Below are positions 1 to 35,687 of a stretch of DNA of 35,687 nt, piece after piece. Within the stretch, counting starts at the first letter, position 1; the number at the start of each line of letters is the position of its first letter. The position numbers and the translations under genes were made by a program. The stretch comes from a virus (Duplodnaviria; Heunggongvirae; Uroviricota; Caudoviricetes), in the IMG/VR virus record IMGVR_UViG_2690315992_000010; one strand, given 5' to 3'. Below the pieces are notes generated by a model. The model did no database searches, was not told where the DNA came from, and saw only the letters and a list, made by a program, of their open reading frames with translations.

Positions 1-273
1 ATGAACATCGGTAAAGCAATCATCAACTACGCAGCGCGTCGCAACATGGACATTACCTTGATTGGGGATGAGACCGTGGCGTTCTGGGAAGCGGATAACG
101 ATTGTGAATGGATGTTCTCCTACATGATTGGTAATGATGGTTTCCTCCACTTTAAAGGCAATGTGTATCTGCCGCAGGATATTAAAGAAGAATTACCAGC
201 GTGCATCGATACAGACAAGAAGCTGAAAGAAGTAATCAACTTTATCGCTAAAGAGTTTATCAGCAAGAAGTAA
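1..273 (+). CDS. hypothetical protein (begins at window edge, possibly 5'-partial)
   Basis: Open frame 1-273 ending TAA at 271-273, followed by stem-loop at 284-302. No domain recognised. Confidence 0.4.
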   Translation: MNIGKAIINYAARRNMDITLIGDETVAFWEADNDCEWMFSYMIGNDGFLHFKGNVYLPQDIKEELPACIDTDKKLKEVINFIAKEFISKK

Positions 274-283
274 TGTCTAATTT

Positions 284-302
284 GGCGGGTACTATTCCCG
301 CC
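284..302 (+). promoter_or_regulatory. intercistronic stem-loop, copy A of a repeated hairpin-plus-RBS module
   Basis: GGCGGG-tactatt-CCCGCC. The surrounding ~40 bp (TCTAATTTGG.GGGT...ATTCCC.CCG.TTT..AAA.GGA.AAT) recurs at 715-765 with compensatory stem changes. Confidence 0.4.
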
Positions 303-323
303 GATTTAAACGGAATACAGACA

Positions 324-710
324 ATGTTCAATATTATGACTCGTAAATTTGGTGAGATGACTTTCGAGAAAGCTGGTGTTGCTCGTACCGAAGAAGAAGC
401 AATGGCCTTAGTTCTGGTAGCACTGAGATCATCAACTGAGATTATCGACGCTGAATATGTAGCCGCAGAAGGTGAGATTAACGAGATTAAAGCGGTGGCT
501 AAGGAATTAGGTGTTAAAGGTTTCCGTAAGCTGAGACTATCCCGCGAGTCATATGTAATTGGTAAGCAAGGACAATACCTAGATGAGAATACCGTGATTA
601 TTCTACTGAATAAGATCACCCGCTACGGTTGGAAGATTGAGCAATATAAAACATGTTTCGAATTATACGAAAAAGGTTTGCTGGATACTCTGACCATCGT
701 TCGCGCTTAA
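324..710 (+). CDS. hypothetical protein
   Basis: ORF track gives 273-710. ATG 324 preferred because 273-323 overlaps the stem-loop and the paralogous module at 725-766 places the start codon after the hairpin. Stop TAA 708-710. No domain recognised. Confidence 0.4.
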   Translation: MFNIMTRKFGEMTFEKAGVARTEEEAMALVLVALRSSTEIIDAEYVAAEGEINEIKAVAKELGVKGFRKLRLSRESYVIGKQGQYLDENTVIILLNKITRYGWKIEQYKTCFELYEKGLLDTLTIVRA

Positions 711-724
711 TTAATTTCTAATTT

Positions 725-750
725 GGTGGGTGTAATTCCCACCGCTTTTT
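725..750 (+). terminator. intrinsic terminator-like hairpin, copy B of the module
   Basis: GGTGGG-tgtaatt-CCCACC followed by GCTTTTT, then GGAGAA RBS and ATG at 767. Confidence 0.5.
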
Positions 751-766
751 AAATGGAGAATCAAAC

Positions 767-847
767 ATGTTAGCTTTTATCTCATTCGTGGGAGGTAGTC
801 TCACAACCATGATTAGTCTTTCTTATATTGTCGTTAGTATGGGGTGA
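767..847 (+). CDS. small hydrophobic peptide, 26 aa (MLAFISFVGGSLTTMISLSYIVVSMG)
   Basis: GGAGAA RBS 8 nt upstream of ATG; not in ORF track (too short); hydrophobic composition. Confidence 0.2.
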   Translation: MLAFISFVGGSLTTMISLSYIVVSMG

Positions 848-850
848 GCA

Positions 851-973
851 ATGAAACAATTTCATGATGGCATTTCATCTAAGACATTCAAGAAAGAATA
901 TTCGCTGTGTATTAACTGGATTGATTTGATTGGTGCGGTTGTGTTTGGTCTGATTATTAGCATTAACTTTTAA
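851..973 (+). CDS. small membrane peptide, 40 aa with hydrophobic C-terminal segment (IDLIGAVVFGLIISI)
   Basis: ATG 851 preceded by GGGGTGAG; stop TAA 971-973; not in ORF track. Confidence 0.25.
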   Translation: MKQFHDGISSKTFKKEYSLCINWIDLIGAVVFGLIISINF

Positions 974-1018
974 TGATATAAATATATCGTAATTCAAACA
1001 ACAAGAGGAAATTCTACT

Positions 1019-1432
1019 ATGAAAAAGATTATCGCTGGTGTTGTTCTTGCTCTGGGTTTGGTTGGTGCTGCAAATGCTAATACCTATTATGTGTGTAATT
1101 CCTACTTCGAACATAAAGGAGATGATACACAATATCTTCGTGATGGCGACCGTTATTATCATGCACCGTCTGGAAAATATCGTGGTTTTATCGGTGTGAA
1201 AGTTCGCGTGAATGATGATAATAGTCAATTTGCTTTCAACGATCCGGTATATGATAAGACAATCAAAAGCCCTAAATTGAAAGAAGATAAGAACGAGAAA
1301 GAAGAATATTATGGTTCCGAAGATGGTAAATCCTACATCAAGTATCTGCATTCTGTTGATGGCGCGCCTATATTTGATGTTAAAAAAGGTGATACGTCTT
1401 ATTCCCTGATTAGCTGCCGTGAAATTCTTTAA
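1019..1432 (+). CDS. secreted/periplasmic protein of unknown function (Sec signal peptide)
   Basis: Strong RBS AGAGGAAA before ATG 1019. N-terminus MKKIIAGVVLALGLVGAANA is a canonical signal peptide with AxA cleavage motif. Two Cys (positions 26 and 134) could form a disulfide. Confidence 0.6.
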   Translation: MKKIIAGVVLALGLVGAANANTYYVCNSYFEHKGDDTQYLRDGDRYYHAPSGKYRGFIGVKVRVNDDNSQFAFNDPVYDKTIKSPKLKEDKNEKEEYYGSEDGKSYIKYLHSVDGAPIFDVKKGDTSYSLISCREIL

Positions 1433-1446
1433 TCTTTAATCACCTA

Positions 1447-1486
1447 GCCCCTATCGTTATAATACGCGGTAGGGGCGTTTTTGTTT
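1447..1486 (+). terminator. hairpin with T-tract between secreted-protein gene and recombinase gene
   Basis: GCCCCTA...TAGGGGC stem around a TTATAATA centre, followed by GTTTTTGTTT. Could be a terminator/attenuator or a recombinase-associated palindrome. Confidence 0.4.
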
Positions 1487-1495
1487 GGAAATGGT

Positions 1496-3175
1496 ATGAA
1501 AACTAAACTGTATTCGTATATTCGTTTCTCGTCTATGCGTCAGAATGATGGTTCGAGTTATGAACGACAAATCAGGATGGCTAGAGAGATTGCGGTAAAG
1601 TATGACCTTGAACTGGTAAATGATTATCAGGATCTGGGTGTATCTGCGTTTAAGGGTGCTAACTCCAAAACAGGGGCGCTATCTCGTTTCCTTGATGCAA
1701 TAGGTAGATCCGTTCCTGTTGGTAGCTGGCTATTCATCGAAAACTTGGACCGTTTATCCCGTGCCGATATTGTCAGTGCGCAGGAGTTATTCCTTTCAAT
1801 CATCCGTAGGGGGATAACCATTGTTACTGGCATGGATAACAAGATCTACTCGCTGGATACTGTTACCGCTAACCCGATGGACCTGATGTTCTCCATCCTT
1901 TTATTCATCCGTGGTAATGAGGAAAGCCAGACTAAGCGCAATCGTACTAACTCAAGCGCACTGATTAAGATTAAAGCTCATCAAGAAAATCCACAAAATC
2001 CGGCTGTTGCAATCGAGGAAATTGGAAAGAATATGTGGTGGACTGATACCACATCTGGTTATGTGCTTCCTCATCCGGTCTTCTTCCCTATTGTTCAGGA
2101 AGTTGTGGAATTACGCAGGAATGGACGGTCAACCGCCGAGATACTGGATCACCTTAACGCGACATACACACCACCACCAGCCGCAAGTCACAAGAGGCAT
2201 TCAAACTGGTCACGGGCAATGATTGAAAGGTTGTTCCATACCCGCGCTTTGATTGGTATCAAGGAAATCTCTGTAGATGGCGTTAAGTATGAGTTAAAGG
2301 ATTATTATCCTCGTGTGCTAGATGACGCTGAGTTTTATCACCTTAAGAAAAGCATTGGTGTTAGAGCATGTAACTTTGGAGACAAAGAAGAAGTTAAACC
2401 TATTCCCTTGCTTAGTGGTGTTGGTCTATTGAAATGTGAACATTGCGGTTCCGCTATGGTTAAGGTGAAAGGAACAAACAGACGGCCTAACCAATATCGT
2501 TATTCATGCGATGCAATGCGCTCTAGTCGTATTGAATGTGTGCATACAAACTGGAGTTTTCGCGGCGACCAATTAGAGAAAGCTGTATTGCAATTGCTGG
2601 CTGATAAAATCTGGATTGCTGAAGATAAGGCTAATCCGGTTCCGGCTTTGAAAGTACAGATTGATGAAATATCACGCAAGATTGATAACCTGATTACCCT
2701 TTCTGCTATGACAGGAGCAACGAAGGAGCTAGCCGATCAGATTACTACCCTCAATAGCGAGCGTGAAACACTCTACAATCAAATTAAGATGGCAGAAGAG
2801 GAAATGTATTCTGTTGACTCTCAAGGCTGGGAGAAGCTCGCAGAATTTGATTTAGAAGATGTTTACAACGAGGATCGCATTAAGGTCCGGTTTAAGATTA
2901 AGCAAGCTCTAAAACGGATCGGGTGTAGCAGGATTGACAAGTACAAAAACTTGTTTGTACTGGAATACATCGATGGCAAGACCCAGAGAGTTGTAATAGA
3001 AAATTCAAGAGGACCGAGGAAAGGCCGGATCTTCGTTGATTTGAAGACTATCAATGATAGGCAGATTCTGGAGAGTAACGGGCTTGTTCTGCATCCATGT
3101 TTAGACATGCTGACAGATAAGAACTGGAAACCAGAAGAAGAAATACCAGGTCCATTACAGGAATTTGGAATTTAA
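1496..3175 (+). CDS. large serine recombinase (putative serine integrase)
   Basis: N-terminal resolvase-type catalytic domain (YIRFSSMRQ...SYERQ, GVSAFKG, ENLDRLSRA), then recombinase domain, Cys-rich zinc-ribbon (CEHCGS...YRYSCD...CVH) and coiled-coil; 559 aa from ATG 1496. Track start 1481 is TTG; ATG 1496 is in frame. Confidence 0.8.
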   Translation: MKTKLYSYIRFSSMRQNDGSSYERQIRMAREIAVKYDLELVNDYQDLGVSAFKGANSKTGALSRFLDAIGRSVPVGSWLFIENLDRLSRADIVSAQELFLSIIRRGITIVTGMDNKIYSLDTVTANPMDLMFSILLFIRGNEESQTKRNRTNSSALIKIKAHQENPQNPAVAIEEIGKNMWWTDTTSGYVLPHPVFFPIVQEVVELRRNGRSTAEILDHLNATYTPPPAASHKRHSNWSRAMIERLFHTRALIGIKEISVDGVKYELKDYYPRVLDDAEFYHLKKSIGVRACNFGDKEEVKPIPLLSGVGLLKCEHCGSAMVKVKGTNRRPNQYRYSCDAMRSSRIECVHTNWSFRGDQLEKAVLQLLADKIWIAEDKANPVPALKVQIDEISRKIDNLITLSAMTGATKELADQITTLNSERETLYNQIKMAEEEMYSVDSQGWEKLAEFDLEDVYNEDRIKVRFKIKQALKRIGCSRIDKYKNLFVLEYIDGKTQRVVIENSRGPRKGRIFVDLKTINDRQILESNGLVLHPCLDMLTDKNWKPEEEIPGPLQEFGI

Positions 3176-3179
3176 GCTA

Positions 3180-3437
3180 ATGAAGATGATTAAGATTTTA
3201 GGTTTGATTTTATCTATGAATTCTTGCCTGGCATTGGCAACCGTTGACCAAGAAATGCGTAGACCGCTAACCTATAGAGAAGATGCTTTCATTGATGGAG
3301 CACATAAGACATTGAAATTGCTATGTCAAAAGACCACCAGTAATTACGATGAATACAGAAAATGTTATGAGGAATCACTAGACATTTATTCTGATGAGGT
3401 GAGAAAGATTTTCATAGAACAAGAAAATAAATCATAG
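3180..3437 (+). CDS. small secreted or lipoprotein-like protein
   Basis: N-terminus MKMIKILGLILSMNSCLALA is signal-peptide-like (possible atypical lipobox or ALA cleavage site). Track start 3165 is TTG; ATG 3180 is in frame. Confidence 0.4.
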   Translation: MKMIKILGLILSMNSCLALATVDQEMRRPLTYREDAFIDGAHKTLKLLCQKTTSNYDEYRKCYEESLDIYSDEVRKIFIEQENKS

Positions 3438-3475
3438 GCGGCCTAAATCGCCGTATAACGAACCAAACGCTTTAA

Positions 3476-3498
3476 GGGGTACATTTGTACCCCTTTTT
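3476..3498 (+). terminator. intrinsic terminator at convergence of plus-strand operon and minus-strand late operon
   Basis: GGGGTAC-attt-GTACCCC followed by TTTTT. Confidence 0.6.
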
Positions 3499-3519
3499 AA
3501 TTTAATTGCGTTAGAGAGT

Positions 3520-3717
3520 CTATAATTGGCTTAAATCAAGCTCTAGGTCTTCCGGTTCTTTCATTACTTCAACCAGAGACGGATCTACTTCGTCAAAAAC
3601 GACTTTATCGTCTGCGGTATATTTGTCTATAATGAAAAAATGGTCAGAAATATAGCTAACGTCGCCAGCATATTCTAACAAAAAAGCGCCCACCAGAGGC
3701 GCTTTTGTTTTATCCAT
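3520..3717 (-). CDS. hypothetical small acidic protein
   Basis: 65-aa ORF, last gene of minus-strand operon before terminator; no domain recognised. Confidence 0.4.
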   Translation of the reverse strand: MDKTKAPLVGAFLLEYAGDVSYISDHFFIIDKYTADDKVVFDEVDPSLVEVMKEPEDLELDLSQL

Positions 3718-4063
3718 TCCACCGTGATTTTTTTGATCTGGAATCGATATGCGTAAATGTTTTATATTTTCCTAAGCCGTATTGAGTAGGATATTTCCCA
3801 TCAAGATAAGCATGAACAATATCAGGTGAGACACCCTTGATAACAATGTCAGCCGCGCGGCCTCGAACGTGATAGCTATTGGCTGCCCCGCCTACATTCT
3901 TGTTATGAGTCGGGCAACGGTTGCCACTGTTAATAATCACTGGTTTACCGAAGTGCTCTCGTACATCCTCAAGAATTACCAGTAATTCAGCGTCGATTGT
4001 ATCATAATCACATTTTCCGCATTTACATTTAAATTCCTTGCGAGAAAAATGTTTGCTTAACAT
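3710..4063 (-). CDS. peptidase M15-family zinc peptidoglycan peptidase (putative endolysin)
   Basis: FSRKEF...CKCGKC, SGNRCPTHN, SYHVRGRAAD and TFTHID motifs match the small M15A/YcbK-like zinc peptidase architecture. Family assignment from memory of motifs, not a search. Confidence 0.6.
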   Translation of the reverse strand: MLSKHFSRKEFKCKCGKCDYDTIDAELLVILEDVREHFGKPVIINSGNRCPTHNKNVGGAANSYHVRGRAADIVIKGVSPDIVHAYLDGKYPTQYGLGKYKTFTHIDSRSKKSRWNG

Positions 4064-4072
4064 ATTACCCCC

Positions 4073-4420
4073 TTAGATCATTTCGAAGATATAACCAATA
4101 AAGCGCATACCCTTGATATAATAAGGAGCAGTGCCTACACACACCGCGCGTGCATCGCCCAGACAATTAAAGCTATAAGGATTAACTACATCGACTTCTT
4201 GCCCGACACGAAAACGATACTTAGGACGTTTAGCCAATGTAGCGACACAAAACACGGTCCCTTTTTCATGATCGCGGATACATTCTTTATATTGTTTATG
4301 TTTAACTCTCTTCGCCTCAAAATCATAGGTCATTGATTCTGGGCTAATGCCATTAATAAAAATACCGGAAAGCTGATCGACCGGATAAGTAGGAAATTCA
4401 GTGAAAATATTTTTAGCCAT
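4073..4420 (-). CDS. hypothetical protein
   Basis: 115-aa ORF, no TM segment or motif recognised. Confidence 0.45.
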   Translation of the reverse strand: MAKNIFTEFPTYPVDQLSGIFINGISPESMTYDFEAKRVKHKQYKECIRDHEKGTVFCVATLAKRPKYRFRVGQEVDVVNPYSFNCLGDARAVCVGTAPYYIKGMRFIGYIFEMI

Positions 4421-4458
4421 GTTATACCCCCATAAGATTCTATGAGGGTATTTATGGA

Positions 4459-5142
4459 TTAAACATATCTCATGCGCGATTTAATGTGCTTATTAATGTT
4501 CTTAAGCATCATTTCCTCGTTGCTTTCCCACGATCCTAGCGTCGAATAACGAGTAGAAATTTTATCCGACTTAACGGCAACAATTCGCTTACTCTGTTTC
4601 TGGATGCGTTTCTCTAAGCGACGTTTTGCCACCGCCGATCCATTCCTAGCGCGTTTGGTTCGGGATTTCTTAGGCTTGTACTTCTTCATGATAAAAGTCC
4701 CTTCCTTGTTCTCTACCTTGATGAAGTTGCCGTTTTCGAGGTTACGCATCATCCTCCCGCCTTTGATGGCCTTAATGTTCCCGTGGGCGTCTAAGACCTT
4801 ACCGTTGGCAATTGGCACTAGCTTATTGATTTTGCCACCATCGAAATAGTGTTTCAGATAGTCGTCCTGACTGCCGATCTTCTTGTCCTTATCCCTTGCG
4901 CCCTTAATGAAGATTTGGTGTCTCGTCCCTGATCGGTTCTTGTAGTTGGTATTACCTACAGCTTGCTGAGTCCAGCGAGTAGGTCTATCAACATTCTTGT
5001 TAATCTTCTTCTGGAGTGCTCTGGAAGCAAAGATCGCCCCTTCCCCTATCGCCCTTTCGAATGTATCAGTTGCCTTTTCAGACCATTGCCGCAACGCTTT
5101 CTTAGTCCTTAGAGCGTTTCGTTTATTGGTACTGATTGCCAT
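4459..5142 (-). CDS. hypothetical highly basic protein
   Basis: 227-aa ORF rich in Lys/Arg (KKYKPKKSRTKRARNG..KRRLEKRIQKQSKR); function unknown. Confidence 0.45.
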   Translation of the reverse strand: MAISTNKRNALRTKKALRQWSEKATDTFERAIGEGAIFASRALQKKINKNVDRPTRWTQQAVGNTNYKNRSGTRHQIFIKGARDKDKKIGSQDDYLKHYFDGGKINKLVPIANGKVLDAHGNIKAIKGGRMMRNLENGNFIKVENKEGTFIMKKYKPKKSRTKRARNGSAVAKRRLEKRIQKQSKRIVAVKSDKISTRYSTLGSWESNEEMMLKNINKHIKSRMRYV

Positions 5143-5143
5143 G

Positions 5144-5314
5144 TTAGCCCCCTAATAACGAAAAGACCCCCGCCAGTGTCCTTAGCAATTGTTCATCCAC
5201 GGTCATAGCCGGGAGTTCAAGCCCAAAGGACGTTAGCAGAGGTCTAATAGCTACGTTATAAGTGAGGGCGACAATCAAGAGATAACCAAAATATTTCTTA
5301 AGTTTATTCTTCAT
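5144..5314 (-). CDS. small membrane protein, 56 aa (one predicted TM helix)
   Basis: Internal ATG at 5314 preceded by GGGGTGA RBS; hydrophobic stretch YFGYLLIVALTYNVAI. Track ORF 5144-5386 starts further upstream and overlaps the preceding gene. Confidence 0.35.
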   Translation of the reverse strand: MKNKLKKYFGYLLIVALTYNVAIRPLLTSFGLELPAMTVDEQLLRTLAGVFSLLGG

Positions 5315-5333
5315 ATATTCACCCCTTTTATTA

Positions 5334-5612
5334 TTATTTTTGTCTGAGTAAATCGATAACTTGGTCAAATTTAGCGTCCATCGCAACCACTTTCTTCTCT
5401 ATACCGTGTAGTGTTTGTTCCATTTGGTAAACACGTTCAGCAATCTGAGTATGGTTATTCTGCATCGTCTCAAACTTCTGGTTTAACAATGCGTCGCTGG
5501 ATTCCAATTTAGATAACCTATTTTCTGTTGCTAATTGATTTCGGTGGAGTCTCCAAAGCCCACCGCAAATTAAGGCGATAACACCGATACCGCCATATAT
5601 AATTTCAGTCAT
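5334..5612 (-). CDS. membrane-anchored coiled-coil protein (N-terminal TM, spanin-like topology)
   Basis: N-terminal hydrophobic IIYGGIGVIALICGGLW followed by heptad-like helical region; sits immediately downstream of J-like gene. Confidence 0.45.
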   Translation of the reverse strand: MTEIIYGGIGVIALICGGLWRLHRNQLATENRLSKLESSDALLNQKFETMQNNHTQIAERVYQMEQTLHGIEKKVVAMDAKFDQVIDLLRQK

Positions 5613-5717
5613 TACGCCCCCGATATTTTTATATAGTTTAATGGCAAAATTATTTAGATAAAAATAATCCCGCCTAACTCAAAAGAATTAAGCGGGATTA
5701 ATTATTAGAATTAAATT

Positions 5718-8700
5718 TTAAGAAACAGAAATACCAGTAGCGGCTTTCTTAGTTACCATTACCGTTAGATCGCTGATATATGCACTTGGGGTATAGTTGT
5801 TAACGCCCTTACAGTAAACTTCAAAAGTCATTGTTACTGCCCCGTGTCCGGCTGGCATGTCAATAACTCCACTGTACATACAGCCAGAAGTTGCAGTGCG
5901 ATCATATAGAACACCACCATTTTTCTTAACGATTAGTCGGCAAGTATCCCAATGATCGCTACTTTCGCCACGACGAACAGACCCGTTATGATGAATCGCT
6001 GGAATCACTATTTGGCGATCGAATGGATGATCATCTTCGACCCTTACAGTGATTGCACCATCAGGCCAGTTTGGTTGGCGATGCGGGAAACTCCTACCAA
6101 CCACTTTCACGAAGTCACCACGCACCTGATTAGCATCAAGCATACCCAAAATGCGGCAACTTGAATTAATCGTTACGTTGTTCATTTCGCCGGAATCAGC
6201 CACCAAATGACCACGAATATTAGCGTATCTAAAATGGCAAGTGCCATCTTTGCCAATATACCATCCATCGTTACCATTCCAGTTATAAGACTGGATATAG
6301 TTACCAATTTTAGCATTATCGATAGAGCCATCAATAATATGACCTGTTCCGATCTGTGCGTGCTGGATGTGAGCACCGTTAATCTGGGCTGTGCCGATCT
6401 TAGCCGTAGTGATACTAGCATCACTAATCTGGGCGGTTCCGATCGCTGCATTACGAATCATTGCATTATCGAGATAAACCTTGTTATCTTCGATACCAAA
6501 CGGACAAACTTCTGATCCGTCTTGTGGAGCTACCGCGATTTTATCAGCCGTAAAGATGATTCTCGTCGGTTGTGCTGGATCGTTGGTTGCGCTCATATGA
6601 ATACCAGCCACGCGACCATCTGCATTAACTGCCAGATTATATTTGCTGTTAATGGTTCCCTTCAAAGCATCGATTTTTACATCTGCTTCCTGATTCACAC
6701 CAGCAATCTTACCATCCATTTCTACCCGAACTTGATCAATCTTGCTTGCGCTTGCTGCCTCACTGGTAGCAATTGCTTGTTTCAGGGTAGTAGCGGATGC
6801 GCTAACTTCTTTGGTGATATCGCCTTTCAGTTCAGCTTTAACCTGATCAATCTTAGTTGCGCTGGCTTGCTCACTGGTAGCAATCAGACTCTTGAGAGTA
6901 TCGGCTGAGGCTTGGACCGTCTGCCCTGTCTCGGTAGTAATCTGTTTATGCATTGCATCAATCTTAGCATCGGCATTAGCGCCAGCTTGAGCAATAGCAT
7001 CCGCGATGGTTTCATCTAAGCGATCTTGTAAACCGATCAGGTCTTCCAGTGCTTCTTTGTCCTGATCGTCCCAACTAATGGTAGATTTCATTTGCATGAA
7101 ATACGGTTCGGACCAAACAGCATCATCCATACCGAAAATATCGTAGTGAGCACCACGGATATAATAATCACCGTCAGCAATATCAAAGGAAGTATGGCTA
7201 ACACTATTCGTGCTTACTGCCCTTGCATCTGAGAAAGTGTTATCGGTTGCATACTGGATGATTGACCCTGCATAGTCATGTTCTACGTCATCCGCCCAGC
7301 TAACAAACGCAGTATTAAAGCCACCACGCGCACTAAAACCTTTCATTGGCTTATGCTGTGGGTTAATAGCCACTAAACGCGCTGGGGCGCTTACAGAGTT
7401 GTTATAACCCTTAGCGGATACTTCTACCGTCAATTCACGGGAAAGGCCGTTAAACTGGTTCATATCGAGCGTATAGGTCCATGATTCAGGATCGCGGGTA
7501 CGGTACTGAATAGACTTACCAGCCTTGTTAGTTACCTTGATAATGTAGGCTTCAAACAGGTCACTAAACTTGTTAGTTTCACCGTTGATAACCACATCTA
7601 AGGCTTGCTGATTGTCCCATTCAATAATCAGATCGTTGCCTTCGAAAGTACCAGGTGAACTACCCTGATTTTTGATGCGGATCGCTGGCGTAGGCAGTTC
7701 ATAGGTAACTTCTGGATTCTGGTTAACCAATTCCACCCATTCGGAACGAGCAATAATACCGAAAGCACAAACGCGGTAATCGTAGGAACGATCTTTAGCC
7801 AGTGCATTGATATTGAAAATTTGCTGTGAAGTCTGTCCCAGCTTAATCCAGTTAGGTGATCCACTCACTTTGTAATCAATCTGGAAACCGTAGCGGTTGA
7901 AATCTTCCGGTGCATCCCATGTCAAAGTTACGTTTTTACCGTGGATTGTCTCACCAGTTGCCTTAATTCTGAAATTAGTCGGTTTCTGTACTGTCATTGA
8001 ATCCGGTAAACCAGTAGGTCTATTGTCTGGATTCGCCGCATAGTTCAGGTCAGTATAAACCTGAGAATTATATTCTGTGGCGGTGATAGTCATCATCCCA
8101 GCAATACCAGAATCAATAGAGCGATCAATTGCAGTAATACGCCAAAGTGAATTATTCAGTTTTAATTCATCATAGGTTACGCTAATAACATCCCAAACTT
8201 CGGCAGTGAATGCGTCAGTAGTCATAAAGCTGATAACCTGAGTGATACGAGATTTATTTCGTTCTACACTCGCGAGTTTATCAATCTGGGCTTTAGACTT
8301 AACAAAACGATATTCAATATCTTTAGCGATAATTCGACCATCTTGACGAATAGTAGCATCGTTTTCAGCATCAGCCGGATAACGTAGCATTTGCTCGGAA
8401 TAGTCGATTGATGGTTCTTGATACATCGCGTTAATGGTATTGAAATAACCGTTAGTGCCACCTGTTTTCAGTGATACCTTACCCATCATGATATTGTCTT
8501 CATTGAAGGTATGCTTAACAATATCAGGAGCATCCAGTTTCAGGGTAATTCTTCCGAAGGATTCGAACATCACCCCGCCGAAAGTCTGCATGAGATTAGT
8601 TAAGTTCTCTTTAAAGCTGGCGTTCGGATCACATGCACCGTTTGAATGCAAATCCATCTGGCGTACTTGTTTACGTACTTTCAGGAATGAATCAACGTTG

Positions 8701-18800: not shown

Positions 18801-19229
18801 ATTTTTATTAGCGTTGATGGTATCCGACAATTCAGCTTTAACACCAGCAAGATCGGAAGCAGCTTTATTTTTATTGGCCTCGATTGTCGCGTCGGTTTCG
18901 CGTTTAATTACATCAACTTTATTGTTAATTTCTGCGTGATTTGCTGCGATGGTTGCATCAGTAGTTTGTTTAATTTCATCTACTTTAGCGTGAATATTGC
19001 GGTCGTTTGCTGCAATTGTGCTATCTAATTCTTTCTTGTTAGCATCAACTTTAGATTCTAGTGCCGCGTGAGTTTCAGGAGAAACAGAGATTTGAACTAC
19101 TTCATGATCTCGGTCTTTGGTAAAAATAACATGGTCTTTAAGGTTGATTGCTACCTCACCGACCTGTAATTGTTCCGGCGTTGGTTTTTTGCCAGAAACA
19201 TTAGTTCGTTTAAATTGGATTGATTGCAT
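15804..19229 (-). CDS. long (side) tail fibre with C-terminal intramolecular chaperone / S74 autoproteolytic domain
   Basis: 1141 aa; N-terminal ~33-aa repeat units (DxTIAAN...KVDxIKxxTD); C-terminus ...GRELGVIAQDVEKVMPEAVHV...TISVSSINALFVKAFQEL matches the chaperone domain of endosialidase/L-shaped-fibre type proteins. Confidence 0.8.
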   Translation of the reverse strand: MQSIQFKRTNVSGKKPTPEQLQVGEVAINLKDHVIFTKDRDHEVVQISVSPETHAALESKVDANKKELDSTIAANDRNIHAKVDEIKQTTDATIAANHAEINNKVDVIKRETDATIEANKNKAASDLAGVKAELSDTINANKNAAAVATQELDTRINKKVDDIKSRTDATIASNHKAINDKVDLIKAETDRTIAANQAYAENQLTDTYNNLTGVIAANKQEAADSVAALTRDVEAKNTAIHSKIDNNKVYTDSELARLESRIDAADGSADGKYIKKHVNTYTDGYLLSKTANYFDDPNARNLDYFGAFRMNDLAGHIAMILHVPHPSGVNHARGFEFTYGSNPHATVRTYGYDELGNLSYSHRMYHEGDKPTPAEIGAYSKAEIDRLFQKTLNFGIEGGWFKLGSLTLPQQHGRSAKIRLVGGNGYNVGMNGQANIIELVIRCGNNSPKGVVFNAYYSIWYHEQHFCAIPTDGDNYDLYAYYGAHTGFVLAEYQVSSGGVSLNLLDTPEYLGGEKPVADEIFDALNISSFNNVSNRGTLNFAGNHQGQYDIEHMNEQQTNSKKMLRRFRSSAPATIWHESVDDQNYRLATGYDDVNQQLLLSAATGLHVKRLTLDGGVGNAGIDIRRGPNESSHFNFMDYRTGQDVRNGWFGFGDLTTKDFIWWNDNGQNSINLIEDGELHITGGKGQKIVMNSEVALSENARLAVKGGNYGLMLRNDGSSFHILTTDLKDSFGSWNNRRPFSYDFADGGLYLGGTATARCLHLGIDGSTRLEDNLFFKAGSRQSMDYMELVHWGASNTGRNNVLSLRDSKGFLAEFERLWDNTTKNTFFGKMKINRGSDAIIMNAESGDSSVYLLGTCADNNNWYIGKGGGDNGLAFYSYATNAAINLTNAGDIALSPKGVEMVHVNNARLYVHGERWTASQPGDWGNQWRVEAPIFVDHGYVGQDCYYPIVKARSLITNQGYTTAVDFGMRRIPNNWGQAIIRVGSAENSPDNGHPQAVFEFHHDGFFYTPGNGSFNDVHIRSDERLKINKEELEEGALDKLNSLTVYSYDKVKSLSDDTVVGRELGVIAQDVEKVMPEAVHVCSDGDTENPGEIKTISVSSINALFVKAFQELTTKYDAMNEELKAVKAELAAIKSCK

Positions 19230-19302
19230 CTAATCACCTCACTATAAAACAGGAATAAGGGAGGCGTTAACCTCCCGCGTCATGTTTTATTTAGAGAAGC
19301 AA

Positions 19303-20136
19303 TCAGTATTCCCCGAAGTCGATCCGGTCATGGATAGAAACGGCTTCAATCTCGGCTGGTGTCGGTTTTTCTTCTGTGGAATACACTTTCACCCATCCCG
19401 AATTACCGTCTTTCTGGACTGTGCGAACTCGTAAACGTGGTGCGCCGGAAGCGGTGCAAGTTAATTGCCATCCACCATCTTCATTAGGTTGAGCGTGAAT
19501 TAGTGAAGTATCAGCACTAAATGGATTAGATGCGCTCGATCCCTGATAGGTCACAAAACGGTTTCCGGTTAATGCTTCGCTATCAATCGGACCAGTGAAT
19601 GGATTTACACCAGCACCCAGACCAAAATCACCCTGACGTAAGATCCGACCTTCGGTTGCAATACCACGATCCAGAATCCCGCCATCAGGTTCTAATTTAA
19701 ACTCGATTGTAGTAACTTTGTTATCGCCGGATTTTGTTTTATGTGACGAGACGAAAGCGTCAAAGATGACGTAGTAACCTGTGTTAGCAGCACTGTAACC
19801 AGAGTTCACAACATAGAACATACGAAAGCGTAAAGGAGTTTTATCATTCACCGCTTTCATCAACATGTCTTGATGTTCGTCATCCAGAACACGGTTTACT
19901 ACTAACGTAGTTGATTCAAGTTTACGATAACCAGAAAGTTTCCCCGTAGCGTCCTGGTCATACTCTTCTAACGTCTGTATCTCTGTAGATTCGGTTATCG
20001 TCGGGAATGCTGCGATGTTCTCGATAGGACTAAATGCAGGATCGAAAAAGTCCGGCTGGTTATCGACCATAGTAGAAACGGAGACTTCAACATGCGACCC
20101 CGTGAAAATGTCTAAGTTATCTTGTGTAATATTCAT
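19303..20136 (-). CDS. virion structural protein (neck/tail; possible tube-like fold with extra C-terminal domain)
   Basis: 277 aa; position between head-tail connector genes and fibre gene; moderate codon bias; shares KPTPAEI motif with the fibre protein. Function uncertain. Confidence 0.35.
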   Translation of the reverse strand: MNITQDNLDIFTGSHVEVSVSTMVDNQPDFFDPAFSPIENIAAFPTITESTEIQTLEEYDQDATGKLSGYRKLESTTLVVNRVLDDEHQDMLMKAVNDKTPLRFRMFYVVNSGYSAANTGYYVIFDAFVSSHKTKSGDNKVTTIEFKLEPDGGILDRGIATEGRILRQGDFGLGAGVNPFTGPIDSEALTGNRFVTYQGSSASNPFSADTSLIHAQPNEDGGWQLTCTASGAPRLRVRTVQKDGNSGWVKVYSTEEKPTPAEIEAVSIHDRIDFGEY

Positions 20137-20145
20137 TATTACCCC

Positions 20146-20568
20146 TTAAAAACGCGCTACATAAGAAAATTTAAGGCTAAGTGTCCCAACGATACCCCCA
20201 TCACTAGAATCATCGTCATAATCGGTATTAGAAGCAACTGGAGTGATATCTGAAATAGAGAAGCCCAAATCTTTAAATCGTGGGTTATCCGGCTGAATCT
20301 GGATTATCTGGCAAATACCCTCATGAATTTTGGTTTCATGATTCTGAGAATACAACTGCATTTCGATAACGCATTCAGCTTGCATTGCATTACCACCACG
20401 AACACGCGTATAAGTCTCATTCATTCCAGTAATCCAACAAACCACGTCATCACTAAAGCCTTGCTGAGTTTGTTCTACGTTTAAAGCCAGACCTAAATCT
20501 TGTTCGATAATATCCTGCAAGGCGCGTTTGATTTTCAGTCTAGGCATATTATTAACGGTAGCGAGCAT
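20146..20568 (-). CDS. head-tail joining / tail terminator-like protein
   Basis: Synteny only. ATG 20568 preceded by GGGGGT RBS; track start 20649 is GTG further upstream. Confidence 0.35.
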   Translation of the reverse strand: MLATVNNMPRLKIKRALQDIIEQDLGLALNVEQTQQGFSDDVVCWITGMNETYTRVRGGNAMQAECVIEMQLYSQNHETKIHEGICQIIQIQPDNPRFKDLGFSISDITPVASNTDYDDDSSDGGIVGTLSLKFSYVARF

Positions 20569-20842
20569 GTGTACCCCCTGCACGAGCAATAAAGCAATCA
20601 GAAGTATTATCACCATTGCGCTTAACGTATTGAACTTTGAAGCGTTCACCGTCTACAATGACAACATCACCCTGATTTAAGTTTCCCTCACGACAAAATA
20701 GAAATTCTGATTCTGTAATTACCCCCTGTTCGTCGGTAGTAGTAATTTCATGGTAAGCACGAATTGATTTACCACCTTCCACCGAAAATACAGGAGCACT
20801 TTTAAACATTCTTGATAATTGTGATTCTGATAATTTGAACAT
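20552..20842 (-). CDS. head-tail connector / head completion protein
   Basis: 96-aa ORF immediately after capsid gene terminator; synteny only. Confidence 0.35.
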   Translation of the reverse strand: MFKLSESQLSRMFKSAPVFSVEGGKSIRAYHEITTTDEQGVITESEFLFCREGNLNQGDVVIVDGERFKVQYVKRNGDNTSDCFIARAGGTHARYR

Positions 20843-20872
20843 AGTTACCCCCTTTATGGAGTATTTACATAC

Positions 20873-20899
20873 AAAAAAGCCCCACCGTTAGGCAGGGCT
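20873..20899 (-). terminator. terminator/attenuator downstream of major capsid gene
   Basis: Minus-strand AGCCC...GGGCT hairpin followed by TTTTTT. Confidence 0.45.
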
Positions 20900-21036
20900 A
20901 ATTATTATTTTGCTTTAGTCTTACGTTCTTTTTTAACTGTGGCTTTCGCCGTAACCGTCTGGGAATCTTCTTCCGGTTCAGGAATCAGATTATCTTCCCC
21001 CAAATCGGGGGAAGGAACAGAAGGTTCTACGTTAGT

Positions 21037-23046
21037 TCATTCAGAGATATGAAGAACTTTCAGAGCTTCCGGCTGGGTTACAACGTAATCCAGATCTACC
21101 CAGATACGCGGAACAATTGCGGACTGTGCACGGTAGGTGGTGTCGTCCATATCCAGTTCCAGACCGCCCCACTCACCGATAGTAATACCGGAGAAGTCAC
21201 CCAGAACGATGTGGTCTGCCGGAATAACACCAGAAGTAACTACTTCGTAACCAGCAATTTTGCCGTTTTCCAGAATGAAGCCTTGAGCGTCACCACGATC
21301 AGATTTCGGGGTAGATTCCAGTTCAGCAGCAGTTGCACCGCTCATTGCAAACTTGATCGCCTGAGCAGGAACGCCAGCGTCGGTCAGTTTAGCAATTTCT
21401 TTCAGGAAGTCTTTGTAGGTGAAAGCAGCTTTCTTCTCAACGCGGCTAGCGTCTACCAGTTGTTTAACCAGACCAGCCGGACCACGATCGTTAGCTTTAT
21501 CAGACAGAATCAGTTGTTCCAGTTTGATACGAACAGCCTGGTTGATGTGATCAGTGATCAGGGTAGCGATACCCGGAACGGTTTTAATGCTCTGACGGCT
21601 GATCGGGTTGCCACCAGCAAAAGTCTTAGGAGACAGTTTCACGTTTGCAAATTCAGCTTTGCCTTCCGGTGCAGCACCGTTTTCATCAACGAAGCCGAAA
21701 GCGTCAACGCTGGATTTAGTCATTTTTGGAATAGCGGTCGGAGCAGTCAAGCCACTGTAAACAGTCACACCCAGACGACCCAGAACGGATTCCGGCATCA
21801 GCATTTCGATGTAGGATTCAGTCATCAGTTTTTCATCGGTGATAGCAGTCAGGTCAGCTTTGGTGTTACCAGCAGCAGCAGCACGCATAGCAGCAGCCGG
21901 AACGAATACAGAGCCACCACGAGCAGCACGACCACGCTGCATAGTTGCAGTAGCAGCCATTGCAGAAAACTCGGCTTCGTTAGCACCCAGAGCTTCACCA
22001 TCTACCAGAGAGCGAATTACGTTGTTCAGGTCAAAAGTTTTTTCCATTTTAGAGTCCTTAATTTGTTGTTCGTTATTACGTTGAGCATTGACGAGATTAT
22101 TTAGTGCCTTAGTGCGGAATGCTTCCGGCGTCATGTCTTTAATTGCCAATGCGCGTTTTAATTCTTCGTCGTCAATATTTAGTTCCCGCGCGATCTCGCG
22201 GATTTCTAATTCGTCTTCTTCGGAACGTTCAGCCACTTCCTCGGTTTTTTCTTCTTCAACCGGAACGGCTTCACGTTCTTCTTTTACTTCTTCTGTTTCC
22301 CGAACAGTTGAACTATCATCATCAACACTTTCAGGATGTTCAGCGTCTTTTCCGTCTTCGAGATTTTCATCTTCTTTATTCTCTTCAACTTGGCGCTCTT
22401 GAGTTTCTTCAACTTCCGATTCTTTATTTTCTTCTACCGGAGTTTCTTCAACCTGAGCGGGTTCTTGTTCTTCTTTGATTTCTTCGATTTGTTCTTTAGT
22501 CATATCGCGTTTAGCCTCCAAATTAACTGTGATAGTATTTAGAGAGCGATTTAAACCGACCGAATCGTCCGCCGGGACCGTAACAAAACTTAATTCGAAA
22601 GGAACAAACTTAGTAACAATCAATTGTCCTTTGGCATAATCGATGTGATATTCTTTAATGTCATAACCGACAGAAATTTTTTCCATCGTACCTTCAATGA
22701 CTTTATTACGAATATCATTAGCCAAAGTGCCATGCTTAGAGAATCTAACGGTCGCACGGCCTACTTTATCCGCATCGATTCGAGCGTTACAAACGACACC
22801 TAAATGATTATCGAAATTATGATTAAACAGCAACGGAGCGTTATTATTCAGACGAGACAGATCAACCGCTTCCGGTGTATGTACCAGAATTTCATCTAAT
22901 ACCACCATTTCTTGATTTTGCTCATCCCAGAATTGGCGCTGATAAGGCTGTTCACTGGAGAAAGCAATTTCAAATTCGTATTGATCGTTATGCCCTTCGT
23001 TAATAACTCCACCGTAACCGTTAAGTTCGCGGCGAAATTTAAGCAT
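21037..23046 (-). CDS. prohead protease - acidic scaffold-like linker - major capsid protein (single in-frame ORF)
   Basis: N-terminal ~170 aa has prohead serine protease-like motifs (LLFNHNFDNHLGVV, ISVGYD, FELSFVTVPADD); ~150-aa Glu/Lys-rich linker; C-terminal ~336 aa strongly codon-optimised capsid-like domain. Internal ATG near 22047 with AAGGA RBS. Confidence 0.75.
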   Translation of the reverse strand: MLKFRRELNGYGGVINEGHNDQYEFEIAFSSEQPYQRQFWDEQNQEMVVLDEILVHTPEAVDLSRLNNNAPLLFNHNFDNHLGVVCNARIDADKVGRATVRFSKHGTLANDIRNKVIEGTMEKISVGYDIKEYHIDYAKGQLIVTKFVPFELSFVTVPADDSVGLNRSLNTITVNLEAKRDMTKEQIEEIKEEQEPAQVEETPVEENKESEVEETQERQVEENKEDENLEDGKDAEHPESVDDDSSTVRETEEVKEEREAVPVEEEKTEEVAERSEEDELEIREIARELNIDDEELKRALAIKDMTPEAFRTKALNNLVNAQRNNEQQIKDSKMEKTFDLNNVIRSLVDGEALGANEAEFSAMAATATMQRGRAARGGSVFVPAAAMRAAAAGNTKADLTAITDEKLMTESYIEMLMPESVLGRLGVTVYSGLTAPTAIPKMTKSSVDAFGFVDENGAAPEGKAEFANVKLSPKTFAGGNPISRQSIKTVPGIATLITDHINQAVRIKLEQLILSDKANDRGPAGLVKQLVDASRVEKKAAFTYKDFLKEIAKLTDAGVPAQAIKFAMSGATAAELESTPKSDRGDAQGFILENGKIAGYEVVTSGVIPADHIVLGDFSGITIGEWGGLELDMDDTTYRAQSAIVPRIWVDLDYVVTQPEALKVLHISE

Positions 23047-23092
23047 TTAATCACCTTTAATTAATTGGGGGCATTGCGCCCCCCGTTGGTTA

Positions 23093-24604
23093 TTAGGGAT
23101 CGGCTGGGGAATTTTTTTCTTCACCCTCGCCATCAACGATAATATTTAGTGCGCTTTTTTCGGCTTGAATCTCTGAGAATACTTTTTCAGGATCATCACC
23201 ACGTTCCAATATAACGGCAGTACGTGATTTAAGTCCGTTATCAATTAAAGCAATCTCGGCGCTTACGTCTTTAAATGGATCGACGGATTCAAAACGCGGA
23301 CGAATAATAGTAGTGTTATCGATAATATGCGGAATTGCAGTAATACGAATCGGAACAATACCACGCGCGGAATAATGGCGTAGATATGCTTCAAAAATTG
23401 GCAATACCACTGTTTCAATTAATTTGTTTTGCAGTGCTTTAACTCGTGTGCGTTGAAGCAATTCGCCGTAGCGGGCTGCGCTGTAGTTGATCTGGCTGGT
23501 ATCACCAGTTAAGCCCTGTTTAAACACGCCTAAGCCCATTGATACGCTAGTAAACATCGCATCATTGAAGCTGTTAAAGTCATCGCCACTTTGGGCGCTC
23601 TGAATTGACTTAATCGTTGCCCCTTCCGGCAATTCCTGAATAGTACCCGGTGCAAAGTCCTGTACTACTTCCGGCGCTTGATATTGTTCATCCTCTTCAC
23701 CAGTATCAAAATCGTCACCAGAATCTTTCGGACGTTCGATAAAGCCCATAGAGCTAGCTGCAATGCGTTTCTGGATGATCGCAGTTTCGCGGAATGCATC
23801 TTGATGTGCGATATCCTTAATCACTGGCAGGAAGTCAGTCACACCACGCAGGGATTCGGCGGTAAGCGGTTGATAATAATGGCATACTTGCGAAGCATCG
23901 ACGCGATAGTTATCACCAGTGTAGGTCTGAGTCAGTAGGTTGACTTTACGAAACCAGTATGCCACGGGCTTCATCGTTTCTACGGCATACTCCACACCTT
24001 GATATATCGCACGTTCTTTGCTCACTTCACGGTTGAGAGTCCAGTCGCACTTATCAGCAGACAGGATAGAAACATTTATCTCATTGTTTTCTTTAGTTAA
24101 AACGATGAAACACTCACCACCCATAACGCGCTCACGTTCAGCCATTACCAGCAATTCACGGAAGTTAAAGCGACCGTTACGAGAGAAGCGTTTAGCATTC
24201 TGCGCCCACTTCCAGAAAGCATTCTCGATCTGCTTATTCAGTGCGCTATCAAGTTTGCCATTTGATTTAACGATTGACGGCTTCGGATCTAGGCCAGTAC
24301 CTACCACCATATCGGTGATGTATTGCGTGTATCGACTGCCTACGGAAGTGTTTAAGGCCAGAGTACGCCCCTGATCATAAAGGCGCTTACCGTTCGATTT
24401 GAGAGCCTTATTGAAGGTTCCGGTAATGGTGTCTTGTTGAAGCTGTCCATCAATGCGATCACCAACCAGACCTAAACTACGAGTCGCCAGAGATTTCTGG
24501 AATTTTTCTACTTGTTTGTCGATGAAAATTTTTGGTTGTTGTTGGCGGTGATTAGTTTTAACTGGAGTTTCTACCGCCTTTTTGCGTCGAAAAAGATTAA
24601 ACAT
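23093..24604 (-). CDS. portal protein
   Basis: 503 aa, located between terminase and capsid genes; acidic C-terminus; portal-like QINYSAARYGEL segment. Confidence 0.75.
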   Translation of the reverse strand: MFNLFRRKKAVETPVKTNHRQQQPKIFIDKQVEKFQKSLATRSLGLVGDRIDGQLQQDTITGTFNKALKSNGKRLYDQGRTLALNTSVGSRYTQYITDMVVGTGLDPKPSIVKSNGKLDSALNKQIENAFWKWAQNAKRFSRNGRFNFRELLVMAERERVMGGECFIVLTKENNEINVSILSADKCDWTLNREVSKERAIYQGVEYAVETMKPVAYWFRKVNLLTQTYTGDNYRVDASQVCHYYQPLTAESLRGVTDFLPVIKDIAHQDAFRETAIIQKRIAASSMGFIERPKDSGDDFDTGEEDEQYQAPEVVQDFAPGTIQELPEGATIKSIQSAQSGDDFNSFNDAMFTSVSMGLGVFKQGLTGDTSQINYSAARYGELLQRTRVKALQNKLIETVVLPIFEAYLRHYSARGIVPIRITAIPHIIDNTTIIRPRFESVDPFKDVSAEIALIDNGLKSRTAVILERGDDPEKVFSEIQAEKSALNIIVDGEGEEKNSPADP

Positions 24605-24614
24605 GATTTACCCC

Positions 24615-25109
24615 TTATCGCGTAAGACGTAATTTGATATTTTTAATCGGGCTAATTCCCTGTTTACGTCGTTCGGCTTGAATTAATTTTGATAACTGAC
24701 GTTCATAATCGACTTTTAGAGTCTGGAGAACAGCCAATGACTCATAGGCGAAAGTATTCCCTTTCACTGTCATTGCTGATAATGCGGCTTCGTCCCCAGA
24801 TAAACGGGCGAAAATAACTTGCTCGATTAAGGCGATAGTTTCCCGCAGATAGTCTTTTTTGGAGATTTTGGCGAATACTGGCAAAACAGTTAATTCCTGC
24901 ATTGATACCAGTTCTTCTTCCAAAGTGGTTACGATGGTATATTTACCTTCGGCAAAATCTAAGGTTTTAATCTCGTGATTAGCCGGAGTGTCATCAACCT
25001 GATAAATGATACCTTTACTATTTCCTACCTGAATTGTTACACCCTCTTCATTCGCCAGCGTGATTTTTTCACCTTTACGAATTACTAAGGGAATTAGTTC
25101 TAAACTCAT
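24615..25109 (-). CDS. hypothetical head-assembly protein (between terminase and portal)
   Basis: 164-aa ORF; synteny only. Confidence 0.4.
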   Translation of the reverse strand: MSLELIPLVIRKGEKITLANEEGVTIQVGNSKGIIYQVDDTPANHEIKTLDFAEGKYTIVTTLEEELVSMQELTVLPVFAKISKKDYLRETIALIEQVIFARLSGDEAALSAMTVKGNTFAYESLAVLQTLKVDYERQLSKLIQAERRKQGISPIKNIKLRLTR

Positions 25110-25181
25110 AATTACCCCTTATTTAATTGTTATTGGATTAACAATATTTAGGGGGAGGCCGCCCCGAAGGACGGCGAGTTA

Positions 25182-27086
25182 TTAGAACGATGTTACCCAG
25201 CTACGGCCTCTATTTGGGCGTCTGGCGATGTTTTTACGTTGTGGTCGTGTGATTGGCTTATTTTCTTCGATTTGCTCGTCAGATTGCGATTTAGGAGCTT
25301 CTACGGATTCTTCTGGTTCACGGTTCAAACTATCTTTGATGGCTTCGAGTTTTTCCCATGACATTTTATTGAGTACATGGCGATAACTAGCCACCGCATA
25401 GGTTAGGCAGTCCAAGCCCTCGTTGCGTTGCTGACCAACTTTTACCCAACGTGTGGTATTACCCTGCCGTTTCAACTGTTCAGATAGCAATTGCTCGCAG
25501 TAGTCATCAGGAACGTCACCAATCTGGAAGACCGTATGAGGATCGCTGTCTCTCAAGTTCCGGTTAATCATTTCACGGATCATCGTCTTAAGGTTGTTTA
25601 CGCCCAGAATTTTAAGGGTAAAACCGCCCGTTCTTGTGTCTTTTACCGGAAGGATTGGAGCATCAACATTACTTGCGCCCTTAATGGCGCATAGATTTTG
25701 CCACCTAGTGCAAAAGCGGTAGATCACTTGCGTAGCTCGTCCGTTTGATGAGTCCACGAAAGCGGATAGCATCGGGATTCGTTGACCGGATCGGGTATAG
25801 AATTTTGCTTTCAGGAAGTTGTAAAGCTGGTCATATGCTGGTGATTCGTGGCGTTCGCAGTTCACATCATAGAATGATCGGTGATCAACTACGCATATCC
25901 CTTTACGAGAGATACCCAGCAAGGTAGATTCCAGACGGTCTTTTTGCTGGTCAACTCCACCTACCAGAGCCAAAACATCATCAGGAATATTATCTAAGCT
26001 AATGTCAGTTTTCAGCGTTTCCAGTTCGTCGGCTGTGCGGTCTTCGTTAAGATCATCGAAGGTTTCACCGAGCACCACATTATAGAACGTTGCCAGCGAC
26101 ATATTCGCGTAGCTATCAGCAAAGTCCACCACACACGCACGGATAGAACTAAACGGAGACATAAGGCGGTTAGCATGAAAACCGATTACTTCCGCATTTG
26201 GTTCGGTGGCGACCCATTCTCCCTGAGCAACAGCACGGAGGCGATCTGGTTCTGACCAATCAGTTTCACATGACGGGCAACGGTAAACGGCTGTGTCTGG
26301 ATTCGGCAGTGATTTACCATTGATTACATGCCAATCAAAGAATACTCTACTCCATTCCATTACGTGTTTGTGTCCGCAATGCTGGCAAACGACGTGGTAT
26401 TTTCTTTTATCCGAGAGTTCCCATTGTTGGTTTATCGCCCCATCCCGCGAAGTTGGAGTAGAAGCAATTACGATCCTTGCATCATCACCGAAAGTGGTTG
26501 CGCGTTGTTCCGCTAGCTGGATCGGGTTCCCTTCGTCTGACTCATCAGCCGCATCAACTTCATCAAGAATAATCAAAGGTAGTGTTTTACCGCGAAGATG
26601 TGATGGACTATTCAACGACATGAAATACATGAATGATCCGTTACGAAGCTGAATAATCGATGAGTTGTTAACGGCATTGCGATCTGACTTGTCGGTGATC
26701 ATCGCCTTTAATTCTGGGGTTGCCTCTAATACTGGCTTCACCTTACCCGCGATCCAGCTATTCAACTCGCGGACGTTTGCTTGCAAAACACCTATATTAG
26801 TGGGGTTGCTGGCGATCCTATGAAAGATAATACCGTTTAGCACAAGAGTTTTACCCAACTGCGCCGAGCACTTTAGCACAATTTTTCGCCTATCTTCGGT
26901 GATCGCGTCCATCATCCCACGTTGGAAAGGATGCAATTTAATTAGCGATCCGGCTTTAACACCATCGGTTGCAACTACATTAGCCTCTACCCATTCGCTA
27001 GGTTTCATGGCTTTAGGTGGGCGAATTGCAGCAGAGATATTTCTGAGAATCTTTTTTAATTTTGCCTTATTAGAAATCAGTTTCAT
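25182..27086 (-). CDS. terminase large subunit (GpA family)
   Basis: 634 aa; Walker A-like KCSAQLGKT, IASTPT motif, Cys-rich zinc-finger-like segment (CQHCGH...CPSC), size similar to lambda gpA; GAGGGTAA RBS before ATG 27086. Confidence 0.8.
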   Translation of the reverse strand: MKLISNKAKLKKILRNISAAIRPPKAMKPSEWVEANVVATDGVKAGSLIKLHPFQRGMMDAITEDRRKIVLKCSAQLGKTLVLNGIIFHRIASNPTNIGVLQANVRELNSWIAGKVKPVLEATPELKAMITDKSDRNAVNNSSIIQLRNGSFMYFMSLNSPSHLRGKTLPLIILDEVDAADESDEGNPIQLAEQRATTFGDDARIVIASTPTSRDGAINQQWELSDKRKYHVVCQHCGHKHVMEWSRVFFDWHVINGKSLPNPDTAVYRCPSCETDWSEPDRLRAVAQGEWVATEPNAEVIGFHANRLMSPFSSIRACVVDFADSYANMSLATFYNVVLGETFDDLNEDRTADELETLKTDISLDNIPDDVLALVGGVDQQKDRLESTLLGISRKGICVVDHRSFYDVNCERHESPAYDQLYNFLKAKFYTRSGQRIPMLSAFVDSSNGRATQVIYRFCTRWQNLCAIKGASNVDAPILPVKDTRTGGFTLKILGVNNLKTMIREMINRNLRDSDPHTVFQIGDVPDDYCEQLLSEQLKRQGNTTRWVKVGQQRNEGLDCLTYAVASYRHVLNKMSWEKLEAIKDSLNREPEESVEAPKSQSDEQIEENKPITRPQRKNIARRPNRGRSWVTSF

Positions 27087-27129
27087 GTAATTACCCTCAT
27101 TACGAAATATGAAGGTATTTATTAAATTG

Positions 27130-27158
27130 TTGATATTTTGATAAATACGGGTATTAAG
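27130..27158 (+). promoter_or_regulatory. candidate sigma70 promoter for rightward gene 27175 (divergent from terminase)
   Basis: TTGATA - 16 bp - TATTAA upstream of AAGGGGGGG RBS. Confidence 0.3.
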
Positions 27159-27174
27159 ATTTAAGGGGGGGTGT

Positions 27175-27780
27175 ATGCTAATTAATCAGCAACAAAGAGA
27201 TGCATTAGAATTAGCCTTTTCTTGTTGTACCGATCATGAATATCGTTTGCCAGTTAAGCACCATCACAAGAAGACTGATTACACAACATCTGGCTTTAGT
27301 CGTGAGGAAGCTAAACAGATTTTAATCGAGTTGTATCGCGATCATGGGTATACCGATATTCATAACTTCTTTAAGAAGCATCGTACATCACAGACAGAGT
27401 TTAATAGAGTTCGTGAATGGTTTGATTTTGACATTAAGCGATTCTATCGAGTAGATGACGGTCCTATCTATCGGTTGCAGTGGACACCGATTAGGGAAGT
27501 GCTTAAACAGAAGAGATTGAATCATGCCATTACACGCTATCGTAATGTGGCTTTTAAGAAAGGCTATGGTGATTCAAGGGAATTGTTTGTAGAACTCGCT
27601 AACGTGCGATATAGCCACTATTACAGGAATCCTAAAGAGTTCTTCGAAGTGCTGCGCAAGGTTGATATTAGTCGGGGTACATATTATTCACGGTTGAAGA
27701 AGTACGGGATTAAGGCAGAGTTCTTTATGTCGGTTGACGATGGAGAACTTTTTCCGATAAAATGTAAGTCCTCTAAATAA
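27175..27780 (+). CDS. helix-turn-helix protein of unknown function (paralogue family member 1)
   Basis: 201 aa; contains FSREEAKQILIELYRD and C-terminal ISRGTYYSRLKKYGI segments that recur in the two small proteins at 27810 and 31471. Confidence 0.5.
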   Translation: MLINQQQRDALELAFSCCTDHEYRLPVKHHHKKTDYTTSGFSREEAKQILIELYRDHGYTDIHNFFKKHRTSQTEFNRVREWFDFDIKRFYRVDDGPIYRLQWTPIREVLKQKRLNHAITRYRNVAFKKGYGDSRELFVELANVRYSHYYRNPKEFFEVLRKVDISRGTYYSRLKKYGIKAEFFMSVDDGELFPIKCKSSK

Positions 27781-27809
27781 AGGTGAACATTCACTTTAAT
27801 TTGGAGAAA

Positions 27810-28043
27810 ATGACTATGACTACTAAAGCTACTCGCGGTCGCCCTGCCCGTTTTAACGCTGAACAGATGGCTGATATTGCCTACGCTTATTATACAGCGG
27901 ATCGTGGTAAGGAAGCGAAAGAACAGATTCTTAGTGAACATGGGATCTCAATCGCCCAATTCTATAAGAATATGAAGAAGTTGGACATTAAATTCTATGT
28001 TCAGATCGGTGATGGTCAGATCGTAGAAGCAACAGGTTTTTGA
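27810..28043 (+). CDS. small helix-turn-helix DNA-binding protein (paralogue 2)
   Basis: 77 aa from ATG 27810 (GGAG RBS); RGRPARFNAEQMADIAYAYY...ISIAQFYKNMKKLDI. Track start 27783 is GTG. Confidence 0.5.
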   Translation: MTMTTKATRGRPARFNAEQMADIAYAYYTADRGKEAKEQILSEHGISIAQFYKNMKKLDIKFYVQIGDGQIVEATGF

Positions 28044-28058
28044 GTTTTGATTCTCTTT

Positions 28059-28082
28059 GCCACTCTTCGGAGTGGCTTTTTT
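28059..28082 (+). terminator. intrinsic terminator
   Basis: GCCACTC-ttcg-GAGTGGC followed by TTTTTTG. Confidence 0.7.
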
Positions 28083-28203
28083 GTATGTAAAACAATCGGC
28101 GCAAAACTGCGCTCATTTCTAAGTTGAGTCCAAATCTGGACTGATCTATAGATGCATCCAAATCTGGAGGGATGCGCTTAAAGTTCAGCGCATCTACAGA
28201 TAC

Positions 28204-28228
28204 AAAAAAGCCCCTGAAATTCAGGGGC
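28204..28228 (-). terminator. intrinsic (bidirectional) terminator after Rha operon
   Basis: AAAAAA-GCCCCTGAA-at-TTCAGGGGC-AAAAATT; its right half is the TTCAGGGGCAAAAAT motif that forms the iteron array at 30.7-30.9 kb. Confidence 0.65.
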
Positions 28229-28236
28229 AAAAATTA

Positions 28237-29070
28237 TTACAGTCCGAAGACTTCCAGAGAGCCAGCATTCTGACGAATCAGCAAAGCAGTGTTATTAATG
28301 ATTGCTCGTGAGTTATTCGGCTGTGGCAATTTCAAAGTTGCGGCCTTTTCTTCTTCAAGCAATCCGAGTTTTACGAGATGCGGGATAGCATCAGCAGTGA
28401 ACTCGATCTGACCGTGTGCCGACATACGAGCGAACATATAGCCAGGAGGAAGCAGATCATAGCCTTTAGGCTTACCAGAAGCATCCAGACGACGCTCAAG
28501 AACACCAGCAGCACATAAACCTTTCAGAATCATTTGTACCTTCGTAGAGCCTCGTTTTTCGCCTAATAAGCGGCTAAGACTGTGTGCATCAATAGCTTTA
28601 CGGATATGAAGATCAACTAATTGTTCTTTTTCTTGAATCAGTTGTTCGTTTGCGGCTTCTAATTCCATTGCCTCACGAATCCAATCGAGCTTAGTCATGT
28701 TTGCGTATGGGTTGACTTGCTGAGAACGCAGTTTTTCATTTTCTTCTTTCAGTCGTTTCCATTCCTGAATAACAACCATTCGACGCTTAACATCGTAACC
28801 AGTGACAAGAGTCAGAGTCATTTCTTCGTCTAGTTGATATTCGTTTTGTTCGCGTCCGTATTGGTCAAAATAGATGACGCGAAACTTCGCGTGATCTTCA
28901 TAACCTAGAGCATTCAACATCTTAGTTATATCAACTTTAACTTTGTGGTGTTCTTTTCCGGTAAATTCAGCGATCTGACGAGAAGACATGGTCAGTGGTT
29001 TGGTGTTATCAACAACCAGAGACACGGAAGCAGTTTTAACAGCAGTATTCATAGTAGTAACAGTATTCAT
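28237..29070 (-). CDS. Rha-family phage regulatory protein / antirepressor
   Basis: N-terminal LTMSSRQIAEFTGKEHHKVKVDI matches the Rha-domain signature; ~150-aa C-terminal antirepressor-like domain. Confidence 0.65.
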   Translation of the reverse strand: MNTVTTMNTAVKTASVSLVVDNTKPLTMSSRQIAEFTGKEHHKVKVDITKMLNALGYEDHAKFRVIYFDQYGREQNEYQLDEEMTLTLVTGYDVKRRMVVIQEWKRLKEENEKLRSQQVNPYANMTKLDWIREAMELEAANEQLIQEKEQLVDLHIRKAIDAHSLSRLLGEKRGSTKVQMILKGLCAAGVLERRLDASGKPKGYDLLPPGYMFARMSAHGQIEFTADAIPHLVKLGLLEEEKAATLKLPQPNNSRAIINNTALLIRQNAGSLEVFGL

Positions 29071-29159
29071 AGTAAAAATTCCCCTTAAACGGTTTAGTGA
29101 TTTGGTCCTCCTAGTTCCGGCATCTCAACCGGAACAATTTTATTTATGATAGAAATTTA

Positions 29160-29492
29160 TTACCAATCGATTTCTACTTGGTCTTCTTCATAATAAGGAA
29201 TCGCATATTCATAACGCCAATTTTCGATGATTTCACGTTCTTCATTAGTAAGAAGGTGATTGTTAACTGGAGTCGCATTGTGATTACCAGCTTCGAATTG
29301 CTCGCGAACTTCCAGCATTGCATGAATACCAGTTAAGGTCATCAGATCAAACGGAACATGCATACTACGGGAGATAGTTTCACGGGATACACCCCAATCA
29401 TTTTCTACATGGCTAGGGGTTACAGAAACGGTTTTGCCGGAGATTTTAACAGTCCAGTCATACAGGGATTTAGTGATGGTAAATTCTTTCAT
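29160..29492 (-). CDS. hypothetical protein
   Basis: 110-aa ORF with AGAGGA RBS, first gene downstream of promoter at 29549-29577. Confidence 0.5.
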   Translation of the reverse strand: MKEFTITKSLYDWTVKISGKTVSVTPSHVENDWGVSRETISRSMHVPFDLMTLTGIHAMLEVREQFEAGNHNATPVNNHLLTNEEREIIENWRYEYAIPYYEEDQVEIDW

Positions 29493-29548
29493 GTTACATC
29501 CTCTTTACAAATCTAGGTCAAATAGGTTCAAAGTTGTCAAGCGCGATA

Positions 29549-29577
29549 ATCATAAAAAAGTCAGAAATTTTTGTCAA
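29549..29577 (-). promoter_or_regulatory. candidate sigma70 promoter (leftward) overlapped by palindromic operator
   Basis: Minus-strand -35 TTGACA (29577-29572), 17-bp spacer, -10 TATGAT (29554-29549). Palindrome TTGTCAA-tacccc-TTGACAA at 29571-29590 overlaps the -35. Confidence 0.4.
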
Positions 29578-29612
29578 TACCCCTTGACAAGACGCCAAAG
29601 GGTTGACCTAAC

Positions 29613-30071
29613 TTACAGCATATCTAAGCCTTCATCGTAACCGTAGAAGCCACCGTGAGAAGAGAAAGCGATTGGTGCGTAGTCTTCGTCTTCCTCATCT
29701 TGTTCTGGGGCTTCCTGAGCGGTTTCTTTACCGTAATTAAACATTGCTTCATCCAGTTCACGAAGAGTCAAGAAGCTACCCAGGTCAATGTCACCGGAAC
29801 GGACTTGAAACGGCAGATCATCACGAACAATAATTGCTGGTAGATTCTGGTACTTTAAGCGTTCTTCATCGGTGAAGACGTTAACAACAATGGTCGGCTT
29901 CTTATTACGGCAAAACGCATACCATGCACTAGAGAAATGGGATTCATCAGAGTTGAAAAGGATGTTATAACCACGTTCACGGAACATCTTCATTAACTTG
30001 TCATTGTGGAAGCTATCAGAATCCAGACCCAGAAGGATAAAAGGAGTAGTGGTAGTCATCTTGTGGTTCAT
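29613..30071 (-). CDS. hypothetical protein with acidic C-terminal tail
   Basis: 152 aa, GAGGA RBS; C-terminus EAPEQDEEDEDYAP; no domain recognised. Confidence 0.5.
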   Translation of the reverse strand: MNHKMTTTTPFILLGLDSDSFHNDKLMKMFRERGYNILFNSDESHFSSAWYAFCRNKKPTIVVNVFTDEERLKYQNLPAIIVRDDLPFQVRSGDIDLGSFLTLRELDEAMFNYGKETAQEAPEQDEEDEDYAPIAFSSHGGFYGYDEGLDML

Positions 30072-30713
30072 AGTGGAAATCCTCTAAAAGAAAGTGAATC
30101 AAACAAATTACACTAGTATTTATAACGAGAATTTTTTATCTATTTGGAAGGGATTGGTATTCAGTCGGGCATAGCCCTCCTTCATAGATTTTGATTAAAT
30201 CATCATCAAAACGAAGAAGTATCTTTAGAATATAAGAATCTTTCTTTCGAAGAAAGAATAATCAGGAAGCAATTTCAGCAACCGCAGGTTGCGATCCCGA
30301 AGGGATAACCAATACCTTTCTAGAAAGTGATTGTTACTCACTTCGTTCGTTTACTAGAATCAGTTATCATCTAGTATTAAAATCCCTTTCTAAGAAAATC
30401 CTTTCAAAAGTGATTCTCGATGCCACGCAGTGGCGTCGCAGACGTTTGAGAGTGAGCGAAGCGAGCGAGCAAACTAGTTAATTCCTTCTAAGACCATCTA
30501 GTATCATCTAGTTTAAATTAGTTGTTACTAGAAGTAATTGGTTAGCGCTACGCGCAGTCGGGCAAAGCCCTCCTAATATCTTTTTGGTTATTTTTGGTTT
30601 TACACATGAGCGTAGCGAATGTGTTATATAATATCTATGCACGCCCGATTCCCCGTTTTTACCCCTCACTAAGTTAATGTTTTATAAAGAGTTTTTCTTA
30701 CCAATCCTTTTCG

Positions 30714-30906
30714 GGGGCAAATTTCAGGGGCAAAAATTAGATTTTAAGGGGCAATTATTGGCATTTCAGGGGCAAAAATGAGGGGCAAAATCACTGTTTC
30801 CCAGAATTTCAGGGGCAAAAATAGTGGGTTTCAGGGGCAAAAATGGGATAGTGGAATCTTGGGTATTTTGGTTCGGGGGCAAAATTCAGAATTTCAGGGG
30901 CAATTC
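30714..30906. repeat. array of ~9 direct GGGGCAA(A/T) iterons (5 copies of full TTTCAGGGGCAAAAAT)
   Basis: Core starts near 30715, 30727, 30749, 30770, 30782, 30811, 30832, 30876, 30897; spacings mostly 12 or 21 bp; non-coding. Confidence 0.6.
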
Positions 30907-30993
30907 CCATCAAATATTTTGATAGAAAATTCTTGTATATTATTTAATCAAAAAATCACCAAAAAGTGGCGTAAGTTAATGATTTAAAAAGAA

Positions 30994-31019
30994 TTGTCAA
31001 AAGGTCTCCGTGCTATAAT
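30994..31019 (+). promoter_or_regulatory. candidate extended -10 promoter (rightward)
   Basis: TTGTCAA at 30994-31000 and TGcTATAAT at 31011-31019. Confidence 0.35.
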
Positions 31020-31099
31020 AGGTTATAAAGGTTGATAATCCTGATCTACCATTTTCAAACAAAAATTTTGATAGTCATTTCTCGCTTAGGTCAAGTGTA

Positions 31100-31128
31100 T
31101 TGACAACTGTCAAGGATTATTTTATACT
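31100..31128 (+). promoter_or_regulatory. candidate strong sigma70 promoter (rightward) with palindromic -35 region
   Basis: TTGACA (31100-31105), 17-bp spacer, TATACT (31123-31128); -35 lies in palindrome TTGACAACTGTCAA. Confidence 0.5.
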
Positions 31129-31263
31129 TTTTCTCACTGGTGGGGGTTGAAATTTTCTAAACAGTCCCCATATAGATGATAAGCAAGAATTTCCACGTTA
31201 TAAATACATGTGTGAAATGATTGTTCACTTCTGAAAATCTCCTGATCCACTGCTAATTCATAC

Positions 31264-31291
31264 AGCACTGGTTAGATATACAGTGCTTTTT
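31264..31291 (+). terminator. intrinsic terminator-like hairpin (possible end of a ~160-nt small RNA)
   Basis: AGCACTG-gttagatata-CAGTGCT followed by TTTT. Confidence 0.4.
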
Positions 31292-31415
31292 CGGTTGAAT
31301 ATTGTACGAATTGATTAATAATTAATCTTCTCTTTAGCAATTCGTGCTCCCACTGATCGGATATACAGTGGTTTTACAGGGTTTTCTGAAAATCATTTTA
31401 TAAATACAAGTGTTC

Positions 31416-31436
31416 AGAGCGAAATGCTCTTTTTTA
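31416..31436 (+). terminator. attenuator hairpin immediately upstream of gene 31471
   Basis: AGAGC-gaaat-GCTCT followed by TTTTTT. Confidence 0.45.
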
Positions 31437-31470
31437 AGAAATTATTAATCCACATGTGAGGAATCGACTG

Positions 31471-31650
31471 ATGGCTAGACCTGTTAAGTTCACTCGTGAA
31501 ATGATTGTTGATATTGCTAAACGCTTTTACAGCGACACTGAGCGAGGCGGGGAAAACTTCTTTAAGAAGGAAGGAATTGATAGAAGCGGATTCTACAAGC
31601 TAATGAAGAAATACGAAATTCAGGTAAAGATTAACGTTCAAGTTTGTTAA
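31471..31650 (+). CDS. small helix-turn-helix DNA-binding protein (paralogue 3)
   Basis: 59 aa from ATG 31471 (GAGGA RBS); ARPVKFTREMIVDIAKRFY...IDRSGFYKLMKKYEI parallels the 27810 protein. Track start 31456 is GTG. Confidence 0.5.
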   Translation: MARPVKFTREMIVDIAKRFYSDTERGGENFFKKEGIDRSGFYKLMKKYEIQVKINVQVC

Positions 31651-31765
31651 TCCACTTTCACTGAGAATTATATGATGGCTTTAAAAAAAGAAAAAGCCTC
31701 CCTTGTTGCAGCAAAGGAGGCTTGAAATGAACAATTAAAACTAACTTTCTACAGGAGTATTTATA

Positions 31766-32710
31766 ATGTTATTTTCCGCTAACTTTTTCACTAACGAAGT
31801 AACCAACGCTAAAGCAGTTATCAAATTTGGCACCGAAGCAAACAAGAAGATTCAGCCGAAAGTTGTTGTTCATGTTTCCTTTGCGCAGCAGAAATCCGCT
31901 TTCGCTGGCTTTAAAGCACATCGTGAAGCACTGATCGCGGCTGGCTTTGGTGTTGACGGTAAACTGCCTAACGGCATTCGTAAAGCAATCGACCGCGTTA
32001 AACCTGCTAAAGACGTTGCAGTAGACCACATCGTTACTTTCACCGTTAAGAACTCTTCTGAACTGTTCCACCTAGTGATTGCTGGTGATACTGCTATCGT
32101 TTCCGCTCCTAACATGGATTTTCAGGATACCGCTGATTGCAACATTACCTTTGGTCGTCGTAAAGAAGTTACCGGAAAAGCTAAACTGAACTTCACCAAA
32201 TCCGGCAATCCTTACTTTGCTGTATTCTTTAACAGCCACGCTACTGAGAAAGAAGTAGTAGAACTGGTTGCATATGAAGGTGAAGAAAAAGCACGTATTG
32301 AATCTTGCGACGCTTTCGTAGAACTGGAAGCACAGGTTAATGCTGTTTCTCCGGTTGCTGTTGAAGATCGTTTCTCTGCACTGGAAGCACAGATCGCAGA
32401 ACTGAAAGCTGCGCTGGAAGAAAAAGACCAGATCATCGAAGCACAGAAAGCTGAGATTGAAGAACTGAAAGCTAAAGAAGTTGCTCCGGTGGCAGTAGTT
32501 GAAAATGCGGCTGATGAGGCCGCAAATGATGAAGTAGAAGTGAAAATCGATGTGATGCGTGATCCGATGGCTGCACTGCAATTGCTTCGTTCTTTTAAGG
32601 GCAAATCTCATTTTTCTAGTGATGCGGTAGACGAGGAAGAAGAACAGAAACGCAATGTTGCAATGCTTCATGATGAAATGTACGGTACTAACTTTTCTTA
32701 CTGCCAATAA
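31766..32710 (+). CDS. hypothetical protein, apparently highly expressed (N-terminal globular part, C-terminal Ala/Glu-rich coiled-coil-like region)
   Basis: 314 aa; consensus AGGAG RBS 8 nt before ATG; codon usage strongly skewed to CTG/CGT/GGT/GAA/AAA/GCT; bracketed by terminators. No family recognised. Confidence 0.6.
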   Translation: MLFSANFFTNEVTNAKAVIKFGTEANKKIQPKVVVHVSFAQQKSAFAGFKAHREALIAAGFGVDGKLPNGIRKAIDRVKPAKDVAVDHIVTFTVKNSSELFHLVIAGDTAIVSAPNMDFQDTADCNITFGRRKEVTGKAKLNFTKSGNPYFAVFFNSHATEKEVVELVAYEGEEKARIESCDAFVELEAQVNAVSPVAVEDRFSALEAQIAELKAALEEKDQIIEAQKAEIEELKAKEVAPVAVVENAADEAANDEVEVKIDVMRDPMAALQLLRSFKGKSHFSSDAVDEEEEQKRNVAMLHDEMYGTNFSYCQ

Positions 32711-32714
32711 AAAA

Positions 32715-32732
32715 GGGACTCCGAAGAGTCCC
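32715..32732. terminator. bidirectional intrinsic terminator
   Basis: AAAAAA-GGGACTC-cgaa-GAGTCCC-TAGTAAGTTT; stronger T-tract on minus strand. Confidence 0.55.
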
Positions 32733-32806
32733 TAGTAAGTTTAGGTTAGGTTTGCACAACAAAGATGAACATAATGCTACATTATTCTTTAAAGCCAGAA
32801 AAATAA

Positions 32807-32824
32807 CCGCCTCTTTCGAGGCGG
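32807..32824 (-). terminator. intrinsic terminator (minus strand)
   Basis: CCGCCT-ctttcg-AGGCGG with minus-strand T-tract (TTATTTTTCT). Confidence 0.5.
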
Positions 32825-32981
32825 GAGGATTAATACTCAATCTATACTTGTTATGTTTTTATGTTGTATAGATCCTGACTATGAAAACACTGTACTGGAG
32901 TGTGTTTTATGGCTTTTAATCGGGAATCCTCAAAGAAGATCCCCTGTTAATAACCATAAGGAGAAAAGGCAGATTACACTA

Positions 32982-33155
32982 TTATTTAGTATCCTTTTTA
33001 CAGCAACTAAAAAGAATAAACAAAAAGAAGCATACCCAGCCGTAAGGCGTACCGATTAGAAATTTGAAAAACACCACCAGCGATATAAAAATCAATTTAA
33101 TGCCAGCGACGATAGTCAAAAACAGCAGAGTAGCAAAGTAGACAAAAAGATCCAT
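32982..33155 (-). CDS. small hydrophobic membrane protein, ~57 aa (two predicted TM segments)
   Basis: ATG ~33155 with AGAGGA RBS; MDLFVYFATLLFLTIVAGIKLIFISLVVFFKFLIGTPYGWVCFFLFILF...; not in ORF track. Confidence 0.25.
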   Translation of the reverse strand: MDLFVYFATLLFLTIVAGIKLIFISLVVFFKFLIGTPYGWVCFFLFILFSCCKKDTK

Positions 33156-33208
33156 AGATAATCCTCTTTGAAAACGACCATCATCTATAGTTCAATTCAT
33201 CGATTTAA

Positions 33209-33310
33209 TTAATTATACTTGAAAGCGTTACACAAAGTAGAAATGCCAATATGTGCCAGTGAATATACGATAGTTAATCCTACAGCCAGATAAATCAAAA
33301 ATTCAACCAT
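33209..33310 (-). CDS. small hydrophobic peptide, ~33 aa
   Basis: ATG ~33310 with GAGGA RBS; MVEFLIYLAVGLTIVYSLAHIGISTLCNAFKYN; not in ORF track. Confidence 0.2.
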   Translation of the reverse strand: MVEFLIYLAVGLTIVYSLAHIGISTLCNAFKYN

Positions 33311-33408
33311 AGGTAAATCCTCAAATAAGAAAAAGGTTAGCGGGGGATGTTCTCCCCCGTAGGCGTTGACCCATTCAACACCCTTCACATATATTTAGTA
33401 TCTAATTT

Positions 33409-33966
33409 TTACGACACATCAAATTCATCATCTTCTTCTGGTTCTTGTTCTTCCGGTTCATCCATTAATGGTAATTCTTCTTCCTCGTCTTCTCCCAAAT
33501 CTGCATTTTCGAACAAGTCCCCTACTTCATTTAAACGACGCTCGATGATCTCCCTTAGCTTATTCTTCAATGTTTTCTGGTCAGTTGCAGATTCGAGAAT
33601 TTCTAAAGCGTCGATTGTGGCGATCTGCAAAATAGTCTGTTTCACTTTCCCGCAGTATTCCGCTAGTTGCTGTTCTACATAACCGACAGGAATCAGGAGA
33701 TTCATTTTTTCCTGGTTCTCTCGTTCGGCTGCATCTGCCATTGCTCTTTCTCTGCGGAGACGTTCTTGATCAATCGCTTCTTTGATTGAAGTTTGTTTAA
33801 GTGGGTTAATTACGTTCTTTAGCACCCAATCGCAACCTTCCTTTGCTGGAACACGCCTCTTATTGGTATTGTAAGGTAGTCCCCTTTCTAACCATCGCTT
33901 ACCGCCACCATTCAATGTATAACCATATAAACGGGAAATTTCTGTAAGGGTTAATTCTTCTTTCAT
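33409..33966 (-). CDS. terminase small subunit (Nu1-like) candidate
   Basis: N-terminal HTH segment LTLTEISRLYGYTLNGGGKRWLERGLPY resembles the Nu1 DNA-binding domain pattern; central coiled-coil; strongly acidic C-terminus; GGAGGA RBS; palindromes and GC-rich site just upstream. Confidence 0.5.
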   Translation of the reverse strand: MKEELTLTEISRLYGYTLNGGGKRWLERGLPYNTNKRRVPAKEGCDWVLKNVINPLKQTSIKEAIDQERLRRERAMADAAERENQEKMNLLIPVGYVEQQLAEYCGKVKQTILQIATIDALEILESATDQKTLKNKLREIIERRLNEVGDLFENADLGEDEEEELPLMDEPEEQEPEEDDEFDVS

Positions 33967-33984
33967 TGGTTATCCTCCATTAAA

Positions 33985-34043
33985 TTTGCGTAATTTTATT
34001 TATTGGTTTTACGCAAAATCTAAGCGCCTAAAACGCGTTTTAG
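33985..34043. promoter_or_regulatory. palindromic protein-binding sites upstream of small terminase gene (cosB-like candidates)
   Basis: Inverted repeat TTTGCGTAA-N15-TTACGCAAA (33985-34017) and perfect 16-bp palindrome CTAAAACGCGTTTTAG (34028-34043). Confidence 0.4.
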
Positions 34044-34090
34044 CGAAGGGAAAGATCCAGTAATGGTAAGGGTTAGGAAGGGGGTTAATA

Positions 34091-34109
34091 GTCGCGTAGC
34101 GACCGCGCC
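34091..34109. other. candidate cos nicking region (GC-rich island with dyad symmetry)
   Basis: GTCGCGTAGCGACCGCGCC in AT-rich context ~125-145 bp upstream of the Nu1-like start, the position expected for cosN in lambda-like genomes. Inference only. Confidence 0.25.
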
Positions 34110-34324
34110 ATGAGTGAAGTGATCACGTTTTAAAATCTCACACGCACATCAAATACCGGGGTGCCGAAAACTCCCTTTATTTCATCCGTGGAACAGTACC
34201 TTTTTAATTTGTCAAGCATTAATTTCTTAATTTAATTACTAAATCTCATCCCAATAATTGAAAAAATATCAAAAATCAATAAAGTAAGCATCTAAAAGTC
34301 AGTCCATACCAAAAGAGGTATAAA

Positions 34325-35104
34325 ATGAAAAACATTATCGCTGCTATCGTGCTTTCTGCTACTGCTTTCGGTGCTGATGCTGCGTCCTTTGATTGCACTA
34401 AGGCTACTACCAAATCAGAGAAGTTTATTTGTGCTAACGAGTCTATCTCCGCACTGGATTCGAAACTTCATGAAGTATATGTTAAAGCTGTTAAGATTGA
34501 TCCATCTCTGAAACAAGAGCAACGCAACTGGAATAAAACTGTTCGTGATACAATGATCAATATCGGGCAGATTCAGCCACTGGAGGCTGTATACAACGCT
34601 CAAATCCAAAACTTGATGAATGTATTATCTAAAGAAGAAACCGCGTCAGAGAGCGATTCAGAGACTTCTGCGAAGGTTGAAGAAGAACAACCGAAACAGG
34701 AAGAAGTAAAGAAACTGAATGTTACCGCGATTTACGCATGTACTACAAAATTTACATGGAAAGTTATCGATGGTGAGGAAACAGAAGCTGTAAAAGATAA
34801 ACTCTACGGAAACAAAACTTTTGATAATAACGGCGGTAAACTTAAGATCAAAATGGTAGACGATGTTCCGGTATCTTTTGTGTATTCCGACAAGTATGAT
34901 GTTTATAAATCAAGTCTCAAGCCATCTAAAGAGAATCCAAACGCAATGGAAGGTAAATCCAAACAGGATACTATTGGACGTGTTAACACTTATAACATCT
35001 GGGTAAGCAAAAAAGGTGACATGCGTCTTGAAGTAATTGAACCAAAATTTGATTCTGAATATAAACACACTCAATTTGCATGTGACATGGTAGACGCAGA
35101 GTAA
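34325..35104 (+). CDS. secreted protein with DUF1311 / LprI-like N-terminal domain
   Basis: Signal peptide MKNIIAAIVLSATAFGADA; SFDCTKATTKSEKFICANESISALDSKLHEVY matches the conserved Cys-containing DUF1311 signature; AGAGG RBS. Confidence 0.55.
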   Translation: MKNIIAAIVLSATAFGADAASFDCTKATTKSEKFICANESISALDSKLHEVYVKAVKIDPSLKQEQRNWNKTVRDTMINIGQIQPLEAVYNAQIQNLMNVLSKEETASESDSETSAKVEEEQPKQEEVKKLNVTAIYACTTKFTWKVIDGEETEAVKDKLYGNKTFDNNGGKLKIKMVDDVPVSFVYSDKYDVYKSSLKPSKENPNAMEGKSKQDTIGRVNTYNIWVSKKGDMRLEVIEPKFDSEYKHTQFACDMVDAE

Positions 35105-35336
35105 GAGGTGAAATGATGCAATTCAATAGCATGAAGATTACTCAAAAATGGTGGGATGCGATGAAAGCTAACCACCAGAACGATATTAATTAAGTAACAT
35201 TTTAGATATACAGCACCCAGCTAACAGATCACCTTTTATGGATTTCATTATAACCCCTTTGATCTGGAAACTATGTTAATTAGTTGATTTCTAAGCCTTG
35301 TCCTTGTGATGGGGCTTTTTATTGCAAAATTTTTAG

Positions 35337-35687
35337 TTATTTTGGGTTGACTACATTCGGGTTGCCAATTCGCCAGGCTAACTCTTGCTGAGTGATTTCT
35401 GACTGTAAAAAAGCATTTAACAGCAATACTTTAGAGGCGACGCTCAAAGGTACTTCAATAAAGTGATCATGACTATTTAATGGCGAAGGTAACGGGATAA
35501 GCTCGTTATCTTCAAAATAAAAATCAAATGCGGTCAGTAAAGCATCTTTTGCCGCTTCCATCGCTTCAGCGACAGTTTCGCCCTGCGTCAACGCTTCAGG
35601 GATATCCACAAAAGAAACCATATAACCGCCTTCCGGCGCGGGTGTAAGAGTGACGGGATAACGCATAATTTCGACTGTCTCTCGCAT
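35337..35687 (-). CDS. hicB: HicB-family antitoxin, N-terminal domain only; C-terminal DNA-binding domain apparently truncated at junction with phage-like DNA
   Basis: MRYPVTLTPAPEGGYMVSFVDIPEALTQGETVAEAMEAAKDALLTAF... recognised as HicB N-terminal domain (recalled as near-identical to E. coli HicB; not verified). ORF ends ...ITQQELAWRIGNPNVVNPK* inside what should be the first helix of the HTH. Base composition and codon usage look more host-like here. Confidence 0.55.
   Translation of the reverse strand: MRETVEIMRYPVTLTPAPEGGYMVSFVDIPEALTQGETVAEAMEAAKDALLTAFDFYFEDNELIPLPSPLNSHDHFIEVPLSVASKVLLLNAFLQSEITQQELAWRIGNPNVVNPK

What the first reader, a model, noticed from the sequence alone, without database searches (positions are those of the whole stretch)
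28237..30071. Leftward early operon: two unknown proteins plus Rha-type antirepressor
A promoter/operator (29549-29590) drives a 110-aa unknown gene and an Rha-like antirepressor. The upstream 152-aa protein with an acidic Asp/Glu-rich tail has its own upstream region. Small acidic early proteins next to antirepressors are frequent anti-restriction or anti-defence candidates (DNA-mimic-like), and none is recognisable here.
Basis: inference. Interest (0 to 1): 0.5.

Follow-up and report, generated by a model that had tools for sequence, protein, structure and literature searches.

The report
Prophage early operon with orphan proteins
This is the leftward early regulatory operon of an uncharacterised E. 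coli prophage: a real, conserved promoter, a Rha-type DNA-binding regulator and two acidic orphan proteins. Neither orphan looks like a DNA mimic, and one carries a strikingly invariant C-terminal docking peptide.

Summary
Three minus-strand genes sit exactly at the stated coordinates: 152 aa, 110 aa and a 277-aa protein with an N-terminal Rha domain. A sigma-70-like promoter (29577->29549) has its -35 inside a 20-bp inverted repeat, and an intrinsic terminator closes the unit.

The window is a low-GC chromosomal prophage with a serine integrase, inserted in hicB. It is found in 58 of 5,426 complete E. coli genomes, and diverged relatives occur in another enterobacterial genus.

All three genes keep strict synteny across the family and are under purifying selection. 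The inverted repeat is exact in every relative.

The DNA-mimic or anti-restriction reading gets no support. The 152-aa protein is a small alpha/beta domain (weak P-loop-kinase-like fold, no Walker A, net charge -3), followed by a disordered acidic linker and a near-invariant aromatic tail (DDYAPIxFSS..GFYGYDEGLDML). It is a core gene, not an accessory one. The 110-aa protein has no known fold and is swapped for a 48-aa ORF in many relatives.

The most likely reading is a regulated lytic-switch operon whose orphan proteins act by protein-protein docking. Their function remains untested. It is ordinary in kind and modestly interesting.

The parts
30105..30130 (-). Conserved -10-like promoter element upstream of the 152-aa gene (TTATAAATAC at 30116-30125, followed by TAGTG). 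The -35 region is weak and variable.
   Evidence: TATAAATA(A/C)TAGTG does not vary in 18 relatives and is kept in the distant relatives L025 and L027. It is one of four exact TTATAAATAC copies, all within 30116-31766.
29613..30071 (-). p152. Residues about 10-112 form a small alpha/beta domain, 113-129 an acidic disordered linker, and 130-152 a near-invariant tail DYAPIAFSSHGGFYGYDEGLDML.
29571..29590 (.). 20-bp inverted repeat TTGTCAA-GGGGTA-TTGACAA overlapping the -35. It is operator-like.
   Evidence: One copy per prophage. It is exact in all relatives, including L025 and L027.
29549..29577 (-). Sigma-70-type promoter: -35 TTGACA (29577-29572), 17-nt spacer, -10 TATGAT (29554-29549).
   Evidence: 11/12. 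The hexamers do not vary in 20 distinct relatives, while the spacer varies in both sequence and length.
29514..29540 (-). Further conserved half-sites downstream of the -10: TTGACAA (29540-29534, 8 nt after the -10, over the expected start site) and TTGACCTA (29521-29514). The mirror copy TAGGTCAA lies upstream at 29610-29603.
   Evidence: TAGGTCAA occurs only three times in the window. Two copies are here and the third is at the rightward promoter, 31087.
29160..29492 (-). p110: an acidic orphan protein (pI 4.8) with four beta-strands and two helices, ending in ...EEDQVEIDW. It occupies an exchangeable slot.
   Evidence: ORF. AF2 pLDDT 72. No fold match. Eight clusters in the large database. 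A 43%-identical homologue sits in the same slot of the distant relative L025. It is replaced by a 48-aa ORF in many relatives and absent in L027.
28237..29070 (-). Rha-like modular regulator: an N-terminal Rha winged-helix domain (residues 28-108), a coiled-coil-like linker, and a family-specific C-terminal domain (about residues 150-277).
   Evidence: Pfam PF09669 above its cutoff. PHROG 'anti-repressor' families match only residues 16-158. In relatives L007 and L008 the N-terminal module is replaced by a different winged-helix module, while the C-terminal domain is kept.
28210..28228 (-). Intrinsic terminator closing the operon (GCCCCTGAATTTCAGGGGC followed by T6).
   Evidence: It begins 8 nt after the stop codon. 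The hairpin also contains one copy of the iteron motif TTCAGGGGCAA.

Best explanation
This is the leftward early/regulatory transcription unit of an uncharacterised temperate siphovirus of Enterobacteriaceae. Shown here: it consists of two nested units that end at one terminator. The first is a constitutive-looking promoter (a good -10, a weak -35) in front of p152. The second is a strong internal sigma-70 promoter in front of p110 (or a 48-aa substitute) and a modular Rha-type DNA-binding protein. Inferred: the -35 and the start site of the internal promoter are covered by strictly conserved inverted half-sites, so a phage-encoded DNA-binding protein probably keeps it shut in the lysogen. The Rha-like protein is then made only when that block is lifted, and it acts as a lytic-switch regulator. 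Also inferred: p152 is not an enzyme and not a DNA mimic. It is a degenerate P-loop-kinase-like domain tethered by an acidic disordered linker to an invariant aromatic/hydrophobic C-terminal peptide, and it works as a docking adaptor or decoy for a conserved partner protein from host or phage. p110 is an ancestral but dispensable acidic protein in an exchangeable slot, possibly acting in the same way, since it too has a conserved acidic C-terminus ending in Trp.
For: Gene structure, promoter and terminator. Prophage context (gpA-type TerL, portal, capsid, tail, M15 endolysin, serine integrase, hicB junction). Family-wide synteny, including relatives at 31-43% protein identity in a host whose ghrA-ycdX is only 76-84% identical to E. 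coli. Promoter and operator conservation, with variation confined to the spacers. Purifying selection. Architecture of p152. Tail constraint at the protein level: synonymous codon changes with an unchanged peptide, and tail dN 0.14 against 0.66 for the domain in the comparison with L025. p152 is present in all 58 E. coli genomes that carry the prophage region. Modularity of the Rha-like protein.
Confidence: 0.5

Rival explanations
1. One reading: p152 and/or p110 are DNA-mimic-type anti-restriction or anti-defence proteins, expressed early to neutralise host restriction-modification or other DNA-binding defences.
For: Both proteins are small and acidic (pI 4.5 and 4.8). They lie in an early-looking operon and match no known function. 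The p152 N-domain exists as diverged alleles (60-65% identity) in otherwise similar prophages, and the p110 slot is exchangeable. Both features fit an arms race.
Against: There is no sequence or fold similarity to Ocr, ArdA or any other solved protein. The folded part of p152 is nearly neutral (-3), and its charge sits in a 17-residue disordered linker. The conserved feature is an aromatic peptide, not charge. p152 is a core syntenic gene across genera. dN/dS of 0.35-0.41 gives no sign of positive selection.
Confidence: 0.1
2. p152 is a replication accessory factor. It uses its C-terminal peptide to recruit or block a host replisome hub (beta-clamp, SSB partners or DnaB) at the neighbouring iteron-bearing origin-like region, in a phage with no recognisable replication genes.
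For: The gene directly flanks a 1.4-kb non-coding region with 8 phased iterons. None of the window ORFs that were scanned shows a replication domain. The tail ends in x-L-D-M-L-COOH (AFDML, GLQML or GLEML in relatives). That shares the hydrophobic pattern, the acidic third position and the C-terminal location of the clamp-binding consensus QL[S/D]LF (PMC3716654). A disordered acidic linker with a hydrophobic tip also recalls the C-terminus of SSB (own knowledge).
Against: The highly conserved Gln of the clamp motif is absent in every family member. The motif comparison was made by eye. No binding test was possible. The iterons differ in distant relatives while the tail stays the same, which is neutral evidence. 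Adjacency to an origin-like region is weak evidence.
Confidence: 0.15
3. p152 is the true antirepressor or immunity-specificity factor of the lysis-lysogeny switch, and the Rha-like protein is a conventional transcription factor. The variable p152 domain recognises the phage repressor, and the tail mediates its inactivation or turnover.
For: The gene lies between two operator-bearing promoters, leftward at 29577 and rightward at 31100, which share the TAGGTCAA and TTGACAA half-sites. This is the position of immunity genes in lambdoid phages (own knowledge). Its N-domain has discrete allelic classes. The B-type allele is found mostly with the alternative rightward promoter cassette (10 against 3).
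Against: That association is incomplete, is confounded by linkage, and counts some contigs twice. No repressor has been identified. The protein is acidic and has no DNA-binding fold. Known antirepressors share no common fold, so no comparison is possible.
Confidence: 0.15
4. The small ORFs are non-functional or mis-called, and the 'operon' is a decaying prophage remnant.
For: All are annotated only as hypothetical proteins. Some genomes carry deletion derivatives that truncate or fuse p152.
Against: dN/dS is well below 1. The reading frames are intact in more than 40 loci. Synteny holds across genera. The ribosome-binding sites and promoters are conserved.
Confidence: 0.02

Closest known systems
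Rha family phage regulatory proteins (phi80 Rha, P22 ORF201; Pfam PF09669)
   Same: The N-terminal ~90-residue Rha winged-helix domain scores above the Pfam threshold. RefSeq names the homologue 'Rha family transcriptional regulator'. Like other members of the Bro-N/KilA-N/Rha group, the N-terminal module is shuffled: relatives carry a different winged-helix module in front of the same C-terminal domain.
   Different: The C-terminal 130 residues match nothing outside this prophage family. The score is below the NCBIfam TIGR02681 cutoff. The biochemical function of Rha itself is poorly defined (own knowledge), so the name says little about mechanism.
Secondary immunity (immI-type) operons: P22 Pant-arc-ant, P1 c4-icd-ant
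   Same: One or more small genes precede an antirepressor-like gene, and a tightly operator-controlled promoter lies outside the main repressor gene. The small upstream gene is dispensable or exchangeable.
   Different: There are no Arc/Mnt ribbon-helix-helix homologues and no Ant/KilAC domain. No antisense RNA was demonstrated. Rfam gives nothing significant. The resemblance is architectural only.
Acidic early anti-restriction proteins (T7 Ocr, ArdA, lambda Ral)
   Same: They are small, acidic and encoded early.
   Different: No HMM or fold similarity was found. In p152 the charge lies in a disordered linker rather than on a folded DNA-shaped surface.
Proteins that dock through a disordered acidic linker and a hydrophobic C-terminal tip (SSB C-terminus; beta-clamp-binding motif QL[S/D]LF)
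   Same: p152 has a folded domain, then an acidic disordered linker, then a strictly conserved hydrophobic/aromatic C-terminal peptide ending in ...DEGLDML-COOH.
   Different: The sequence matches neither DDDIPF nor QL[S/D]LF, because the conserved Gln is missing. The 23-residue conserved stretch is much longer than either motif. No binding data exist.
Catalytically dead guanylate-kinase-like domains (MAGUK, calcium-channel beta subunit)

Membership tests
Rha family (Pfam PF09669 / TIGR02681) | N-terminal Rha domain above the curated Pfam gathering score | tested here: met
   44.3 bits against a cutoff of 29.9, residues 28-108
Rha family (Pfam PF09669 / TIGR02681) | Score above the NCBIfam TIGR02681 subfamily cutoff | tested here: not met
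   27.7 bits against a cutoff of 45.95
Ant-type antirepressors (P22 Ant, KilAC/ANT, AntA domains) | ANT/KilAC or AntA domain present | tested here: not met
   No such Pfam hit at E<=0.1. The PHROG 'anti-repressor' hits cover only the shared N-terminal module, residues 16-158.
Ant-type antirepressors (P22 Ant, KilAC/ANT, AntA domains) | Binds and inactivates the phage repressor | not testable with these tools
   No repressor was identified in the window. This needs genetics or biochemistry.
DNA-mimic anti-restriction proteins (Ocr, ArdA and similar) | Sequence or fold similarity to a known DNA mimic | tested here: not met
DNA-mimic anti-restriction proteins (Ocr, ArdA and similar) | Folded surface densely covered with carboxylates | tested here: not met
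   For p152, the folded residues 1-112 have net charge -3, and the -11 lies in the disordered residues 113-152. For p110, the net -10 is concentrated in residues 51-110, partly in a low-confidence tail, so that case is inconclusive.
P-loop NTPase / nucleotide kinase | Three-layer alpha/beta fold of the P-loop kinase type | tested here: inconclusive
P-loop NTPase / nucleotide kinase | Walker A motif GxxxxGK[ST] after strand 1 | tested here: not met
   The sequence after strand 1 is GLDSDSFHN, and it varies among relatives (GFNADNYDH, GFALRPHTY).
Beta-clamp-binding motif proteins | QL[S/D]LF-type pentapeptide with the conserved Gln, usually C-terminal | tested here: not met
   The tail ends in GLDML, GLEML, AFDML or GLQML. 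The hydrophobic positions and the C-terminal location fit, but Gln is absent in all members (consensus from PMC3716654).
Regulated sigma-70 promoter with operator | -35 and -10 hexamers at 17 +/- 1 bp, conserved in relatives | tested here: met
   11/12 match. The hexamers do not vary in 20 relatives, and functional variants TATCAT and TAGAAT occur in distant ones.
Regulated sigma-70 promoter with operator | Inverted repeat overlapping the core promoter elements, conserved beyond the neighbouring sequence | tested here: met
   The 20-mer is exact in all relatives, even where the adjacent coding DNA has diverged to saturation at synonymous sites.
Regulated sigma-70 promoter with operator | A repressor binds the repeat and transcription starts there | not testable with these tools
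   Needs 5'-RACE, footprinting or reporter assays.

The most novel reading that the evidence does not exclude
p152 would be a new type of phage effector: a pseudo-kinase-fold adaptor whose invariant 23-residue C-terminal peptide is a short linear motif. The motif would dock onto a conserved host hub such as the beta-clamp, the SSB interactome or division proteins. By this route the phage would either recruit the host replisome to its iteron origin, since it has no replication genes of its own, or shut down a host process. p110, with its own conserved acidic ...EW/DW C-terminus, would be a second decoy of the same kind.
Probability: 0.15. Interest if true: 0.6.

Novelty: new member of a known kind. 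Interest (0 to 1): 0.3.

Why it matters
About 1% of complete E. coli genomes carry this prophage family, and no isolated phage relative has been sequenced. Its early region contains no protein of known function other than one Rha domain. Working out the switch (the invariant 20-bp repeat, the modular Rha-like regulator, the neighbouring iterons and LexA-like boxes) would describe a lysis-lysogeny circuit with no recognisable CI/Cro-type repressor. If the invariant p152 tail proves to be a docking motif for a host hub, it would be a compact, transferable peptide tool and a new example of phage host takeover by motif mimicry. In one strain the prophage also carries the mcr-1 transposon, so whether it can be induced has some practical relevance. 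As it stands, this is an ordinary phage early operon with orphan genes.

Tried and rejected
1. DNA and protein searches of GenBank phages and PLSDB plasmids with the region, p152 and p110 found nothing.
2. Two scans of species-representative genomes with p152 profiles found no relatives.
3. Pfam, PHROGs, NCBIfam and PADLOC gave nothing for p152, p110, the 48-aa ORF or the neighbouring 201-, 86-, 64- and 314-aa ORFs.
4. PDB sequence-profile searches for p152, p110 and the Rha-like C-terminal domain gave nothing.
5. Fold searches gave only weak generic P-loop-kinase hits for p152 and nothing for p110. The afdb50 library was unavailable.
6. Rfam and tRNA scans of the region gave nothing significant.
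7. I asked whether the Rha N-terminal module binds the iterons or the 20-bp repeat. This was rejected, because both DNA elements are unchanged in relatives with a different N-terminal module.
8. I looked for covariation of p152 alleles with the slot gene, the Rha modules or the rightward promoter cassette. The modules reassort almost freely, so no partner could be inferred.
9. I asked whether the exact 20-mer marks a shared regulator across phages. It occurs in unrelated contigs, but the general TTGTCAA-N6-TTGACAA pattern is common and its centre is diverse, so chance cannot be excluded.
10. A search with the Rha C-terminal domain in the large protein database returned only fragments of the same family.
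11. Literature searches found no description of this prophage or of these proteins.

Full report
**Observation.** The stated interval holds three minus-strand ORFs. They are 29613-30071 (152 aa, here p152), 29160-29492 (110 aa, p110) and 28237-29070 (277 aa). Each is preceded by a Shine-Dalgarno-like sequence.

The consensus scan finds TTGACA-17-TATGAT (11/12) on the minus strand at 29577->29549. It also finds an intrinsic-terminator-like hairpin with a T6 run at 28228-28210, 8 nt after the last stop codon. No terminator-like site lies between p152 and the internal promoter.

The number of promoter-like hits in the region equals the shuffle expectation. The scan alone is therefore not evidence, and the case for the promoter rests on conservation (below).

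The 277-aa protein matches Pfam Phage_pRha above its gathering score, over residues 28-108 only. PHROG families labelled 'anti-repressor' match only residues 16-158.

**Context.** The window is a prophage:
- It has a gpA-type large terminase (25182-27086), portal, capsid and tail genes and an M15 endolysin.
- A large serine recombinase lies at 1481-3175.
- A disrupted hicB gene sits at the right end.
- Its GC content is 41.5%.

The 4.8-kb region around the finding has no counterpart among 50,697 phage records. The best terminase match is only 43% identical. The region does occur on the chromosome of 58 of 5,426 complete E. coli genomes, where RefSeq annotates the genes as 'hypothetical protein' or 'Rha family transcriptional regulator'.

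The early region is small:
- Two rightward genes (201 and 86 aa) converge on the operon.
- Left of the terminase lie the structural genes.
- Right of p152 is a 1.4-kb stretch without genes, followed by rightward 64-aa and 314-aa genes.

**Family and synteny.** p152 belongs to a tiny orphan family. There are 74 clusters at 90% identity, all from E. coli or Shigella. A profile search of 1.84 billion representative proteins found only about five full-length 50%-identity clusters. p110 has eight clusters.

Every context examined is the same prophage family with the same gene order. This includes relatives in which p152 is 31-37% identical and p110 is 43% identical. One of these relatives sits in a host whose ghrA-ycdX flank is only 76-84% identical to E. 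coli, which points to another enterobacterial genus.

p152 is present wherever the prophage region is present, apart from obvious deletion derivatives. p110 is ancestral but dispensable. Many relatives carry a 48-aa ORF in its place, and one distant relative has nothing there.

Pairwise dN/dS is 0.35-0.41 for p152, 0.13-0.32 for p110 and 0.30 for the Rha-like gene. These are real genes.

**Promoter and operator.** In 20 relatives, no two of which have the same intergenic sequence, several elements never vary:
- the -35 and the -10;
- the 7-bp arms of TTGTCAA-GGGGTA-TTGACAA (29571-29590, overlapping the -35);
- a TTGACA(A) element 8 nt after the -10.

A flanking pair, TAGGTCAA upstream and TTGACCTA downstream, is also strongly conserved. 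Substitutions and a 1-nt length change fall in the spacer and the loops.

In the distant relatives the neighbouring coding DNA is saturated at synonymous sites. There the 20-mer is still exact and the -10 is TATCAT or TAGAAT. This supports a real promoter with an operator-like element.

TAGGTCAA occurs only three times in the window. The third copy is at a rightward promoter (31100-31128, TTGACA-17-TATACT) that also carries TTGACAAcTGTCAA. One factor may therefore control both promoters in this phage.

Three caveats apply:
- The intergenic block lies between freely reassorting modules and may also be kept as a recombination junction.
- The exact 20-mer turns up in about 3 unrelated viral contigs and about 14 unrelated metagenomic contigs with GC 37-67%. 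There it is usually the core of divergent promoters next to small Cro-like genes.
- The degenerate pattern TTGTCAA-N6-TTGACAA is common in viral contigs, has diverse centres and is enriched for flanking -10 hexamers. Those exact matches may therefore be chance within a large pool of back-to-back -35 promoters. I leave this unexplained.

p152 has its own conserved upstream element, TATAAATA(A/C)TAGTG, 45 nt before the ATG in all relatives. The -35 region there is poorly conserved.

There is no Walker A motif. The loop after strand 1 reads GLDSDSFHN and varies among relatives. The folded part has net charge -3, and residues 113-152 carry -11.

The most conserved part of the protein is the last 23 residues, DYAPI(A/C)FSS(H/Q)(G/N)(G/S)FYGYDEGL(D/E)ML. 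The motif survives in the 31-37% identical relatives as DDDDYAPVVFSSNGCGYYGYNEAFDML and DDDYEPVVFYANDSYYNDGLQML.

Codons in the tail differ synonymously between relatives. Against L025, the tail has dN 0.14 and the domain 0.66. The constraint is therefore on the peptide.

A variable domain, an acidic disordered linker and an invariant hydrophobic/aromatic tip is the architecture of proteins that dock on a partner through a short linear motif. The last five residues (GLDML, AFDML, GLQML) share the hydrophobic pattern and C-terminal location of the beta-clamp motif QL[S/D]LF. They lack its conserved Gln. This is a lead, not a finding.

**The Rha-like protein.** Relatives replace the N-terminal Rha module with a different winged-helix module and keep the C-terminal ~130 residues. 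That C-terminal domain has only faint winged-helix matches and no relatives outside the family. 'Antirepressor' is therefore a label borrowed from the N-terminal module. No Ant or KilAC domain is present.

**Interpretation.** The operon description is right. The DNA-mimic idea is not supported, for three reasons:
- neither protein shows a mimic fold;
- the charge of p152 is in a disordered linker;
- p152 is a core gene.

Anti-defence activity by some other mechanism cannot be excluded. My preferred reading is a repressor-controlled lytic-switch operon whose orphan proteins act by protein docking. None can be separated further without experiments.

**Verdict.** This is an ordinary kind of locus in an unstudied prophage family. 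It has one feature worth a bench test, the invariant p152 tail, and a well-supported regulated promoter. Interest 0.3.

Noticed in passing
window 30709-30908 and 28220-28230: There is an iteron-like array: eight copies of TTCAGGGGCAA(AA), mostly 21-22 bp apart, inside a 1.4-kb gene-free stretch (0.57 matches expected by chance). A ninth copy sits in the terminator hairpin after the Rha-like gene. The motif is absent from the distant relatives L025 and L027. It may be an origin or a packaging-protein binding site.
   Followed up: partly
window 30116-30125(-), 31198-31207(+), 31398-31407(+), 31757-31766(-); 27115-27124(-), 27139-27148(+): TTATAAATAC, extended as TTATAAATACnnSTGT, occurs four times exactly, all within 1.65 kb of the early region. 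Two one-mismatch copies form an inverted pair between the terminase gene and the divergent 201-aa gene. Most copies lie 27-49 nt upstream of a start codon, so this may be a shared promoter -10/start element or a regulator site.
   Followed up: partly
window 31266-31285 and 31351-31370: Two 20-bp palindromes, CACTG-N10-CAGTG, lie 85 bp apart between the rightward promoters and the 64-aa gene. By eye they match the LexA-box consensus at 15/20 and 13/20 positions, which hints at direct SOS control. They are absent from the alternative cassette in L002-type relatives.
   Followed up: partly
window 30890-31398: The rightward promoter region (TAGGTCAA..TTGACAAcTGTCAA, -10 TATACT at 31123-31128) is an exchangeable cassette. 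Many relatives carry an unrelated sequence there, with TTGACA-N17-TGGTATAAT and GTGTAGG repeats. It behaves like an immunity-type module, yet no protein gene is annotated in it.
   Followed up: partly
window 31398-31437: A terminator-like hairpin (31416-31430 followed by T6) lies just downstream of the TTATAAATAC copy at 31398. Transcripts from the upstream promoters (31100, 31198) would meet it. A start at the 31398 element would fall inside the hairpin and bypass it. This could be an attenuation or anti-termination arrangement ahead of the 64-aa gene.
   Followed up: no
window 27783-28043(+) and 31456-31650(+): The 86-aa and 64-aa ORFs are paralogues (34% identity, pairwise E 1e-9), sharing RPxxF...FYKxMKK. 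The 201-aa ORF may contain weak copies of the same unit. They are candidates for the unidentified DNA-binding regulators of the switch.
   Followed up: partly
window 33409-33966(-): A small-terminase-like ORF (PHROG 57, E 7e-11, with an Nu1-like N-terminus) lies 6.3 kb from the large terminase gene, on the far side of the early region. This is an unusual separation of the two packaging genes.
   Followed up: partly
window 35337-35687(-), 1481-3175(+); L001: The prophage interrupts hicB. The HicB sequence diverges after ...QQELA and ends in phage-derived codons. The phage encodes a large serine recombinase. Other relatives sit at ghrA-ycdX instead. In strain PE15 an ISApl1-mcr-1-pap2-ISApl1 transposon is inserted in this prophage to the right of the 314-aa gene.
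   Followed up: partly
L036, L045, L046, L048-L074 (non-family loci): The exact 20-mer TTGTCAAGGGGTATTGACAA occurs in unrelated phage-like contigs with GC 37-67%. It usually has -10-like hexamers 16-18 bp away, often on both sides, next to small Cro/XRE-like genes, so it forms a back-to-back -35 bidirectional promoter core. Whether the identical centre GGGGTA is chance or a shared constraint is unresolved.
   Followed up: partly
window 29590-29617 (minus-strand transcript): A possible RNA hairpin, ACCCUUUG-loop-CAAGGGGU, starts 9 nt after the p152 stop codon and runs into the left half of the 20-bp repeat. In relative L025 a U-to-C change converts the single G.U pair into G-C. It was seen by eye only and was not folded.
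   Followed up: no
window 34325-35104(+): A 259-aa signal-peptide protein has an LprI (lysozyme-inhibitor) domain and a strong PHROG match (phrog_14799, E 4e-115). It lies near the right prophage end and is probably a lysogenic-conversion gene.
   Followed up: no
window 31757-31694(-): A minus-strand TTATAAATAC copy overlaps the start codon of the 314-aa gene and is followed about 35 nt downstream by a strong minus-strand terminator (31723-31694, 12-bp stem). This could produce a short antisense or divergent RNA.
   Followed up: no

What the first reader, a model, noticed from the sequence alone, without database searches (positions are those of the whole stretch)
29534..31113. Recurrent TTGTCAA/TTGACAA half-sites forming palindromes over promoter -35 boxes
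TTGTCAA at 29534-29540, the palindrome TTGTCAA-tacccc-TTGACAA at 29571-29590, TTGTCAA at 30994-31000 and the palindrome TTGACAACTGTCAA at 31100-31113 all coincide with candidate promoters (another copy sits at about 34211 upstream of the DUF1311 gene). This looks like an operator set for a dimeric repressor that occludes -35 elements, i.e. an immunity or early-gene control circuit.
Basis: seen in the sequence. Interest (0 to 1): 0.55.

Follow-up and report, generated by a model that had tools for sequence, protein, structure and literature searches.

The report
Conserved TTGAC boxes around prophage promoters
In an uncharacterised E. coli prophage, some of these TTGACA-like words are ordinary promoter -35 boxes and others are extra, strongly conserved copies that probably bind a still unidentified regulator, which is an ordinary kind of phage control region.

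Summary
Two are the -35 hexamers of near-consensus sigma-70 promoters: P_A (minus strand, 29577-29549, drives the 110-aa and Rha-like genes) and P2 (plus strand, 31100-31128). Four others (29534, 29584, 31108, 34209) have no -10 partner yet are almost invariant in about 33 distinct E. coli relatives. Three of them persist in every Salmonella-type relative and the fourth in all but one, although the flanking DNA there is only 52-58% identical. The copy at 30994 is neither conserved nor placed as a -35. At P2 the conserved unit is TTGAC-N4-GTCAA with a free centre, centred near -28.5; this is a published FNR-family box shape. At P_A the boxes sit at about +2..+9 and -41..-48, next to a conserved GC-rich stem-loop, giving a PeSL-like promoter/terminator cassette. 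E. coli members also carry three exact copies of CTTGACA-N13-TTGACCTA. The window holds the whole prophage, so a phage repressor cannot lie outside it, and no CI-type gene is recognisable. The binder is unidentified. Candidates are the Rha-like winged-helix protein (lost together with all the boxes in a Proteus relative), p201/p59, and host FNR. Verdict: a real cis-regulatory set, operator reading plausible but unproven, an ordinary kind of element.

The parts
29549..29577 (-). Promoter P_A: -35 TTGACA (29577-29572), 17-bp spacer, -10 TATGAT (29554-29549). Inferred start near 29542. Drives the 110-aa gene (29492-29160) and the Rha-like gene (29070-28237).
   Evidence: 11/12 match. Both hexamers are conserved in 33 distinct relatives. 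The same -35 plus TATCAT/TAACAT is kept in Salmonella-type relatives.
29534..29541 (-). Box b: CTTGACAA (TTGTCAAG on the plus strand) at about +2..+9 of P_A. No -10 partner.
   Evidence: One variable column of 8 in 33 relatives. The 28-29 nt gap to the -35 box is kept in all architectures, including Salmonella.
29583..29590 (+). Box b': CTTGACAA, inverted relative to the -35 box and 6-7 nt from it (about -41..-48 of P_A). Partly inside the stem-loop.
29514..29521 (-). Box a: TTGACCTA, 19 bp downstream of box b. Together they form unit 1, CTTGACA-N13-TTGACCTA.
   Evidence: One variable column in E. coli relatives. Absent in Salmonella-type relatives.
29603..29610 (+). Box a': TTGACCTA, 19 bp from box b' (unit 2). 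Also the outer 3' arm of the stem-loop, pairing with the -35 box.
   Evidence: Present in L120 and L122, altered in L121, absent in L116 and L119.
29572..29608 (-). Imperfect GC-rich stem-loop just after the stop codon (29613-15) of the 152-aa gene. Inner stem is ACCCCTTGAC / GCCAAAGGGT.
   Evidence: -24.9 kcal/mol for the 86 nt that contain it, z = -2.7. A stem is kept with different arms in the relatives: CCCCC/GGGGG or ACCCCTTG/CAAGGGGT.
31100..31128 (+). Promoter P2: -35 TTGACA (31100-05), 17-bp spacer, -10 TATACT (31123-28). The palindrome TTGAC-AACT-GTCAA (31100-13) is centred at about -28.5.
   Evidence: 11/12. 12 variants all keep TTGAC-N4-GTCAA and the 17-bp spacing, with 9 different N4 words.
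31087..31094 (-). Distal TTGACCTA box of unit 3 (31113-31087).
   Evidence: Weakly conserved: GGTCAA changes to GATCAA, GATCAT or GGTCAT.
34209..34216 (-). CTTGACAA (TTGTCAAG on the plus strand). These are the last conserved bases of the backbone before the variable cargo, about 245 bp upstream of the TerS-like gene (33966-33409).
   Evidence: kept whatever the downstream gene is. Kept in four of five Salmonella-type relatives, absent in L121 and lost in Proteus. No -10 partner.
30994..31000 (+). TTGTCAA next to promoter P1 (extended -10 TGCTATAAT, 31011-19). Not a -35 and not conserved, so probably not part of the set.

Best explanation
The window is a complete, about 35-kb E. coli prophage. 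The TTGACA-like words belong to its two main control regions.

Shown:
- Two words are the -35 hexamers of strong sigma-70 promoters, P_A and P2.
- The other conserved copies (29534, 29584, 31108, 34209, plus the TTGACCTA boxes) are not promoters, yet are as constrained as the promoter hexamers.

Inferred:
- They are binding sites for a sequence-specific helix-turn-helix or winged-helix regulator.
- At P2, a dimer on TTGAC-N4-GTCAA (centre about -28.5) would cover the -35 and shut off the rightward operon. That operon comprises a long leader, p59 and the iteron-linked 314-aa protein.
- At P_A, boxes at +2..+9 and -41..-48 bracket the core promoter and would repress or tune the operon that carries the Rha-like (anti-repressor-type) gene.
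- The adjacent stem-loop insulates P_A from read-through coming from the 152-aa gene.

The binder is not identified. My ranking is a phage protein first: the Rha-like 277-aa protein, which has a coiled coil and two winged-helix-like domains, then p201/p59. Host FNR for the P2 box comes next.
For: - Promoter assignment.
- Constraint on the non-promoter boxes in 33 distinct E. coli relatives: 2/16 and 2/16 variable columns against 43/73 (p = 8e-4 each). The intra-unit spacing never changes.
- Five divergent relatives (three from Salmonella assemblies, two from read-archive assemblies of unnamed origin; p201 50-66% identical) keep b, the -35 box and b' with the same geometry. The three words are 20-21/21 identical while the rest of the region is 52-58% identical (p = 7e-5 to 2e-4).
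- P2: TTGAC and GTCAA are invariant while the inner 4 bp take 9 forms. The site is kept in Salmonella even though the upstream flank is unrelated and the distance to p59 differs.
- The palindrome is dispensable for promoter function. The type II cassette and the Proteus P2 lack it but keep the -35 and -10. It is therefore an added regulatory feature.
- Correlated loss: the Proteus relative lacks the Rha-like operon and has lost the P2 partner half-site and the 34209-type box.
- The bipartite unit occurs three times (p = 2e-8). In all of IMG/VR, multi-copy hits are confined to this family.
- TTGAC-N4-GTCAA is a documented FNR-family box, including one centred at -29 over a -35 (PMC1274295, PMC4974557).
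Against: - No binding protein is identified. No protein allele covaries with presence or absence of the P2 palindrome: the same p59 allele occurs with both cassette types.
- The putative DNA-binding N-terminal domain of the Rha-like protein is the variable part, while the boxes are invariant.
- p201 is present in Proteus, where the boxes are absent.
- The sites differ in polarity and spacing, so a single symmetric dimer does not explain all of them.
- The -35/b' spacer varies between 6 and 7 nt.
- Part of the conservation of b' and a' can be explained by the stem-loop.
- Region A as a whole is far more conserved than its neighbours and sits at mosaic junctions. Recombinational homogenisation, as in PeSLs, therefore contributes.
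- The co-loss rests on one lineage.
- Transcription starts are inferred, not measured.
Confidence: 0.5

Rival explanations
1. Promoter/terminator cassette only, with no dedicated repressor. In this reading the words are -35 hexamers, spare -35-like sequences and arms of a stem-loop. Region A would be a PeSL-like linker: a strong sigma-70 promoter plus a GGGG/CCCC stem-loop ending at the Shine-Dalgarno sequence and start codon. It would be kept nearly identical because it is the homology patch where modules are exchanged and because the hairpin terminates read-through. The promoters would be constitutive or controlled elsewhere, for example by the three terminator-like hairpins in the P2 leader.
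For: - Region A is 93-100% identical although the 152-aa gene is only 58-100% identical and the downstream gene is swapped exactly at its start codon.
- The hairpin with C and G runs overlaps or abuts the -35, and its arms change between lineages while a stem is kept.
- This matches the published PeSL architecture (PMC2839356).
- A true RB49-type PeSL-like segment lies 600 bp away.
- The 34209 box is exactly at a mosaic junction.
- The P2 leader carries hairpins followed by T runs.
Against: - Box b (+2..+9) and the TGTCAAG in the P2 spacer belong to no stem and to no promoter element, yet they are invariant, also in Salmonella-type relatives whose spacers have diverged.
- In L116 and L119, b' lies in the loop and is still TTGACA.
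- TTGAC/GTCAA at P2 would give only a 5-bp AU-rich stem.
- Region A is single-copy per element and is never found in another context in 5426 E. coli genomes, unlike dispersed PeSLs.
- The hairpin lacks an adjacent U tract and was not called as a terminator.
Confidence: 0.3
2. The P2 palindrome is a host FNR site. TTGAC-N4-GTCAA keeps the TTGA...TCAA core of the E. coli FNR consensus TTGAT-N4-ATCAA (my knowledge of that consensus). FNR bound at -28.5 would repress the rightward early/replication operon in the anaerobic gut and so link prophage behaviour to oxygen. The region A words would then be unrelated promoter or hairpin elements.
For: - The same word is published as an FNR-family motif: HcpR wyTTGACnnnnGTCAArw, and an Anr box TTGac-N4-gtCAA centred at -29 over a -35.
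- A host factor would explain why no phage gene covaries with the site and why the half-sites are identical in E. coli and Salmonella phages.
Against: - Both half-sites deviate from the E. coli consensus at position 5.
- There is no full FNR-type site in region A or at 34209, although these share the extended word TGTCAAG.
- The Proteus relative and the type II cassettes lack the site although their hosts have FNR.
- No FNR position weight matrix or ChIP data could be applied here.
Confidence: 0.15
3. Chance recurrence of an AT-rich, -35-like word in AT-rich intergenic DNA.
For: The window-wide count is at expectation: 10 against 7.8 for the 7-mer and 18 against 23.9 for TTGACA. The copy at 30994 behaves like a chance copy.
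Against: - Intergenic clustering has p = 3.7e-4 and the exact bipartite unit p = 2e-8.
- Column-wise conservation and cross-genus retention argue against chance.
Confidence: 0.03

Closest known systems
PeSLs (promoter-early stem-loop cassettes) of RB49/phi1-type T4-like phages (PMC2839356, PMC4122927)
   Same: Region A (29496-29612) is a conserved intergenic block of about 117 bp. It holds a near-consensus sigma-70 promoter and a stem-loop built on C and G runs that abuts or overlaps the -35, and it ends at the Shine-Dalgarno sequence and start codon. Different genes are joined at its edges.
   Different: There is one copy per prophage and none elsewhere in E. coli genomes, not dozens per genome. 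The phage is temperate. No sequence similarity exists between region A and PeSLs; the RB49-like segment in the window is a different stretch, 30184-30265. Region A also has extra conserved TTGAC boxes that the PeSL model does not need.
CRP/FNR-family boxes of the form TTGAC-N4-GTCAA (HcpR; P. aeruginosa Anr box at katAp2)
   Same: The P2 site is a 5-N4-5 palindrome with the identical half-sites. It overlaps the -35 with its centre near -29, as reported for katAp2.
   Different: No CRP/FNR-family protein is encoded in the prophage at Pfam thresholds. There are only sub-threshold HTH_Crp_2 hits to an alternative N-terminal allele of the Rha-like protein. Binding by host FNR is untested. The E. 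coli consensus is TTGAT/ATCAA.
Classical phage and SOS operators that overlap core promoters (lambda/434 OR sites, LexA boxes)
   Same: The P2 site shows dyad symmetry, conserved half-sites with a free centre, and a position over the -35. Several related sites occur at two divergent control regions of a temperate phage.
   Different: No adjacent CI/Cro-type repressor gene exists. The sites are not copies of one operator, because polarity and spacing differ. Half-site and -35 hexamer are the same word. One promoter has an allelic cassette without the site.

Membership tests
sigma-70 promoter -35 element | TTGACA-like hexamer 16-18 bp upstream of a TAnnnT -10, oriented towards a gene | tested here: met
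   Met for 29577-72 (minus strand, TATGAT at 17 bp) and for 31100-05 (plus strand, TATACT at 17 bp). The spacing is kept in all relatives.
sigma-70 promoter -35 element | The same criterion applied to the other copies (29534, 29584, 30994, 31108, 34209) | tested here: not met
   No -10-like hexamer lies at 16-18 bp on the relevant strand in the window or in Salmonella-type relatives. The 30994 copy ends 14 bp from the -10 of P1.
Dimeric-repressor operator overlapping a promoter | Dyad symmetry with conserved half-sites, fixed half-site distance and an unconstrained centre | tested here: met
   Met for P2: TTGAC-N4-GTCAA in 12 variants with 9 N4 words. Not met for 29571-90, which has reversed polarity and a 6- or 7-nt spacer.
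Dimeric-repressor operator overlapping a promoter | Overlap with the -35, the -10 or the transcription start | tested here: met
   The P2 palindrome covers the -35. Box b lies at about +2..+9 of P_A. Positions are relative to inferred starts.
Dimeric-repressor operator overlapping a promoter | A cognate DNA-binding repressor encoded by the element (or a named host factor) that covaries with the sites | tested here: inconclusive
   No CI/Cro-type Pfam, PHROG or NCBIfam hit. There is no allele covariation. The only signal is co-loss with the Rha-like operon in one Proteus relative.
Dimeric-repressor operator overlapping a promoter | Protein binding and repression demonstrated | not testable with these tools
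   Needs footprinting and reporter assays.
CRP/FNR-family box | 5-N4-5 palindrome with a TTGA...TCAA core | tested here: met
   31100-13 and all type I and Salmonella-type P2 variants. The motif is published for HcpR and Anr.
CRP/FNR-family box | Bound by a CRP/FNR-family protein present in the cell | not tested
   Host FNR exists in E. coli (my knowledge). No position weight matrix, ChIP data or binding assay was available here.
PeSL-type promoter/stem-loop cassette | Consensus sigma-70 promoter plus an adjacent G/C-run stem-loop in an intergenic block of about 100 bp that ends at the Shine-Dalgarno sequence and ATG | tested here: met
   compared with the description read.
PeSL-type promoter/stem-loop cassette | Mosaic junctions at the cassette edges | tested here: met
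   The downstream gene is swapped exactly at its start codon (110 aa against the 48-64-aa family), and the upstream 152-aa gene is 58-100% identical.
PeSL-type promoter/stem-loop cassette | Many dispersed copies per genome | tested here: not met
   One copy per prophage: 53 places in 51 of 5426 genomes, all in this element. Only the boxes recur within the element, not the cassette.

The most novel reading that the evidence does not exclude
This prophage family would have no CI-type repressor at all. Its early promoters would be held down through -35-embedded TTGAC/GTCAA boxes. These would be read either directly by host FNR, giving oxygen-linked lysogeny control, or by the coiled-coil, double winged-helix Rha-like protein acting as the immunity factor. 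A host LexA box in the same leader (near-consensus in a Salmonella member) would supply the SOS input. That would be a switch built mainly from host regulators and interchangeable non-coding cassettes.
Probability: 0.15. Interest if true: 0.6.

Novelty: new member of a known kind. Interest (0 to 1): 0.35.

Why it matters
The sites themselves are a familiar kind of element: operator-like boxes on strong promoters inside a promoter/terminator cassette. Their value is practical. They mark the two control points of a prophage family found in about 1% of complete E. coli genomes and in Salmonella. In that family none of the regulatory, replication or immunity genes is recognisable. The conserved TTGAC-N4-GTCAA box, the bracketing boxes at P_A and the short list of candidate binders give a direct experimental way to find how such a CI-less phage maintains lysogeny.

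Tried and rejected
- T5-like phage (first impression from the repeats): rejected. The terminase is gpA-type, the closest known phage is only 43% identical in TerL, and the element is a chromosomal prophage.
- The boxes as iterons of the 314-aa protein: rejected. The iterons are GGGGCAA, GTGTAGG, ACGGGGA or CTAGGGAT words that covary with that protein; the TTGAC boxes do not.
- p59 as an allele-specific binder of the P2 palindrome: no covariation.
- The 110-aa protein as binder: it is replaced by an unrelated 48-64-aa family in many relatives that keep identical boxes, and its HTH-like motif is not conserved.
- The Rha-like N-terminal pRha domain as binder: it is the most variable part of the protein.
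- Invertible promoter or MITE bounded by the inverted 27-bp units: every relative has the same orientation, and the inner 13 bp of the arms are unrelated.
- Divergent or tandem promoters using boxes b, b' or 31113-08 as a -35: no -10 in any lineage.
- RNA structure covariation for the stem-loop: the pairs are mostly invariant, with one compensatory pair and several disruptions, so the result is uninformative.
- Rfam: nothing relevant.
- PDB sequence searches for p201, p110, p152 and the Rha-like protein: nothing.
- Genome-contig scans: no relatives among GTDB representatives.
- IMG/VR and metagenome scans with the p201 profile gave only close relatives.
- Resemblances recalled from memory were not pursued beyond inspection, because spacing or key bases do not fit: the sigma-32 and sigma-E consensus, TyrR box, RutR box, Pho box and IHF.
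Full report
**What the window is**

The window is an E. coli prophage of about 35 kb with 41% G+C. The exact 152-aa protein of the window is encoded on NCBI assembly contigs of 212-326 kb; three of the four shown carry it beside genes with the Pfam domains of benE, ydcN, ydcP, yncJ and hicA/hicB (the gene names are my reading), and the window's right end (35337-35687) has a HicB-like antitoxin domain. In another strain the same element splits ycdX, and its first gene starts about 40 bp from the junction. The window therefore holds the entire element.

The gene order is as follows:

| Coordinates (strand) | Gene or region |
|---|---|
| 1481-3175 (+) | large serine integrase |
| 27086 down to 3520 (-) | lysis, tail and head genes and a gpA-type terminase |
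| 27175-28043 (+) | p201 and p75 |
| 29070-28237 (-) | Rha-like gene |
| 29492-29160 (-) | 110-aa gene |
| 30071-29613 (-) | 152-aa gene |
| 30072-31470 | 1.4-kb non-coding region |
| 31471-31650 (+) | p59 |
| 31766-32710 (+) | 314-aa gene |
| 33966-33409 (-) | TerS-like gene |
| 34325-35104 (+) | DUF1311 cargo gene |

Nothing in the element matches a CI/Cro repressor or a replication protein. Related DNA is present in 63 of 5426 complete E. coli genomes. No cultured phage is close; the best TerL match is 43% identical.

**Observation**

Window-wide the 7-mer is at expectation, 10 copies against 7.8. However, six of the ten copies lie in the 11.8% of the window that is intergenic (p = 3.7e-4).

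Only two copies are -35 hexamers:
- P_A on the minus strand: TTGACA at 29577-72, 17 bp, TATGAT at 29554-49.
- P2 on the plus strand: TTGACA at 31100-05, 17 bp, TATACT at 31123-28.

Both match the consensus at 11 of 12 positions and are the two best promoter matches in the regions scanned, 1-5800 and 27000-35687.

The copies at 29534, 29584, 31108 and 34209 have no -10 partner in this phage or in its relatives. The copy at 30994 ends 14 bp before the conserved extended -10 TGCTATAAT (31011-19). Only 3 of 17 distinct relatives keep the word. I drop it from the set.

A stronger regularity was missed. CTTGACA-N13-TTGACCTA occurs three times exactly: two copies as an inverted pair symmetric about 29562 (the middle of the P_A spacer), and one copy over the -35 of P2. 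About 0.005 exact copies of the 12-base core TTGACA-N13-TTGACC are expected (p = 2e-8). A scan of all IMG/VR contigs for this 15-base pattern gave 69 stretches. Those with two or three copies all belong to this prophage family.

**Conservation at P_A**

I collected about 170 related loci. In 33 distinct E. coli versions of 29496-29612, each pair of non-promoter boxes has 2 of 16 variable columns. The remaining intergenic columns have 43 of 73 variable (p = 8e-4 each). The 13-bp gap inside a unit never changes length, although its sequence drifts.

Five more distant relatives are informative: three come from Salmonella assemblies and two from read-archive assemblies of unnamed origin, and their p201 is 50-66% identical. 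All five keep three words at P_A with the same geometry:
- box b, 28-29 nt downstream of the -35 box;
- the -35 box itself;
- box b', inverted and 6-7 nt upstream of the -35 box.

These words are 20-21/21 identical, while the rest of the region is 52-58% identical (p = 7e-5 to 2e-4). The distal TTGACCTA boxes are kept only in some of these relatives.

**Conservation at P2**

All 12 sequence variants keep TTGAC-N4-GTCAA and the 17-bp spacing to the -10. The inner four bases take nine forms. In Salmonella the upstream flank is unrelated and the promoter sits at a different distance from p59, yet the site is intact.

The TTGTCAAG at 34209 is retained whatever cargo gene follows it, and in four of the five Salmonella-type relatives; L121 lacks it.

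**What limits the operator reading**

1. The two palindromes have opposite polarity: GTCAA-N8-TTGAC at P_A against TTGAC-N4-GTCAA at P2. The P_A spacer is 6 or 7 nt. One symmetric dimer therefore cannot read both in the same way. TTGWCAA is itself a 7-bp near-palindrome, which inflates the apparent symmetry.

2. About half of the family carries a different cassette in place of 30905-31400. It has two tandem consensus promoters and no palindrome. Region A is in 51 genomes and the palindrome-bearing P2 cassette in 26.

3. No protein covaries with the sites.
   - The same p59 allele occurs with both cassette types.
   - The gene right after P_A is either the 110-aa protein or an unrelated 48-64-aa family.
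   - The pRha domain of the Rha-like protein is its most variable part.

4. Part of the conservation has another cause. The sequence from the -35 box to TTGACC (29572-29608) forms an imperfect GC-rich stem-loop directly after the stop codon of the 152-aa gene: the 86 nt that contain it fold at -24.9 kcal/mol, z = -2.7. The relatives keep a stem there with different arms, CCCCC/GGGGG or ACCCCTTG/CAAGGGGT. Region A as a whole is 93-100% identical while its flanking genes are mosaic, with a junction exactly at the downstream start codon. This is the architecture described for PeSL promoter/stem-loop cassettes of RB49-type phages (PMC2839356). Region A differs in being single-copy and confined to this element.

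**What still needs a binding protein**

- Box b at +2..+9 and the TGTCAAG inside the P2 spacer belong to no stem and to no promoter element.
- In L116 and L119, b' sits in the hairpin loop and is still TTGACA.
- The Proteus relative lacks the P_A/Rha-like operon. It has also lost the P2 partner half-site (TTGACAAAAAGCAAG) and the 34209-type box, while keeping the promoter itself. This correlated loss points to a trans factor tied to that operon, but it rests on one lineage.

**Candidate binders**

- **Host FNR.** TTGAC-N4-GTCAA is a published FNR-family box: HcpR, and an Anr box centred at -29 over a -35. FNR is therefore a live alternative for P2.

**Mechanism I commit to**

Confidence is 0.5. 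Two of the words are -35 hexamers. The extra conserved boxes are operator-type sites.
- At P2 a dimer on TTGAC-N4-GTCAA occludes the -35 of the rightward operon.
- At P_A the boxes bracketing the core promoter repress or tune the Rha-like operon, and the stem-loop insulates it from upstream transcription.

The promoter assignment by consensus, the conservation and geometry, and the dispensability of the palindrome for the promoter are shown. Binding, the identity of the binder, the direction of regulation and the transcription starts are inferred.

The rivals are a cassette-only reading (0.3), FNR at P2 only (0.15) and chance (0.03).

**Novelty and interest**

This is a new member of known kinds: operators over -35 boxes and promoter/terminator linker cassettes. 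A specialist would not be surprised by the sites. The setting is more interesting: a widespread prophage family with no recognisable repressor and an unusually modular non-coding control region. Interest is 0.35.

Noticed in passing
window 30709-30908 and 31766-32710; L020, L009 and L033; L019; L115 12830-13130: An array of 9-10 iterons (TTTCAGGGGCAAAAAT at 21-22 bp spacing) covaries with the downstream protein of about 314 aa. Relatives with a 333-aa protein have GTGTAGG repeats, one with a 337-aa protein has ACGGGGA repeats, and the Proteus relative (318 aa) has CTAGGGAT repeats. This is probably an origin/initiator (or centromere/binder) specificity module with no Pfam match.
   Followed up: partly
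window 28210-28233: The iteron word reappears as an inverted repeat (GCCCCTGAAATTCAGGGGC followed by a T run). It forms the terminator after the Rha-like gene.
   Followed up: no
window 31267-31284 and 31352-31369; L116 13816-13835: Two ACTG-N10-CAGT palindromes lie in the P2 leader (0.31 expected). They resemble LexA boxes (15/20 and 13/20 matches to the consensus) and are each followed by a T run. A Salmonella relative has a near-consensus LexA box, TACTGTATGAATATACAGTA, in its P2 leader (between the iterons and P2), inside a TTGGCG-18-TATATT promoter. This suggests a possible direct SOS input.
   Followed up: partly
window 30184-30265: This stretch is 78-88% identical to intergenic repeats of RB49, phi1 and JSE (Krischvirus, T4-like), that is, a PeSL-type early promoter segment. 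It is unexpected in a temperate siphovirus-like prophage.
   Followed up: partly
window 27175-27780 and 31471-31650: p201 is a tandem duplication of the 59-aa p59 domain (BLASTP E = 1e-6 and 4e-3). The model shows a three-helix bundle plus hairpin twice, so it is probably a bipartite DNA binder. It is conserved in the E. coli, Salmonella and Proteus relatives.
   Followed up: partly
window 30905-31400 versus L006, L003 and L117: The promoter-plus-leader block is an exchangeable non-coding cassette. An alternative allele has two tandem consensus promoters with GTGTAGG words and a different palindrome (AAATTGAT...ATCAATTT). No protein gene changes with it.
   Followed up: partly
window 31262-31292, 31349-31378 and 31416-31436: Three terminator-like hairpins, plus direct repeats (31201-25 with 31485-509; 31266-90 with 31351-75), lie between P2 and p59. 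Control may be by termination/antitermination or by a small RNA.
   Followed up: no
window 30116-30124 (-), 31199-31207 (+), 31399-31407 (+), 31757-31765 (-): There are four copies of TATAAATAC embedded in similar blocks of about 25 nt, without -35 boxes. One sits about 45 bp upstream of the 152-aa gene. The word equals the T4 late-promoter consensus (my knowledge). Its function here is unknown.
   Followed up: no
window 34091-34103: The palindrome GTCGCGTAGCGAC lies upstream of the TerS-like gene and is conserved in the Salmonella relative L116. It is a candidate cos or terminase recognition site.
   Followed up: no
window 3474-25120 (late genes): AAGGGGT(A) occurs 7-8 times. Six copies on the minus strand lie 5-7 nt before late-gene ATG codons, so it is the late-gene ribosome-binding site. 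Two more form a terminator palindrome at 3474-3495, and another copy lies in the spacer of the P_A palindrome.
   Followed up: yes
window 30162-30181 and 30555-30574: A 20-nt repeat, CAGTCGGGCAWAGCCCTCCT (a small GC hairpin), occurs twice in the non-coding region and is also present in relatives.
   Followed up: no
window 29613-30071: The 152-aa protein has a conserved acidic tail with aromatic residues (...EEDEDYAPIAFSS.GG.YGY.E..DML). The tail is kept in the Salmonella and Proteus relatives. It has no family match.
   Followed up: no

What the first reader, a model, noticed from the sequence alone, without database searches (positions are those of the whole stretch)
30072..31470. 1.4 kb non-coding hub dense in hairpins, short repeats and CTAG motifs
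No plausible ORF, yet many stable stem-loops with small loops (TTCTTTC-GAA-GAAAGAA near 30242-30258, GCAAC-cgcag-GTTGC and ATCCC-GAA-GGGAT near 30279-30306, GCCAC-GCA-GTGGC near 30421-30433), several CCTTTCTA(G/A) copies, and at least 7 CTAGT/CTAGA sites although CTAG is generally avoided in enterobacterial DNA. It also holds the iteron array and the promoters/attenuators listed separately. This is the profile of a replication origin, packaging/partition-type site or structured non-coding RNA locus rather than spacer DNA.
Basis: seen in the sequence. Interest (0 to 1): 0.75.

Follow-up and report, generated by a model that had tools for sequence, protein, structure and literature searches.

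The report
Prophage control hub with swappable iterons
The 1.4 kb gene-free stretch is the conserved control centre of an undescribed family of E. coli and Salmonella prophages: it holds promoters, DNA mini-hairpins, and a repeat array that always matches one neighbouring orphan protein, and it is most likely the phage's replication origin.

Summary
Window 30072-31470 has no conserved ORF. It has 8 CTAG sites in 30113-30531, about ten times the window density. The four named hairpins are present, and both strands of 30140-30660 fold better than all shuffles (z -5.3 and -4.5).

The window is a whole ~35 kb prophage inserted in ycdX. It has a serine integrase and no recognisable replication gene or CI-type repressor. 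A gap of 1.16-1.45 kb lies between the same divergent genes in all 47 relatives examined, from E. coli and Salmonella.

The hub is modular:
- a leftward promoter box;
- a field of GC mini-hairpins, mostly with C-GNA-G triloops, whose stems change while the loops persist;
- a ~130 bp block shared with intergenic repeats of T4-like Krischvirus phages;
- nine 21-22 bp-phased GGGGCAAAA iterons;
- an AT-rich segment;
- two tandem sigma-70 promoters;
- a ~330 nt leader with three terminator-like hairpins.

Iteron type matches the allele of the downstream 314-aa orphan protein in 43 of 43 loci. No other gene tracks it, TerS included.

Best reading: an iteron-type origin (p314 as initiator, hairpins as priming or extrusion signals) nested between the early promoters (confidence ~0.5). 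Rivals are a pure operator array and PeSL-like shuffling cassettes. Packaging, partition and Rfam RNA readings are not supported.

The parts
30110..30127 (-). Promoter-like box TTATAAATAC-TAG-TGT, 45 nt upstream of the p152 start codon (30071); leftward operon p152-p110-Rha
   Evidence: TATAAATA is invariant in the 14-sequence alignment and is also present in Salmonella relatives.
30160..30185 (.). Hairpin GGGC-ATA-GCCC with conserved flanks CAGTC...TCCTTCAT; a second copy lies at 30555-30574
   Evidence: repeat D12, 95% identical. Compensatory variants in relatives: GGCC/GGCC, GTGC/GCAC, CGGC/GCCG.
30184..30306 (+). Block shared with intergenic repeats of Krischvirus (RB49-like T4-type phages). 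Contains hairpins 30242-30258, 30278-30292 (GNA loop) and 30294-30306 (GAA loop).
   Evidence: about 78% identity over 81 nt, then two adjacent GC hairpins at the same place in both (the second carries a GAA triloop in two of the four phage copies, AAA in the others). Stems are replaced and loops kept in L007, L079 and L081.
30313..30420 (.). CTAG / CCTTTC...AAAGTGAT boxes common to all iteron types (CTAG at 30320, 30354, 30371)
   Evidence: 76-92% of 41 sequences match the window base per 20-nt block.
30421..30712 (.). Iteron-type-specific half of the hairpin field. Hairpins: GCCAC-GCA-GTGGC (30422-30434), CGTC-GCA-GACG (30434-30444), GCGAAGC (30456-30462), GCGC-TAC-GCGC (30545-30555), GGGC-AAA-GCCC (30560-30570), ACACAT[GCGTAGC]ATGTGT (30602-30624). 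Also the tandem decamers CATCTAGTAT/CATCTAGTTT (30495-30514) and an inverted, degenerate iteron (30655-30667).
   Evidence: this segment is 88-99% identical among the E. coli type A loci, but only ~46% in type B and ~18% in type C. Types B and C have different hairpins at the same place.
30709..30908 (+). Iteron array: 9 direct copies of (TTTCA)GGGGCAA(AAAT). Start-to-start spacings are 13, 21, 21, 13, 30, 22, 42 and 21 bp.
   Evidence: Replaced by GTGTAGG, CGGGGA, CCTCCTAC or CTAGGGAT arrays in relatives.
30906..30990 (.). AT-rich segment next to the iterons, common to iteron types A, B and C; contains the palindrome ATCAAA-TAT-TTTGAT
   Evidence: 30908-30967 is the 5th least stable 60-mer of the 35.7 kb window (about +3 SD). 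Conserved 81-100% across types in form-1 hubs.
30990..31134 (+). Two tandem rightward sigma-70 promoters: an extended -10 TGcTATAAT (31011-31019) and TTGACA-17-TATACT (31100-31128). The second overlaps the palindrome GTCAA-gtgta-TTGAC-aact-GTCAA (31090-31113), which looks like an operator.
   Evidence: (11/12 match). The alternative form of this module in L008 also has two promoters, scoring 11/12 and 12/12.
31135..31470 (+). Leader of the p59-p314 operon. Features in order: GGGG...CCCC hairpin (31140-31169); boxes TTATAAATAC-WWG-TGT (31196-31213 and 31396-31413); terminator-like hairpins 31262-31294, 31349-31378 and 31416-31437; long-range stem ACGAATTG/CAATTCGT (31303-31347); DnaA-box-like TAATCCACA (31446-31454); RBS.
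   Evidence: D7, D13; stem 31298-31350, z = -4.6. Block 31332-31351 is the best conserved of the right half (0.94).
31766..32710 (+). p314, the presumptive iteron-binding protein: a variable beta-rich N-terminal ~170 aa, then a coiled coil and an acidic tail. It lies outside the finding but is its cognate partner.

Best explanation
The region is the non-coding control centre of a small temperate phage. The window is the whole ~35 kb prophage, inserted in ycdX. The region combines an iteron-type replication origin with the divergent early promoters.

Shown:
- Nine phased GGGGCAAAA iterons, together with the ~290 bp of hairpins and CTAG repeats to their left, form one specificity module. At least five versions of this module exist.
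- Each version always co-occurs with its own allele of the downstream orphan protein p314. An independently assorting promoter module sits between the iterons and the p314 gene, so the pairing is kept by function rather than by linkage.

Inferred:
- p314 binds the iterons through its variable N-terminal domain and oligomerises through its coiled coil.
- Binding opens an adjacent AT-rich segment. The candidates are 30906-30990, and the AT-rich spacer between the inverted iteron and the direct array.
- The host replisome is recruited, because the phage encodes no helicase, primase or polymerase.
- The C-GNA-G mini-hairpins on both strands are extrudable DNA hairpins. They would serve as single-strand initiation or primosome signals, or as protein landmarks, as in G4 oric and RSF1010 oriV ssiA/ssiB.
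- Firing is gated by p314 supply. The p59-p314 operon is driven by two strong promoters, one carrying an operator-like palindrome, and must read through three terminator-like hairpins.
For: Conservation:
- The gap is kept at 1.16-1.45 kb between the same genes in 47 loci from E. coli and Salmonella, although p152 falls to ~37% identity.

Iterons and p314:
- The iterons are direct repeats on a dominant 21-22 bp spacing (six of the eight intervals are near multiples of 10.5 bp; two are 13 bp), restricted to this site.
- Iteron type matches p314 allele in 43/43 loci. TerS, p201, p86, Rha, p110, p152 and p59 do not track it.
- Types D and E in Salmonella include inverted copies, as expected for dsDNA binding.

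Origin features:
- The AT-rich neighbour of the iterons is among the five least stable 60-mers of the window.
- No replication protein is recognisable among the ORFs scanned: every ORF outside the structural operon, plus four inside it. The window spans the prophage from att to att.
- A conserved DnaA-box-like TAATCCACA is present in 12 of 16 loci, and L015 has three perfect TTATCCACA boxes next to p305.

Hairpins:
- 18 of 32 distinct GC triloop hairpins carry GNA on one strand or the other, nearly all closed by C:G. The share is 14% elsewhere in the window.
- Stems are exchanged between genera while the loops are kept.
- Such mini-hairpins are reported at G4 oric, at RSF1010 ssiA (CCGAAGG) and in N4 promoters (PMC13037366).
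Against: - DnaA boxes are not enriched in the window.
- The AT-rich segment is no less stable than several ordinary promoter regions.
- The hairpin field lies on the opposite side of the iterons from the main AT-rich block, unlike RSF1010 oriV.
- Repressor-operator pairs also swap as specificity modules. In type D the repeats run up to the promoter, which fits autoregulation or repression equally well.
- No replication, binding or transcription data exist.
Confidence: 0.5

Rival explanations
1. Pure regulatory region. p314 is a transcription regulator or immunity determinant and the iterons are its operator or enhancer array. The five iteron/p314 types would be heteroimmunity groups. Replication starts elsewhere or relies entirely on host functions.
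For: No CI-type repressor is recognisable in the genome, so some orphan protein must set immunity. Specificity swapping is typical of repressor-operator pairs. In Salmonella type D the repeats extend to the -35 of the proximal promoter. p314 has a leucine-zipper-like coiled coil.
Against: In the window the array ends ~90 bp upstream of the first promoter and overlaps none. Nine or more one-orientation repeats on a two-turn spacing are unusual for operators. The promoter-proximal palindrome (31090-31113) is shared by iteron types A, B and C, so something other than p314 reads it. This reading leaves the phage with no origin and no initiator.
Confidence: 0.25
2. The left half (30140-30660) is a stack of PeSL-like promoter/stem-loop cassettes of the kind described in RB49 and phi1. 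These would be transcription insulators and recombination linkers that mediate module shuffling. The hairpins would have no role in replication.
For: There is direct homology to repeated intergenic elements of Krischvirus, including the paired hairpins. PeSL stem-loops act as terminators and as crossover points (PMC2839356). The hub is mosaic, and one module boundary falls at a hairpin (30421). Elsewhere in the prophage, ATAAATA boxes sit inside or beside GC hairpins. The tail-fibre gene is 82-86% identical to Krischvirus gp37.
Against: No sigma-70 early promoter is recognisable in the shared block. No ORF cassettes lie between the hairpins. The field sits between divergent promoters, so there is little transcription to insulate. 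The strong bias towards C-GNA-G loops and the type-specific half are not explained. This rival is compatible with the origin reading for the iterons.
Confidence: 0.3
3. Packaging (cos/pac) or partition (centromere) site bound by p314 or TerS.
For: Phased direct repeats with a cognate coiled-coil protein resemble ParR/parC-type or KfrA-type systems. The hub lies between the TerS and TerL genes.
Against: TerS alleles are independent of iteron type. The Nu1-like TerS has its own upstream GC-rich inverted-repeat region. All 62-69 occurrences in complete E. coli genomes are chromosomal and none is on a plasmid, so a partition function has no obvious use. p314 matches no ParB, ParR or ParG family.
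Confidence: 0.05
4. The hairpin/CTAG half encodes one or more structured non-coding RNAs.
For: Folding is highly significant, stems covary, and GNA loops are biased towards the + strand (12 against 6 distinct hairpins).
Against: Both strands fold almost equally well, as expected for DNA palindromes. No promoter above chance lies inside the region. There is no Rfam match, even at E = 5. The region lies between promoters that point away from it. GNA loops occur on both strands in separate clusters.
Confidence: 0.08

Closest known systems
Iteron origins with a cognate initiator: lambda ori/O protein and its specificity variants in lambdoid phages; P1 oriR/RepA; pSC101
   Same: Direct repeats in helical phase next to an AT-rich segment. 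The repeats and the DNA-binding part of one protein are exchanged together between related elements. The initiator gene lies downstream of regulated promoters, which allows autoregulation.
   Different: The initiator candidate is an orphan beta-rich plus coiled-coil protein, not a winged-helix Rep or an O-type protein. The iterons lie ~860 bp from its gene, with an independent module between them (in lambda they lie inside the O gene). There are nine or more repeats. No helicase loader is encoded. Function is untested.
RSF1010 oriV (iterons + AT-rich + ssiA/ssiB) and the G4-type complementary-strand origin
   Same: An iteron block is combined with short GC hairpins carrying GNA-type loops on opposite strands. 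ATCCC-GAA-GGGAT contains the CCGAAGG core quoted for ssiA (PMC13037366).
   Different: RSF1010 supplies its own primase, helicase and initiator, whereas this phage supplies none that is recognisable. Here about ten hairpins are spread over 500 bp, on the far side of the iterons from the main AT-rich block. There is no sequence homology.
PeSL promoter/stem-loop cassettes of RB49 and phi1 (Arbiol et al. 2010, PMC2839356; Comeau et al. 2014, PMC4122927)
   Same: Real sequence homology (~78% over 81 nt plus two hairpins) to repeated intergenic elements of the same phage genus. GC stem-loops sit in AT-rich intergenic DNA. The regions are mosaic and shuffled.
   Different: This is a temperate siphovirus-like prophage rather than a T4-type phage. 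No sigma-70 early promoter is recognisable in the shared block. No ORFan cassettes are flanked by the elements. I could not confirm that the matching RB49 repeats are among the published PeSLs.
T4 late promoter TATAAATA (own knowledge of the consensus)
   Same: An 8-bp, -10-only box with no conserved -35. It is excluded from coding DNA and sits 25-70 nt upstream of start codons. Three exact copies lie in the hub and one more at its right flank, overlapping the p314 ribosome-binding site.
   Different: No gp55, gp33 or gp45 homologue was found in the prophage. The boxes precede early-type regulatory genes as well as structural genes. Recognition by sigma-70 plus an activator is not excluded.
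Leader-controlled early operons (lambda nut/N, P4 immunity leader with CI RNA)
   Same: Strong constitutive-looking promoters are followed by a long untranslated leader with several terminators and repeated sequence elements, ahead of the first early gene.
   Different: There is no boxA/boxB match, no C4/CI-type Rfam hit and no N- or Q-like protein. The mechanism is unknown.

Membership tests
Iteron-type replication origin | Three or more direct repeats of ~17-22 bp in helical phase | tested here: met
   Nine GGGGCAA cores, all on one strand, with a dominant 21-22 bp spacing.
Iteron-type replication origin | Repeats are bound by a cognate, element-encoded initiator | tested here: inconclusive
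   Binding is not testable here. As a proxy, iteron type matches p314 allele in 43/43 loci and no other gene tracks it.
Iteron-type replication origin | Initiator belongs to a known Rep/O family (winged-helix fold) | tested here: not met
Iteron-type replication origin | Adjacent AT-rich DNA-unwinding element | tested here: inconclusive
   30908-30967 is the 5th least stable 60-mer of the window, but it is similar to other promoter regions.
Iteron-type replication origin | DnaA boxes or host-factor sites | tested here: inconclusive
   One 8/9 box, at 31446, is conserved in 12 of 16 loci. L015 has three perfect boxes. There is no enrichment in the window.
Iteron-type replication origin | Supports autonomous replication or incompatibility | not testable with these tools
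   Needs cloning of the hub with and without p314.
PeSL cassette (T4-type phages) | Repeated intergenic element with a GC stem-loop, homologous among copies | tested here: met
   Window 30184-30306 aligns with 2-4 intergenic copies per Krischvirus genome, including the two hairpins.
PeSL cassette (T4-type phages) | Strong sigma-70-like early promoter within the element | tested here: not met
   No -35/-10 pair was flagged in 30140-30320 or found by eye in either the window or the RB49 copy.
Single-strand initiation signal (G4 / RSF1010 ssi type) | Stable hairpin with a C-GNA-G or GCGNAGC mini-hairpin core | tested here: met
   Window cores: GCGAAGC (30456), GCGTAGC (30610), CCCGAAGGG (30296). 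18 of 32 distinct hairpins in the family are GNA type.
Single-strand initiation signal (G4 / RSF1010 ssi type) | Directs primer synthesis on ssDNA | not testable with these tools
   Needs an M13 ssi-rescue assay or an in vitro primase assay.
Rfam non-coding RNA families | Covariance-model match at or near the gathering score | tested here: not met
   No hit at gathering over the whole window. The best hit at E <= 5 scores 31 bits against an 81-bit threshold.
cos/pac packaging site | Recognition repeats covary with the small terminase | tested here: not met
   TerS is 85-95% identical across iteron types A, B and C.
Intrinsic terminators (leader) | GC stem followed by a T run | tested here: met
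   31416-31430 followed by TTTTTT is flagged. 31262-31294 (7 bp stem + TTTTT) and 31349-31378 (6 bp stem + TTTT) were seen in the sequence and in folds, but each is individually weak.

The most novel reading that the evidence does not exclude
The hub is the switchboard of a temperate phage family whose transcription is wired like that of a T4-type phage.

- Every ATAAATA heptamer in the genome is intergenic (13 of 13, against 10.4 expected in coding DNA). Eleven of them sit 25-70 nt upstream of a start codon with no -35, which matches the T4 late-promoter consensus.
- Three extended copies (TTATAAATAC-WWG-TGT) head the two divergent operons of the hub.
- The hairpin field, and a tail-fibre gene elsewhere in the prophage, are shared with Krischvirus.

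Either the prophage encodes an unrecognised gp55-like specificity factor, or its operons are switched on by the late-transcription machinery of a superinfecting T4-like phage. In the second case it would be a prophage that senses, exploits or defends against T4-like infection. The C-GNA-G hairpins would then be supercoil-extruded DNA signals rather than RNA.
Probability: 0.12. Interest if true: 0.85.

Novelty: new variant of a known kind. Interest (0 to 1): 0.62.

Why it matters
About 1% of complete E. coli genomes (58-63 of 5426), and many Salmonella, carry this prophage. It matches no cultured phage closely; the best TerL match is 43%.

If the reading is right, it defines a new initiator family (p314) with at least five interchangeable DNA specificities. 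Such a set is a natural resource for studying how protein-DNA recognition is rewired, and a possible source of orthogonal replicons.

It would also show how a 35 kb phage replicates with only one dedicated protein, and would give extrudable C-GNA-G DNA mini-hairpins a biological role in a double-stranded DNA phage.

The homology with Krischvirus intergenic cassettes and the T4-late-like promoter boxes point to regulatory DNA moving between virulent T4-type phages and temperate phages. That traffic has been proposed for PeSLs but has not been documented across such different phage lifestyles.

Tried and rejected
- Rfam at gathering and at E <= 5: nothing credible.
- tRNA/tmRNA scan: none.
- Megablast and blastn of the hub against phages: only the 81-nt Krischvirus block. 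Against plasmids: nothing.
- p314:
  - No Pfam or PHROG hit beyond coiled-coil noise for alleles A, B and C or the Salmonella-like allele.
  - No PDB sequence hit.
  - The 5.8-billion-protein search returned only near-identical E. coli proteins.
  - The exhaustive representative search found only two real relatives, at 55% and 39% identity.
- p201: no Pfam, PHROG or PDB hit and no tblastn match in phages, so no link to gp55.
- Genome-contig scan with the p152 profile: no relatives in species-representative genomes.
- Literature search for a ycdX prophage: irrelevant hits only.
- DnaA-box enrichment: none.
- Mini-ORF reading of AGGAGG-GCTATG-CCCGACTGA at 30160-30181 (minus strand): rejected, because the ATG lies in the variable hairpin loop and is absent in most relatives.
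- TrpR, MetJ, omega-heptad, CRP, FNR and IHF resemblances of the CTAG, AAGTGATT and TTGAT motifs were considered by eye. They were dropped as too weak to test.
Full report
**What the window is.** The 35,687-base window is essentially one complete prophage.
- Its right end (35,337 onward) is the E. coli gene ycdX. In strain GN4741 the same element lies between the two halves of ycdX.
- It encodes a large serine integrase (1481-3175), an endolysin, tail, capsid and portal genes, a lambda gpA-type large terminase (5718-27086, minus strand) and a Nu1-like small terminase (33409-33966, minus strand).
- The only possible early region is 27175-33400. It holds p201, p86, a Rha/Ant-like protein, p110 and p152, then the 1.4 kb gap, then p59 and p314.
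- None of these proteins, and no other ORF that was scanned, matches a replication protein or a CI-type repressor.
- The closest cultured phage shares only 43% identity in TerL.
- The element occurs in 58-63 of 5426 complete E. coli genomes, always on the chromosome.

**Check of the observation.**
- The four named hairpins are at 30242-30258, 30278-30292, 30294-30306 and 30422-30434.
- Eight CTAG sites, all CTAGT or CTAGA, lie between 30113 and 30531. The window density would give about 0.7 in that span.
- Both strands of 30140-30660 fold far better than shuffles: z -5.3 and -4.5, with 0 of 100 shuffles as good.
- GC-rich triloop hairpins are ten times denser here than in the rest of the window.
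- The only ORFs are 34-69 codons. PGAP leaves the gap unannotated in 12 of 13 genomes inspected.
- CCTTTCTA occurs twice in the region, not 'several' times.

**It is conserved as non-coding DNA.**
- A gap of 1160-1447 bp separates the p152 and p59 homologues in 43 E. coli-type loci.
- Gaps of 1303-1428 bp separate them in Salmonella relatives, whose p152 is only ~37% identical to the window's.
- In several loci p152 is 58-63% identical, yet segments of the hub are 94-97% identical at nucleotide level.

**Anatomy, left to right**.
1. 30110-30127, minus strand: TTATAAATAC-TAG-TGT, 45 nt before the p152 start codon.
2. 30140-30420: a part common to all relatives. It holds the GGGC-NNN-GCCC hairpin with conserved flanks, the Krischvirus-like block with three hairpins, and CTAG / CCTTTC...AAAGTGAT boxes.
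3. 30421-30712: more mini-hairpins (GCCAC-GCA-GTGGC, CGTC-GCA-GACG, GCGAAGC, GCGC-TAC-GCGC, GGGC-AAA-GCCC, and ACACAT...ATGTGT enclosing GCGTAGC). It also holds the tandem decamers CATCTAGTAT/CATCTAGTTT and one inverted degenerate iteron.
4. 30709-30908: nine direct GGGGCAA(AA) iterons on a 21-22 bp frame.
5. 30906-30990: an AT-rich segment, the fifth least stable 60-mer of the window.
6. 30990-31134: an extended -10 promoter (TGcTATAAT) and a near-consensus promoter (TTGACA-17-TATACT). The -35 of the second lies in a GTCAA/TTGAC palindrome.
7. 31135-31470: a leader with a GGGG...CCCC hairpin, two more TTATAAATAC-WWG-TGT boxes, three hairpin-plus-T-run elements, a strong long-range stem (z -4.6), a DnaA-box-like TAATCCACA, and the p59 ribosome-binding site.

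**The key comparative result.** The iteron array is exchanged between relatives.
- The types are GGGGCAAAA (A), GTGTAGG (B) and CGGGGA (C) in E. coli-type loci, and CCTCCTAC (D) and CTAGGGAT (E) in Salmonella.
- In 43 of 43 loci the iteron type coincides with the allele of one protein, p314. Its N-terminal ~170 residues are unalignable between types.
- tblastn with p314-A finds nothing in B or C loci. p201, p86, Rha, p110, p152, p59 and TerS alleles are distributed independently of iteron type.
- The type-specific DNA is 30421-30905, so it includes half of the hairpin/CTAG field.
- Between this module and the p314 gene lies the promoter/leader module. It exists in two unrelated forms that assort independently of iteron type.
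- The iteron-p314 match is therefore maintained by selection and not merely by proximity. This is the signature of a cognate DNA site and its binding protein.

**The hairpins.**
- Across 47 hubs there are 32 distinct GC-rich triloop hairpins. Twelve have a GNA loop on the + strand and six on the - strand. Nearly all are closed by C:G.
- That makes 56% GNA-type, against 14% in the rest of the window and 12.5% expected.
- Stems are replaced wholesale while position and loop are kept. GCAACC-GMA-GGTTGC (M = A or C) becomes GACGCTC-TCCA-GAGCGTC in L007 and GGATGC-GTA-GCATCC in Salmonella. ATCCC-GAA-GGGAT becomes TCCGC-GAA-GCGGA or TCCAC-GAA-GTGGA. GGGC/GCCC becomes CGGC/GCCG, GGCC/GGCC or GTGC/GCAC.
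- The structure is therefore selected.
- The field lies between promoters that point away from it, has no internal promoter above chance, folds equally well on both strands, and carries GNA loops on both strands in separate clusters. I therefore read the hairpins as DNA-level rather than RNA-level elements.
- C-GNA-G and GCGNAGC mini-hairpins are exceptionally stable as DNA. They are reported at the G4 complementary-strand origin, in ssiA of RSF1010 oriV (CCGAAGG) and in N4 virion-polymerase promoters (PMC13037366; PMC3201870, abstract listed).

**Link to T4-type phages.**
- The only similarity of the hub to any cultured phage is 30184-30265, about 78% identical to an intergenic element present 2-4 times per Krischvirus genome (RB49, phi1 and relatives).
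- Aligned copies show that the similarity continues into two adjacent GC hairpins. The second carries a GAA triloop in two of the four phage copies and AAA in the other two. In two of the four copies a TATAAATA box follows the hairpins.
- These phages are known for PeSL promoter/stem-loop cassettes that terminate transcription and act as crossover points for module shuffling (PMC2839356).
- I could not find the sigma-70 promoter that defines a PeSL in the shared block, so I do not file the block as a PeSL.
- The prophage's tail-fibre gene is 82-86% identical in DNA to Krischvirus gp37, so exchange between the two phage types is real.

**Most likely mechanism.** I favour an iteron-type origin embedded in the early control region (confidence about 0.5).
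- Shown: phased repeats; their exclusive covariation with p314; an AT-rich neighbour; selected DNA hairpins; strong regulated promoters and a terminator-rich leader upstream of p59-p314; and no other replication function in the genome.
- Inferred, binding and opening: p314 binds the iterons and oligomerises through its coiled coil. It opens adjacent AT-rich DNA and recruits the host replisome, possibly with DnaA. One conserved near-consensus DnaA box is present, and L015 has three perfect boxes.
- Inferred, hairpins and control: the mini-hairpins act as priming, primosome or extrusion signals on either strand. Transcription from the tandem promoters both supplies p314 and may activate the origin. 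In lysogens p314 supply is cut off at the operator-like palindrome and at the three terminators.
- Weaknesses: p314 resembles no known initiator. DnaA boxes are not enriched. The AT-rich block is not exceptional among promoter regions. The geometry differs from RSF1010.

**Rivals.**
- A purely regulatory array, with p314 as repressor or immunity determinant, is the main rival (0.25). It explains type swapping and the type D repeats that reach the promoter. It does not explain nine or more one-orientation phased repeats that overlap no promoter in the window, and it leaves the phage without an origin.
- A PeSL-like insulator/recombination role for the hairpin field (0.3) is compatible with the origin reading for the iterons.
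- Packaging or partition (0.05) is disfavoured by the TerS result, by the candidate cos site upstream of TerS, and by the purely chromosomal occurrence.
- A structured RNA in the left half (0.08) lacks a promoter and any family match.
- Decayed genes or spacer DNA are excluded by the conservation pattern.

**A wider pattern seen on the way.**
- The heptamer ATAAATA occurs 13 times in the window and never in coding DNA (10.4 expected in coding, 3.0 in intergenic).
- Eleven copies lie 25-70 nt upstream of a same-strand start codon, with no conserved -35. The genes concerned include TerL, TerS, p201, Rha, p152, p59 and tail genes.
- The same positions are kept in L015, L079 and L081.
- This is the T4 late-promoter consensus, as I know it from the literature. 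No gp55-like protein was found.
- Three of the four TATAAATA boxes in or beside the hub share the extension C-WWG-TGT. They probably head the two divergent operons.
- Whether sigma-70 with an activator, an unrecognised phage factor, or a superinfecting T4-like phage reads them is open. This is the most novel reading not excluded by the evidence (probability ~0.12).

**Verdict.** The feature is a new variant of a known kind. It is an iteron origin and control region with an orphan, swappable initiator candidate, an unusual field of C-GNA-G DNA mini-hairpins, and regulatory cassettes shared with T4-type phages. Interest 0.62.

Noticed in passing
window, whole; sites at 978, 4449, 10739, 12017, 15765, 27116, 27141, 29141, 30117, 31200, 31400, 31758, 33997: All 13 ATAAATA heptamers are intergenic (10.4 expected in coding DNA). 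Eleven lie 25-70 nt upstream of a same-strand start codon with no conserved -35, which resembles the T4 late-promoter box. The positions are conserved in L015, L079 and L081. Several sit inside or beside GC hairpins (10739, 12017, 15765).
   Followed up: partly
window 31684-31765, minus strand: A TATAAATA box (31758-31765, minus strand, overlapping the p314 ribosome-binding site) is followed 35 nt later by a strong minus-strand terminator (31723-31694 plus a T run). Together they would make a ~65-nt RNA antisense to the p59-p314 spacer. The hairpin is conserved in L015 and L016.
   Followed up: no
window 15804-19229 (minus strand): The tail-fibre gene is 82-86% identical at DNA level to the long tail fibre distal subunit (gp37) of Krischvirus phages (MIZ4, KFS-EC). 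This indicates recent exchange between a temperate prophage and T4-type phages.
   Followed up: partly
window 27783-28043 (+) and 31471-31650 (+): p86 and p59 are paralogous small proteins with a helix-turn-helix-like motif (ARPxKF..E...GI..S.FYK.MKK) that resembles the N-terminal DNA-binding domain of small terminases. They have no family hit. They are candidates for reading the CTAG or TATAAATAC-WWG-TGT boxes.
   Followed up: no
window 31198-31236 vs 31485-31509: The leader contains an 80%-identical copy of the 5' coding region of p59 (GTGAAATGATTGTT / GTTCACT..TGAAA). It could be a partial duplication or a regulatory mimic. Both copies contain TTCAC/GTGAA inverted repeats.
   Followed up: no
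window 33967-34130: The region upstream of the Nu1-like TerS gene holds inverted repeats (GCGTAA...TTACGC) and a GC-rich stretch, GTCGC-GTA-GCGAC-CGCGCC. By position it is the likely cos site, and it also contains a GNA-loop hairpin.
   Followed up: no
L015 5676-6000: In the relative recovered from sequencing run SRR33798269 (L015; its p152 homologue is 97% identical to a Salmonella enterica protein), the p60-p305 spacer is enlarged and carries three perfect DnaA boxes (TTATCCACA at 5692, 5712, 5851) plus another TATAAATAC box.
   Followed up: partly
window 30670-30693 and 30972-30995: A 24-nt direct repeat (TAAGTTAATGWTTTAWAAAGARTT, 88% identical) brackets the iterons plus AT-rich block. It is a possible joint for module exchange, and the right copy carries the upstream part of the first promoter.
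   Followed up: no
E. coli HeN100, NZ_CP044443.1 ~2392097-2397307 (hits H53, H78): An IS5-like ISKpn26 element is annotated under a two-piece match to window 29000-33000. Separately, the hub alignment in this strain starts only at query position ~300 (window ~30371). The element may therefore sit in or near the left part of the hub.
   Followed up: no
window 32982-33155 and 33209-33388 (minus strand): Two small hydrophobic ORFs (57 and 59 aa) lie in the otherwise empty 700 bp between p314 and TerS. They may be membrane peptides (holin-like or toxin-like).
   Followed up: no
window 29613-30071 (minus strand), C-terminus of p152: p152 ends in a disordered acidic tail with an invariant aromatic tip (DY.P...S..G.YGY....ML). 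The p314 alleles also share a short C-terminal motif (LHD..Y.TN.S) after an acidic stretch. These may be docking peptides for a host protein.
   Followed up: no

What the first reader, a model, noticed from the sequence alone, without database searches (positions are those of the whole stretch)
30161..30574. Pair of 19-bp direct repeats with embedded hairpin, ~394 bp apart
CAGTCGGGCATAGCCCTCC (30161-30180) and CAGTCGGGCAAAGCCCTCC (30555-30574) are near-identical and each contains a GGGC-N3-GCCC stem. Direct repeats bracketing a ~400-bp segment could be recombination sites, a duplicated regulatory element or ends of a small inserted module.
Basis: seen in the sequence. Interest (0 to 1): 0.4.

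Follow-up and report, generated by a model that had tools for sequence, protein, structure and literature searches.

The report
Conserved hairpin shared by phage and transposons
The two repeats are real, conserved copies of a small DNA hairpin whose sequence also forms the tip of a hairpin near one end of many bacterial insertion sequences; they are not insertion scars, and their function is unknown.

Summary
The repeat is real: CAGTCGGGCATAGCCCTCC (30162-30180) and CAGTCGGGCAAAGCCCTCC (30555-30573), with none expected by chance. The window is an uncharacterised E. coli/Shigella prophage, present in 58 of 5426 complete E. coli genomes. The repeats lie in a 1.4-kb non-coding gap. That gap also holds about nine GC-rich mini-hairpins and an iteron array whose type covaries with the neighbouring 314-aa gene, so it is probably a replication origin.

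No relative lacks the roughly 390 bp between the copies, so they are not ends of an insert. Copy 1 is kept in nearly all relatives, with compensatory stem changes. Copy 2 belongs to one swappable iteron module.

Unexpectedly, the motif TTCAGTC-GGGC-NNN-GCCC-TCCTTC is also the tip of a longer, strongly covarying hairpin. That hairpin sits near one terminus of IS21-family (for example ISRm9) and ISNCY-family insertion sequences in many phyla. It matches no Rfam family, and I found no description in the searchable literature.

The phage copies keep only this tip. Both copies point the same way relative to the iterons. I favour a strand-specific, single-stranded-DNA signal used when the region is unwound for replication. 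This mechanism is inferred, not shown.

The parts
30160..30184 (.). Copy 1: hairpin tip TTCAGTC-GGGC-ATA-GCCC-TCCTTCA. The purine-rich ('GA') version lies on the minus strand.
   Evidence: It is the best hit in the window to covariance model R1 (16.4 bits, E=0.03, model positions 18-42). It is conserved in nearly all relatives, with loop variants ATA, AAA, TAAA and TA, and stem variants TGGC/GCCA and GGC/GCC.
30555..30577 (.). Copy 2: CAGTC-GGGC-AAA-GCCC-TCCT, a trimmed tip in the same orientation as copy 1.
   Evidence: R1 gives 8.5 bits, E=3.8. It is present only in relatives with the GGGGCAA-iteron module, with loop AAA or TAC. In the GTGTAGG-iteron module it is replaced by ACGGC-TAC-GCCGT.
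30146..30197 (.). Extended duplication unit 1 (GGAAGGGATTGGTA + copy 1 + TCATAGATTTTGATTA).
   Evidence: Comparison of the flanks of both copies.
30530..30590 (.). Extended duplication unit 2 (AGAAGTAATTGGTTA + GCGC-TAC-GCGC hairpin + copy 2 + AATATCTTTTTGGTTA).
30181..30209 (-). Predicted leftward sigma-70-like promoter: -35 TTGATG at 30209-30204, 17-nt spacer, -10 TATGAA at 30186-30181. The -10 abuts copy 1, so the start site would fall at about 30174, inside the hairpin.
   Evidence: Read from the sequence. It aligns with TTGGTT-17-TATATT upstream of ORF130w in phage RB49. It was not listed by the consensus scan, and spacer length varies from 15 to 17 among relatives. It is a prediction only.
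30278..30306 (+). Two adjacent mini-hairpins: GCAACC-GCA-GGTTGC and ATCCC-GAA-GGGAT.
   Evidence: L015 and L017 carry different hairpins at the same place.
30418..30464 (+). Hairpin CGATGCCAC-GCA-GTGGCGTCG (a T.G pair forms only on the + strand), followed by the mini-hairpin GA-GC-GAA-GC-GA.
   Evidence: The type-B module has ACGCC-GTA-GGCGT at the same position.
30545..30555 (.). GCGC-TAC-GCGC hairpin immediately before copy 2.
   Evidence: It is conserved as GCGC-TWC-GCGC in modules A and B.
30574..30601 (.). AT-rich stretch (TAATATCTTTTTGGTTATTTTTGGTTTT) between copy 2 (GA strand = minus) and the next hairpin (GA strand = plus). It is a candidate unwinding element.
   Evidence: Inference from the arrangement only.
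30602..30624 (+). Hairpin ACACAT-GA-GC-GTA-GC-GA-ATGTGT. The tandem G.A pairs form only on the + strand. A relaxed DnaA-box match, TTTTACACA, lies at 30598-30606.
   Evidence: The type-B module has TTTCT-TGA-AC-GTA-GT-GAG-AGAAA at the same place, with a different stem and the same design.
30709..30908 (+). Iteron array: at least 9 copies of TTCAGGGGCAAAAAT-like units, spaced at 21-22 bp or multiples of that.
31766..32710 (+). 314-aa protein of unknown family. Its N-terminal part covaries with the iteron type, so it is inferred to be the iteron-binding protein and a candidate replication initiator.
   Evidence: No Pfam or PHROG family matched. All homologues are labelled 'hypothetical protein' in E. 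coli or Shigella.

Best explanation
The two repeats are duplicated copies of a conserved cis-acting hairpin module with consensus TTCAGTC-[4-bp stem]-NNN-[stem]-TCCTTYC. Elsewhere this module forms the tip of a 55-60-nt hairpin that lies 45-120 nt inside one terminus of IS21-family and ISNCY-family insertion sequences in many phyla. In this E. coli prophage only the tip is retained. It occurs twice in direct orientation, inside a 1.4-kb non-coding control region. That region combines a predicted leftward promoter, a cluster of GC-clamped triloop mini-hairpins, and an iteron array that covaries with the adjacent 314-aa gene, so it is a presumptive replication origin. These points are shown: the repeat, its conservation with compensatory changes, the absence of empty sites, the family relationship, and the iteron/protein covariation. 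The mechanism is inferred. The module would act as folded single-stranded DNA on the purine-rich strand (minus strand here: 5'-GAAGGA-GGGC-TAT-GCCC-GACTGAA). On that strand the 'internal loop' can close through G.A pairs and two Watson-Crick pairs. In both settings the purine-rich strand is the lagging-strand template for a fork coming from the TCCT side. In the phage that fork would leave the iterons leftwards. In the insertion sequences it would enter from the nearest terminus during copy-out replication. I therefore propose a strand-specific replication signal, for example a priming or helicase-entry signal, or one that stabilises the unwound state.
For: Repeat and chance. Conservation: copy 1 is present in nearly all relatives, with invariant flanks, variable loops, and paired stem changes (TGGC/GCCA in L032, GGC/GCC in L023 and L035). 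Family: a genome scan with a 19-specified-base pattern gave 34 loci against about 4 expected, 27 of them structured. A metagenome scan gave 88 loci. On 62 sequences, 91.5% of cells pair versus 56.6% in shuffles, 17 of 18 pairs change on both sides, and the covariation score is 0.80 versus 0.16 (slid controls 0.11-0.20). The apical stem swaps among GGGC/GCCC, GCCC/GGGC, AGCC/GGCT and GTTC/GAAC while its flanks stay fixed, which argues for a folded single strand rather than a duplex binding site. IS context: NCBIfam identifies IS21 IstA, IstB and an ISNCY transposase. There is one hairpin per element. A named example is ISRm9, whose variant shows an A-T to G-C compensatory change inside the 'internal loop'. 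DNA rather than RNA: wobble pairs are equally rare on both strands, 26 versus 31 of 1296 cells. Membership of the phage copies: R1 hits at copy 1 (E=0.03) and copy 2. Origin context: iterons, perfect covariation of iteron type with the 313-341-aa gene, and 8 of the window's 25 GC-rich triloop hairpins within 30140-30660. That region folds better than shuffles on both strands, z -4.15 and -3.74. Hairpin positions are kept with different sequences in modules A, B, C and D.
Against: There is no functional evidence for replication. No known replication protein was recognised in the window. The structure prediction for the 314-aa protein failed, with pLDDT 38. The phage copies lack the 8-14-bp basal stem and fold weakly (-3.4 kcal/mol), so they may work by sequence rather than by structure. 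Loops AAA and ATA are not GNA on either strand. In the type-B module copy 2 is replaced by an unrelated hairpin, so copy 2 is dispensable for the phage family. L027 lacks copy 1. In the high-GC phage contig L008 the same motif flanks late structural genes in mRNA sense, which fits an expression signal better than an origin. The orientation argument rests on only a few independent IS lineages.
Confidence: 0.4

Rival explanations
1. RNA-level expression signal. The module would work in transcripts as an insulator or terminator, an mRNA end-stabiliser, or a translation-control hairpin. One strand carries an anti-Shine-Dalgarno-like CCUCCUUUC and the other carries AAGGAGG.
For: In L008 the motif lies about 45 nt upstream of the starts of the major-head and sheath genes, and just after stop codons, in mRNA sense. 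In Ca. Scalindua (L062) the hairpin follows hflX and is followed by a U8 run on that strand. In ISNCY elements and many IS21 elements the transposase or IstB stop codon lies in or beside the 5' arm. Copy 1 lies 91 nt upstream of the 152-aa ORF, similar to the 85-117 nt upstream of istA in IS21 elements.
Against: G.U pairs are no more frequent than A.C pairs on either strand, which is unlike known structured RNAs. The sense strand differs between contexts: motif strand after ISNCY and istB genes, GA strand before istA. There is no T-run after either phage copy, and the terminator scan calls neither. No Rfam family matches. The predicted leftward promoter would start transcription inside copy 1.
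Confidence: 0.22
2. Operator-like protein-binding sites. A phage-encoded or host protein would bind the 19-20-bp sequence in duplex DNA. Copy 1 overlaps the start region of the leftward (Rha/anti-repressor) operon promoter, and copy 2 would be a second site for looping or origin control.
For: The flanks CAGTC and TCCT are invariant in both copies and across relatives. Copy 1 abuts the predicted -10. The phage copies fold weakly, so sequence recognition is plausible.
Against: Loop length varies (2, 3 or 4 nt), and the stem sequence changes in a compensatory way. A duplex-binding protein would not tolerate either. The motif is absent from the rest of E. coli genomes, and no candidate binding protein covaries with it. 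The wider family clearly selects for pairing.
Confidence: 0.15
3. Relic of an insertion-sequence end. An IS21- or ISNCY-like element once inserted here and decayed, leaving only hairpin tips with little or no present function.
For: The motif is otherwise typical of IS ends. The phage copies are truncated, with no basal stem. Copy 2 is followed by two short direct repeats and CACA, loosely like an IS end.
Against: Copy 1 is conserved across relatives that differ by 10-40% in the neighbouring gene, and pairing is maintained by compensatory change. There are no transposase remnants or terminal repeats. There are two copies in direct orientation, whereas IS elements carry one. No such IS was found in E. 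coli genomes.
Confidence: 0.12
4. One reading: the repeats are recombination sites or target-site duplications bracketing a roughly 390-bp mobile insert.
For: The repeats are direct and bracket a hairpin-rich non-coding segment.
Against: No relative has an empty or recombined site. The segment to the right of copy 1 is conserved in relatives that lack copy 2. Module-swap and deletion end points do not coincide with the repeats.
Confidence: 0.03

Closest known systems
Subterminal hairpin of IS21-family (for example ISRm9 of Sinorhizobium meliloti) and ISNCY-family insertion sequences. I found no published description.
   Same: The tip is nearly identical: TTCAGTC-GGGC-(TAC)-GCCC-TCCTTC. The TAC-loop form occurs in copy 2 of several phage relatives. 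The apical stem is kept by covariation. Copy 1 sits about 90 nt upstream of the first gene of an operon, in the same relative orientation as the hairpin upstream of istA.
   Different: The phage copies lack the 8-14-bp basal stem. They are not next to a transposase or to terminal repeats. There are two per genome in direct orientation, rather than one per element.
PeSL cassettes (promoter-early stem-loop) of RB49/phi1-type T4-like coliphages (PMC2839356, PMC4122927).
   Same: Both pair a GC stem-loop with an AT-rich promoter-like segment in a mosaic, exchange-prone phage region. Window 30184-30265 is about 77% identical to an intergenic spot upstream of ORF130w in RB49-like phages.
   Different: PeSLs carry consensus sigma-70 promoters and GGGG/CCCC terminators, occur in dozens of copies, and flank small orphan genes (ORFans) that they shuffle. 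Here there are two copies, no ORF lies between them, no terminator is called, and module exchange does not occur at the repeats. The RB49 locus itself lacks the 19-mer.
Iteron-type origins with nearby single-strand initiation signals (lambda ori, plasmid R1 oriR with its G-site, phage G4 complementary-strand origin). From my own knowledge.
   Same: There are direct-repeat iterons with a covarying binding protein, an AT-rich stretch and stable hairpins nearby. On the minus strand the hairpin is followed by GA-CTG, and CTG is the E. coli primase start trinucleotide.
   Different: No initiator, helicase-loader or primase homology was detected. No functional data exist. There is no sequence similarity to G4 or R1 signals that I could test.
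d(GCGAAGC)-type extraordinarily stable DNA mini-hairpins (Hirao and colleagues; from my own knowledge).
   Same: The region contains GAGCGAAGCGA and GAGCGTAGCGA, plus several C-GNA-G triloops. The IS hairpin has a GTA triloop on the purine-rich strand, flanked by tandem G.A.
   Different: The two 19-mers in this window have AAA and ATA loops, which are not GNA on either strand.
IS200/IS605 end hairpins and their miniature derivatives, REP elements, and integron attC sites.
   Same: These are also folded single-strand DNA signals carried by mobile elements. IS200/IS605 ends are direct repeats of a hairpin.
   Different: Those are recognised by HUH/Y1 transposases or integron integrases, none of which is encoded here. 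The IS elements carrying the present motif encode DDE (rve) transposases. There is no sequence similarity.

Membership tests
IS21/ISNCY subterminal hairpin (model R1) | Tip sequence TTCAGTC / TCCTTYC on either side of a 4-bp stem with a 3-nt loop | tested here: met
   Copy 1 matches all 21 constrained tip positions (7 + 4 + 4 + 6) and is the best R1 hit in the window (16.4 bits, E=0.03). Copy 2 keeps CAGTC..TCCT (8.5 bits, E=3.8).
IS21/ISNCY subterminal hairpin (model R1) | Apical stem maintained by compensatory change | tested here: met
   Phage relatives show TGGC/GCCA (L032) and GGC/GCC (L023, L035). The family shows GGGC/GCCC, GCCC/GGGC, AGCC/GGCT and GTTC/GAAC.
IS21/ISNCY subterminal hairpin (model R1) | Basal stem of 8-14 bp closing with AAC/GTT | tested here: not met
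   The R1 hits are local, covering model positions 18-42 only. Only about three A.T pairs flank copy 1 and none flank copy 2.
IS21/ISNCY subterminal hairpin (model R1) | Located 45-120 nt inside an IS terminus, next to istA/istB or an ISNCY transposase, one per element | tested here: not met
   No transposase was detected near the repeats or among the ORFs scanned. The window has two copies, whereas IS loci have one.
PeSL cassette (T4-like phages) | Consensus sigma-70 early promoter adjacent to the stem-loop | tested here: inconclusive
   TTGATG-17-TATGAA on the minus strand aligns with the RB49 promoter-like site. It was not listed by the scan, and the spacer varies from 15 to 17 nt.
PeSL cassette (T4-like phages) | Stable GC-rich stem-loop acting as a terminator; many copies flanking ORFans | tested here: not met
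   The stem is 4 bp at -3.4 kcal/mol and no terminator is called. There are only two copies, and no credible ORF lies between them.
Insertion with target-site duplication / MITE / miniature IS200-IS605 derivative | Relatives with an empty site; terminal inverted repeats or end hairpins with a matching transposase | tested here: not met
   No empty site was found in about 30 loci, and all matches in complete E. coli genomes lie in this prophage family. The repeats are direct, and no transposase is present.
Intrinsic (Rho-independent) terminator | GC-rich stem of at least 5 bp followed directly by a T-run | tested here: not met
   The scan calls three sites in the gap but neither copy. The T-runs start 9-10 nt after the 4-bp stems.
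P4 CI / P1 C4-type antisense-RNA immunity (direct-repeat targets flanking the RNA gene) | An internal sequence complementary to the two direct repeats; a C4-like RNA | tested here: not met
   No inverted copy of the 19-mer is present. No C4 or related Rfam hit appears even at E up to 10.
G4-type primase-dependent single-strand initiation signal | Stable hairpin(s) with 5'-CTG-3' just 3' of the hairpin on the template strand; primase priming on SSB-coated single-stranded DNA | not testable with these tools
   The sequence feature is present on the minus strand (GCCC-GA-CTG) in both copies and in all relatives. Function requires an in vitro priming assay.
Iteron-type replication origin | Array of direct repeats at helical spacing with a cognate, covarying binding protein | tested here: met
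   There are at least 9 repeats spaced at 21-22 bp. Four iteron types (A-D) occur. Types A and B, which have several members each, always pair with their own allele of the 313-341-aa gene. The 185-aa and other neighbouring genes do not covary.
Iteron-type replication origin | Supports autonomous replication; initiator homologous to known Rep/O proteins | not testable with these tools
   No Pfam or PHROG family matched. The structure model is unusable, pLDDT 38.

The most novel reading that the evidence does not exclude
The hairpin is a portable, strand-specific single-stranded-DNA signal that mobile elements of very different kinds use to engage the host replication machinery. It would act in copy-out/paste-in insertion sequences (IS21, ISNCY) at the end where replication enters, and in a temperate phage next to its iteron origin. 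This would be a previously unrecognised, phylum-spanning cis-element for priming or helicase entry.
Probability: 0.2. Interest if true: 0.8.

Novelty: new variant of a known kind. Interest (0 to 1): 0.55.

Why it matters
The pair of repeats would be an ordinary feature of a phage control region if considered alone. Its sequence, however, links an uncharacterised E. coli prophage family to a strongly covarying hairpin carried near one end of IS21- and ISNCY-family insertion sequences. These elements occur in Alpha- and Gammaproteobacteria, Bacillota, Bacteroidota, Ignavibacteria and other phyla. The hairpin matches no Rfam family, and I found no description of it.

A roughly 25-nt core kept almost unchanged across such distant hosts and unrelated mobile elements implies a shared partner or mechanism. 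If that mechanism is replication, it bears on an open step in copy-out/paste-in transposition: how a replication fork is established at the IS end. It would also give a defined, mutable element for testing that step. In addition, it would mark the probable origin and initiator of a prophage family present in about 1% of complete E. coli genomes.

Tried and rejected
- **tRNA/tmRNA scan:** no genes found.
- **Rfam:** no hit at gathering threshold on the window or on 15 IS loci. At E up to 10 there were only sub-threshold chance hits, the best being JA04 at 31 bits against a threshold of 81.
- **Megablast of the region against phages:** no match.
- **blastn of the gap against plasmids:** no match.
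- **tblastn of the 314-aa protein against phages:** no match.
- **Protein homology search for the 314-aa protein:** it returned only near-identical 'hypothetical' E. coli and Shigella proteins, so no deep alignment could be built. The AlphaFold model was unusable (pLDDT 38), so no fold search was run.
- **Genome scan with the 152-aa ORF:** no relatives found.
- **The 17-mer AGTCGGGCRAAGCCCTC in IMG/VR:** the four extra contigs were single hits in high-GC DNA that look like chance or coding matches.
- **Looser patterns in IMG/VR:** they gave only chance hits that look like SD+ATG sequences. No IS-type hairpin was found in viral contigs.
- **Literature search for the sequence:** it hit only an unrelated microsatellite primer tag. 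Searches on G4-type signals and on IS21 hairpins were uninformative.
- **Conserved mini-ORF after the SD-like GGAGG (MPD*):** rejected, because frame and start codon are not conserved among the loop variants.
- **XerCD dif, IHF site, hammerhead or twister cores, RfaH ops, Neisseria DUS:** each was considered from memory and rejected for lack of a convincing match.
- **Comparison of RB49 ORF130w with the 152-aa ORF:** no similarity.
Full report
**1. Observation**

The window carries CAGTCGGGCATAGCCCTCC at 30162-30180 and CAGTCGGGCAAAGCCCTCC at 30555-30573 on the + strand. These are the only matches with up to 3 mismatches on either strand. None occurred in 100 dinucleotide-preserving shuffles.

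The similarity is longer than 19 bp. Two units, 30146-30197 and 30530-30590, share this layout:
- GAAG-NN-ATTGGT upstream;
- the CAGTC-hairpin-TCCT core;
- TTTTGRTTA downstream.

Copy 2 has an extra GCGC-TAC-GCGC hairpin inserted before CAGTC.

**2. Context**

The window is a temperate phage of about 35 kb. It encodes:
- a lambda-gpA-type large terminase (25182-27086, minus strand);
- a large serine integrase (1481-3175);
- an endolysin;
- a Rha-family regulator.

The host is E. coli or Shigella. An identical copy of the 314-aa gene lies on a contig that also carries hicAB, yncJ, ydcP and ydcN. The region is found in 58 of 5426 complete E. coli genomes, always on the chromosome. NCBI's PGAP annotation marks nothing in the gap. 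No isolated phage is close: the best terminase match is 43% identical.

The repeats lie in a 1.4-kb non-coding gap (30072-31455). It separates a leftward operon (152-aa ORF, 110-aa ORF, Rha) from rightward genes (64-aa and 314-aa ORFs).

**3. What else is in the gap**

(a) An iteron array. There are at least nine TTCAGGGGCAAAAAT-like units at 30709-30908, spaced at 21-22 bp or multiples.

(b) A cluster of small GC-clamped hairpins. Eight of the window's 25 GC-rich triloop hairpins fall in 30140-30660, which is 1.5% of the window. The region folds better than shuffles on both strands, z -4.15 and -3.74.

(c) Several hairpins that are better on the + strand. One has a T.G pair at 30418-30438. 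Two are tandem G.A-flanked mini-hairpins, GA-GC-GAA-GC-GA and ACACAT-GA-GC-GTA-GC-GA-ATGTGT.

**4. Relatives**

Eleven IMG/VR contigs carry the 19-mer, and 22 carry the 152-aa ORF. Alignments show the following.

- Copy 1 is present in nearly all relatives, and the flanks ATTCAGTC and TCCTTCAT are almost invariant.
  - Loops vary: ATA, AAA, TAAA, TA.
  - Two stem variants keep pairing: TGGC-TAAA-GCCA in L032, and GGC-TTC-GCC in L023 and L035.
- To the right of about 30413 the family carries at least four alternative modules with different iterons: A GGGGCAA, B GTGTAGG, C GGGGA/ACGGGG, D TGTACATCCT.
  - Copy 2 occurs only in module A, with loop AAA or TAC.
  - Module B has ACGGC-TAC-GCCGT at that position.
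- Other hairpin positions are kept between modules with different sequences.
- Iteron type covaries with the downstream gene.
  - Every type-A locus has a 313-319-aa protein at least 90% identical to the window's.
  - Every type-B locus has a 328-341-aa protein with no N-terminal similarity and only weak C-terminal similarity.
  - Neighbouring genes, including the 185-aa terminase-small-like ORF, do not covary.

This follows the logic of lambda O and its iterons. I therefore infer, without showing it, that the 314-aa protein binds the iterons and that the gap contains the origin.

**5. The insertion reading fails**

No locus lacks the interval between the copies. No locus has a single hybrid copy. 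The module swap ends at about 30413 and 30908. The one natural deletion (L027, about 30140-30323) joins GATTG microhomologies. In complete E. coli genomes the motif is found only in genomes carrying this prophage. It occurs at 1-4 places per genome, never on plasmids, and never annotated.

**6. The unexpected link to insertion sequences**

*Genome scan.* I scanned one genome per species with TTCAGTCGGGCNNNGCCCTCCT. This pattern has 19 specified bases, so about 4 chance hits are expected. It returned 34 loci. In 27 of them the 22-mer is the tip of a longer hairpin whose stem differs between lineages. Examples are cttcaacgtAAC[..]GTTacgttgaag and ggtcagaAAC[..]GTTtctgacc. The hits come from Ignavibacteria, Bacteroidota, Alphaproteobacteria, Chromatiaceae, Bacillota, Thermodesulfobacteriota and Ca. 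Scalindua. Seven contigs of one metagenome-assembled genome carry it, mostly at or near contig ends.

*Metagenome scan.* I then left the apical hairpin free (AACTTCAGTC-N11-12-TCCTTYCGTT). This gave 88 loci. The apical stems found were GGGC/GCCC (36), GCCC/GGGC (14), AGCC/GGCT, GTTC/GAAC, GCAC/GTGC and others. The loop is TAC in about 90%.

*Covariation.* On 62 distinct sequences:
- 91.5% of cells pair, versus 56.6% in shuffles;
- 17 of 18 pairs change on both sides;
- the covariation score is 0.80, versus 0.16 in shuffles and 0.11-0.20 in the slid controls.

The internal-loop sequences were fixed by my search patterns, so their invariance in this sample is partly by construction. ISRm9 shows a natural variant, TCCGGTC..TCCCTCC. 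It changes the central A-T pair of the 'loop' to G-C. This indicates two Watson-Crick pairs inside the loop.

*Where it sits.* NCBIfam identifies the neighbouring genes as IS21 IstA and IstB, or as an ISNCY-family transposase. Three arrangements occur:
- directly after the ISNCY transposase gene (21 loci);
- after istB (15 loci);
- in inverted orientation 85-117 nt upstream of istA (9 loci).

Copies within one genome stay identical through the hairpin and two terminal direct repeats, and then diverge right after ..CACA. The hairpin is therefore inside the element. Each element has one hairpin. Read from the nearest terminus inward, the orientation is always the same, with the TCCT side facing the terminus.

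In plasmids the motif occurs at 282 places in 133 rhizobial replicons, for example upstream of istA of ISRm9. It matches no Rfam family, and I found no paper mentioning it.

**7. How the phage copies relate to the family**

A covariance model of the IS hairpin (R1) finds copy 1 as the best hit in the window: 30160-30184, 16.4 bits, E=0.03. Copy 2 is a weak hit at 8.5 bits. Both matches are local to the tip, model positions 18-42. The basal stem is absent, and the phage copies fold weakly.

The phage therefore carries the family's tip but does not meet two defining features: the basal stem and the IS context. I call this a relationship of sequence, and probably of function, rather than membership.

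**8. DNA or RNA, and which strand**

- In the IS family, wobble pairs are equally rare on both strands: 26 versus 31 of 1296 cells. That pattern is expected for a DNA palindrome and is unlike structured RNAs.
- The apical stem can be swapped while its flanks stay fixed. This argues for a folded single strand rather than a duplex binding site.
- All non-paired positions are pyrimidines on one strand and purines on the other.
- On the purine-rich strand (5'-GRAAGGA-stem-GTA-stem-GACTGAA) they can form G.A pairs around two Watson-Crick pairs, capped by a GNA triloop. It folds slightly better than the other strand, -18.1 versus -16.5 kcal/mol.
- That design is known to be very stable in DNA (d(GCGAAGC)-type hairpins; my own knowledge).

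I therefore favour the purine-rich strand as single-stranded DNA. In the phage this is the minus strand for both copies. The + strand carries similarly designed hairpins at 30454-30464 and 30602-30624. Copy 2 and the 30602-30624 hairpin flank a 28-nt AT-rich stretch.

**9. Proposed mechanism (inferred)**

A fork leaving the iteron side leftwards would have the minus strand as its lagging-strand template. A fork entering an IS from its terminus would likewise have the purine-rich strand as its lagging-strand template. IS21 elements are reported to transpose through replicated tandem or circular intermediates (my own knowledge), and the ISNCY elements here carry related rve-type transposases. 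On the minus strand the hairpin is followed by GA-CTG, and CTG is the E. coli primase start site.

I propose a strand-specific replication signal. My probability for this is about 0.4. Rivals are:
- an RNA-level expression signal (0.22);
- a duplex operator overlapping the predicted leftward promoter (0.15);
- a decayed IS end (0.12);

The strongest evidence for the RNA rival comes from L008. This is a high-GC Mu-like contig in which the motif flanks the major-head and sheath genes in mRNA sense.

**10. Link to RB49**

Window 30184-30265, just right of copy 1, is about 77% identical to an intergenic spot in RB49-like T4-type coliphages. In both phages it lies upstream of a small leftward ORF. 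It aligns a promoter-like TTGGTT-17-TATATT in RB49 with TTGATG-17-TATGAA in the window. RB49-type phages are known for promoter/stem-loop cassettes (PeSLs, PMC2839356). The resemblance is one of layout only, and the defining features of a PeSL are not met.

**11. Verdict**

The 'inserted module' and 'recombination site' readings are rejected. 'Duplicated cis-element' is supported. The pair would be unremarkable alone, but it exposes a widespread hairpin motif, apparently undescribed, shared by insertion sequences and this phage. Its function remains to be tested.

Noticed in passing
window 30709-30908 and 31766-32710; loci L014-L035: The prophage family carries at least four interchangeable iteron modules: GGGGCAA, GTGTAGG, GGGGA/ACGGGG and TGTACATCCT. 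Iteron type covaries perfectly with the N-terminal part of the 313-341-aa protein encoded about 860 bp away. The DNA between them is conserved in all types.
   Followed up: partly
window 30184-30265; L012 (RB49 62809-62889), L013: An 82-nt non-coding stretch is about 77% identical to 1-4 intergenic places in RB49-like (Krischvirus) T4-type coliphages. There it lies upstream of ORF130w and next to two triloop hairpins, GTGCC-TAC-GGCAC and GTCGC-AAA-GCGAC.
   Followed up: partly
window 31266-31285 and 31351-31370: Two 20-bp palindromes, CACTGGTTAGATATACAGTG and CACTGATCGGATATACAGTG, have CTG-N10-CAG spacing like LexA boxes. They lie in the leader between the strong rightward promoter (TTGACA-17-TATACT, 31100-31128) and the 64-aa ORF. 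They may be operators or SOS boxes.
   Followed up: no
L008 (IMGVR_UViG_3300028327_000058), reverse strand 4089-10615: A high-GC (64%) Mu-like phage contig carries six copies of YRGTCGGGCRAAGCCCTYC within 60-86-nt GC-rich intergenic repeats. One type follows gene ends and the other precedes gene starts (protease, major head, sheath, head closure).
   Followed up: partly
window 30454-30464 and 30608-30618; type-B loci such as L016: The 11-nt motif GA-RC-GNA-GY-GA (GAGCGAAGCGA, GAGCGTAGCGA) occurs twice per module in both module types A and B. It contains the classic d(GCGAAGC) mini-hairpin.
   Followed up: no
window 30322-30333 and 30409-30417; L015, L017, L025, L029, L035: A 9-mer, AAAGTGATY, often followed by AGAATCA, recurs 2-5 times between copy 1 and the iteron module, and its copy number varies among relatives. 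It looks like a binding-site array for another protein. One copy marks the left boundary of the module swap.
   Followed up: no
L027 versus window about 30140-30323: One relative has lost about 180 bp, including copy 1, the predicted leftward promoter and two hairpins. The loss occurred through GATTG microhomology.
   Followed up: partly
window 31456-31650 and 27175-27780: The 64-aa ORF is about 35% identical to the C-terminal part of the 201-aa ORF in relatives. It exists in two alleles (94% versus 48-55% identity) that do not track iteron type. The large terminase also has two alleles within the family (97% versus about 58%).
   Followed up: no
window 35337-35687; L036; L037: The right end of the window is host DNA (hicB). 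In strain GN4741 the same prophage interrupts ycdX instead, so the serine integrase uses different sites in different strains.
   Followed up: no
L062 (Ca. Scalindua rubra) 553-611: A complete IS-type hairpin stands alone just downstream of hflX, with an A8/U8 run beside it and no transposase nearby. It may be a domesticated terminator or a solo remnant.
   Followed up: no
window 30598-30606: TTTTACACA matches the relaxed DnaA-box consensus TTWTNCACA and overlaps the left arm of the 30602-30624 hairpin. It is present only in the type-A module.
   Followed up: no

What the first reader, a model, noticed from the sequence alone, without database searches (positions are those of the whole stretch)
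30714..30906. Iteron array of about nine GGGGCAA(A/T) direct repeats
Five copies of TTTCAGGGGCAAAAAT plus four shorter GGGGCAA copies within ~190 bp, spaced mostly 12 or 21 bp (about one or two helical turns). The same motif forms the right half of the terminator palindrome at 28210-28228. Phased iterons like this are typical binding arrays for an origin initiator, partition protein or transcription factor, and the array is flanked on both sides by paralogous small HTH genes.
Basis: seen in the sequence. Interest (0 to 1): 0.65.

Follow-up and report, generated by a model that had tools for sequence, protein, structure and literature searches.

The report
Repeat array matched to its own binding protein
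The nine GGGGCAA repeats are real and appear to be the docking sites of an uncharacterised phage protein encoded 860 bp downstream (not of the small helix-turn-helix genes first suspected); the pair is probably the replication origin and initiator, or else an early-gene switch, of an E. coli prophage family with no recognisable replication genes.

Summary
The array is real: nine same-strand GGGGCAA cores lie in 30709-30907, against about 3 expected in the whole window. They sit on one face of the helix (period 10.7 bp, R=0.85). The window is a ~35-kb E. coli prophage with a serine integrase and no recognisable replication or CI gene. The array lies in a 1.4-kb non-coding region between divergent early operons.

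Related prophages carry different repeat arrays at the same position, and the array type always matches the allele of one gene, 31766-32710 (p314). This held in 30 of 30 distinct E. coli-group loci (four types). The motif is kept, or changed at two core positions, in step with protein divergence in six loci from other assemblies (labelled Salmonella, Providencia, Proteus, or unlabelled sequencing runs). The ~850 bp between array and gene recombine freely. The terminator copy is not coupled to array type.

p314 has a basic N-domain with no family or fold match, a coiled coil and an acidic tail. I rate cognate binding at about 0.9. Function is inferred: origin plus initiator about 0.4-0.45, early-transcription or immunity regulator about 0.35. 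It is a new protein family in a known kind of system.

The parts
30709..30907 (+). Array of nine direct repeats, consensus TTTCAGGGGCAAAAAT. Units start at 30709, 30722, 30743, 30764, 30777, 30807, 30829, 30871 and 30892.
   Evidence: Helical phasing 10.7 bp, R=0.85. The spacing pattern 13, 21, 21, 13, 30, 22 is kept in most relatives that hold all nine copies; the last two spacings vary (40-43, then 13-14 or 21-22), and some relatives have lost one or two whole units.
31766..32710 (+). p314, the inferred array-binding protein. It has a basic N-domain (residues 1-165, pI 9.6), a coiled coil (about 199-237) and an acidic C-terminal part (pI 4.3).
   Evidence: Its allele matches the array type in 30/30 distinct loci and in six loci from other assemblies. 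Charge. AF2 model. No family or fold match.
30909..30948 (.). 88% A+T segment 3 bp right of the last repeat. It ties for the least stable 40-bp duplex of the whole window and is a candidate unwinding element or UP-like element.
   Evidence: It is also adjacent to the array in L132, L133 and L135, but not in the relatives from other assemblies.
30657..30668 (-). Degenerate inverted copy of the repeat (TTTTACCCCTCA; TTGCCCC in several relatives), about 45 bp left of the array.
   Evidence: (I10).
31011..31019 (+). Extended -10 promoter-like site TGcTATAAT, pointing towards HTH2 and p314.
   Evidence: Read from the sequence. It is conserved in relatives that have right module A.
31100..31128 (+). 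Sigma-70-like promoter TTGACA-17-TATACT. Its -35 lies in the palindrome TTGACAACTGTCAA.
   Evidence: 11 of 12 matches.
31130..31455 (+). Leader upstream of HTH2, with three terminator-like hairpins at about 31264-31292, 31349-31375 and 31416-31436.
31471..31650 (+). HTH2, a small HTH protein and first gene of the operon that ends with p314. Its alleles assort independently of the array type.
28208..28234 (-). Intrinsic terminator of the Rha gene. Its + strand reads ATTCAGGGGCAAAAAT, a 15/16 match to the repeat unit. It is probably not part of the system.
   Evidence: It is also present in L132, which has the GTGTAGG array and p331.

Best explanation
The nine repeats are the cognate multi-site DNA target of the phage protein p314 (31766-32710). 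Its basic N-terminal domain would read one repeat. The coiled coil would join the bound molecules, which lie on one face of the helix, into one bent nucleoprotein complex. This binding relation is supported indirectly by co-variation; I rate it about 0.9. I infer that the complex most likely serves as the phage's replication origin, with p314 acting like a plasmid Rep or phage initiator. In that model, assembly on the iterons would destabilise neighbouring A+T-rich DNA, and the acidic or conserved C-terminal part would recruit host replication proteins. p314 might also feed back on its own promoters about 110-220 bp downstream. I rate the origin role at about 0.4-0.45. None of these steps has been shown experimentally.
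For: 1. At the same position, related prophages carry different arrays. The array type matches the p314-position gene in 30/30 distinct loci: GGGGCAA with p314 in 19, GTGTAGG with p331 in 8, CGGGGA with p339 in 2, and TTGTACA with p371 in 1.
2. The ~850 bp between array and gene recombine. GGGGCAA arrays occur with two promoter modules and four HTH2 alleles, and three of those four HTH2 alleles also occur with other array types.
3. The motif tracks protein divergence in other assemblies. At 75% N-domain identity (Salmonella) the 16-mer is the same. At 51% the core AGGGGCAAAAAT is kept. At 36% the unit is TTTCACGGACAAAAAT, with two core changes. p331 and its 66%-identical Providencia homologue both go with TAGTGTAGGTTT. 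A Proteus protein goes with CTAGGGAT.
4. Nine of ten arrays are phased at 10.2-11.2 bp, with p<=0.008.
5. The N-domains are basic and the rest of each protein is acidic.
6. Origin-like context. No replication gene is recognisable in the prophage. The 21-22-bp lattice resembles plasmid iterons (my knowledge); iterons beside an unwinding element are the plasmid origin layout (PMC4980987). The window's least stable DNA touches the array. One strain carries two prophages with identical p314 proteins and the same nine-copy array layout, which argues against an immunity role. The P1/P2 promoter module is shared between array types.
7. Precedent: the satellite PLE has a serine recombinase, a non-coding region with repeats that serves as its origin, and a single initiator that binds DNA through its N-terminal domain (PMC7145576).
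Confidence: 0.45

Rival explanations
1. The array is a regulatory site. p314 binds the repeats to activate, silence or insulate the divergent early promoters, as a lysis-lysogeny or immunity determinant or as an autoregulator, with no role in replication.
For: The array lies between divergent early operons, about 110 and 200 bp upstream of two promoter-like sites that drive HTH2 and p314. Many specificities occur among near-identical prophages of one host, as expected under selection for hetero-immunity. The architecture is a coiled coil plus acidic tail. The same coiled coil and C-terminus are found fused to a different N-terminus that I read as ORF6N/antirepressor-like (P0129; not scanned against Pfam). 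No CI-type repressor is recognisable elsewhere. The A+T-rich neighbour is not conserved across genera.
Against: The repeats do not overlap any recognisable promoter. The promoter module and its palindromic operator-like site are shared by prophages with different arrays. Two prophages with identical p314 proteins and the same nine-copy array layout coexist in one chromosome. The phage would still lack any candidate origin or initiator.
Confidence: 0.35
2. This is the first reader's implied version: the repeats are bound by the flanking small HTH paralogues (27810-28043, 31471-31650) or by the 201-aa tandem-HTH protein (27175-27780).
For: The genes are paralogous HTH-like modules close to the array. 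One HTH2 allele has a weak HTH_Tnp_1 match (E=0.003).
Against: There is no co-variation. HTH1 is 100% identical in L133, which has a CGGGGA array. HTH2 is 97% and p201 91% identical in L132, which has a GTGTAGG array. GGGGCAA arrays occur with four HTH2 alleles that are 48-100% identical to the window's. p201 is absent from L006 and L133.
Confidence: 0.05
3. The array is a centromere-like partition site or a handcuffing/copy-control site, comparable to parC/ParR or incA.
For: It is a set of direct repeats phased at about 11 or 22 bp, bound by a protein that can oligomerise.
Against: No ParA, ParM or TubZ-type gene is recognisable. All 60-62 matching places in E. coli complete genomes are chromosomal and none is on a plasmid. 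There is no plasmid match.
Confidence: 0.07
4. The array is the packaging recognition site (like cosB or pac) for the small terminase subunit.
For: The terminase is of the lambda gpA type and a TerS-like gene is present. The lambda cosB site is a set of repeated Nu1-binding sites (my knowledge).
Against: TerS is 84-94% identical across array types, and TerL is only 58% identical among prophages that share the same array. The array lies 2.5 kb from the TerS gene and 3.6 kb from the TerL gene.
Confidence: 0.03
5. The repeats act at the RNA level, or are a coding or chance feature.
For: All repeats are on the same strand, and an ORF (30778-30987) spans them.
Against: The 10.7-bp phasing points to duplex DNA. 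Relatives carry frame-breaking indels in the ORF. There is no Rfam match. The enrichment is far above chance.
Confidence: 0.03

Closest known systems
Iteron-type theta replicons of plasmids (RK2 oriV/TrfA, F RepE, R6K pi, P1 oriR/RepA)
   Same: Both have several direct repeats on one helical face, here on a 21-22-bp lattice, and a cognate element-encoded binding protein whose specificity changes with the repeats. A+T-rich DNA lies next to the repeats in this window, and the protein gene is nearby and possibly autoregulated. The plasmid origin layout of DnaA boxes, iterons and an unwinding element is taken from PMC4980987; the plasmid repeat spacing is my own knowledge.
   Different: p314 has no Rep_3 or winged-helix signature and no fold match. 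There is no DnaA-box cluster. The element is an integrated prophage. The repeats are about 860 bp from the gene, with another gene and a terminator-rich leader in between. Replication is untested.
Vibrio cholerae PLE satellite: non-coding region ori plus RepA (PMC7145576)
   Same: Both are mobile elements with a large serine recombinase and a long non-coding region that holds several repeat families. In each, a single protein has a DNA-binding N-terminal domain and an uncharacterised C-terminal domain, and no helicase or primase is encoded.
   Different: PLE RepA is a RepA_N protein and its iterons are semi-palindromic. p314 gives no RepA_N match, and its repeats are simple direct units. PLE depends on a helper phage, whereas this element has a full set of virion genes.
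Lambda O protein and ori-lambda iterons in lambdoid phages (my knowledge)
   Same: Both are origin-initiator pairs that are swapped as a unit among mosaic relatives. In both, the N-terminal domain sets the specificity and the C-terminal part contacts the replication machinery.
   Different: The lambda iterons lie inside the O gene and are inverted repeats. A P-type helicase loader follows O. p314 gives no Phage_rep_O match.
Centromere or operator arrays of short direct repeats (R1 parC/ParR, pSM19035 omega heptads; P2 Cox and 186 Apl boxes) (my knowledge)
   Same: Both are arrays of 7-16 or more short direct repeats at about 10-11-bp phasing, bound cooperatively into a bent filament. The group III relatives, with exact 11-bp spacing, resemble these most closely.
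   Different: Those binding proteins are small RHH or wHTH proteins. The partition systems have an NTPase partner, and Cox and Apl sites overlap promoters or attP. None of these applies here.

Membership tests
Iteron plasmid-type origin (Rep + iterons) | Several direct repeats in one orientation, helically phased (about 22 bp) | tested here: met
   Nine copies; spacings 13, 21, 21, 13, 30, 22, 42, 21; period 10.7 bp, R=0.85, p=0.002.
Iteron plasmid-type origin (Rep + iterons) | An element-encoded protein that specifically recognises the repeats | tested here: inconclusive
   Array type co-varies with the p314 allele in 30/30 loci and in six loci from other assemblies. This is indirect; there is no binding assay.
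Iteron plasmid-type origin (Rep + iterons) | The initiator belongs to a known Rep family or fold (Rep_3 winged helices, RepA_N, TrfA, lambda O) | tested here: not met
   No Pfam, NCBIfam or PHROG hit. No PDB sequence or fold match.
Iteron plasmid-type origin (Rep + iterons) | A DNA unwinding element next to the iterons | tested here: inconclusive
   The least stable 40-mer of the window lies 3 bp from the array. This adjacency is not conserved in the Salmonella, Providencia or Proteus relatives.
Iteron plasmid-type origin (Rep + iterons) | DnaA boxes or IHF sites in the origin | tested here: not met
   There is one relaxed DnaA box at 30598 (2 in the window against 4.6 expected) and no IHF consensus in the region.
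Iteron plasmid-type origin (Rep + iterons) | Supports autonomous replication | not testable with these tools
   Needs a replication assay or marker-frequency sequencing.
Partition centromere (parC/parS type) | A partner NTPase gene (ParA/ParM/TubZ) and extrachromosomal maintenance | tested here: not met
   No such gene in the prophage. All matching places in E. coli complete genomes are chromosomal.
cosB/pac terminase recognition site | Specificity coupled to the small terminase subunit and located beside the terminase genes | tested here: not met
   TerS and TerL alleles assort independently of the array type. The array is 2.5-3.6 kb from both genes.
CI/Cro-type immunity region | Operators overlap the early promoters and co-vary with a repressor; phages of the same immunity exclude each other | tested here: inconclusive
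   The array co-varies with p314. However, it does not overlap the promoter-like sites, which are shared between array types. A double lysogen of the same type exists.
Cox/Apl/Xis-type direct-repeat arrays | Bound by a small (about 70-90 aa) winged-HTH protein encoded by the element | tested here: not met
   The small HTH paralogues do not co-vary with the array.

The most novel reading that the evidence does not exclude
p314 and its relatives (p331, p339, p371 and homologues labelled Salmonella, Providencia and Proteus) are a previously undescribed family of sequence-specific DNA-binding proteins. Their beta-rich N-domain matches no known DNA-binding fold and its specificity has been re-set at least seven times. 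Together with their iteron arrays they form a new type of replication initiator and origin. This would let a tailed prophage replicate with a single phage protein and the host replisome.
Probability: 0.35. Interest if true: 0.75.

Novelty: new variant of a known kind. Interest (0 to 1): 0.6.

Why it matters
The finding gives a concrete, cheaply testable protein-DNA pair for a prophage family whose early region is entirely 'hypothetical'. The family is in about 1% of complete E. coli genomes and also occurs in assemblies labelled Shigella, Salmonella, Providencia and Proteus.

If the pair is the origin and initiator, it explains how these phages replicate without any known replication gene, and it adds a new initiator fold. 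If it is a switch or immunity determinant, it defines a repressor- or activator-like system unrelated to CI/Cro.

In either case, the natural series of matched motif and protein variants is a ready-made data set for working out how a new DNA-binding domain reads sequence. Examples are GGGGCAAAAAT changing to CGGACAAAAAT at 36% protein identity, and the unrelated GTGTAGG, CGGGGA, TTGTACA and CTAGGGAT motifs. The series is also a source of orthogonal protein/site pairs.

Tried and rejected
**Homology searches that found nothing**
- Rfam scan of 27000-35687: only sub-threshold chance hits.
- DNA searches of cultured phages and plasmids with the region: no relative.
- tblastn of p152, p201, the p314 N-domain and P0137 against phages or plasmids: no match.
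- Two scans of GTDB species-representative genomes with p152 and TerS profiles: no relative.
- The first homologous-protein search returned only near-identical proteins.
- The 50%-cluster search showed the p314 family is very small, with three full-length clusters.

**Structure and family assignment**
- The AF2 run without an alignment failed (pLDDT 43). With 12 sequences the N-domain reached pLDDT 70-89 over most of residues 1-120 and 131-150.
- A profile of the HTH modules against PDB and Pfam gave nothing significant.

**Motif and site scans**
- A three-copy GGGGCAA pattern scan of viral contigs mostly returned coding tandem repeats with spacings that are multiples of 3. It also returned a few unrelated repeat arrays that lie within ORFs I read as initiator-like; I did not annotate those ORFs.
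- DnaA-box, GATC and IHF scans showed no enrichment at the array.

**Explanations rejected**
- The small HTH paralogues or p201 as the binding protein, the terminator copy as a second site, TerS or packaging, the coding ORF over the array, and an RNA-level repeat. The reasons are given under the rival explanations.

**Literature**
- Searches for this prophage family (ycdX or hicB insertion) found nothing relevant.

Full report
**Observation.**
GGGGCAA occurs 11 times in the 35.7-kb window, against 3.07 +/- 1.83 expected from shuffles. Nine of these, all on the + strand, lie between 30714 and 30903.

The longer unit TTTCAGGGGCAAAAAT is exact four times, at 30722, 30764, 30807 and 30829. A fifth copy at 30892 shares only its first 12 bases, and four further copies are degenerate. 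Start-to-start spacings are 13, 21, 21, 13, 30, 22, 42 and 21. The positions fit a 10.7-bp period (R=0.85, p=0.002 against random placement), so the copies lie on one face of B-DNA.

Across 17 distinct array sequences from relatives, substitutions are rarer in the GGGGCAA cores (4 of 63 columns) than between them (23 of 134; p=0.046). Copy-number changes remove whole units. The 69-codon ORF over the array carries 1-, 8- and 22-bp indels among relatives, so it is not coding.

**Context.**
The window is a chromosomal E. coli prophage of about 35 kb.
- The 2-kb array region (30000-32000) matches 58 of 5426 complete E. coli genomes, always on the chromosome.
- In strain GN4741 the prophage interrupts ycdX. 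In the window and in other strains it interrupts hicB.
- It encodes a large serine recombinase, lysis, tail and head genes, a gpA-type large terminase at 25182-27086 and a TerS-like gene at 33409-33966.
- About 7 kb of early genes have no annotation.
- Pfam, PHROGs, NCBIfam and the RefSeq annotation recognise no replication protein and no CI-type repressor anywhere in the element.

The array lies in a 1.4-kb non-coding region (30072-31470) between two operons. The leftward operon holds a 152-aa protein, a 110-aa protein and Rha. The rightward operon holds HTH2 (31471-31650) and p314 (31766-32710). To the right of the array come, in order:
- an 88% A+T stretch (30909-30948), which ties for the least stable 40-mer of the window;
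- an extended -10 site (31011-31019);
- a TTGACA-17-TATACT promoter (31100-31128), whose -35 lies in a palindrome;
- a leader of about 330 nt with three terminator-like hairpins.

**What recognises the array.**
The decisive evidence is comparative. Some E. coli genomes matched only the sequence just to the right of the array. Fetching them showed the same prophage family with a different array at the same position:
- about eight TAGTGTAGGTTT units in NZ_CP024232.1 (L132);
- at least sixteen CGGGGA cores, many of them 11 bp apart, in NZ_CP168998.1 (L133);
- about twelve TTGTACATCC units plus a CTAATACCGGGGA series in an IMG/VR contig (L135).

I compared every early protein across these loci. 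Only one gene tracks the array type, and it is the one at the p314 position. In 30 distinct loci:
- all 19 GGGGCAA arrays go with p314 (at least 91% identity);
- all 8 GTGTAGG arrays go with a 331-aa protein;
- both CGGGGA arrays go with a 339-aa protein;
- the TTGTACA array goes with a 371-aa protein.

- HTH1 is 100% identical in the CGGGGA prophage.
- HTH2 is 97% identical and the 201-aa protein 91% identical in the GTGTAGG prophage.
- GGGGCAA arrays occur with four HTH2 alleles that are 48-100% identical to the window's.
- The 201-aa gene is absent from two relatives.

TerS, TerL (58% identical among prophages with the same array), Rha and p152 also assort independently.

The match is not simple linkage. 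The ~850 bp between array and gene come in two promoter modules and several HTH2 alleles. These are shared across array types, yet the two flanks always match. The loci are related, so 30/30 overstates the number of independent events. Even so, the recombinant combinations show repeated opportunities for a mismatch.

**Beyond the E. coli group.**
Homologues of p314 found through a 35%-identical representative lie in the same prophage layout in assemblies labelled Salmonella, Providencia and Proteus and in two unlabelled sequencing-run assemblies. Motif divergence follows protein divergence:
- At 75% N-domain identity (Salmonella, L148) the 16-mer is the same, and most of the spacing pattern is the same.
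- At 51% identity (L150, L152) the core AGGGGCAAAAAT is kept and the 5' flank changes.
- At 36% identity (L149) the unit is TTTCACGGACAAAAAT, with two core changes.
- The Providencia homologue of p331 (66% identity) has TAGTGTAGGTTT, the same motif as in E. coli.
- A Proteus protein distantly related to p339 has fifteen CTAGGGAT units, mostly spaced 11 bp apart, or about 20 and 54 bp.

Nine of the ten arrays examined are phased at 10.2-11.2 bp, with p<=0.008.

**The protein.**
All of these proteins share one architecture: a basic N-terminal domain of about 165-190 aa (pI 9.1-9.8 in most), a coiled coil and an acidic C-terminal part.
- The N-domains of the p331, p339, p371 and Proteus proteins are detectably homologous to one another.
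- The p314 group is not linked to them by BLAST.
- No Pfam, NCBIfam, PHROG or PADLOC family matches.
- With a 12-sequence alignment, AF2 gives a beta-rich N-domain with pLDDT 70-89 over most of residues 1-120 and 131-150.
- The coiled coil and C-terminus of one p314 variant also occur fused to a different N-terminus that I read, without a Pfam scan, as ORF6N/antirepressor-like (P0129). This fits a modular layout of DNA-binding head, oligomerisation segment and effector tail.

**The terminator copy.**
The motif in the Rha terminator (28219-28234) is a genuine 15/16 match. The same terminator is present in L132, which has the GTGTAGG array and no p314. It is therefore not coupled to the system, and the resemblance remains unexplained.

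**Mechanism.**
The co-variation supports one conclusion: the array and p314 are a specificity pair. This is indirect evidence, and I rate it at about 0.9. What the complex does has to be inferred.

I favour an origin-initiator pair (about 0.4-0.45), for these reasons:
- The repeats form an iteron-like lattice in a single orientation.
- The phage has no other candidate replication function.
- The window's most meltable DNA abuts the array.
- The promoter module is shared between array types, so the repeats are unlikely to be its operators.
- Strain BS74R-D carries two prophages of the family with identical p314 proteins and the same nine-copy array layout, which is awkward for an immunity determinant.
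- PLE offers a documented precedent: a serine-recombinase element whose origin is a repeat-bearing non-coding region served by one initiator with an N-terminal DNA-binding domain (PMC7145576). The general iteron and unwinding-element logic is reviewed in PMC4980987.

Several points argue against an origin:
- p314 resembles no known initiator.
- No DnaA, IHF or GATC signals are present.
- The A+T-rich neighbour belongs to one promoter module and is not adjacent to the array in the more distant relatives.
- The position between divergent early operons, and the large number of specificities, fit a regulatory or immunity role equally well (about 0.35).

Partition, packaging, RNA-level and coding readings are unlikely. 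The reasons are listed under the rival explanations.

**Verdict.**
The likely partner is p314, which belongs to a small, previously undescribed protein family. This is a known kind of system, a cognate repeat array plus its binding protein, built on a new protein family. The matched series of variants makes binding, replication and regulation assays straightforward to design.

Noticed in passing
window 15982-18366 and 30184-30265: The tail-fibre gene is 78-86% identical at the nucleotide level to the long-tail-fibre distal subunit of RB49-like (Krischvirus) virulent phages. An 82-bp non-coding stretch left of the array is about 77% identical to an intergenic element present 1-4 times per Krischvirus genome, for example upstream of RB49 gene 3. 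A stem changes on both sides between the two (TTGAT..ATCAA against TTGGTT..AACCAA). This suggests DNA exchange between this temperate family and T4-like phages, and possibly a shared regulatory cassette.
   Followed up: partly
window 31011-31455: Two rightward promoter-like sites lie here: an extended -10 site, and TTGACA-17-TATACT with its -35 inside the palindrome TTGACAACTGTCAA. They are followed by a leader of about 330 nt with three terminator-like hairpins, two of them near-duplicates (CACTG-N10-CAGTG-TTTT), before HTH2. This could be an attenuation or antitermination control, or a small RNA of about 150 nt.
   Followed up: no
window 27175-28043 and 31471-31650: The prophage holds four copies of one small HTH-like module. 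Two are single-module genes (HTH1 and HTH2), which are clear paralogues. Two more sit in tandem in the 201-aa protein, at only 19-22% identity. HTH2 exists in at least five alleles that recombine independently of everything around them.
   Followed up: partly
whole window (about 1-35330): This is a complete-looking ~35-kb prophage with a large serine recombinase but no recognisable replication gene or CI-type repressor. The TerS-like gene (33409-33966) lies 6.3 kb from TerL, at the far right end next to the attachment site.
   Followed up: partly
NZ_CP063332.1 (L153, L154): E. coli BS74R-D carries two prophages of this family, one in ycdX and one in hicB. Their HTH2 and p314 proteins are identical and both have nine-copy GGGGCAA arrays, while their other early genes differ. 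This suggests gene conversion, or that two prophages of the same array type are tolerated.
   Followed up: partly
L133 6812-6990 and 8893-9894; L135 6140-6355 and 8364-9455: Some relatives carry a second repeat series (CTAATACCGGGGA...) and a second protein downstream of the first. These second proteins are 333 and 363 aa long, 29% identical to each other, and both end in RPTLRLVA. They may form a second array-protein pair.
   Followed up: no
C-termini of p314-family proteins (L003, L132, L133, P0123, P0127, P0133): Many alleles end in ..KAA, ..LAA, ..RAA or ..YAA. From my own knowledge this resembles the ssrA-like C-terminal signal for ClpXP, so the proteins may be unstable. The window's own allele ends in ..FSYCQ.
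   Followed up: no
window 28208-28234: The Rha terminator carries a 15/16 copy of the array unit, yet the same terminator occurs in a relative that has a different array and protein. The origin of the resemblance is unexplained.
   Followed up: yes
window 30778-30987: A 69-codon ORF across the array is annotated as a hypothetical protein in one fetched RefSeq genome (PEC41). It is an artefact of the repeats.
   Followed up: yes
window 27087-27174: The divergent intergenic region between TerL and the 201-aa gene holds one of only four IHF-consensus matches in the window (27123-27135) and very A+T-rich DNA (27108-27147). It is a possible cos or late-promoter region.
   Followed up: no

What the first reader, a model, noticed from the sequence alone, without database searches (positions are those of the whole stretch)
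31100..31291. Candidate ~160-nt small RNA between a strong promoter and a terminator
A near-consensus promoter (TTGACA-17-TATACT at 31100-31128) is followed about 160 nt later by a terminator hairpin (31264-31291) with no ORF in between. A second attenuator (31416-31436) sits right before the small HTH gene at 31471. This suggests a small RNA or an antitermination-controlled leader.
Basis: inference. Interest (0 to 1): 0.5.

Follow-up and report, generated by a model that had tools for sequence, protein, structure and literature searches.

The report
SOS-box leader of a prophage operon
The promoter and hairpin are real, but the "terminator" is also the best LexA (DNA-damage repressor) binding site in this E. 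coli prophage, so the stretch is more likely a damage-sensing, attenuated leader of the phage's early genes than a free-standing small RNA.

Summary
The window is an uncharacterised E. coli prophage: about 35 kb, integrated in ycdX, present in 58 of 5426 complete genomes. The finding lies in a 1.4-kb gene-free control region.

The TTGACA-17-TATACT promoter is by far the strongest in the region and is kept in 27/27 relatives. A 7-bp hairpin with a U5 tract (dG about -10) follows about 155 nt later. No ORF with a ribosome-binding site lies between. A small terminator (31416-31436) precedes the 59-aa HTH gene.

The hairpin contains the best LexA operator of the whole window (31266-31285, score 20.7, mid-range of 18 published E. 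coli SOS boxes, shuffle p about 0.005). A second box abuts it (31248-31267).

Only one of three interchangeable leader cassettes ("class A") has these boxes. All three classes keep the pattern of consensus promoter, 240-400-nt non-coding leader, last terminator, HTH gene, then an orphan protein that co-varies with the iterons.

Best reading: an SOS-gated, multiply attenuated leader. A roughly 155-nt RNA is a plausible product but is not shown to be a functional sRNA. There is no Rfam match, and covariation is weak. How LexA acts from +113 is inferred, not shown.

The parts
31100..31128 (+). Near-consensus sigma-70 promoter TTGACA-17-TATACT; predicted start about 31136
   Evidence: kept in 27/27 relatives; a homologous 12/12 promoter is present in the distant relative L186
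31100..31113 (.). Palindrome TTGAC-N4-GTCAA overlapping the -35 hexamer and spacer; possible operator for an unknown protein
   Evidence: only exact copy in the window; arms conserved and centre variable in relatives; same palindrome in L186
31140..31171 (+). Hairpin HP1 (GGGG...CCCC stem, ~18-nt A/U-rich loop) plus TATAGAT; this module also occurs in class B leaders, just upstream of the last terminator
   Evidence: dG -11.3; class B copy; single copy in the window
31182..31225 (+). Hairpin HP2 with conserved loop UAUAAAUAC; the stem is kept through three different stem sequences
   Evidence: dG -8 to -14 in 10 of 11 variants; loop motif TTATAAATAC
31212..31240 (+). Stretch GTGAAATGATTGTTCACTTCTGAAAATCT just upstream of the LexA boxes; invariant in nearly all of the 27 relatives. 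Its first 14 nt are repeated in the HTH coding sequence (31496-31509)
31248..31267 (.). LexA box A (CACTGCTAATTCATACAGCA); weak in this window, strong in most relatives (CACTGTTAATTCATACAGCA)
   Evidence: score 13.3 here, median 15.5 and up to 18.9 in relatives; the weakest published E. coli site scores 13.1
31266..31285 (.). LexA box B (CACTGGTTAGATATACAGTG), the best SOS-box match in the window
   Evidence: score 20.7, mid-range of 18 published sites; 1 of 200 shuffles reaches it; 15.5-21.6 in 27/27 relatives; absent from class B and class C leaders
31264..31291 (+). It occupies the same DNA as LexA box B
   Evidence: dG -10.1; intact in 23/27 relatives; one compensatory A-U to G-C pair at its base
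31304..31347 (+). Hairpin HP3 (10+4 bp); its loop holds the DNA palindrome GATTAAT-A-ATTAATC (31313-31327). It is part of the most conserved stretch of the leader
   Evidence: (99.7% of cells paired; only one-sided changes)
31350..31375 (+). Hairpin T2 (CCACTG-N10-CAGTGG plus UUUU), a diverged copy of T1. Its LexA score is sub-threshold
   Evidence: D7; dG -7.4; LexA score 10.6, range 6.5-12.4 in relatives
31416..31436 (+). Terminator T3 (5-bp stem, U6) about 35 nt before the HTH start codon; the only leader terminator shared by classes A, B and C
   Evidence: dG -5.9 to -8.0
31471..31650 (+). 59-aa HTH protein, first gene of the rightward operon; paralogous to two repeats in the 201-aa protein at 27175-27780
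31766..32710 (+). 314-aa orphan protein that co-varies with the iteron block at 30413-30908; inferred iteron-binding initiator

Best explanation
The stretch is the 5' part of a ~335-nt untranslated leader of the prophage's rightward early operon (59-aa HTH protein, then the iteron-linked 314-aa protein).

The leader starts at a strong promoter (31100-31128). It carries a cassette with two abutting LexA operators (31248-31285, at +113 to +150) and three weak hairpin/U-tract attenuators (T1 31264-31291, T2 31350-31375, T3 31416-31436). T1 is built from the same palindrome as LexA box B.

Inferred mechanism:
- In the lysogen, LexA dimers on boxes A and B block or queue polymerases coming from the promoter (a roadblock).
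- The few polymerases that pass are thinned by the three attenuators, so the HTH and initiator genes stay off.
- DNA damage removes LexA, and enough transcription reaches the operon to start lytic replication.
- A short RNA (~155 nt ending at T1, or ~95-100 nt at the roadblock) would then be a by-product of this control rather than the functional unit.

Shown: the promoter, hairpins, LexA-box quality, their conservation, the cassette nature of the leader and the operon context.

Inferred: LexA binding, the roadblock action, the termination efficiencies, and the role of the operon in induction.
For: Promoter strength and conservation are supported.

LexA boxes were scored with a matrix built only from the 18 E. 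coli SOS boxes of Table 4 in PMC3009722:
- Box B scores 20.7, against 13.1-25.6 for the published sites, and is the top hit of the window. Only 1 of 200 shuffles reaches that score.
- No shuffle gives two hits >=12.5 within 130 bp.
- Box B scores >=15.5 in 27/27 relatives. Box A has a median of 15.5 and reaches 18.9.
- Box A cannot form a useful RNA hairpin, so a terminator does not explain its conservation.
- Natural CAGTG->CAGTA changes in L045, L053 and L119 move box B toward the LexA consensus while reducing the hairpin to dG -3.1. L056 and L119 have a broken U-tract (TTATT) but intact boxes.

The boxes occur only in class A leaders, not in class B or C. That fits a swappable sensory cassette inside a conserved frame of promoter, leader, T3 and HTH gene.

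No CI-type or S24-type repressor is recognisable in the prophage.

Precedents: LexA is listed among natural roadblock proteins, and a strong roadblock close to a promoter can back polymerases up onto it (PMC10310618). Paired overlapping SOS boxes binding two LexA dimers are typical of colicin operons (PMC2994835).
Against: - The boxes lie 113-150 bp downstream of the only strong promoter. Canonical LexA repression acts at or within about 40 bp of the start site (own knowledge), and no conserved promoter overlaps the boxes.
- A high polymerase flux from a strong promoter tends to overcome roadblocks (PMC10310618).
- The hairpin also looks selected. It is intact with its U-tract in 23/27 relatives. 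In L122, L137 and L072 an A-U to G-C change lengthens the stem and at the same time destroys the CAG of box A.
- Box A is weak in this particular window (13.3), and box C is below the weakest published site.
- Class B and C relatives work without LexA boxes, so LexA cannot be the general control of this operon.
- No binding or transcript data exist.
Confidence: 0.45

Rival explanations
1. A genuine regulatory small RNA of the phage-immunity type. In this reading the strong promoter is constitutive in the lysogen. The ~155-nt RNA (or a processed part of it) acts in cis or trans to enforce premature termination before the HTH and initiator genes. This resembles P4 CI RNA, P1/P7 c4 RNA and N15 CA RNA (own knowledge of those systems). 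The interchangeable leader classes would be immunity or incompatibility types.
For: - The architecture matches: a strong promoter, an untranslated RNA, then terminator(s) upstream of replication and regulatory genes.
- The leader is a self-contained cassette. Its class does not co-vary with the HTH type or the iteron/initiator type.
- No protein repressor is recognisable.
- HP2 keeps its hairpin through three stem variants around a conserved loop.
- A stretch at 31212-31240 is invariant in nearly all relatives.
Against: - No match to any Rfam family at E<=10 in this stretch, so none to the phage antisense RNA families Rfam holds.
- No conserved complementarity between the RNA and the downstream leader or HTH start. 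The best candidate (31208-31222 with 31391-31405) is not kept in relatives.
- Covariation over five helices is minimal: 1 of 42 pairs.
- The T1 terminator is lost in some relatives.
- It does not explain the LexA boxes.
Confidence: 0.2
2. Two separate units. T1 is a true terminator that ends a short transcript from the strong promoter and insulates what follows. The LexA boxes repress a weak internal promoter buried in them (TTCATA-16-TACAGT, 31257-31284; start about 31291). That internal promoter would be the real SOS-inducible promoter of the HTH operon.
For: - The candidate promoter is entirely covered by boxes A and B, which is the canonical geometry for LexA repression.
- Its transcript would start after the T1 hairpin and so escape T1.
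- T1 is intact in most relatives.
Against: - The internal promoter is weak (score 6.9 against 14.6).
- Its -35 hexamer is not conserved (TTCATA, CTCATA, CACATA, TTAATA), and it passes threshold in only 15 of 27 relatives.
- The predicted start falls in a run of T.
- T2 and T3 would still attenuate its transcript.
Confidence: 0.15
3. A nut/put/Q-type antitermination leader. HP1 and HP2 at the 5' end would form an RNA (or DNA) element that makes polymerase terminator-resistant once a phage factor is present, perhaps one encoded by the leftward operon. T1-T3 are then ordinary terminators, and the LexA resemblance is secondary.
For: - The HP1 module (GGGGTTGAAA...CCCC-TATArAT) lies upstream of every terminator in both class A (at +5) and class B (just before T3), despite otherwise unrelated leaders.
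- Three terminators in series in front of an operon is typical of antitermination control (own knowledge of lambda and HK022).
Against: - No N-like or Q-like protein is recognisable.
- The downstream genes are an HTH protein and a putative initiator, not late genes.
- The HP1 stem shows no covariation, and in class C only the sequence TTGAAcTTTCT is kept, not the hairpin.
- No Rfam hit.
Confidence: 0.1
4. Plain intrinsic terminators. On this view the similarity to LexA boxes is a coincidence of palindromic stems.
For: - Both B-type and C-type palindromes are followed directly by U-tracts.
- There is a compensatory pair at the base of T1.
- The boxes are far from the promoter.
Against: - A stem ending in CTG/CAG with exactly 10 intervening bases and an ATATA flank gives the top LexA score of 35.7 kb (shuffle p about 0.005).
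- An abutting second box has no hairpin or U-tract of its own.
- Box B is better conserved than the hairpin.
Confidence: 0.07

Closest known systems
LexA-controlled prophage induction genes (coliphage 186 tum, N15 antC, Gifsy antirepressors; GIL01, where LexA itself represses the lytic promoter)
   Same: Host LexA operators sit in a prophage control region upstream of a small regulatory gene, and the prophage lacks a recognisably cleavable repressor. The GIL01 case is from PMC4551915 (abstract); the others are own knowledge.
   Different: In those systems the SOS box overlaps the regulated promoter. Here the boxes lie at +113 to +150 of the only strong promoter, coincide with a hairpin/U-tract, and are followed by two more attenuators. 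None of the proteins is homologous to known antirepressors.
Double overlapping SOS boxes of colicin operons
   Same: Two abutting 20-mers (overlapping by 2 bp here) could bind two LexA dimers for tight repression (PMC2994835).
   Different: Colicin boxes lie immediately downstream of the -10 element (own knowledge). Here there is no adjacent strong promoter, and box A is degenerate in this window (13.3).
Phage immunity RNAs made from a leader: P4 CI, P1/P7 c4, N15 CA
   Same: A constitutive-looking promoter, an untranslated RNA, and premature termination upstream of replication or antirepressor genes. The leader comes in exchangeable cassettes, as heteroimmune types would.
   Different: No sequence or structure match (Rfam). 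No conserved target complementarity was found. Processing is unknown. Those systems do not carry LexA boxes in the RNA gene (own knowledge).
Lambda PR'-6S RNA-tR' and nut/put antitermination leaders
   Same: A strong promoter followed by a short terminated non-coding transcript, with further terminators before the regulated genes.
   Different: No Q-like or N-like gene was found. The downstream genes are early or replication genes, not late genes. No -10-like pause element or boxA/boxB pair was identified.
Protein roadblocks to elongating RNA polymerase (PurR, GalR, LacI, LexA)
   Same: A repressor site sits well inside the transcribed region. LexA is cited as a natural roadblock (PMC10310618).
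   Different: A roadblock site that is also an intrinsic-terminator-like hairpin, embedded in a prophage switch, is not among the roadblock examples quoted from that review, and a literature search for LexA roadblocks in prophages found none.

Membership tests
Intrinsic (Rho-independent) terminator | G+C-rich stem directly followed by a U-tract | tested here: met
   7-bp stem (4 G-C pairs), dG -10.1, followed by UUUUU
Intrinsic (Rho-independent) terminator | Short loop (usually 3-8 nt) | tested here: not met
   The loop is 10 nt, so the scan with a 3-8 limit did not report it
Intrinsic (Rho-independent) terminator | Hairpin and U-tract maintained in relatives | tested here: inconclusive
   Intact in 23/27. 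The hairpin is lost in 3 (dG -3.1) and the U-tract broken in 2. One compensatory pair
Intrinsic (Rho-independent) terminator | Transcripts end there | not testable with these tools
   Needs Term-seq, 3' RACE or in vitro transcription
E. coli LexA operator (SOS box) | CTG-N10-CAG core with an A/T-rich centre; consensus TACTG(TA)5CAGTA (PMC12527982) | tested here: met
   Boxes at 31250-31265, 31268-31283 and 31353-31368. Box B matches 15/20 consensus positions
E. coli LexA operator (SOS box) | Score within the range of experimentally supported sites | tested here: met
   Box B scores 20.7 against 13.1-25.6 for the 18 published sites. Box A scores 13.3 here and up to 18.9 in relatives. Box C scores 10.6 and is not met
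E. coli LexA operator (SOS box) | Overlaps or closely follows the promoter it represses | tested here: not met
   The boxes are at +113 to +150 of P(31100). The only overlapping promoter-like site is weak and not conserved
E. coli LexA operator (SOS box) | LexA binds, and expression is SOS-inducible | not testable with these tools
   Needs EMSA, footprinting or ChIP, plus reporters in lexA mutants
Phage leader-encoded immunity RNAs (P1 c4 / P4 CI / N15 CA type) | Match to the described RNA family models | tested here: not met
   No Rfam family overlaps 31100-31440 on the + strand, even at E<=10
Phage leader-encoded immunity RNAs (P1 c4 / P4 CI / N15 CA type) | Encoded between a constitutive promoter and a terminator, upstream of the controlled genes | tested here: met
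Phage leader-encoded immunity RNAs (P1 c4 / P4 CI / N15 CA type) | Conserved complementarity between the RNA and target sites in the same transcript | tested here: not met
   The best long-range pairings are 8-15 nt and are not kept in relatives
Lambda-type Q/N or HK022 put antitermination leader | Cognate antiterminator gene, or a put-like double hairpin with covariation | tested here: inconclusive
   No N or Q homologue by Pfam or PHROGs. HP1 and HP2 exist, but only HP2 shows stem variation

The most novel reading that the evidence does not exclude
This prophage family may have no repressor protein of its own for the early-right operon. Silencing would be done by host LexA acting as an elongation roadblock on operators that double as terminator hairpins, together with a leader RNA that enforces premature termination (P4-like). 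The sensory part would be a plug-in cassette (class A with SOS boxes, classes B and C without) that can be swapped between otherwise identical prophages.
Probability: 0.12. Interest if true: 0.75.

Novelty: new variant of a known kind. Interest (0 to 1): 0.45.

Why it matters
If LexA acts here, it links the SOS response to prophage induction in an unusual way. The operators sit deep inside a transcribed leader and are fused to terminator-like hairpins, rather than overlapping a promoter.

The control module is exchangeable. Closely related prophages at the same ycdX site carry non-homologous leaders without SOS boxes. That would explain how one phage family can switch between SOS-dependent and SOS-independent induction by recombination of a few hundred base pairs.

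The family is common enough to study. It is in about 1% of complete E. coli genomes, and the exact HTH protein is indexed in about 2000 blocks of the public assembly collection. All its early genes are still unannotated.

It also warns against calling sRNAs from a promoter-plus-hairpin pattern alone. A palindromic repressor site followed by T residues looks just like a terminator.

Tried and rejected
- **Database matches.** Rfam gave nothing at gathering thresholds for the whole window, and nothing at E<=10 for 30000-31800 that overlaps the candidate. Megablast and blastn against phage and plasmid collections found no match.
- **Species-representative genomes.** The 314-aa protein and the double-box pattern both gave nothing.
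- **Metagenome scan.** A scan with a 17-mer returned mostly chance hits. Only 12 of those loci were related.
- **Trans targets.** The RNAduplex scan timed out. A short-word blast found no convincing complementary site in the phage.
- **P4-like internal complementarity.** The 31208-31222 / 31391-31405 pairing is not conserved.
- **5' anti-terminator pairing.** The single-sequence fold pairs CACUG at 31135 with the 3' arm of T1. I rejected it because the 5' CACTG is not conserved (GTTGG and ATTGG in relatives).
- **RNAalifold consensus.** It did not recover T1 or HP2 and included promoter DNA, so I tested hand-specified helices instead.
- **Minus-strand 44-aa ORF.** It is frameshifted in relatives.
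- **Promoter overlapping the LexA boxes.** None is strong or conserved on either strand.
- **First LexA matrix.** It came from memory. I replaced it with one built only from a published table. With the published matrix, box C dropped below threshold.
- **Literature.** Searches found nothing on this prophage.

Full report
**Context**

The window is a temperate phage genome. It has a lambda gpA-like large terminase, portal, capsid and tail genes on the minus strand. It also carries a large serine recombinase, a Rha-family regulator and a HicB antitoxin.

The phage and plasmid collections hold nothing similar at the DNA level. The region does match 58 of 5426 complete E. coli genomes, always on the chromosome. 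In strain GN4741 the ~35-kb element splits ycdX. RefSeq annotates every early gene as hypothetical apart from "Rha family transcriptional regulator" and "recombinase family protein". I found no CI-like or S24-peptidase repressor and no replication protein.

The finding lies in a 1.4-kb gene-free region (30072-31470) between a leftward operon (152 aa, 110 aa, Rha) and a rightward operon (59-aa HTH protein at 31471-31650, then a 314-aa protein at 31766-32710).

- **Promoter.** TTGACA-17-TATACT at 31100-31128 matches 11/12. It is one of two such matches in the window, where 0.45 are expected. It is far stronger than any other site in 30050-31800 (PWM 14.6 against 9.95).
- **Hairpin.** AGCACTG, a 10-nt loop, CAGTGCT and TTTTT lie at 31264-31291, with dG -10.1. 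The scan missed it only because of its loop limit.
- **No ORF.** Between the predicted start (~31136) and the HTH gene there are only ORFs of 19 codons or fewer, none with a ribosome-binding site. The 44-aa ORF on the other strand is frameshifted in relatives.
- **Second attenuator.** The element at 31416-31436 is real. A further hairpin with a U-tract, a diverged copy of the first, lies at 31350-31375 (D7).

**Relatives**

Protein-anchored and pattern searches recovered many related prophages from IMG/VR, metagenomes and NCBI/Logan assemblies. They are mosaics.

Leader classes at the same position:
- **Class A:** 27 distinct sequences homologous to this window at 87-99.8% identity.
- **Class B:** unrelated in sequence, with two tandem consensus promoters, a ~380-nt leader and only the last terminator.
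- **Class C:** found in a more distant ycdX prophage (L186, 314-aa homologue 50% identical). It has a 12/12 promoter homologous to the class A promoter, a ~245-nt leader and only the last terminator.

The leader class does not co-vary with the HTH type or with the iteron/initiator type. The shared plan is a consensus promoter, a 240-400-nt non-coding leader, terminator T3, the HTH gene and the 314-aa-type gene. T3 is the conserved terminator.

**The twist**

The stems of T1 and T2 are CACTG/CAGTG separated by 10 bases, which is CTG-N10-CAG, the core of the E. coli LexA operator. The consensus is TACTG(TA)5CAGTA (PMC12527982).

I first scored the window with a matrix recalled from memory. I then rebuilt it from the 18 SOS boxes tabulated in PMC3009722. 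Results with the published matrix:

| Site | Coordinates | Score | Comment |
|---|---|---|---|
| Box B | 31266-31285 | 20.7 | Best site in the 35.7-kb window; published sites span 13.1-25.6; 16/20 bases identical to the cho box; 1 of 200 shuffles reaches it |
| Box A | 31248-31267 | 13.3 | Overlaps box B by 2 bp; third-best hit of the window |
| Box C (T2) | 31351-31370 | 10.6 | Below the weakest published site |

No shuffle gave two hits of 12.5 or more within 130 bp.

Across the 27 class A sequences, box B scores 15.5-21.6 in all. Box A has a median of 15.5 and a maximum of 18.9; most relatives have CTGT where this window has CTGC. Classes B and C have no such boxes in the leader.

**Operator or terminator?**

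Both signals are present, and different lineages trade one against the other.

- **Favouring LexA.**
  - Box B is kept in 27/27 relatives.
  - Box A has no usable hairpin or U-tract, yet is a good SOS box in most relatives.
  - In L045, L053 and L119, CAGTG became CAGTA. That moves toward the consensus (score 19.4-21.6) but reduces the hairpin to dG -3.1.
  - L056 and L119 have TTATT in place of the U-tract.
- **Favouring a hairpin.**
  - 23/27 relatives keep the stem and the U-tract.
  - In L122, L137 and L072 the pair at the base of the stem changed from A-U to G-C, with a G-U intermediate in L054. That strengthens T1 to dG -11.5 and at the same time destroys the CAG of box A.

Structure counts over five helices are compatible with folding (98.9% of cells paired). 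However, only 1 of 42 pairs has a compensatory change, because divergence is low. HP2 (31182-31225) is the best structural case. Three different stem sequences preserve a hairpin around the conserved loop UAUAAAUAC.

**How it may work**

The boxes lie at +113 to +150 of the only strong promoter, and no conserved promoter overlaps them. The best candidate, TTCATA-16-TACAGT at 31257-31284, scores 6.9 and its -35 hexamer varies. Canonical repression of initiation is therefore not supported.

LexA is cited among natural roadblock proteins, and a strong roadblock near a promoter can back polymerases up onto it (PMC10310618). Paired SOS boxes give very tight repression in colicin operons (PMC2994835).

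My preferred model is an SOS-gated leader. LexA on boxes A and B blocks polymerases from P(31100). Three weak attenuators (dG -10.1, -7.4 and -5.9) thin out what leaks through. LexA cleavage then lets transcription reach the HTH and 314-aa genes. This is inference; I put it at about 0.45.

The alternatives are:
- a P4/P1/N15-style immunity RNA (0.2);
- a weak LexA-repressed internal promoter, with T1 acting as an insulator (0.15);
- a nut/put-like antitermination leader (0.1), supported by HP1 lying upstream of all terminators in classes A and B;
- coincidence (0.07).

**What the operon is**

The iteron block (TTTCAGGGGCAAAAAT repeated at least nine times at 21-22-bp phasing, 30709-30908) co-varies with the 314-aa gene. 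Relatives with an unrelated 351-aa gene carry TAGTGTAGG iterons instead. The two proteins still share a coiled coil and a C-terminal tail. I therefore infer that the 314-aa protein binds the iterons and is probably a replication initiator.

It is an orphan. Only two distant homologues turned up among 1.8 billion representatives. Structure prediction failed (pLDDT 55) and the fold search returned only coiled coils.

The 59-aa HTH protein is paralogous to two repeats in the 201-aa protein at 27175-27780. This suggests a small antagonist or partner of a larger DNA-binding regulator.

**Verdict**

The most informative new fact is that the "terminator" is the best LexA operator in the prophage and sits in an exchangeable leader cassette.

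I class this as a new variant of a known kind (SOS-controlled prophage early genes). The placement of the operators and their fusion with hairpins is unusual. Interest is moderate, at 0.45.

Noticed in passing
window 30709-30908 (block 30413-30908) and 31766-32710: At least nine iterons (TTTCAGGGGCAAAAAT, 21-22-bp phasing) co-vary with the orphan 314-aa gene. Relatives with a different 351-aa gene carry TAGTGTAGG iterons. The two proteins share a coiled coil and a C-terminal tail. This looks like an unrecognised origin/initiator pair.
   Followed up: partly
window 30116-30125(-), 31198-31207(+), 31398-31407(+), 31757-31766(-): TTATAAATAC occurs exactly four times, all within the 1.65-kb control region (0.16 expected). 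One copy is in the HP2 loop, one is 9 nt before T3, one is 45 nt upstream of the leftward 152-aa gene, and one lies between the SD sequence and the ATG of the 314-aa gene. A TATAAAT-like motif also precedes T3 in classes B and C. Its function is unknown.
   Followed up: partly
window 31694-31723 (- strand terminator): A strong minus-strand terminator (12-bp stem, dG -19, T-run) sits between two plus-strand genes (HTH and 314 aa). It is conserved in classes A, B and C and in both initiator types. It might end an antisense RNA against the initiator 5' UTR, or stop read-through from the convergent operon. No good minus-strand promoter was found.
   Followed up: partly
window 31471-31650 and 27175-27780: The 59-aa HTH protein is paralogous to two tandem repeats in the 201-aa protein encoded divergently from the terminase operon (BLASTP E 1e-6 and 4e-3).
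   Followed up: partly
window 31313-31327 and 31444-31450: A perfect palindrome GATTAAT-A-ATTAATC lies in the most conserved part of the leader, with conserved arms and a variable centre in relatives. The half-site ATTAATC recurs just before the HTH ribosome-binding site, in class B as well. This is a likely protein operator.
   Followed up: no
window 29549-29577 (- strand): The second 11/12 consensus promoter of the window (TTGACA-17-TATGAT) lies between the 152-aa and 110-aa genes and points at the 110-aa/Rha genes.
   Followed up: no
L003 3227-3284 (class B leader): Two tandem consensus promoters, 11/12 and 12/12, both with TG extensions and offset by 28 bp. They drive a ~380-nt non-coding leader that ends at the T3 equivalent.
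   Followed up: partly
window 31212-31225 and 31496-31509: A 14-nt exact direct repeat, GTGAAATGATTGTT, is shared by the invariant part of the leader and codons 9-13 of the HTH gene. It may be a remnant of a partial duplication of the gene's 5' end.
   Followed up: no
window 30162-30181 and 30555-30574; 30072-30700 generally: A repeated small hairpin motif, CAGTCGGGCAwAGCCCTCCT, and several other repeats lie in the left half of the gene-free region. That half is conserved in all leader classes and may hold further RNA or protein sites.
   Followed up: no
window 33409-33966 (-) and 25182-27086 (-): A Nu1-like small terminase gene lies 6 kb from the gpA-like large terminase gene, on the other side of the early region. 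It is next to the prophage end in strain GN4741.
   Followed up: no
H17, NZ_CP044443.1 (strain HeN100): An IS5-like ISKpn26 element is inserted within the homologous control region in one E. coli genome.
   Followed up: no

What the first reader, a model, noticed from the sequence alone, without database searches (positions are those of the whole stretch)
31766..32710. Highly codon-optimised 314-aa protein of unknown function outside the structural operon
Perfect AGGAG RBS, codon usage matching the most highly expressed genes (comparable to the capsid and tail tube genes), own promoter region and flanking terminators, yet not part of the virion module and not recognisable by motif. The C-terminal third is Ala/Glu/Lys-rich and coiled-coil-like. 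An abundant non-structural phage protein could be a host-takeover, DNA-binding or anti-defence factor.
Basis: partly seen in the sequence, partly recalled or inferred. Interest (0 to 1): 0.55.

Follow-up and report, generated by a model that had tools for sequence, protein, structure and literature searches.

The report
Probable iteron-binding phage origin protein
This abundant, unannotated prophage protein always travels with one particular set of DNA repeats about 1 kb upstream, so it most likely binds them, probably to start copying of the phage genome in a widespread E. coli/Salmonella phage family that has no recognisable replication genes.

Summary
The ORF is real: 31766-32710, + strand, 314 aa, AGGAG plus an 8-nt spacer. 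Its CAI of 0.63 equals the tail tube gene and exceeds the capsid gene. It matches nothing in Pfam, PHROGs, NCBIfam, PADLOC, PDB, isolated phages or plasmids. In 1.84 billion representative proteins, only three full-length clusters match. All named relatives come from Escherichia, Shigella or Salmonella.

The window is a ~34.7-kb prophage inserted in hicB. It has no recognisable replication or repressor gene.

The decisive result is comparative. At this locus, related prophages carry one of three unrelated basic N-terminal domains. Each is followed by a coiled coil and an acidic tail. Each type pairs with its own array of direct repeats at one position, ending at a conserved AT-rich block:
- This type pairs with 6-9 GGGGCAA repeats (22 of 22 loci).
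- A second type pairs with GTGTAGG repeats (17 of 17 loci).
- A third type pairs with 13 CGGGGA repeats (1 locus).

The neighbouring genes do not co-vary with the repeats.

Best reading (confidence 0.5): it is the sequence-specific iteron-binding origin protein, that is, the replication initiator. This is a new variant of a known kind. No binding or replication experiment exists.

The "own promoter" is not supported. The flanking hairpins are minus-strand terminators.

The parts
31766..32710 (+). CDS of the 314-aa protein, stop codon included
   Evidence: ORF list and translation. Substitutions are biased to the third codon position, 81/76/401. CAI is 0.629.
31753..31757 (+). Shine-Dalgarno AGGAG, 8 nt upstream of the ATG
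   Evidence: Read directly from the sequence. AGGAGTATTTATA is conserved in five other diverged loci, including the second allele type.
31766..32350 (+). N-terminal domain (aa 1-195): basic, beta-rich; proposed to determine which repeats the protein binds
32351..32476 (+). Ala/Glu/Lys-rich coiled coil (aa 196-237); its length varies among homologues
   Evidence: AF2 helix 196-237 with pLDDT 70-82. Heptad blocks are gained or lost among homologues. Only sub-threshold coiled-coil hits in Pfam.
32540..32707 (+). Acidic C-terminal module (aa 259-314) ending ...EEEEQKRNVAMLHDEMYGTNFSYCQ; proposed partner-binding tail
   Evidence: It aligns with the tail of the otherwise unrelated second allele (AQMALHDAIYDTNYS) and with Salmonella homologues. 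Some homologues carry a different tail instead, one shared with an ORF6N-domain protein.
30709..30907 (+). Array of 9 direct repeats (iterons), TTTCAGGGGCAAAAAT, all on one strand; 7 are in helical phase (spacings 21, 21, 43, 22, 42, 21 bp)
   Evidence: The array is kept in homologous loci whose protein is only 46-67% identical. It is replaced by other repeats wherever the protein's N-domain is replaced.
30912..30951 (.). AT-rich block (88% A+T) directly after the last repeat, conserved in all three allele classes; candidate DNA-unwinding element
31100..31128 (+). Strongest sigma-70-like promoter of the region (TTGACA-17-TATACT, 11 of 12). Its -35 lies in the perfect palindrome TTGACAACTGTCAA. 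Likely drives the HTH gene and this gene.
   Evidence: It is identical in the second allele class.
31471..31650 (+). 59-aa HTH-like protein (MARPVKFTREM...), always immediately upstream of the locus gene; does not co-vary with the repeats
31694..31723 (-). Conserved hairpin with a minus-strand U-tract between the HTH gene and this gene
   Evidence: The hairpin and the U-tract are preserved in six diverged loci and in the third allele.
32714..32733 (-). Minus-strand intrinsic terminator just after the stop codon; also the right-hand boundary of the swappable gene cassette
32807..32824 (-). Second minus-strand terminator, ending the convergent TerS operon

Best explanation
The protein is the sequence-specific DNA-binding protein of the phage's iteron array, and most likely the phage's replication initiator.

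Proposed mechanism:
1. The basic N-terminal domain (aa 1-~190) recognises the nine GGGGCAAAA repeats at 30709-30907. These lie on one face of the helix next to a conserved AT-rich block.
2. The coiled coil (aa ~196-237) oligomerises the bound protein.
3. The acidic C-terminal tail, with its conserved LHDEMYGTNFSY motif, recruits a partner, presumably a host replisome component. The phage encodes no recognisable helicase, primase or helicase loader.
4. The gene is probably co-transcribed with the upstream 59-aa HTH gene from the promoter at 31100. Its codon usage points to very high production.

What is shown and what is inferred:
- Shown: the co-variation, the domain architecture and the codon bias.
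- Inferred: the DNA binding itself.
- Inferred one step further: the origin function and the recruitment of a partner.
For: 1. Three-way co-variation at one locus.
- This N-domain pairs with 6-9 GGGGCAA repeats within 1.5 kb upstream in 22 of 22 loci.
- A second, unrelated N-domain (MKNSKR...) pairs with 6-9 GTGTAGG repeats and no GGGGCAA in 17 of 17 loci.
- A third unrelated N-domain pairs with 13 CGGGGA repeats in the one locus found, L062.
- All arrays sit at the same position, on the same strand, and end at the same conserved AT-rich block.

2. The gene and the array are two separate swapped segments. About 860 bp of conserved sequence lies between them. That spacer exists in several haplotypes within each class (HTH59 is 42-100% identical). 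Simple linkage therefore does not explain the pairing.

3. The neighbours do not co-vary.
- In loci with the other repeats, the 152-aa protein is 75-91% identical to the window's, HTH59 56-98% and TerS 83-94%.
- In Salmonella loci that keep GGGGCAAAA, the 152-aa protein is only 33-39% identical and HTH59 only 42-62%.

4. The first two allele types have a basic N-domain (pI 9.75 and 9.77) and an acidic C-terminal half (pI 4.3 and 4.1). In the third, the N-domain is near neutral (pI 7.75) and the C-terminal half is acidic.

5. The layout is the classic iteron-origin layout: direct repeats in about 21-bp phase next to an AT-rich block.

6. No other replication gene is recognisable in the whole prophage.

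7. A tested precedent uses the same logic. [quoted passage not shown]

8. In a metagenome scaffold, the same locus holds a protein whose N-domain is ORF6N, which I know as a predicted DNA-binding domain. It is joined to the same coiled coil and to the alternative tail.
Against: - No binding or replication experiment exists.
- The protein shows no sequence or fold similarity to any known initiator, such as lambda O, Rep_3 winged-helix proteins or RepA_N.
- The structure model is only moderate (pLDDT 73) and rests on 10 sequences.
- CAI of 0.6-0.7 is unusually high for an initiator.
- DnaA boxes are not consistently present. They are perfect in L003 only.
- The repeats lie about 860 bp from the gene, neither inside nor beside it.
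- The third allele class rests on a single locus.
- Co-variation of a binding protein with its sites is equally expected for an immunity repressor and its operators.
Confidence: 0.5

Rival explanations
1. The protein binds the repeats but acts as a regulator. It would be the immunity or incompatibility determinant of a phage family that lacks a CI-type repressor. It would coat or loop the array to silence the early region or the origin, and each allele type would define a heteroimmune group.
For: A repressor and its operators co-vary in the same way as an initiator and its origin (my knowledge of lambdoid immunity regions). No repressor is recognisable anywhere in the element. The locus sits in a divergent early control region that holds strong promoters, a palindromic operator-like site and leader hairpins. 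High abundance fits a coating protein.
Against: The repeats are direct, in phase and 7-13 in number. They lie 200 bp or more from any predicted promoter and about 590 bp from the leftward gene's control region. They end at an AT-rich block, as origins do. Known repressors are not codon-optimised to structural-protein level (my knowledge).
Confidence: 0.2
2. The protein binds the repeats as an adaptor for another DNA transaction. Examples are a centromere-like or membrane-anchoring complex, or a packaging-recognition complex working with the nearby small terminase. The C-terminal motif would recruit that machinery.
For: The design of a repeat array, a DNA-binding domain, a coiled coil and a short conserved C-terminal peptide resembles ParR, TubR and KfrA-type adaptors (my knowledge). 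TerS is the right-hand neighbour. High abundance fits a stoichiometric coating role.
Against: The element integrates with a serine recombinase, so it needs no partition system. No partition NTPase is encoded. TerS and TerL do not co-vary with the repeats. There is no Pfam hit to KfrA_N, ParB or ParR.
Confidence: 0.1
3. The protein does not bind DNA. It would be an abundant early effector, such as an Ant-like antirepressor, a host-takeover factor or an anti-defence factor, and its pairing with the repeats would reflect shared ancestry of two neighbouring mosaic segments.
For: Some homologues share their coiled coil and tail with an ORF6N protein of PHROG 'anti-repressor' families. The layout of a small HTH gene, then an intergenic minus-strand terminator, then a ~300-aa gene recalls P22 arc-sar-ant (my knowledge). 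High early expression suits an effector that works by titration.
Against: The pairing is perfect in 40 loci across three classes, even though the spacer between the two segments recombines freely. The first two allele types have basic N-domains. There is no PADLOC hit. This reading leaves the in-phase repeat array next to an AT-rich block without a function.
Confidence: 0.12
4. It is a virion or assembly protein, such as a scaffold or decoration protein, encoded away from the structural operon.
For: Its CAI equals that of the tail tube gene. It contains a coiled coil. PHROG hits to head protease and head protein families are far below significance (E = 0.02).
Against: The capsid gene already carries a fused S78 protease and linker. 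The gene lies on the opposite strand within the early region. Its alleles change with DNA repeats, not with capsid genes.
Confidence: 0.03

Closest known systems
RepA of the Vibrio cholerae PLE satellites (RepA_N family initiator)
   Same: In both, a modular initiator's N-terminal DNA-binding domain co-varies with the origin repeats, while the C-terminal part is shared between alleles. In both, whole replicon modules are exchanged between otherwise similar elements (PMC8263062).
   Different: There is no sequence similarity and no RepA_N Pfam hit. PLE has three ~30-bp semi-palindromic iterons; here there are 7-13 short direct repeats. This protein has a coiled coil and an acidic tail and is heavily codon-optimised.
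Lambda O protein and ori-lambda (Phage_rep_O)
   Same: Both are temperate-phage proteins of about 300 aa. In both, the N-terminal domain is proposed or known to bind in-phase repeats next to an AT-rich region, the C-terminal part recruits the helicase-loading machinery, and alleles match cognate origins among related phages (my knowledge).
   Different: There is no Pfam or PDB similarity. The repeats lie about 860 bp upstream of the gene, not inside it. No P-like helicase loader is encoded. This protein has a coiled coil and an acidic tail.
Iteron-plasmid Rep proteins (Rep_3; pi, RepA, RepE, TrfA)
   Same: Both have arrays of direct repeats with about 21-22-bp phasing beside an AT-rich segment. 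Both depend on host replication proteins (my knowledge).
Phage Ant / KilA-N / ORF6N / Rha-type modular regulators
   Same: Both combine an N-terminal specificity domain, a coiled-coil linker and a shuffled C-terminal module. Homologues of this protein share the linker and the alternative tail with an ORF6N protein at the same locus.
   Different: This N-domain matches none of those families. The tail in this window is the other, acidic type. A binding protein paired with repeat arrays is not a described feature of antirepressors (my knowledge).
KfrA of IncP plasmids
   Same: Both are about 310 aa, with an N-terminal DNA-binding part followed by an Ala/Glu/Lys-rich coiled coil (my knowledge).
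   Different: There is no KfrA_N hit. KfrA binds an inverted-repeat operator in its own promoter rather than a phased array of direct repeats (my knowledge).

Membership tests
Lambda O-type initiators (Pfam Phage_rep_O) | Sequence membership in the family's N-terminal winged-helix domain | tested here: not met
   No hit in Pfam even at E<=1. No PDB sequence hit with the single sequence or the profile.
Lambda O-type initiators (Pfam Phage_rep_O) | Iterons located inside the initiator gene itself | tested here: not met
   All nine repeats lie at 30709-30907, about 860 bp upstream of the gene. No GGGGCAAAA match, even with one mismatch, falls inside the gene.
Iteron-plasmid Rep (Rep_3, WH1-WH2) | Tandem winged-helix fold | tested here: inconclusive
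Iteron-plasmid Rep (Rep_3, WH1-WH2) | Direct repeats in about 22-bp phase beside an AT-rich region | tested here: met
   Spacings are 21, 21, 43, 22, 42 and 21 bp. An 88% A+T block starts 5 bp after the last repeat.
Any replication initiator (functional class) | Specific binding to the origin repeats | not testable with these tools
   Only indirect evidence exists: three N-domain types pair with three repeat types in 22 + 17 + 1 loci.
Any replication initiator (functional class) | Gene plus repeats are sufficient and necessary for replication | not testable with these tools
   This needs a plasmid-replication assay or a deletion in an inducible lysogen.
RepA_N initiators (PLE, Gram-positive plasmids) | RepA_N domain | tested here: not met
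   No Pfam hit.
RepA_N initiators (PLE, Gram-positive plasmids) | [quoted passage not shown] | tested here: met
   The precedent is in PMC8263062.
Antirepressor-type modular proteins (AntA/ANT, ORF6N, KilA-N, Rha, Bro-N) | One of the family's N- or C-terminal Pfam domains | tested here: not met
   The target has no such hit. The separate Rha protein of the window (28237-29070) does. Only the tail of some homologues is shared with an ORF6N protein.
   Pfam, PHROGs, NCBIfam, PADLOC, PDB sequence and fold searches, BFVD, tblastn against phages and plasmids, and the search of 1.84 billion representatives all gave nothing beyond the protein's own narrow family.

The most novel reading that the evidence does not exclude
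These proteins could be the master identity determinant of a temperate-phage family that has neither a CI-type repressor nor any known replication protein. An abundant protein coating the repeat array would serve both as origin activator and as the immunity or incompatibility factor. Swapping one N-domain together with its repeat cassette would then create a new, mutually compatible phage type in a single step.
Probability: 0.15. Interest if true: 0.8.

Novelty: new variant of a known kind. Interest (0 to 1): 0.6.

Why it matters
This prophage type is common. The full gene is present in 33 of 5,426 complete E. coli genomes. Sister alleles and Salmonella relatives occur as well, and one protein cluster was seen on at least 1,000 contigs.

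Its whole non-structural region is unannotated, and no isolated phage in the INPHARED collection resembles it closely. The swap analysis picks out one protein and one DNA array as a matched pair. That gives a concrete, cheap experiment to find how these phages replicate or maintain themselves.

If confirmed, it would add up to three new DNA-binding domains with known target sequences. It would also add an initiator architecture (beta-rich domain, coiled coil, acidic recruiting tail) unlike the winged-helix initiators. Finally, it would explain how sibling prophages diversify by exchanging cassettes.

Tried and rejected
Searches that found nothing:
- Homology to known families: Pfam, PHROGs, NCBIfam and PADLOC.
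- PDB by sequence and by profile.
- megablast and tblastn against isolated phages and plasmids, for all three alleles.
- GTDB species-representative genomes.

Searches that found only close relatives:
- The metagenome scan returned only E. coli-like copies.
- The exhaustive search of representatives found only three full-length clusters. A 2097-aa repeat protein also scored, and I judged it spurious.

Structure:
- The single-sequence AF2 model was useless (pLDDT 43).
- The afdb50 library was not available.
- Profile comparison of the first two N-domain types gave 0.3% probability of relationship.

Other dead ends:
- Searching the big database with the C-terminal tail profile returned only fragments.
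- Rfam found nothing significant in 27000-35687.
- GC skew across the region was uninformative.
- DnaA boxes are perfect in L003 but not conserved elsewhere.
- Partial megablast hits that looked like domain fusions were IS-truncated remnants of the same prophage.
- Literature searches for a hicB- or ycdX-integrated prophage, and for the protein accessions, found nothing relevant.

Idea weakened:
- I considered a minus-strand promoter (TATAAATAC over the SD spacer) that would make a countertranscript. It is weakened because the third allele lacks that motif.

Full report
**The observation**

The ORF at 31766-32710 (+) is real and encodes 314 aa. AGGAG at 31753-31757 lies 8 nt before the ATG.

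I computed CAI using E. coli weights entered from memory. The gene scores 0.629, second in the window. The tail tube gene at 15245-15715 scores 0.637 and the capsid-protease gene 0.509. Most other genes score 0.2-0.4.

Across 16 homologous DNA copies, differences fall 81/76/401 on codon positions 1/2/3. The + frame is therefore coding and under purifying selection, and the long antisense ORFs are by-products.

No promoter-like site lies in the 115-bp upstream gap. The nearest strong one (31100-31128, 11 of 12 matches) precedes a 59-aa gene at 31471-31650.

The three flanking hairpins exist, but all have their T-tracts on the minus strand. The two downstream ones end a convergent operon made of the small terminase gene (33409-33966, PHROG 57) and two small hydrophobic ORFs.

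**Context**

The window is a ~34.7-kb prophage inserted in the chromosomal hicB gene of E. coli. The following genes are recognisable:
- a serine recombinase (1481-3175)
- an M15 endolysin
- tail genes
- an S78 protease-capsid fusion
- a portal gene
- a GpA-type large terminase
- a Rha-family protein

No repressor, initiator, helicase, primase or helicase loader is recognisable. The other proteins of the 27-35 kb region have no functional assignment in Pfam, PHROGs, NCBIfam or PADLOC. Apart from Rha, the only matches are TerS (PHROG 57), the LprI-like protein at 34325-35104, and PHROG families of unknown function.

No isolated phage in INPHARED is close. The best terminase and capsid matches are 43% identical.

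**The protein family**

Nothing matches the protein in Pfam, PHROGs, NCBIfam, PADLOC, PDB sequences, phage records or plasmid records.

In 1.84 billion representative proteins, only three full-length clusters match: its own, one at 50% identity and one at 35%. Word-indexed searches add Salmonella variants at 57-66% identity. All named members come from Escherichia, Shigella or Salmonella. The genome, virus and metagenome scans added only E. coli-like copies.

The alignment shows three parts:
- a well-conserved N-terminal domain (aa 1-~190)
- a coiled coil of variable length
- one of two alternative C-terminal modules

The window carries the acidic type, ending ...EEEEQKRNVAMLHDEMYGTNFSYCQ. The other type (...WNKYLxKKNG...FEN.FEVRKAA) also occurs on an ORF6N-domain protein. 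That protein sits at the same locus in a metagenome scaffold.

**Structure**

A single-sequence AF2 model failed. A model of aa 1-195 built from 10 sequences reached pLDDT 73 and pTM 0.66. It is beta-rich and also contains four helices.

**The key result**

The 1.4-kb non-coding stretch to the left (30072-31470) contains nine direct repeats, TTTCAGGGGCAAAAAT, at 30709-30907. All are on one strand and seven are in helical phase. An 88% A+T block follows directly.

In E. coli O55:H7 DEC5A the same prophage has a nearly identical non-coding region and an almost identical 59-aa gene. Only two segments are replaced:
- The repeat block now holds about 7 copies of TAGTGTAGGTTT.
- The gene cassette now encodes a 333-aa protein with an unrelated N-domain, plus an 80-aa coiled-coil protein.

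The cassette boundaries are sharp. The left one falls just after the SD spacer and the right one just before the hairpin at 32714.

A third backbone relative (L062) carries a third unrelated 333-aa protein of the same design, together with 13 CGGGGA repeats. The array is at the same place, on the same strand, and ends at the same AT-rich block.

Counts over all fetched loci:

| N-domain type | Repeats within 1.5 kb upstream | Loci |
|---|---|---|
| This type (MLFSAN...) | 6-9 GGGGCAA | 22 of 22 |
| Second type (MKNSKR...) | 0 GGGGCAA, 6-9 GTGTAGG | 17 of 17 |
| Third type | 13 CGGGGA, none of the other two | 1 of 1 |

Many of these loci are close relatives, so they are not independent events. 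However, Salmonella loci whose protein is only 46-67% identical still keep GGGGCAAAA.

The neighbouring genes do not follow the repeats:

| Neighbour | Identity in loci with the other repeats | Identity in Salmonella loci that keep GGGGCAAAA |
|---|---|---|
| 152-aa protein | 75-91% | 33-39% |
| 59-aa HTH protein | 56-98% | 42-62% |
| TerS | 83-94% | 69-74% |

The spacer between array and gene occurs in several haplotypes within each class. The pairing therefore persists despite recombination between the two segments.

**Shared properties of the three allele types**
- Each has an acidic C-terminal half. The first two have basic N-domains and the third is near neutral (N-domain/C-half pI 9.75/4.3, 9.77/4.1 and 7.75/4.45).
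- Each has a coiled coil followed by a KEVxAPxV-like linker.
- The first two share the C-terminal LHD-x-(M/I)Y-x-T-N-(F/Y)-S motif.
- All are strongly codon-optimised. CAI is 0.60-0.72 for the homologues in enterobacterial loci, but 0.37 for the most distant homologue, P0127, of unknown host. It is 0.70 for the second allele and 0.56 for the third. High expression thus belongs to the locus, not to one sequence.

**Interpretation**

The simplest reading is that the N-domain recognises the repeats. I put DNA binding at roughly 0.8-0.85.

Three things point to an origin of replication, with this protein as the initiator:
- Phased direct repeats abut a conserved AT-rich block.
- The phage has no other recognisable replication gene.
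- The design pairs a swappable specificity domain with a shared effector tail.

The acidic tail would then recruit host factors. The same logic was shown experimentally for PLE RepA, where the DNA-binding N-domain co-varies with the origin and the C-terminal domain is conserved (PMC8263062).

Overall confidence in the initiator reading is 0.5. Four points hold it back:
- A repressor and its operators would co-vary in the same way.
- The codon adaptation is unusually high for an initiator.
- DnaA boxes are not conserved.
- Nothing has been tested at the bench.

The rivals are:
- an immunity or incompatibility regulator (0.2)
- another DNA-organising adaptor (0.1)
- a non-DNA-binding Ant-like or host-directed effector (0.12)
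- a virion or assembly protein (0.03)

**Regulation (tentative)**

The hairpin at 31694-31723, with its minus-strand U-tract, is preserved between the HTH gene and the locus gene in seven diverged loci.

In six of those loci, the minus strand over the SD spacer reads TATAAATAC. The window's copy reads TTATAAATAC and is one of the four exact copies of that motif in the window. This could mark a short countertranscript against the 5' UTR, as in R1 copB-copA-repA or P22 arc-sar-ant (my knowledge). However, the third allele lacks the motif, so I leave this open.

**Verdict**

The protein is best described as a new, narrowly distributed type of iteron-associated origin protein. I class it as a new variant of a known kind, with interest 0.6.

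Noticed in passing
window 1-35687; junctions near 1 and 35337-35687: The whole element is a ~34.7-kb prophage that a serine recombinase has inserted into the antitoxin gene hicB. The hicA toxin gene stays intact beside a truncated hicB. Relatives use ycdX instead.
   Followed up: partly
window 27100-35300: No repressor, replication, helicase or primase gene is recognisable anywhere in the prophage. Most of the non-structural region has no functional family assignment.
   Followed up: partly
window 33409-33966 (-) versus 25182-27086 (-): The small terminase gene lies 6.3 kb from the large terminase gene, with the early and origin region between them. It is transcribed convergently with the gene under study.
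   Followed up: no
window 32982-33155 (-) and 33209-33310 (-): Two small hydrophobic ORFs (57 and 33 aa) with good Shine-Dalgarno sites follow TerS on the minus strand. The minus-strand terminators at 32824-32807 and 32733-32714 end that operon. L062 has a 94-aa membrane-like ORF in the same place.
   Followed up: no
window 27115-27124 (-), 27139-27148 (+), 30116-30125 (-), 31198-31207 (+), 31398-31407 (+), 31757-31766 (-): All six matches to TTATAAATAC (four exact, two with one mismatch) lie in intergenic control regions. Five of the six point toward a downstream gene. The exact copies extend to TTATAAATAC-W-N-S-TGT. The total count is not above chance (6 found, 5.1 expected), but the placement is striking. 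The motif resembles the T4 late-promoter core, TATAAATA, as I recall it.
   Followed up: partly
window 31100-31440: The leader of the HTH and locus-gene operon starts at a strong promoter whose -35 sits in the perfect palindrome TTGACAACTGTCAA. Three terminator-like hairpins follow (31266-31290, 31351-31375, 31416-31430). This looks like control by attenuation or antitermination. A perfect extended -10, TGCTATAAT, lies at 31011-31019.
   Followed up: no
window 30072-30420: About 350 bp of non-coding DNA left of the repeats is nearly identical between allele classes. A 20-nt element, CAGTCGGGCAWAGCCCTCCT, occurs at 30162 within this stretch and again at 30555, further right. Rfam gives no significant hit. 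A regulatory RNA or protein-binding sites are possible.
   Followed up: no
window 31471-31650, 27783-28043, 27175-27780: The 59-aa protein and the 86-aa protein are paralogous small helix-turn-helix-like modules with the pattern RPxKFT...GI..S.FYK..KKY (35% identity). By eye, the C-terminus of the 201-aa protein looks similar. The pattern resembles terminase-type HTH domains, as I recall them.
   Followed up: no
window 29613-30071 (-): The 152-aa protein that heads the leftward operon has an acidic C-terminal tail ending in a conserved YGYDEGLDML-like motif. Its CAI is fairly high at 0.48. Its function is unknown.
   Followed up: no
L023 4148-4390; L003 8930-9163; L028 9962-10291; L062 2071-3072: In most other cassettes, the locus gene is followed by a coiled-coil protein (77-333 aa) that ends in a conserved (K/R)(P/K)(T/L)TLR(I/L)V(A/G)-like motif. 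This partner gene is absent from the window and from L030.
   Followed up: partly
window 1019-1432 (+) and 34325-35104 (+): A 137-aa ORF with a signal-peptide-like start lies at one end of the prophage. A 259-aa LprI-family (lysozyme-inhibitor-like) protein with CAI 0.46 lies at the other end. Both are probably lysogenic-conversion cargo.
   Followed up: no
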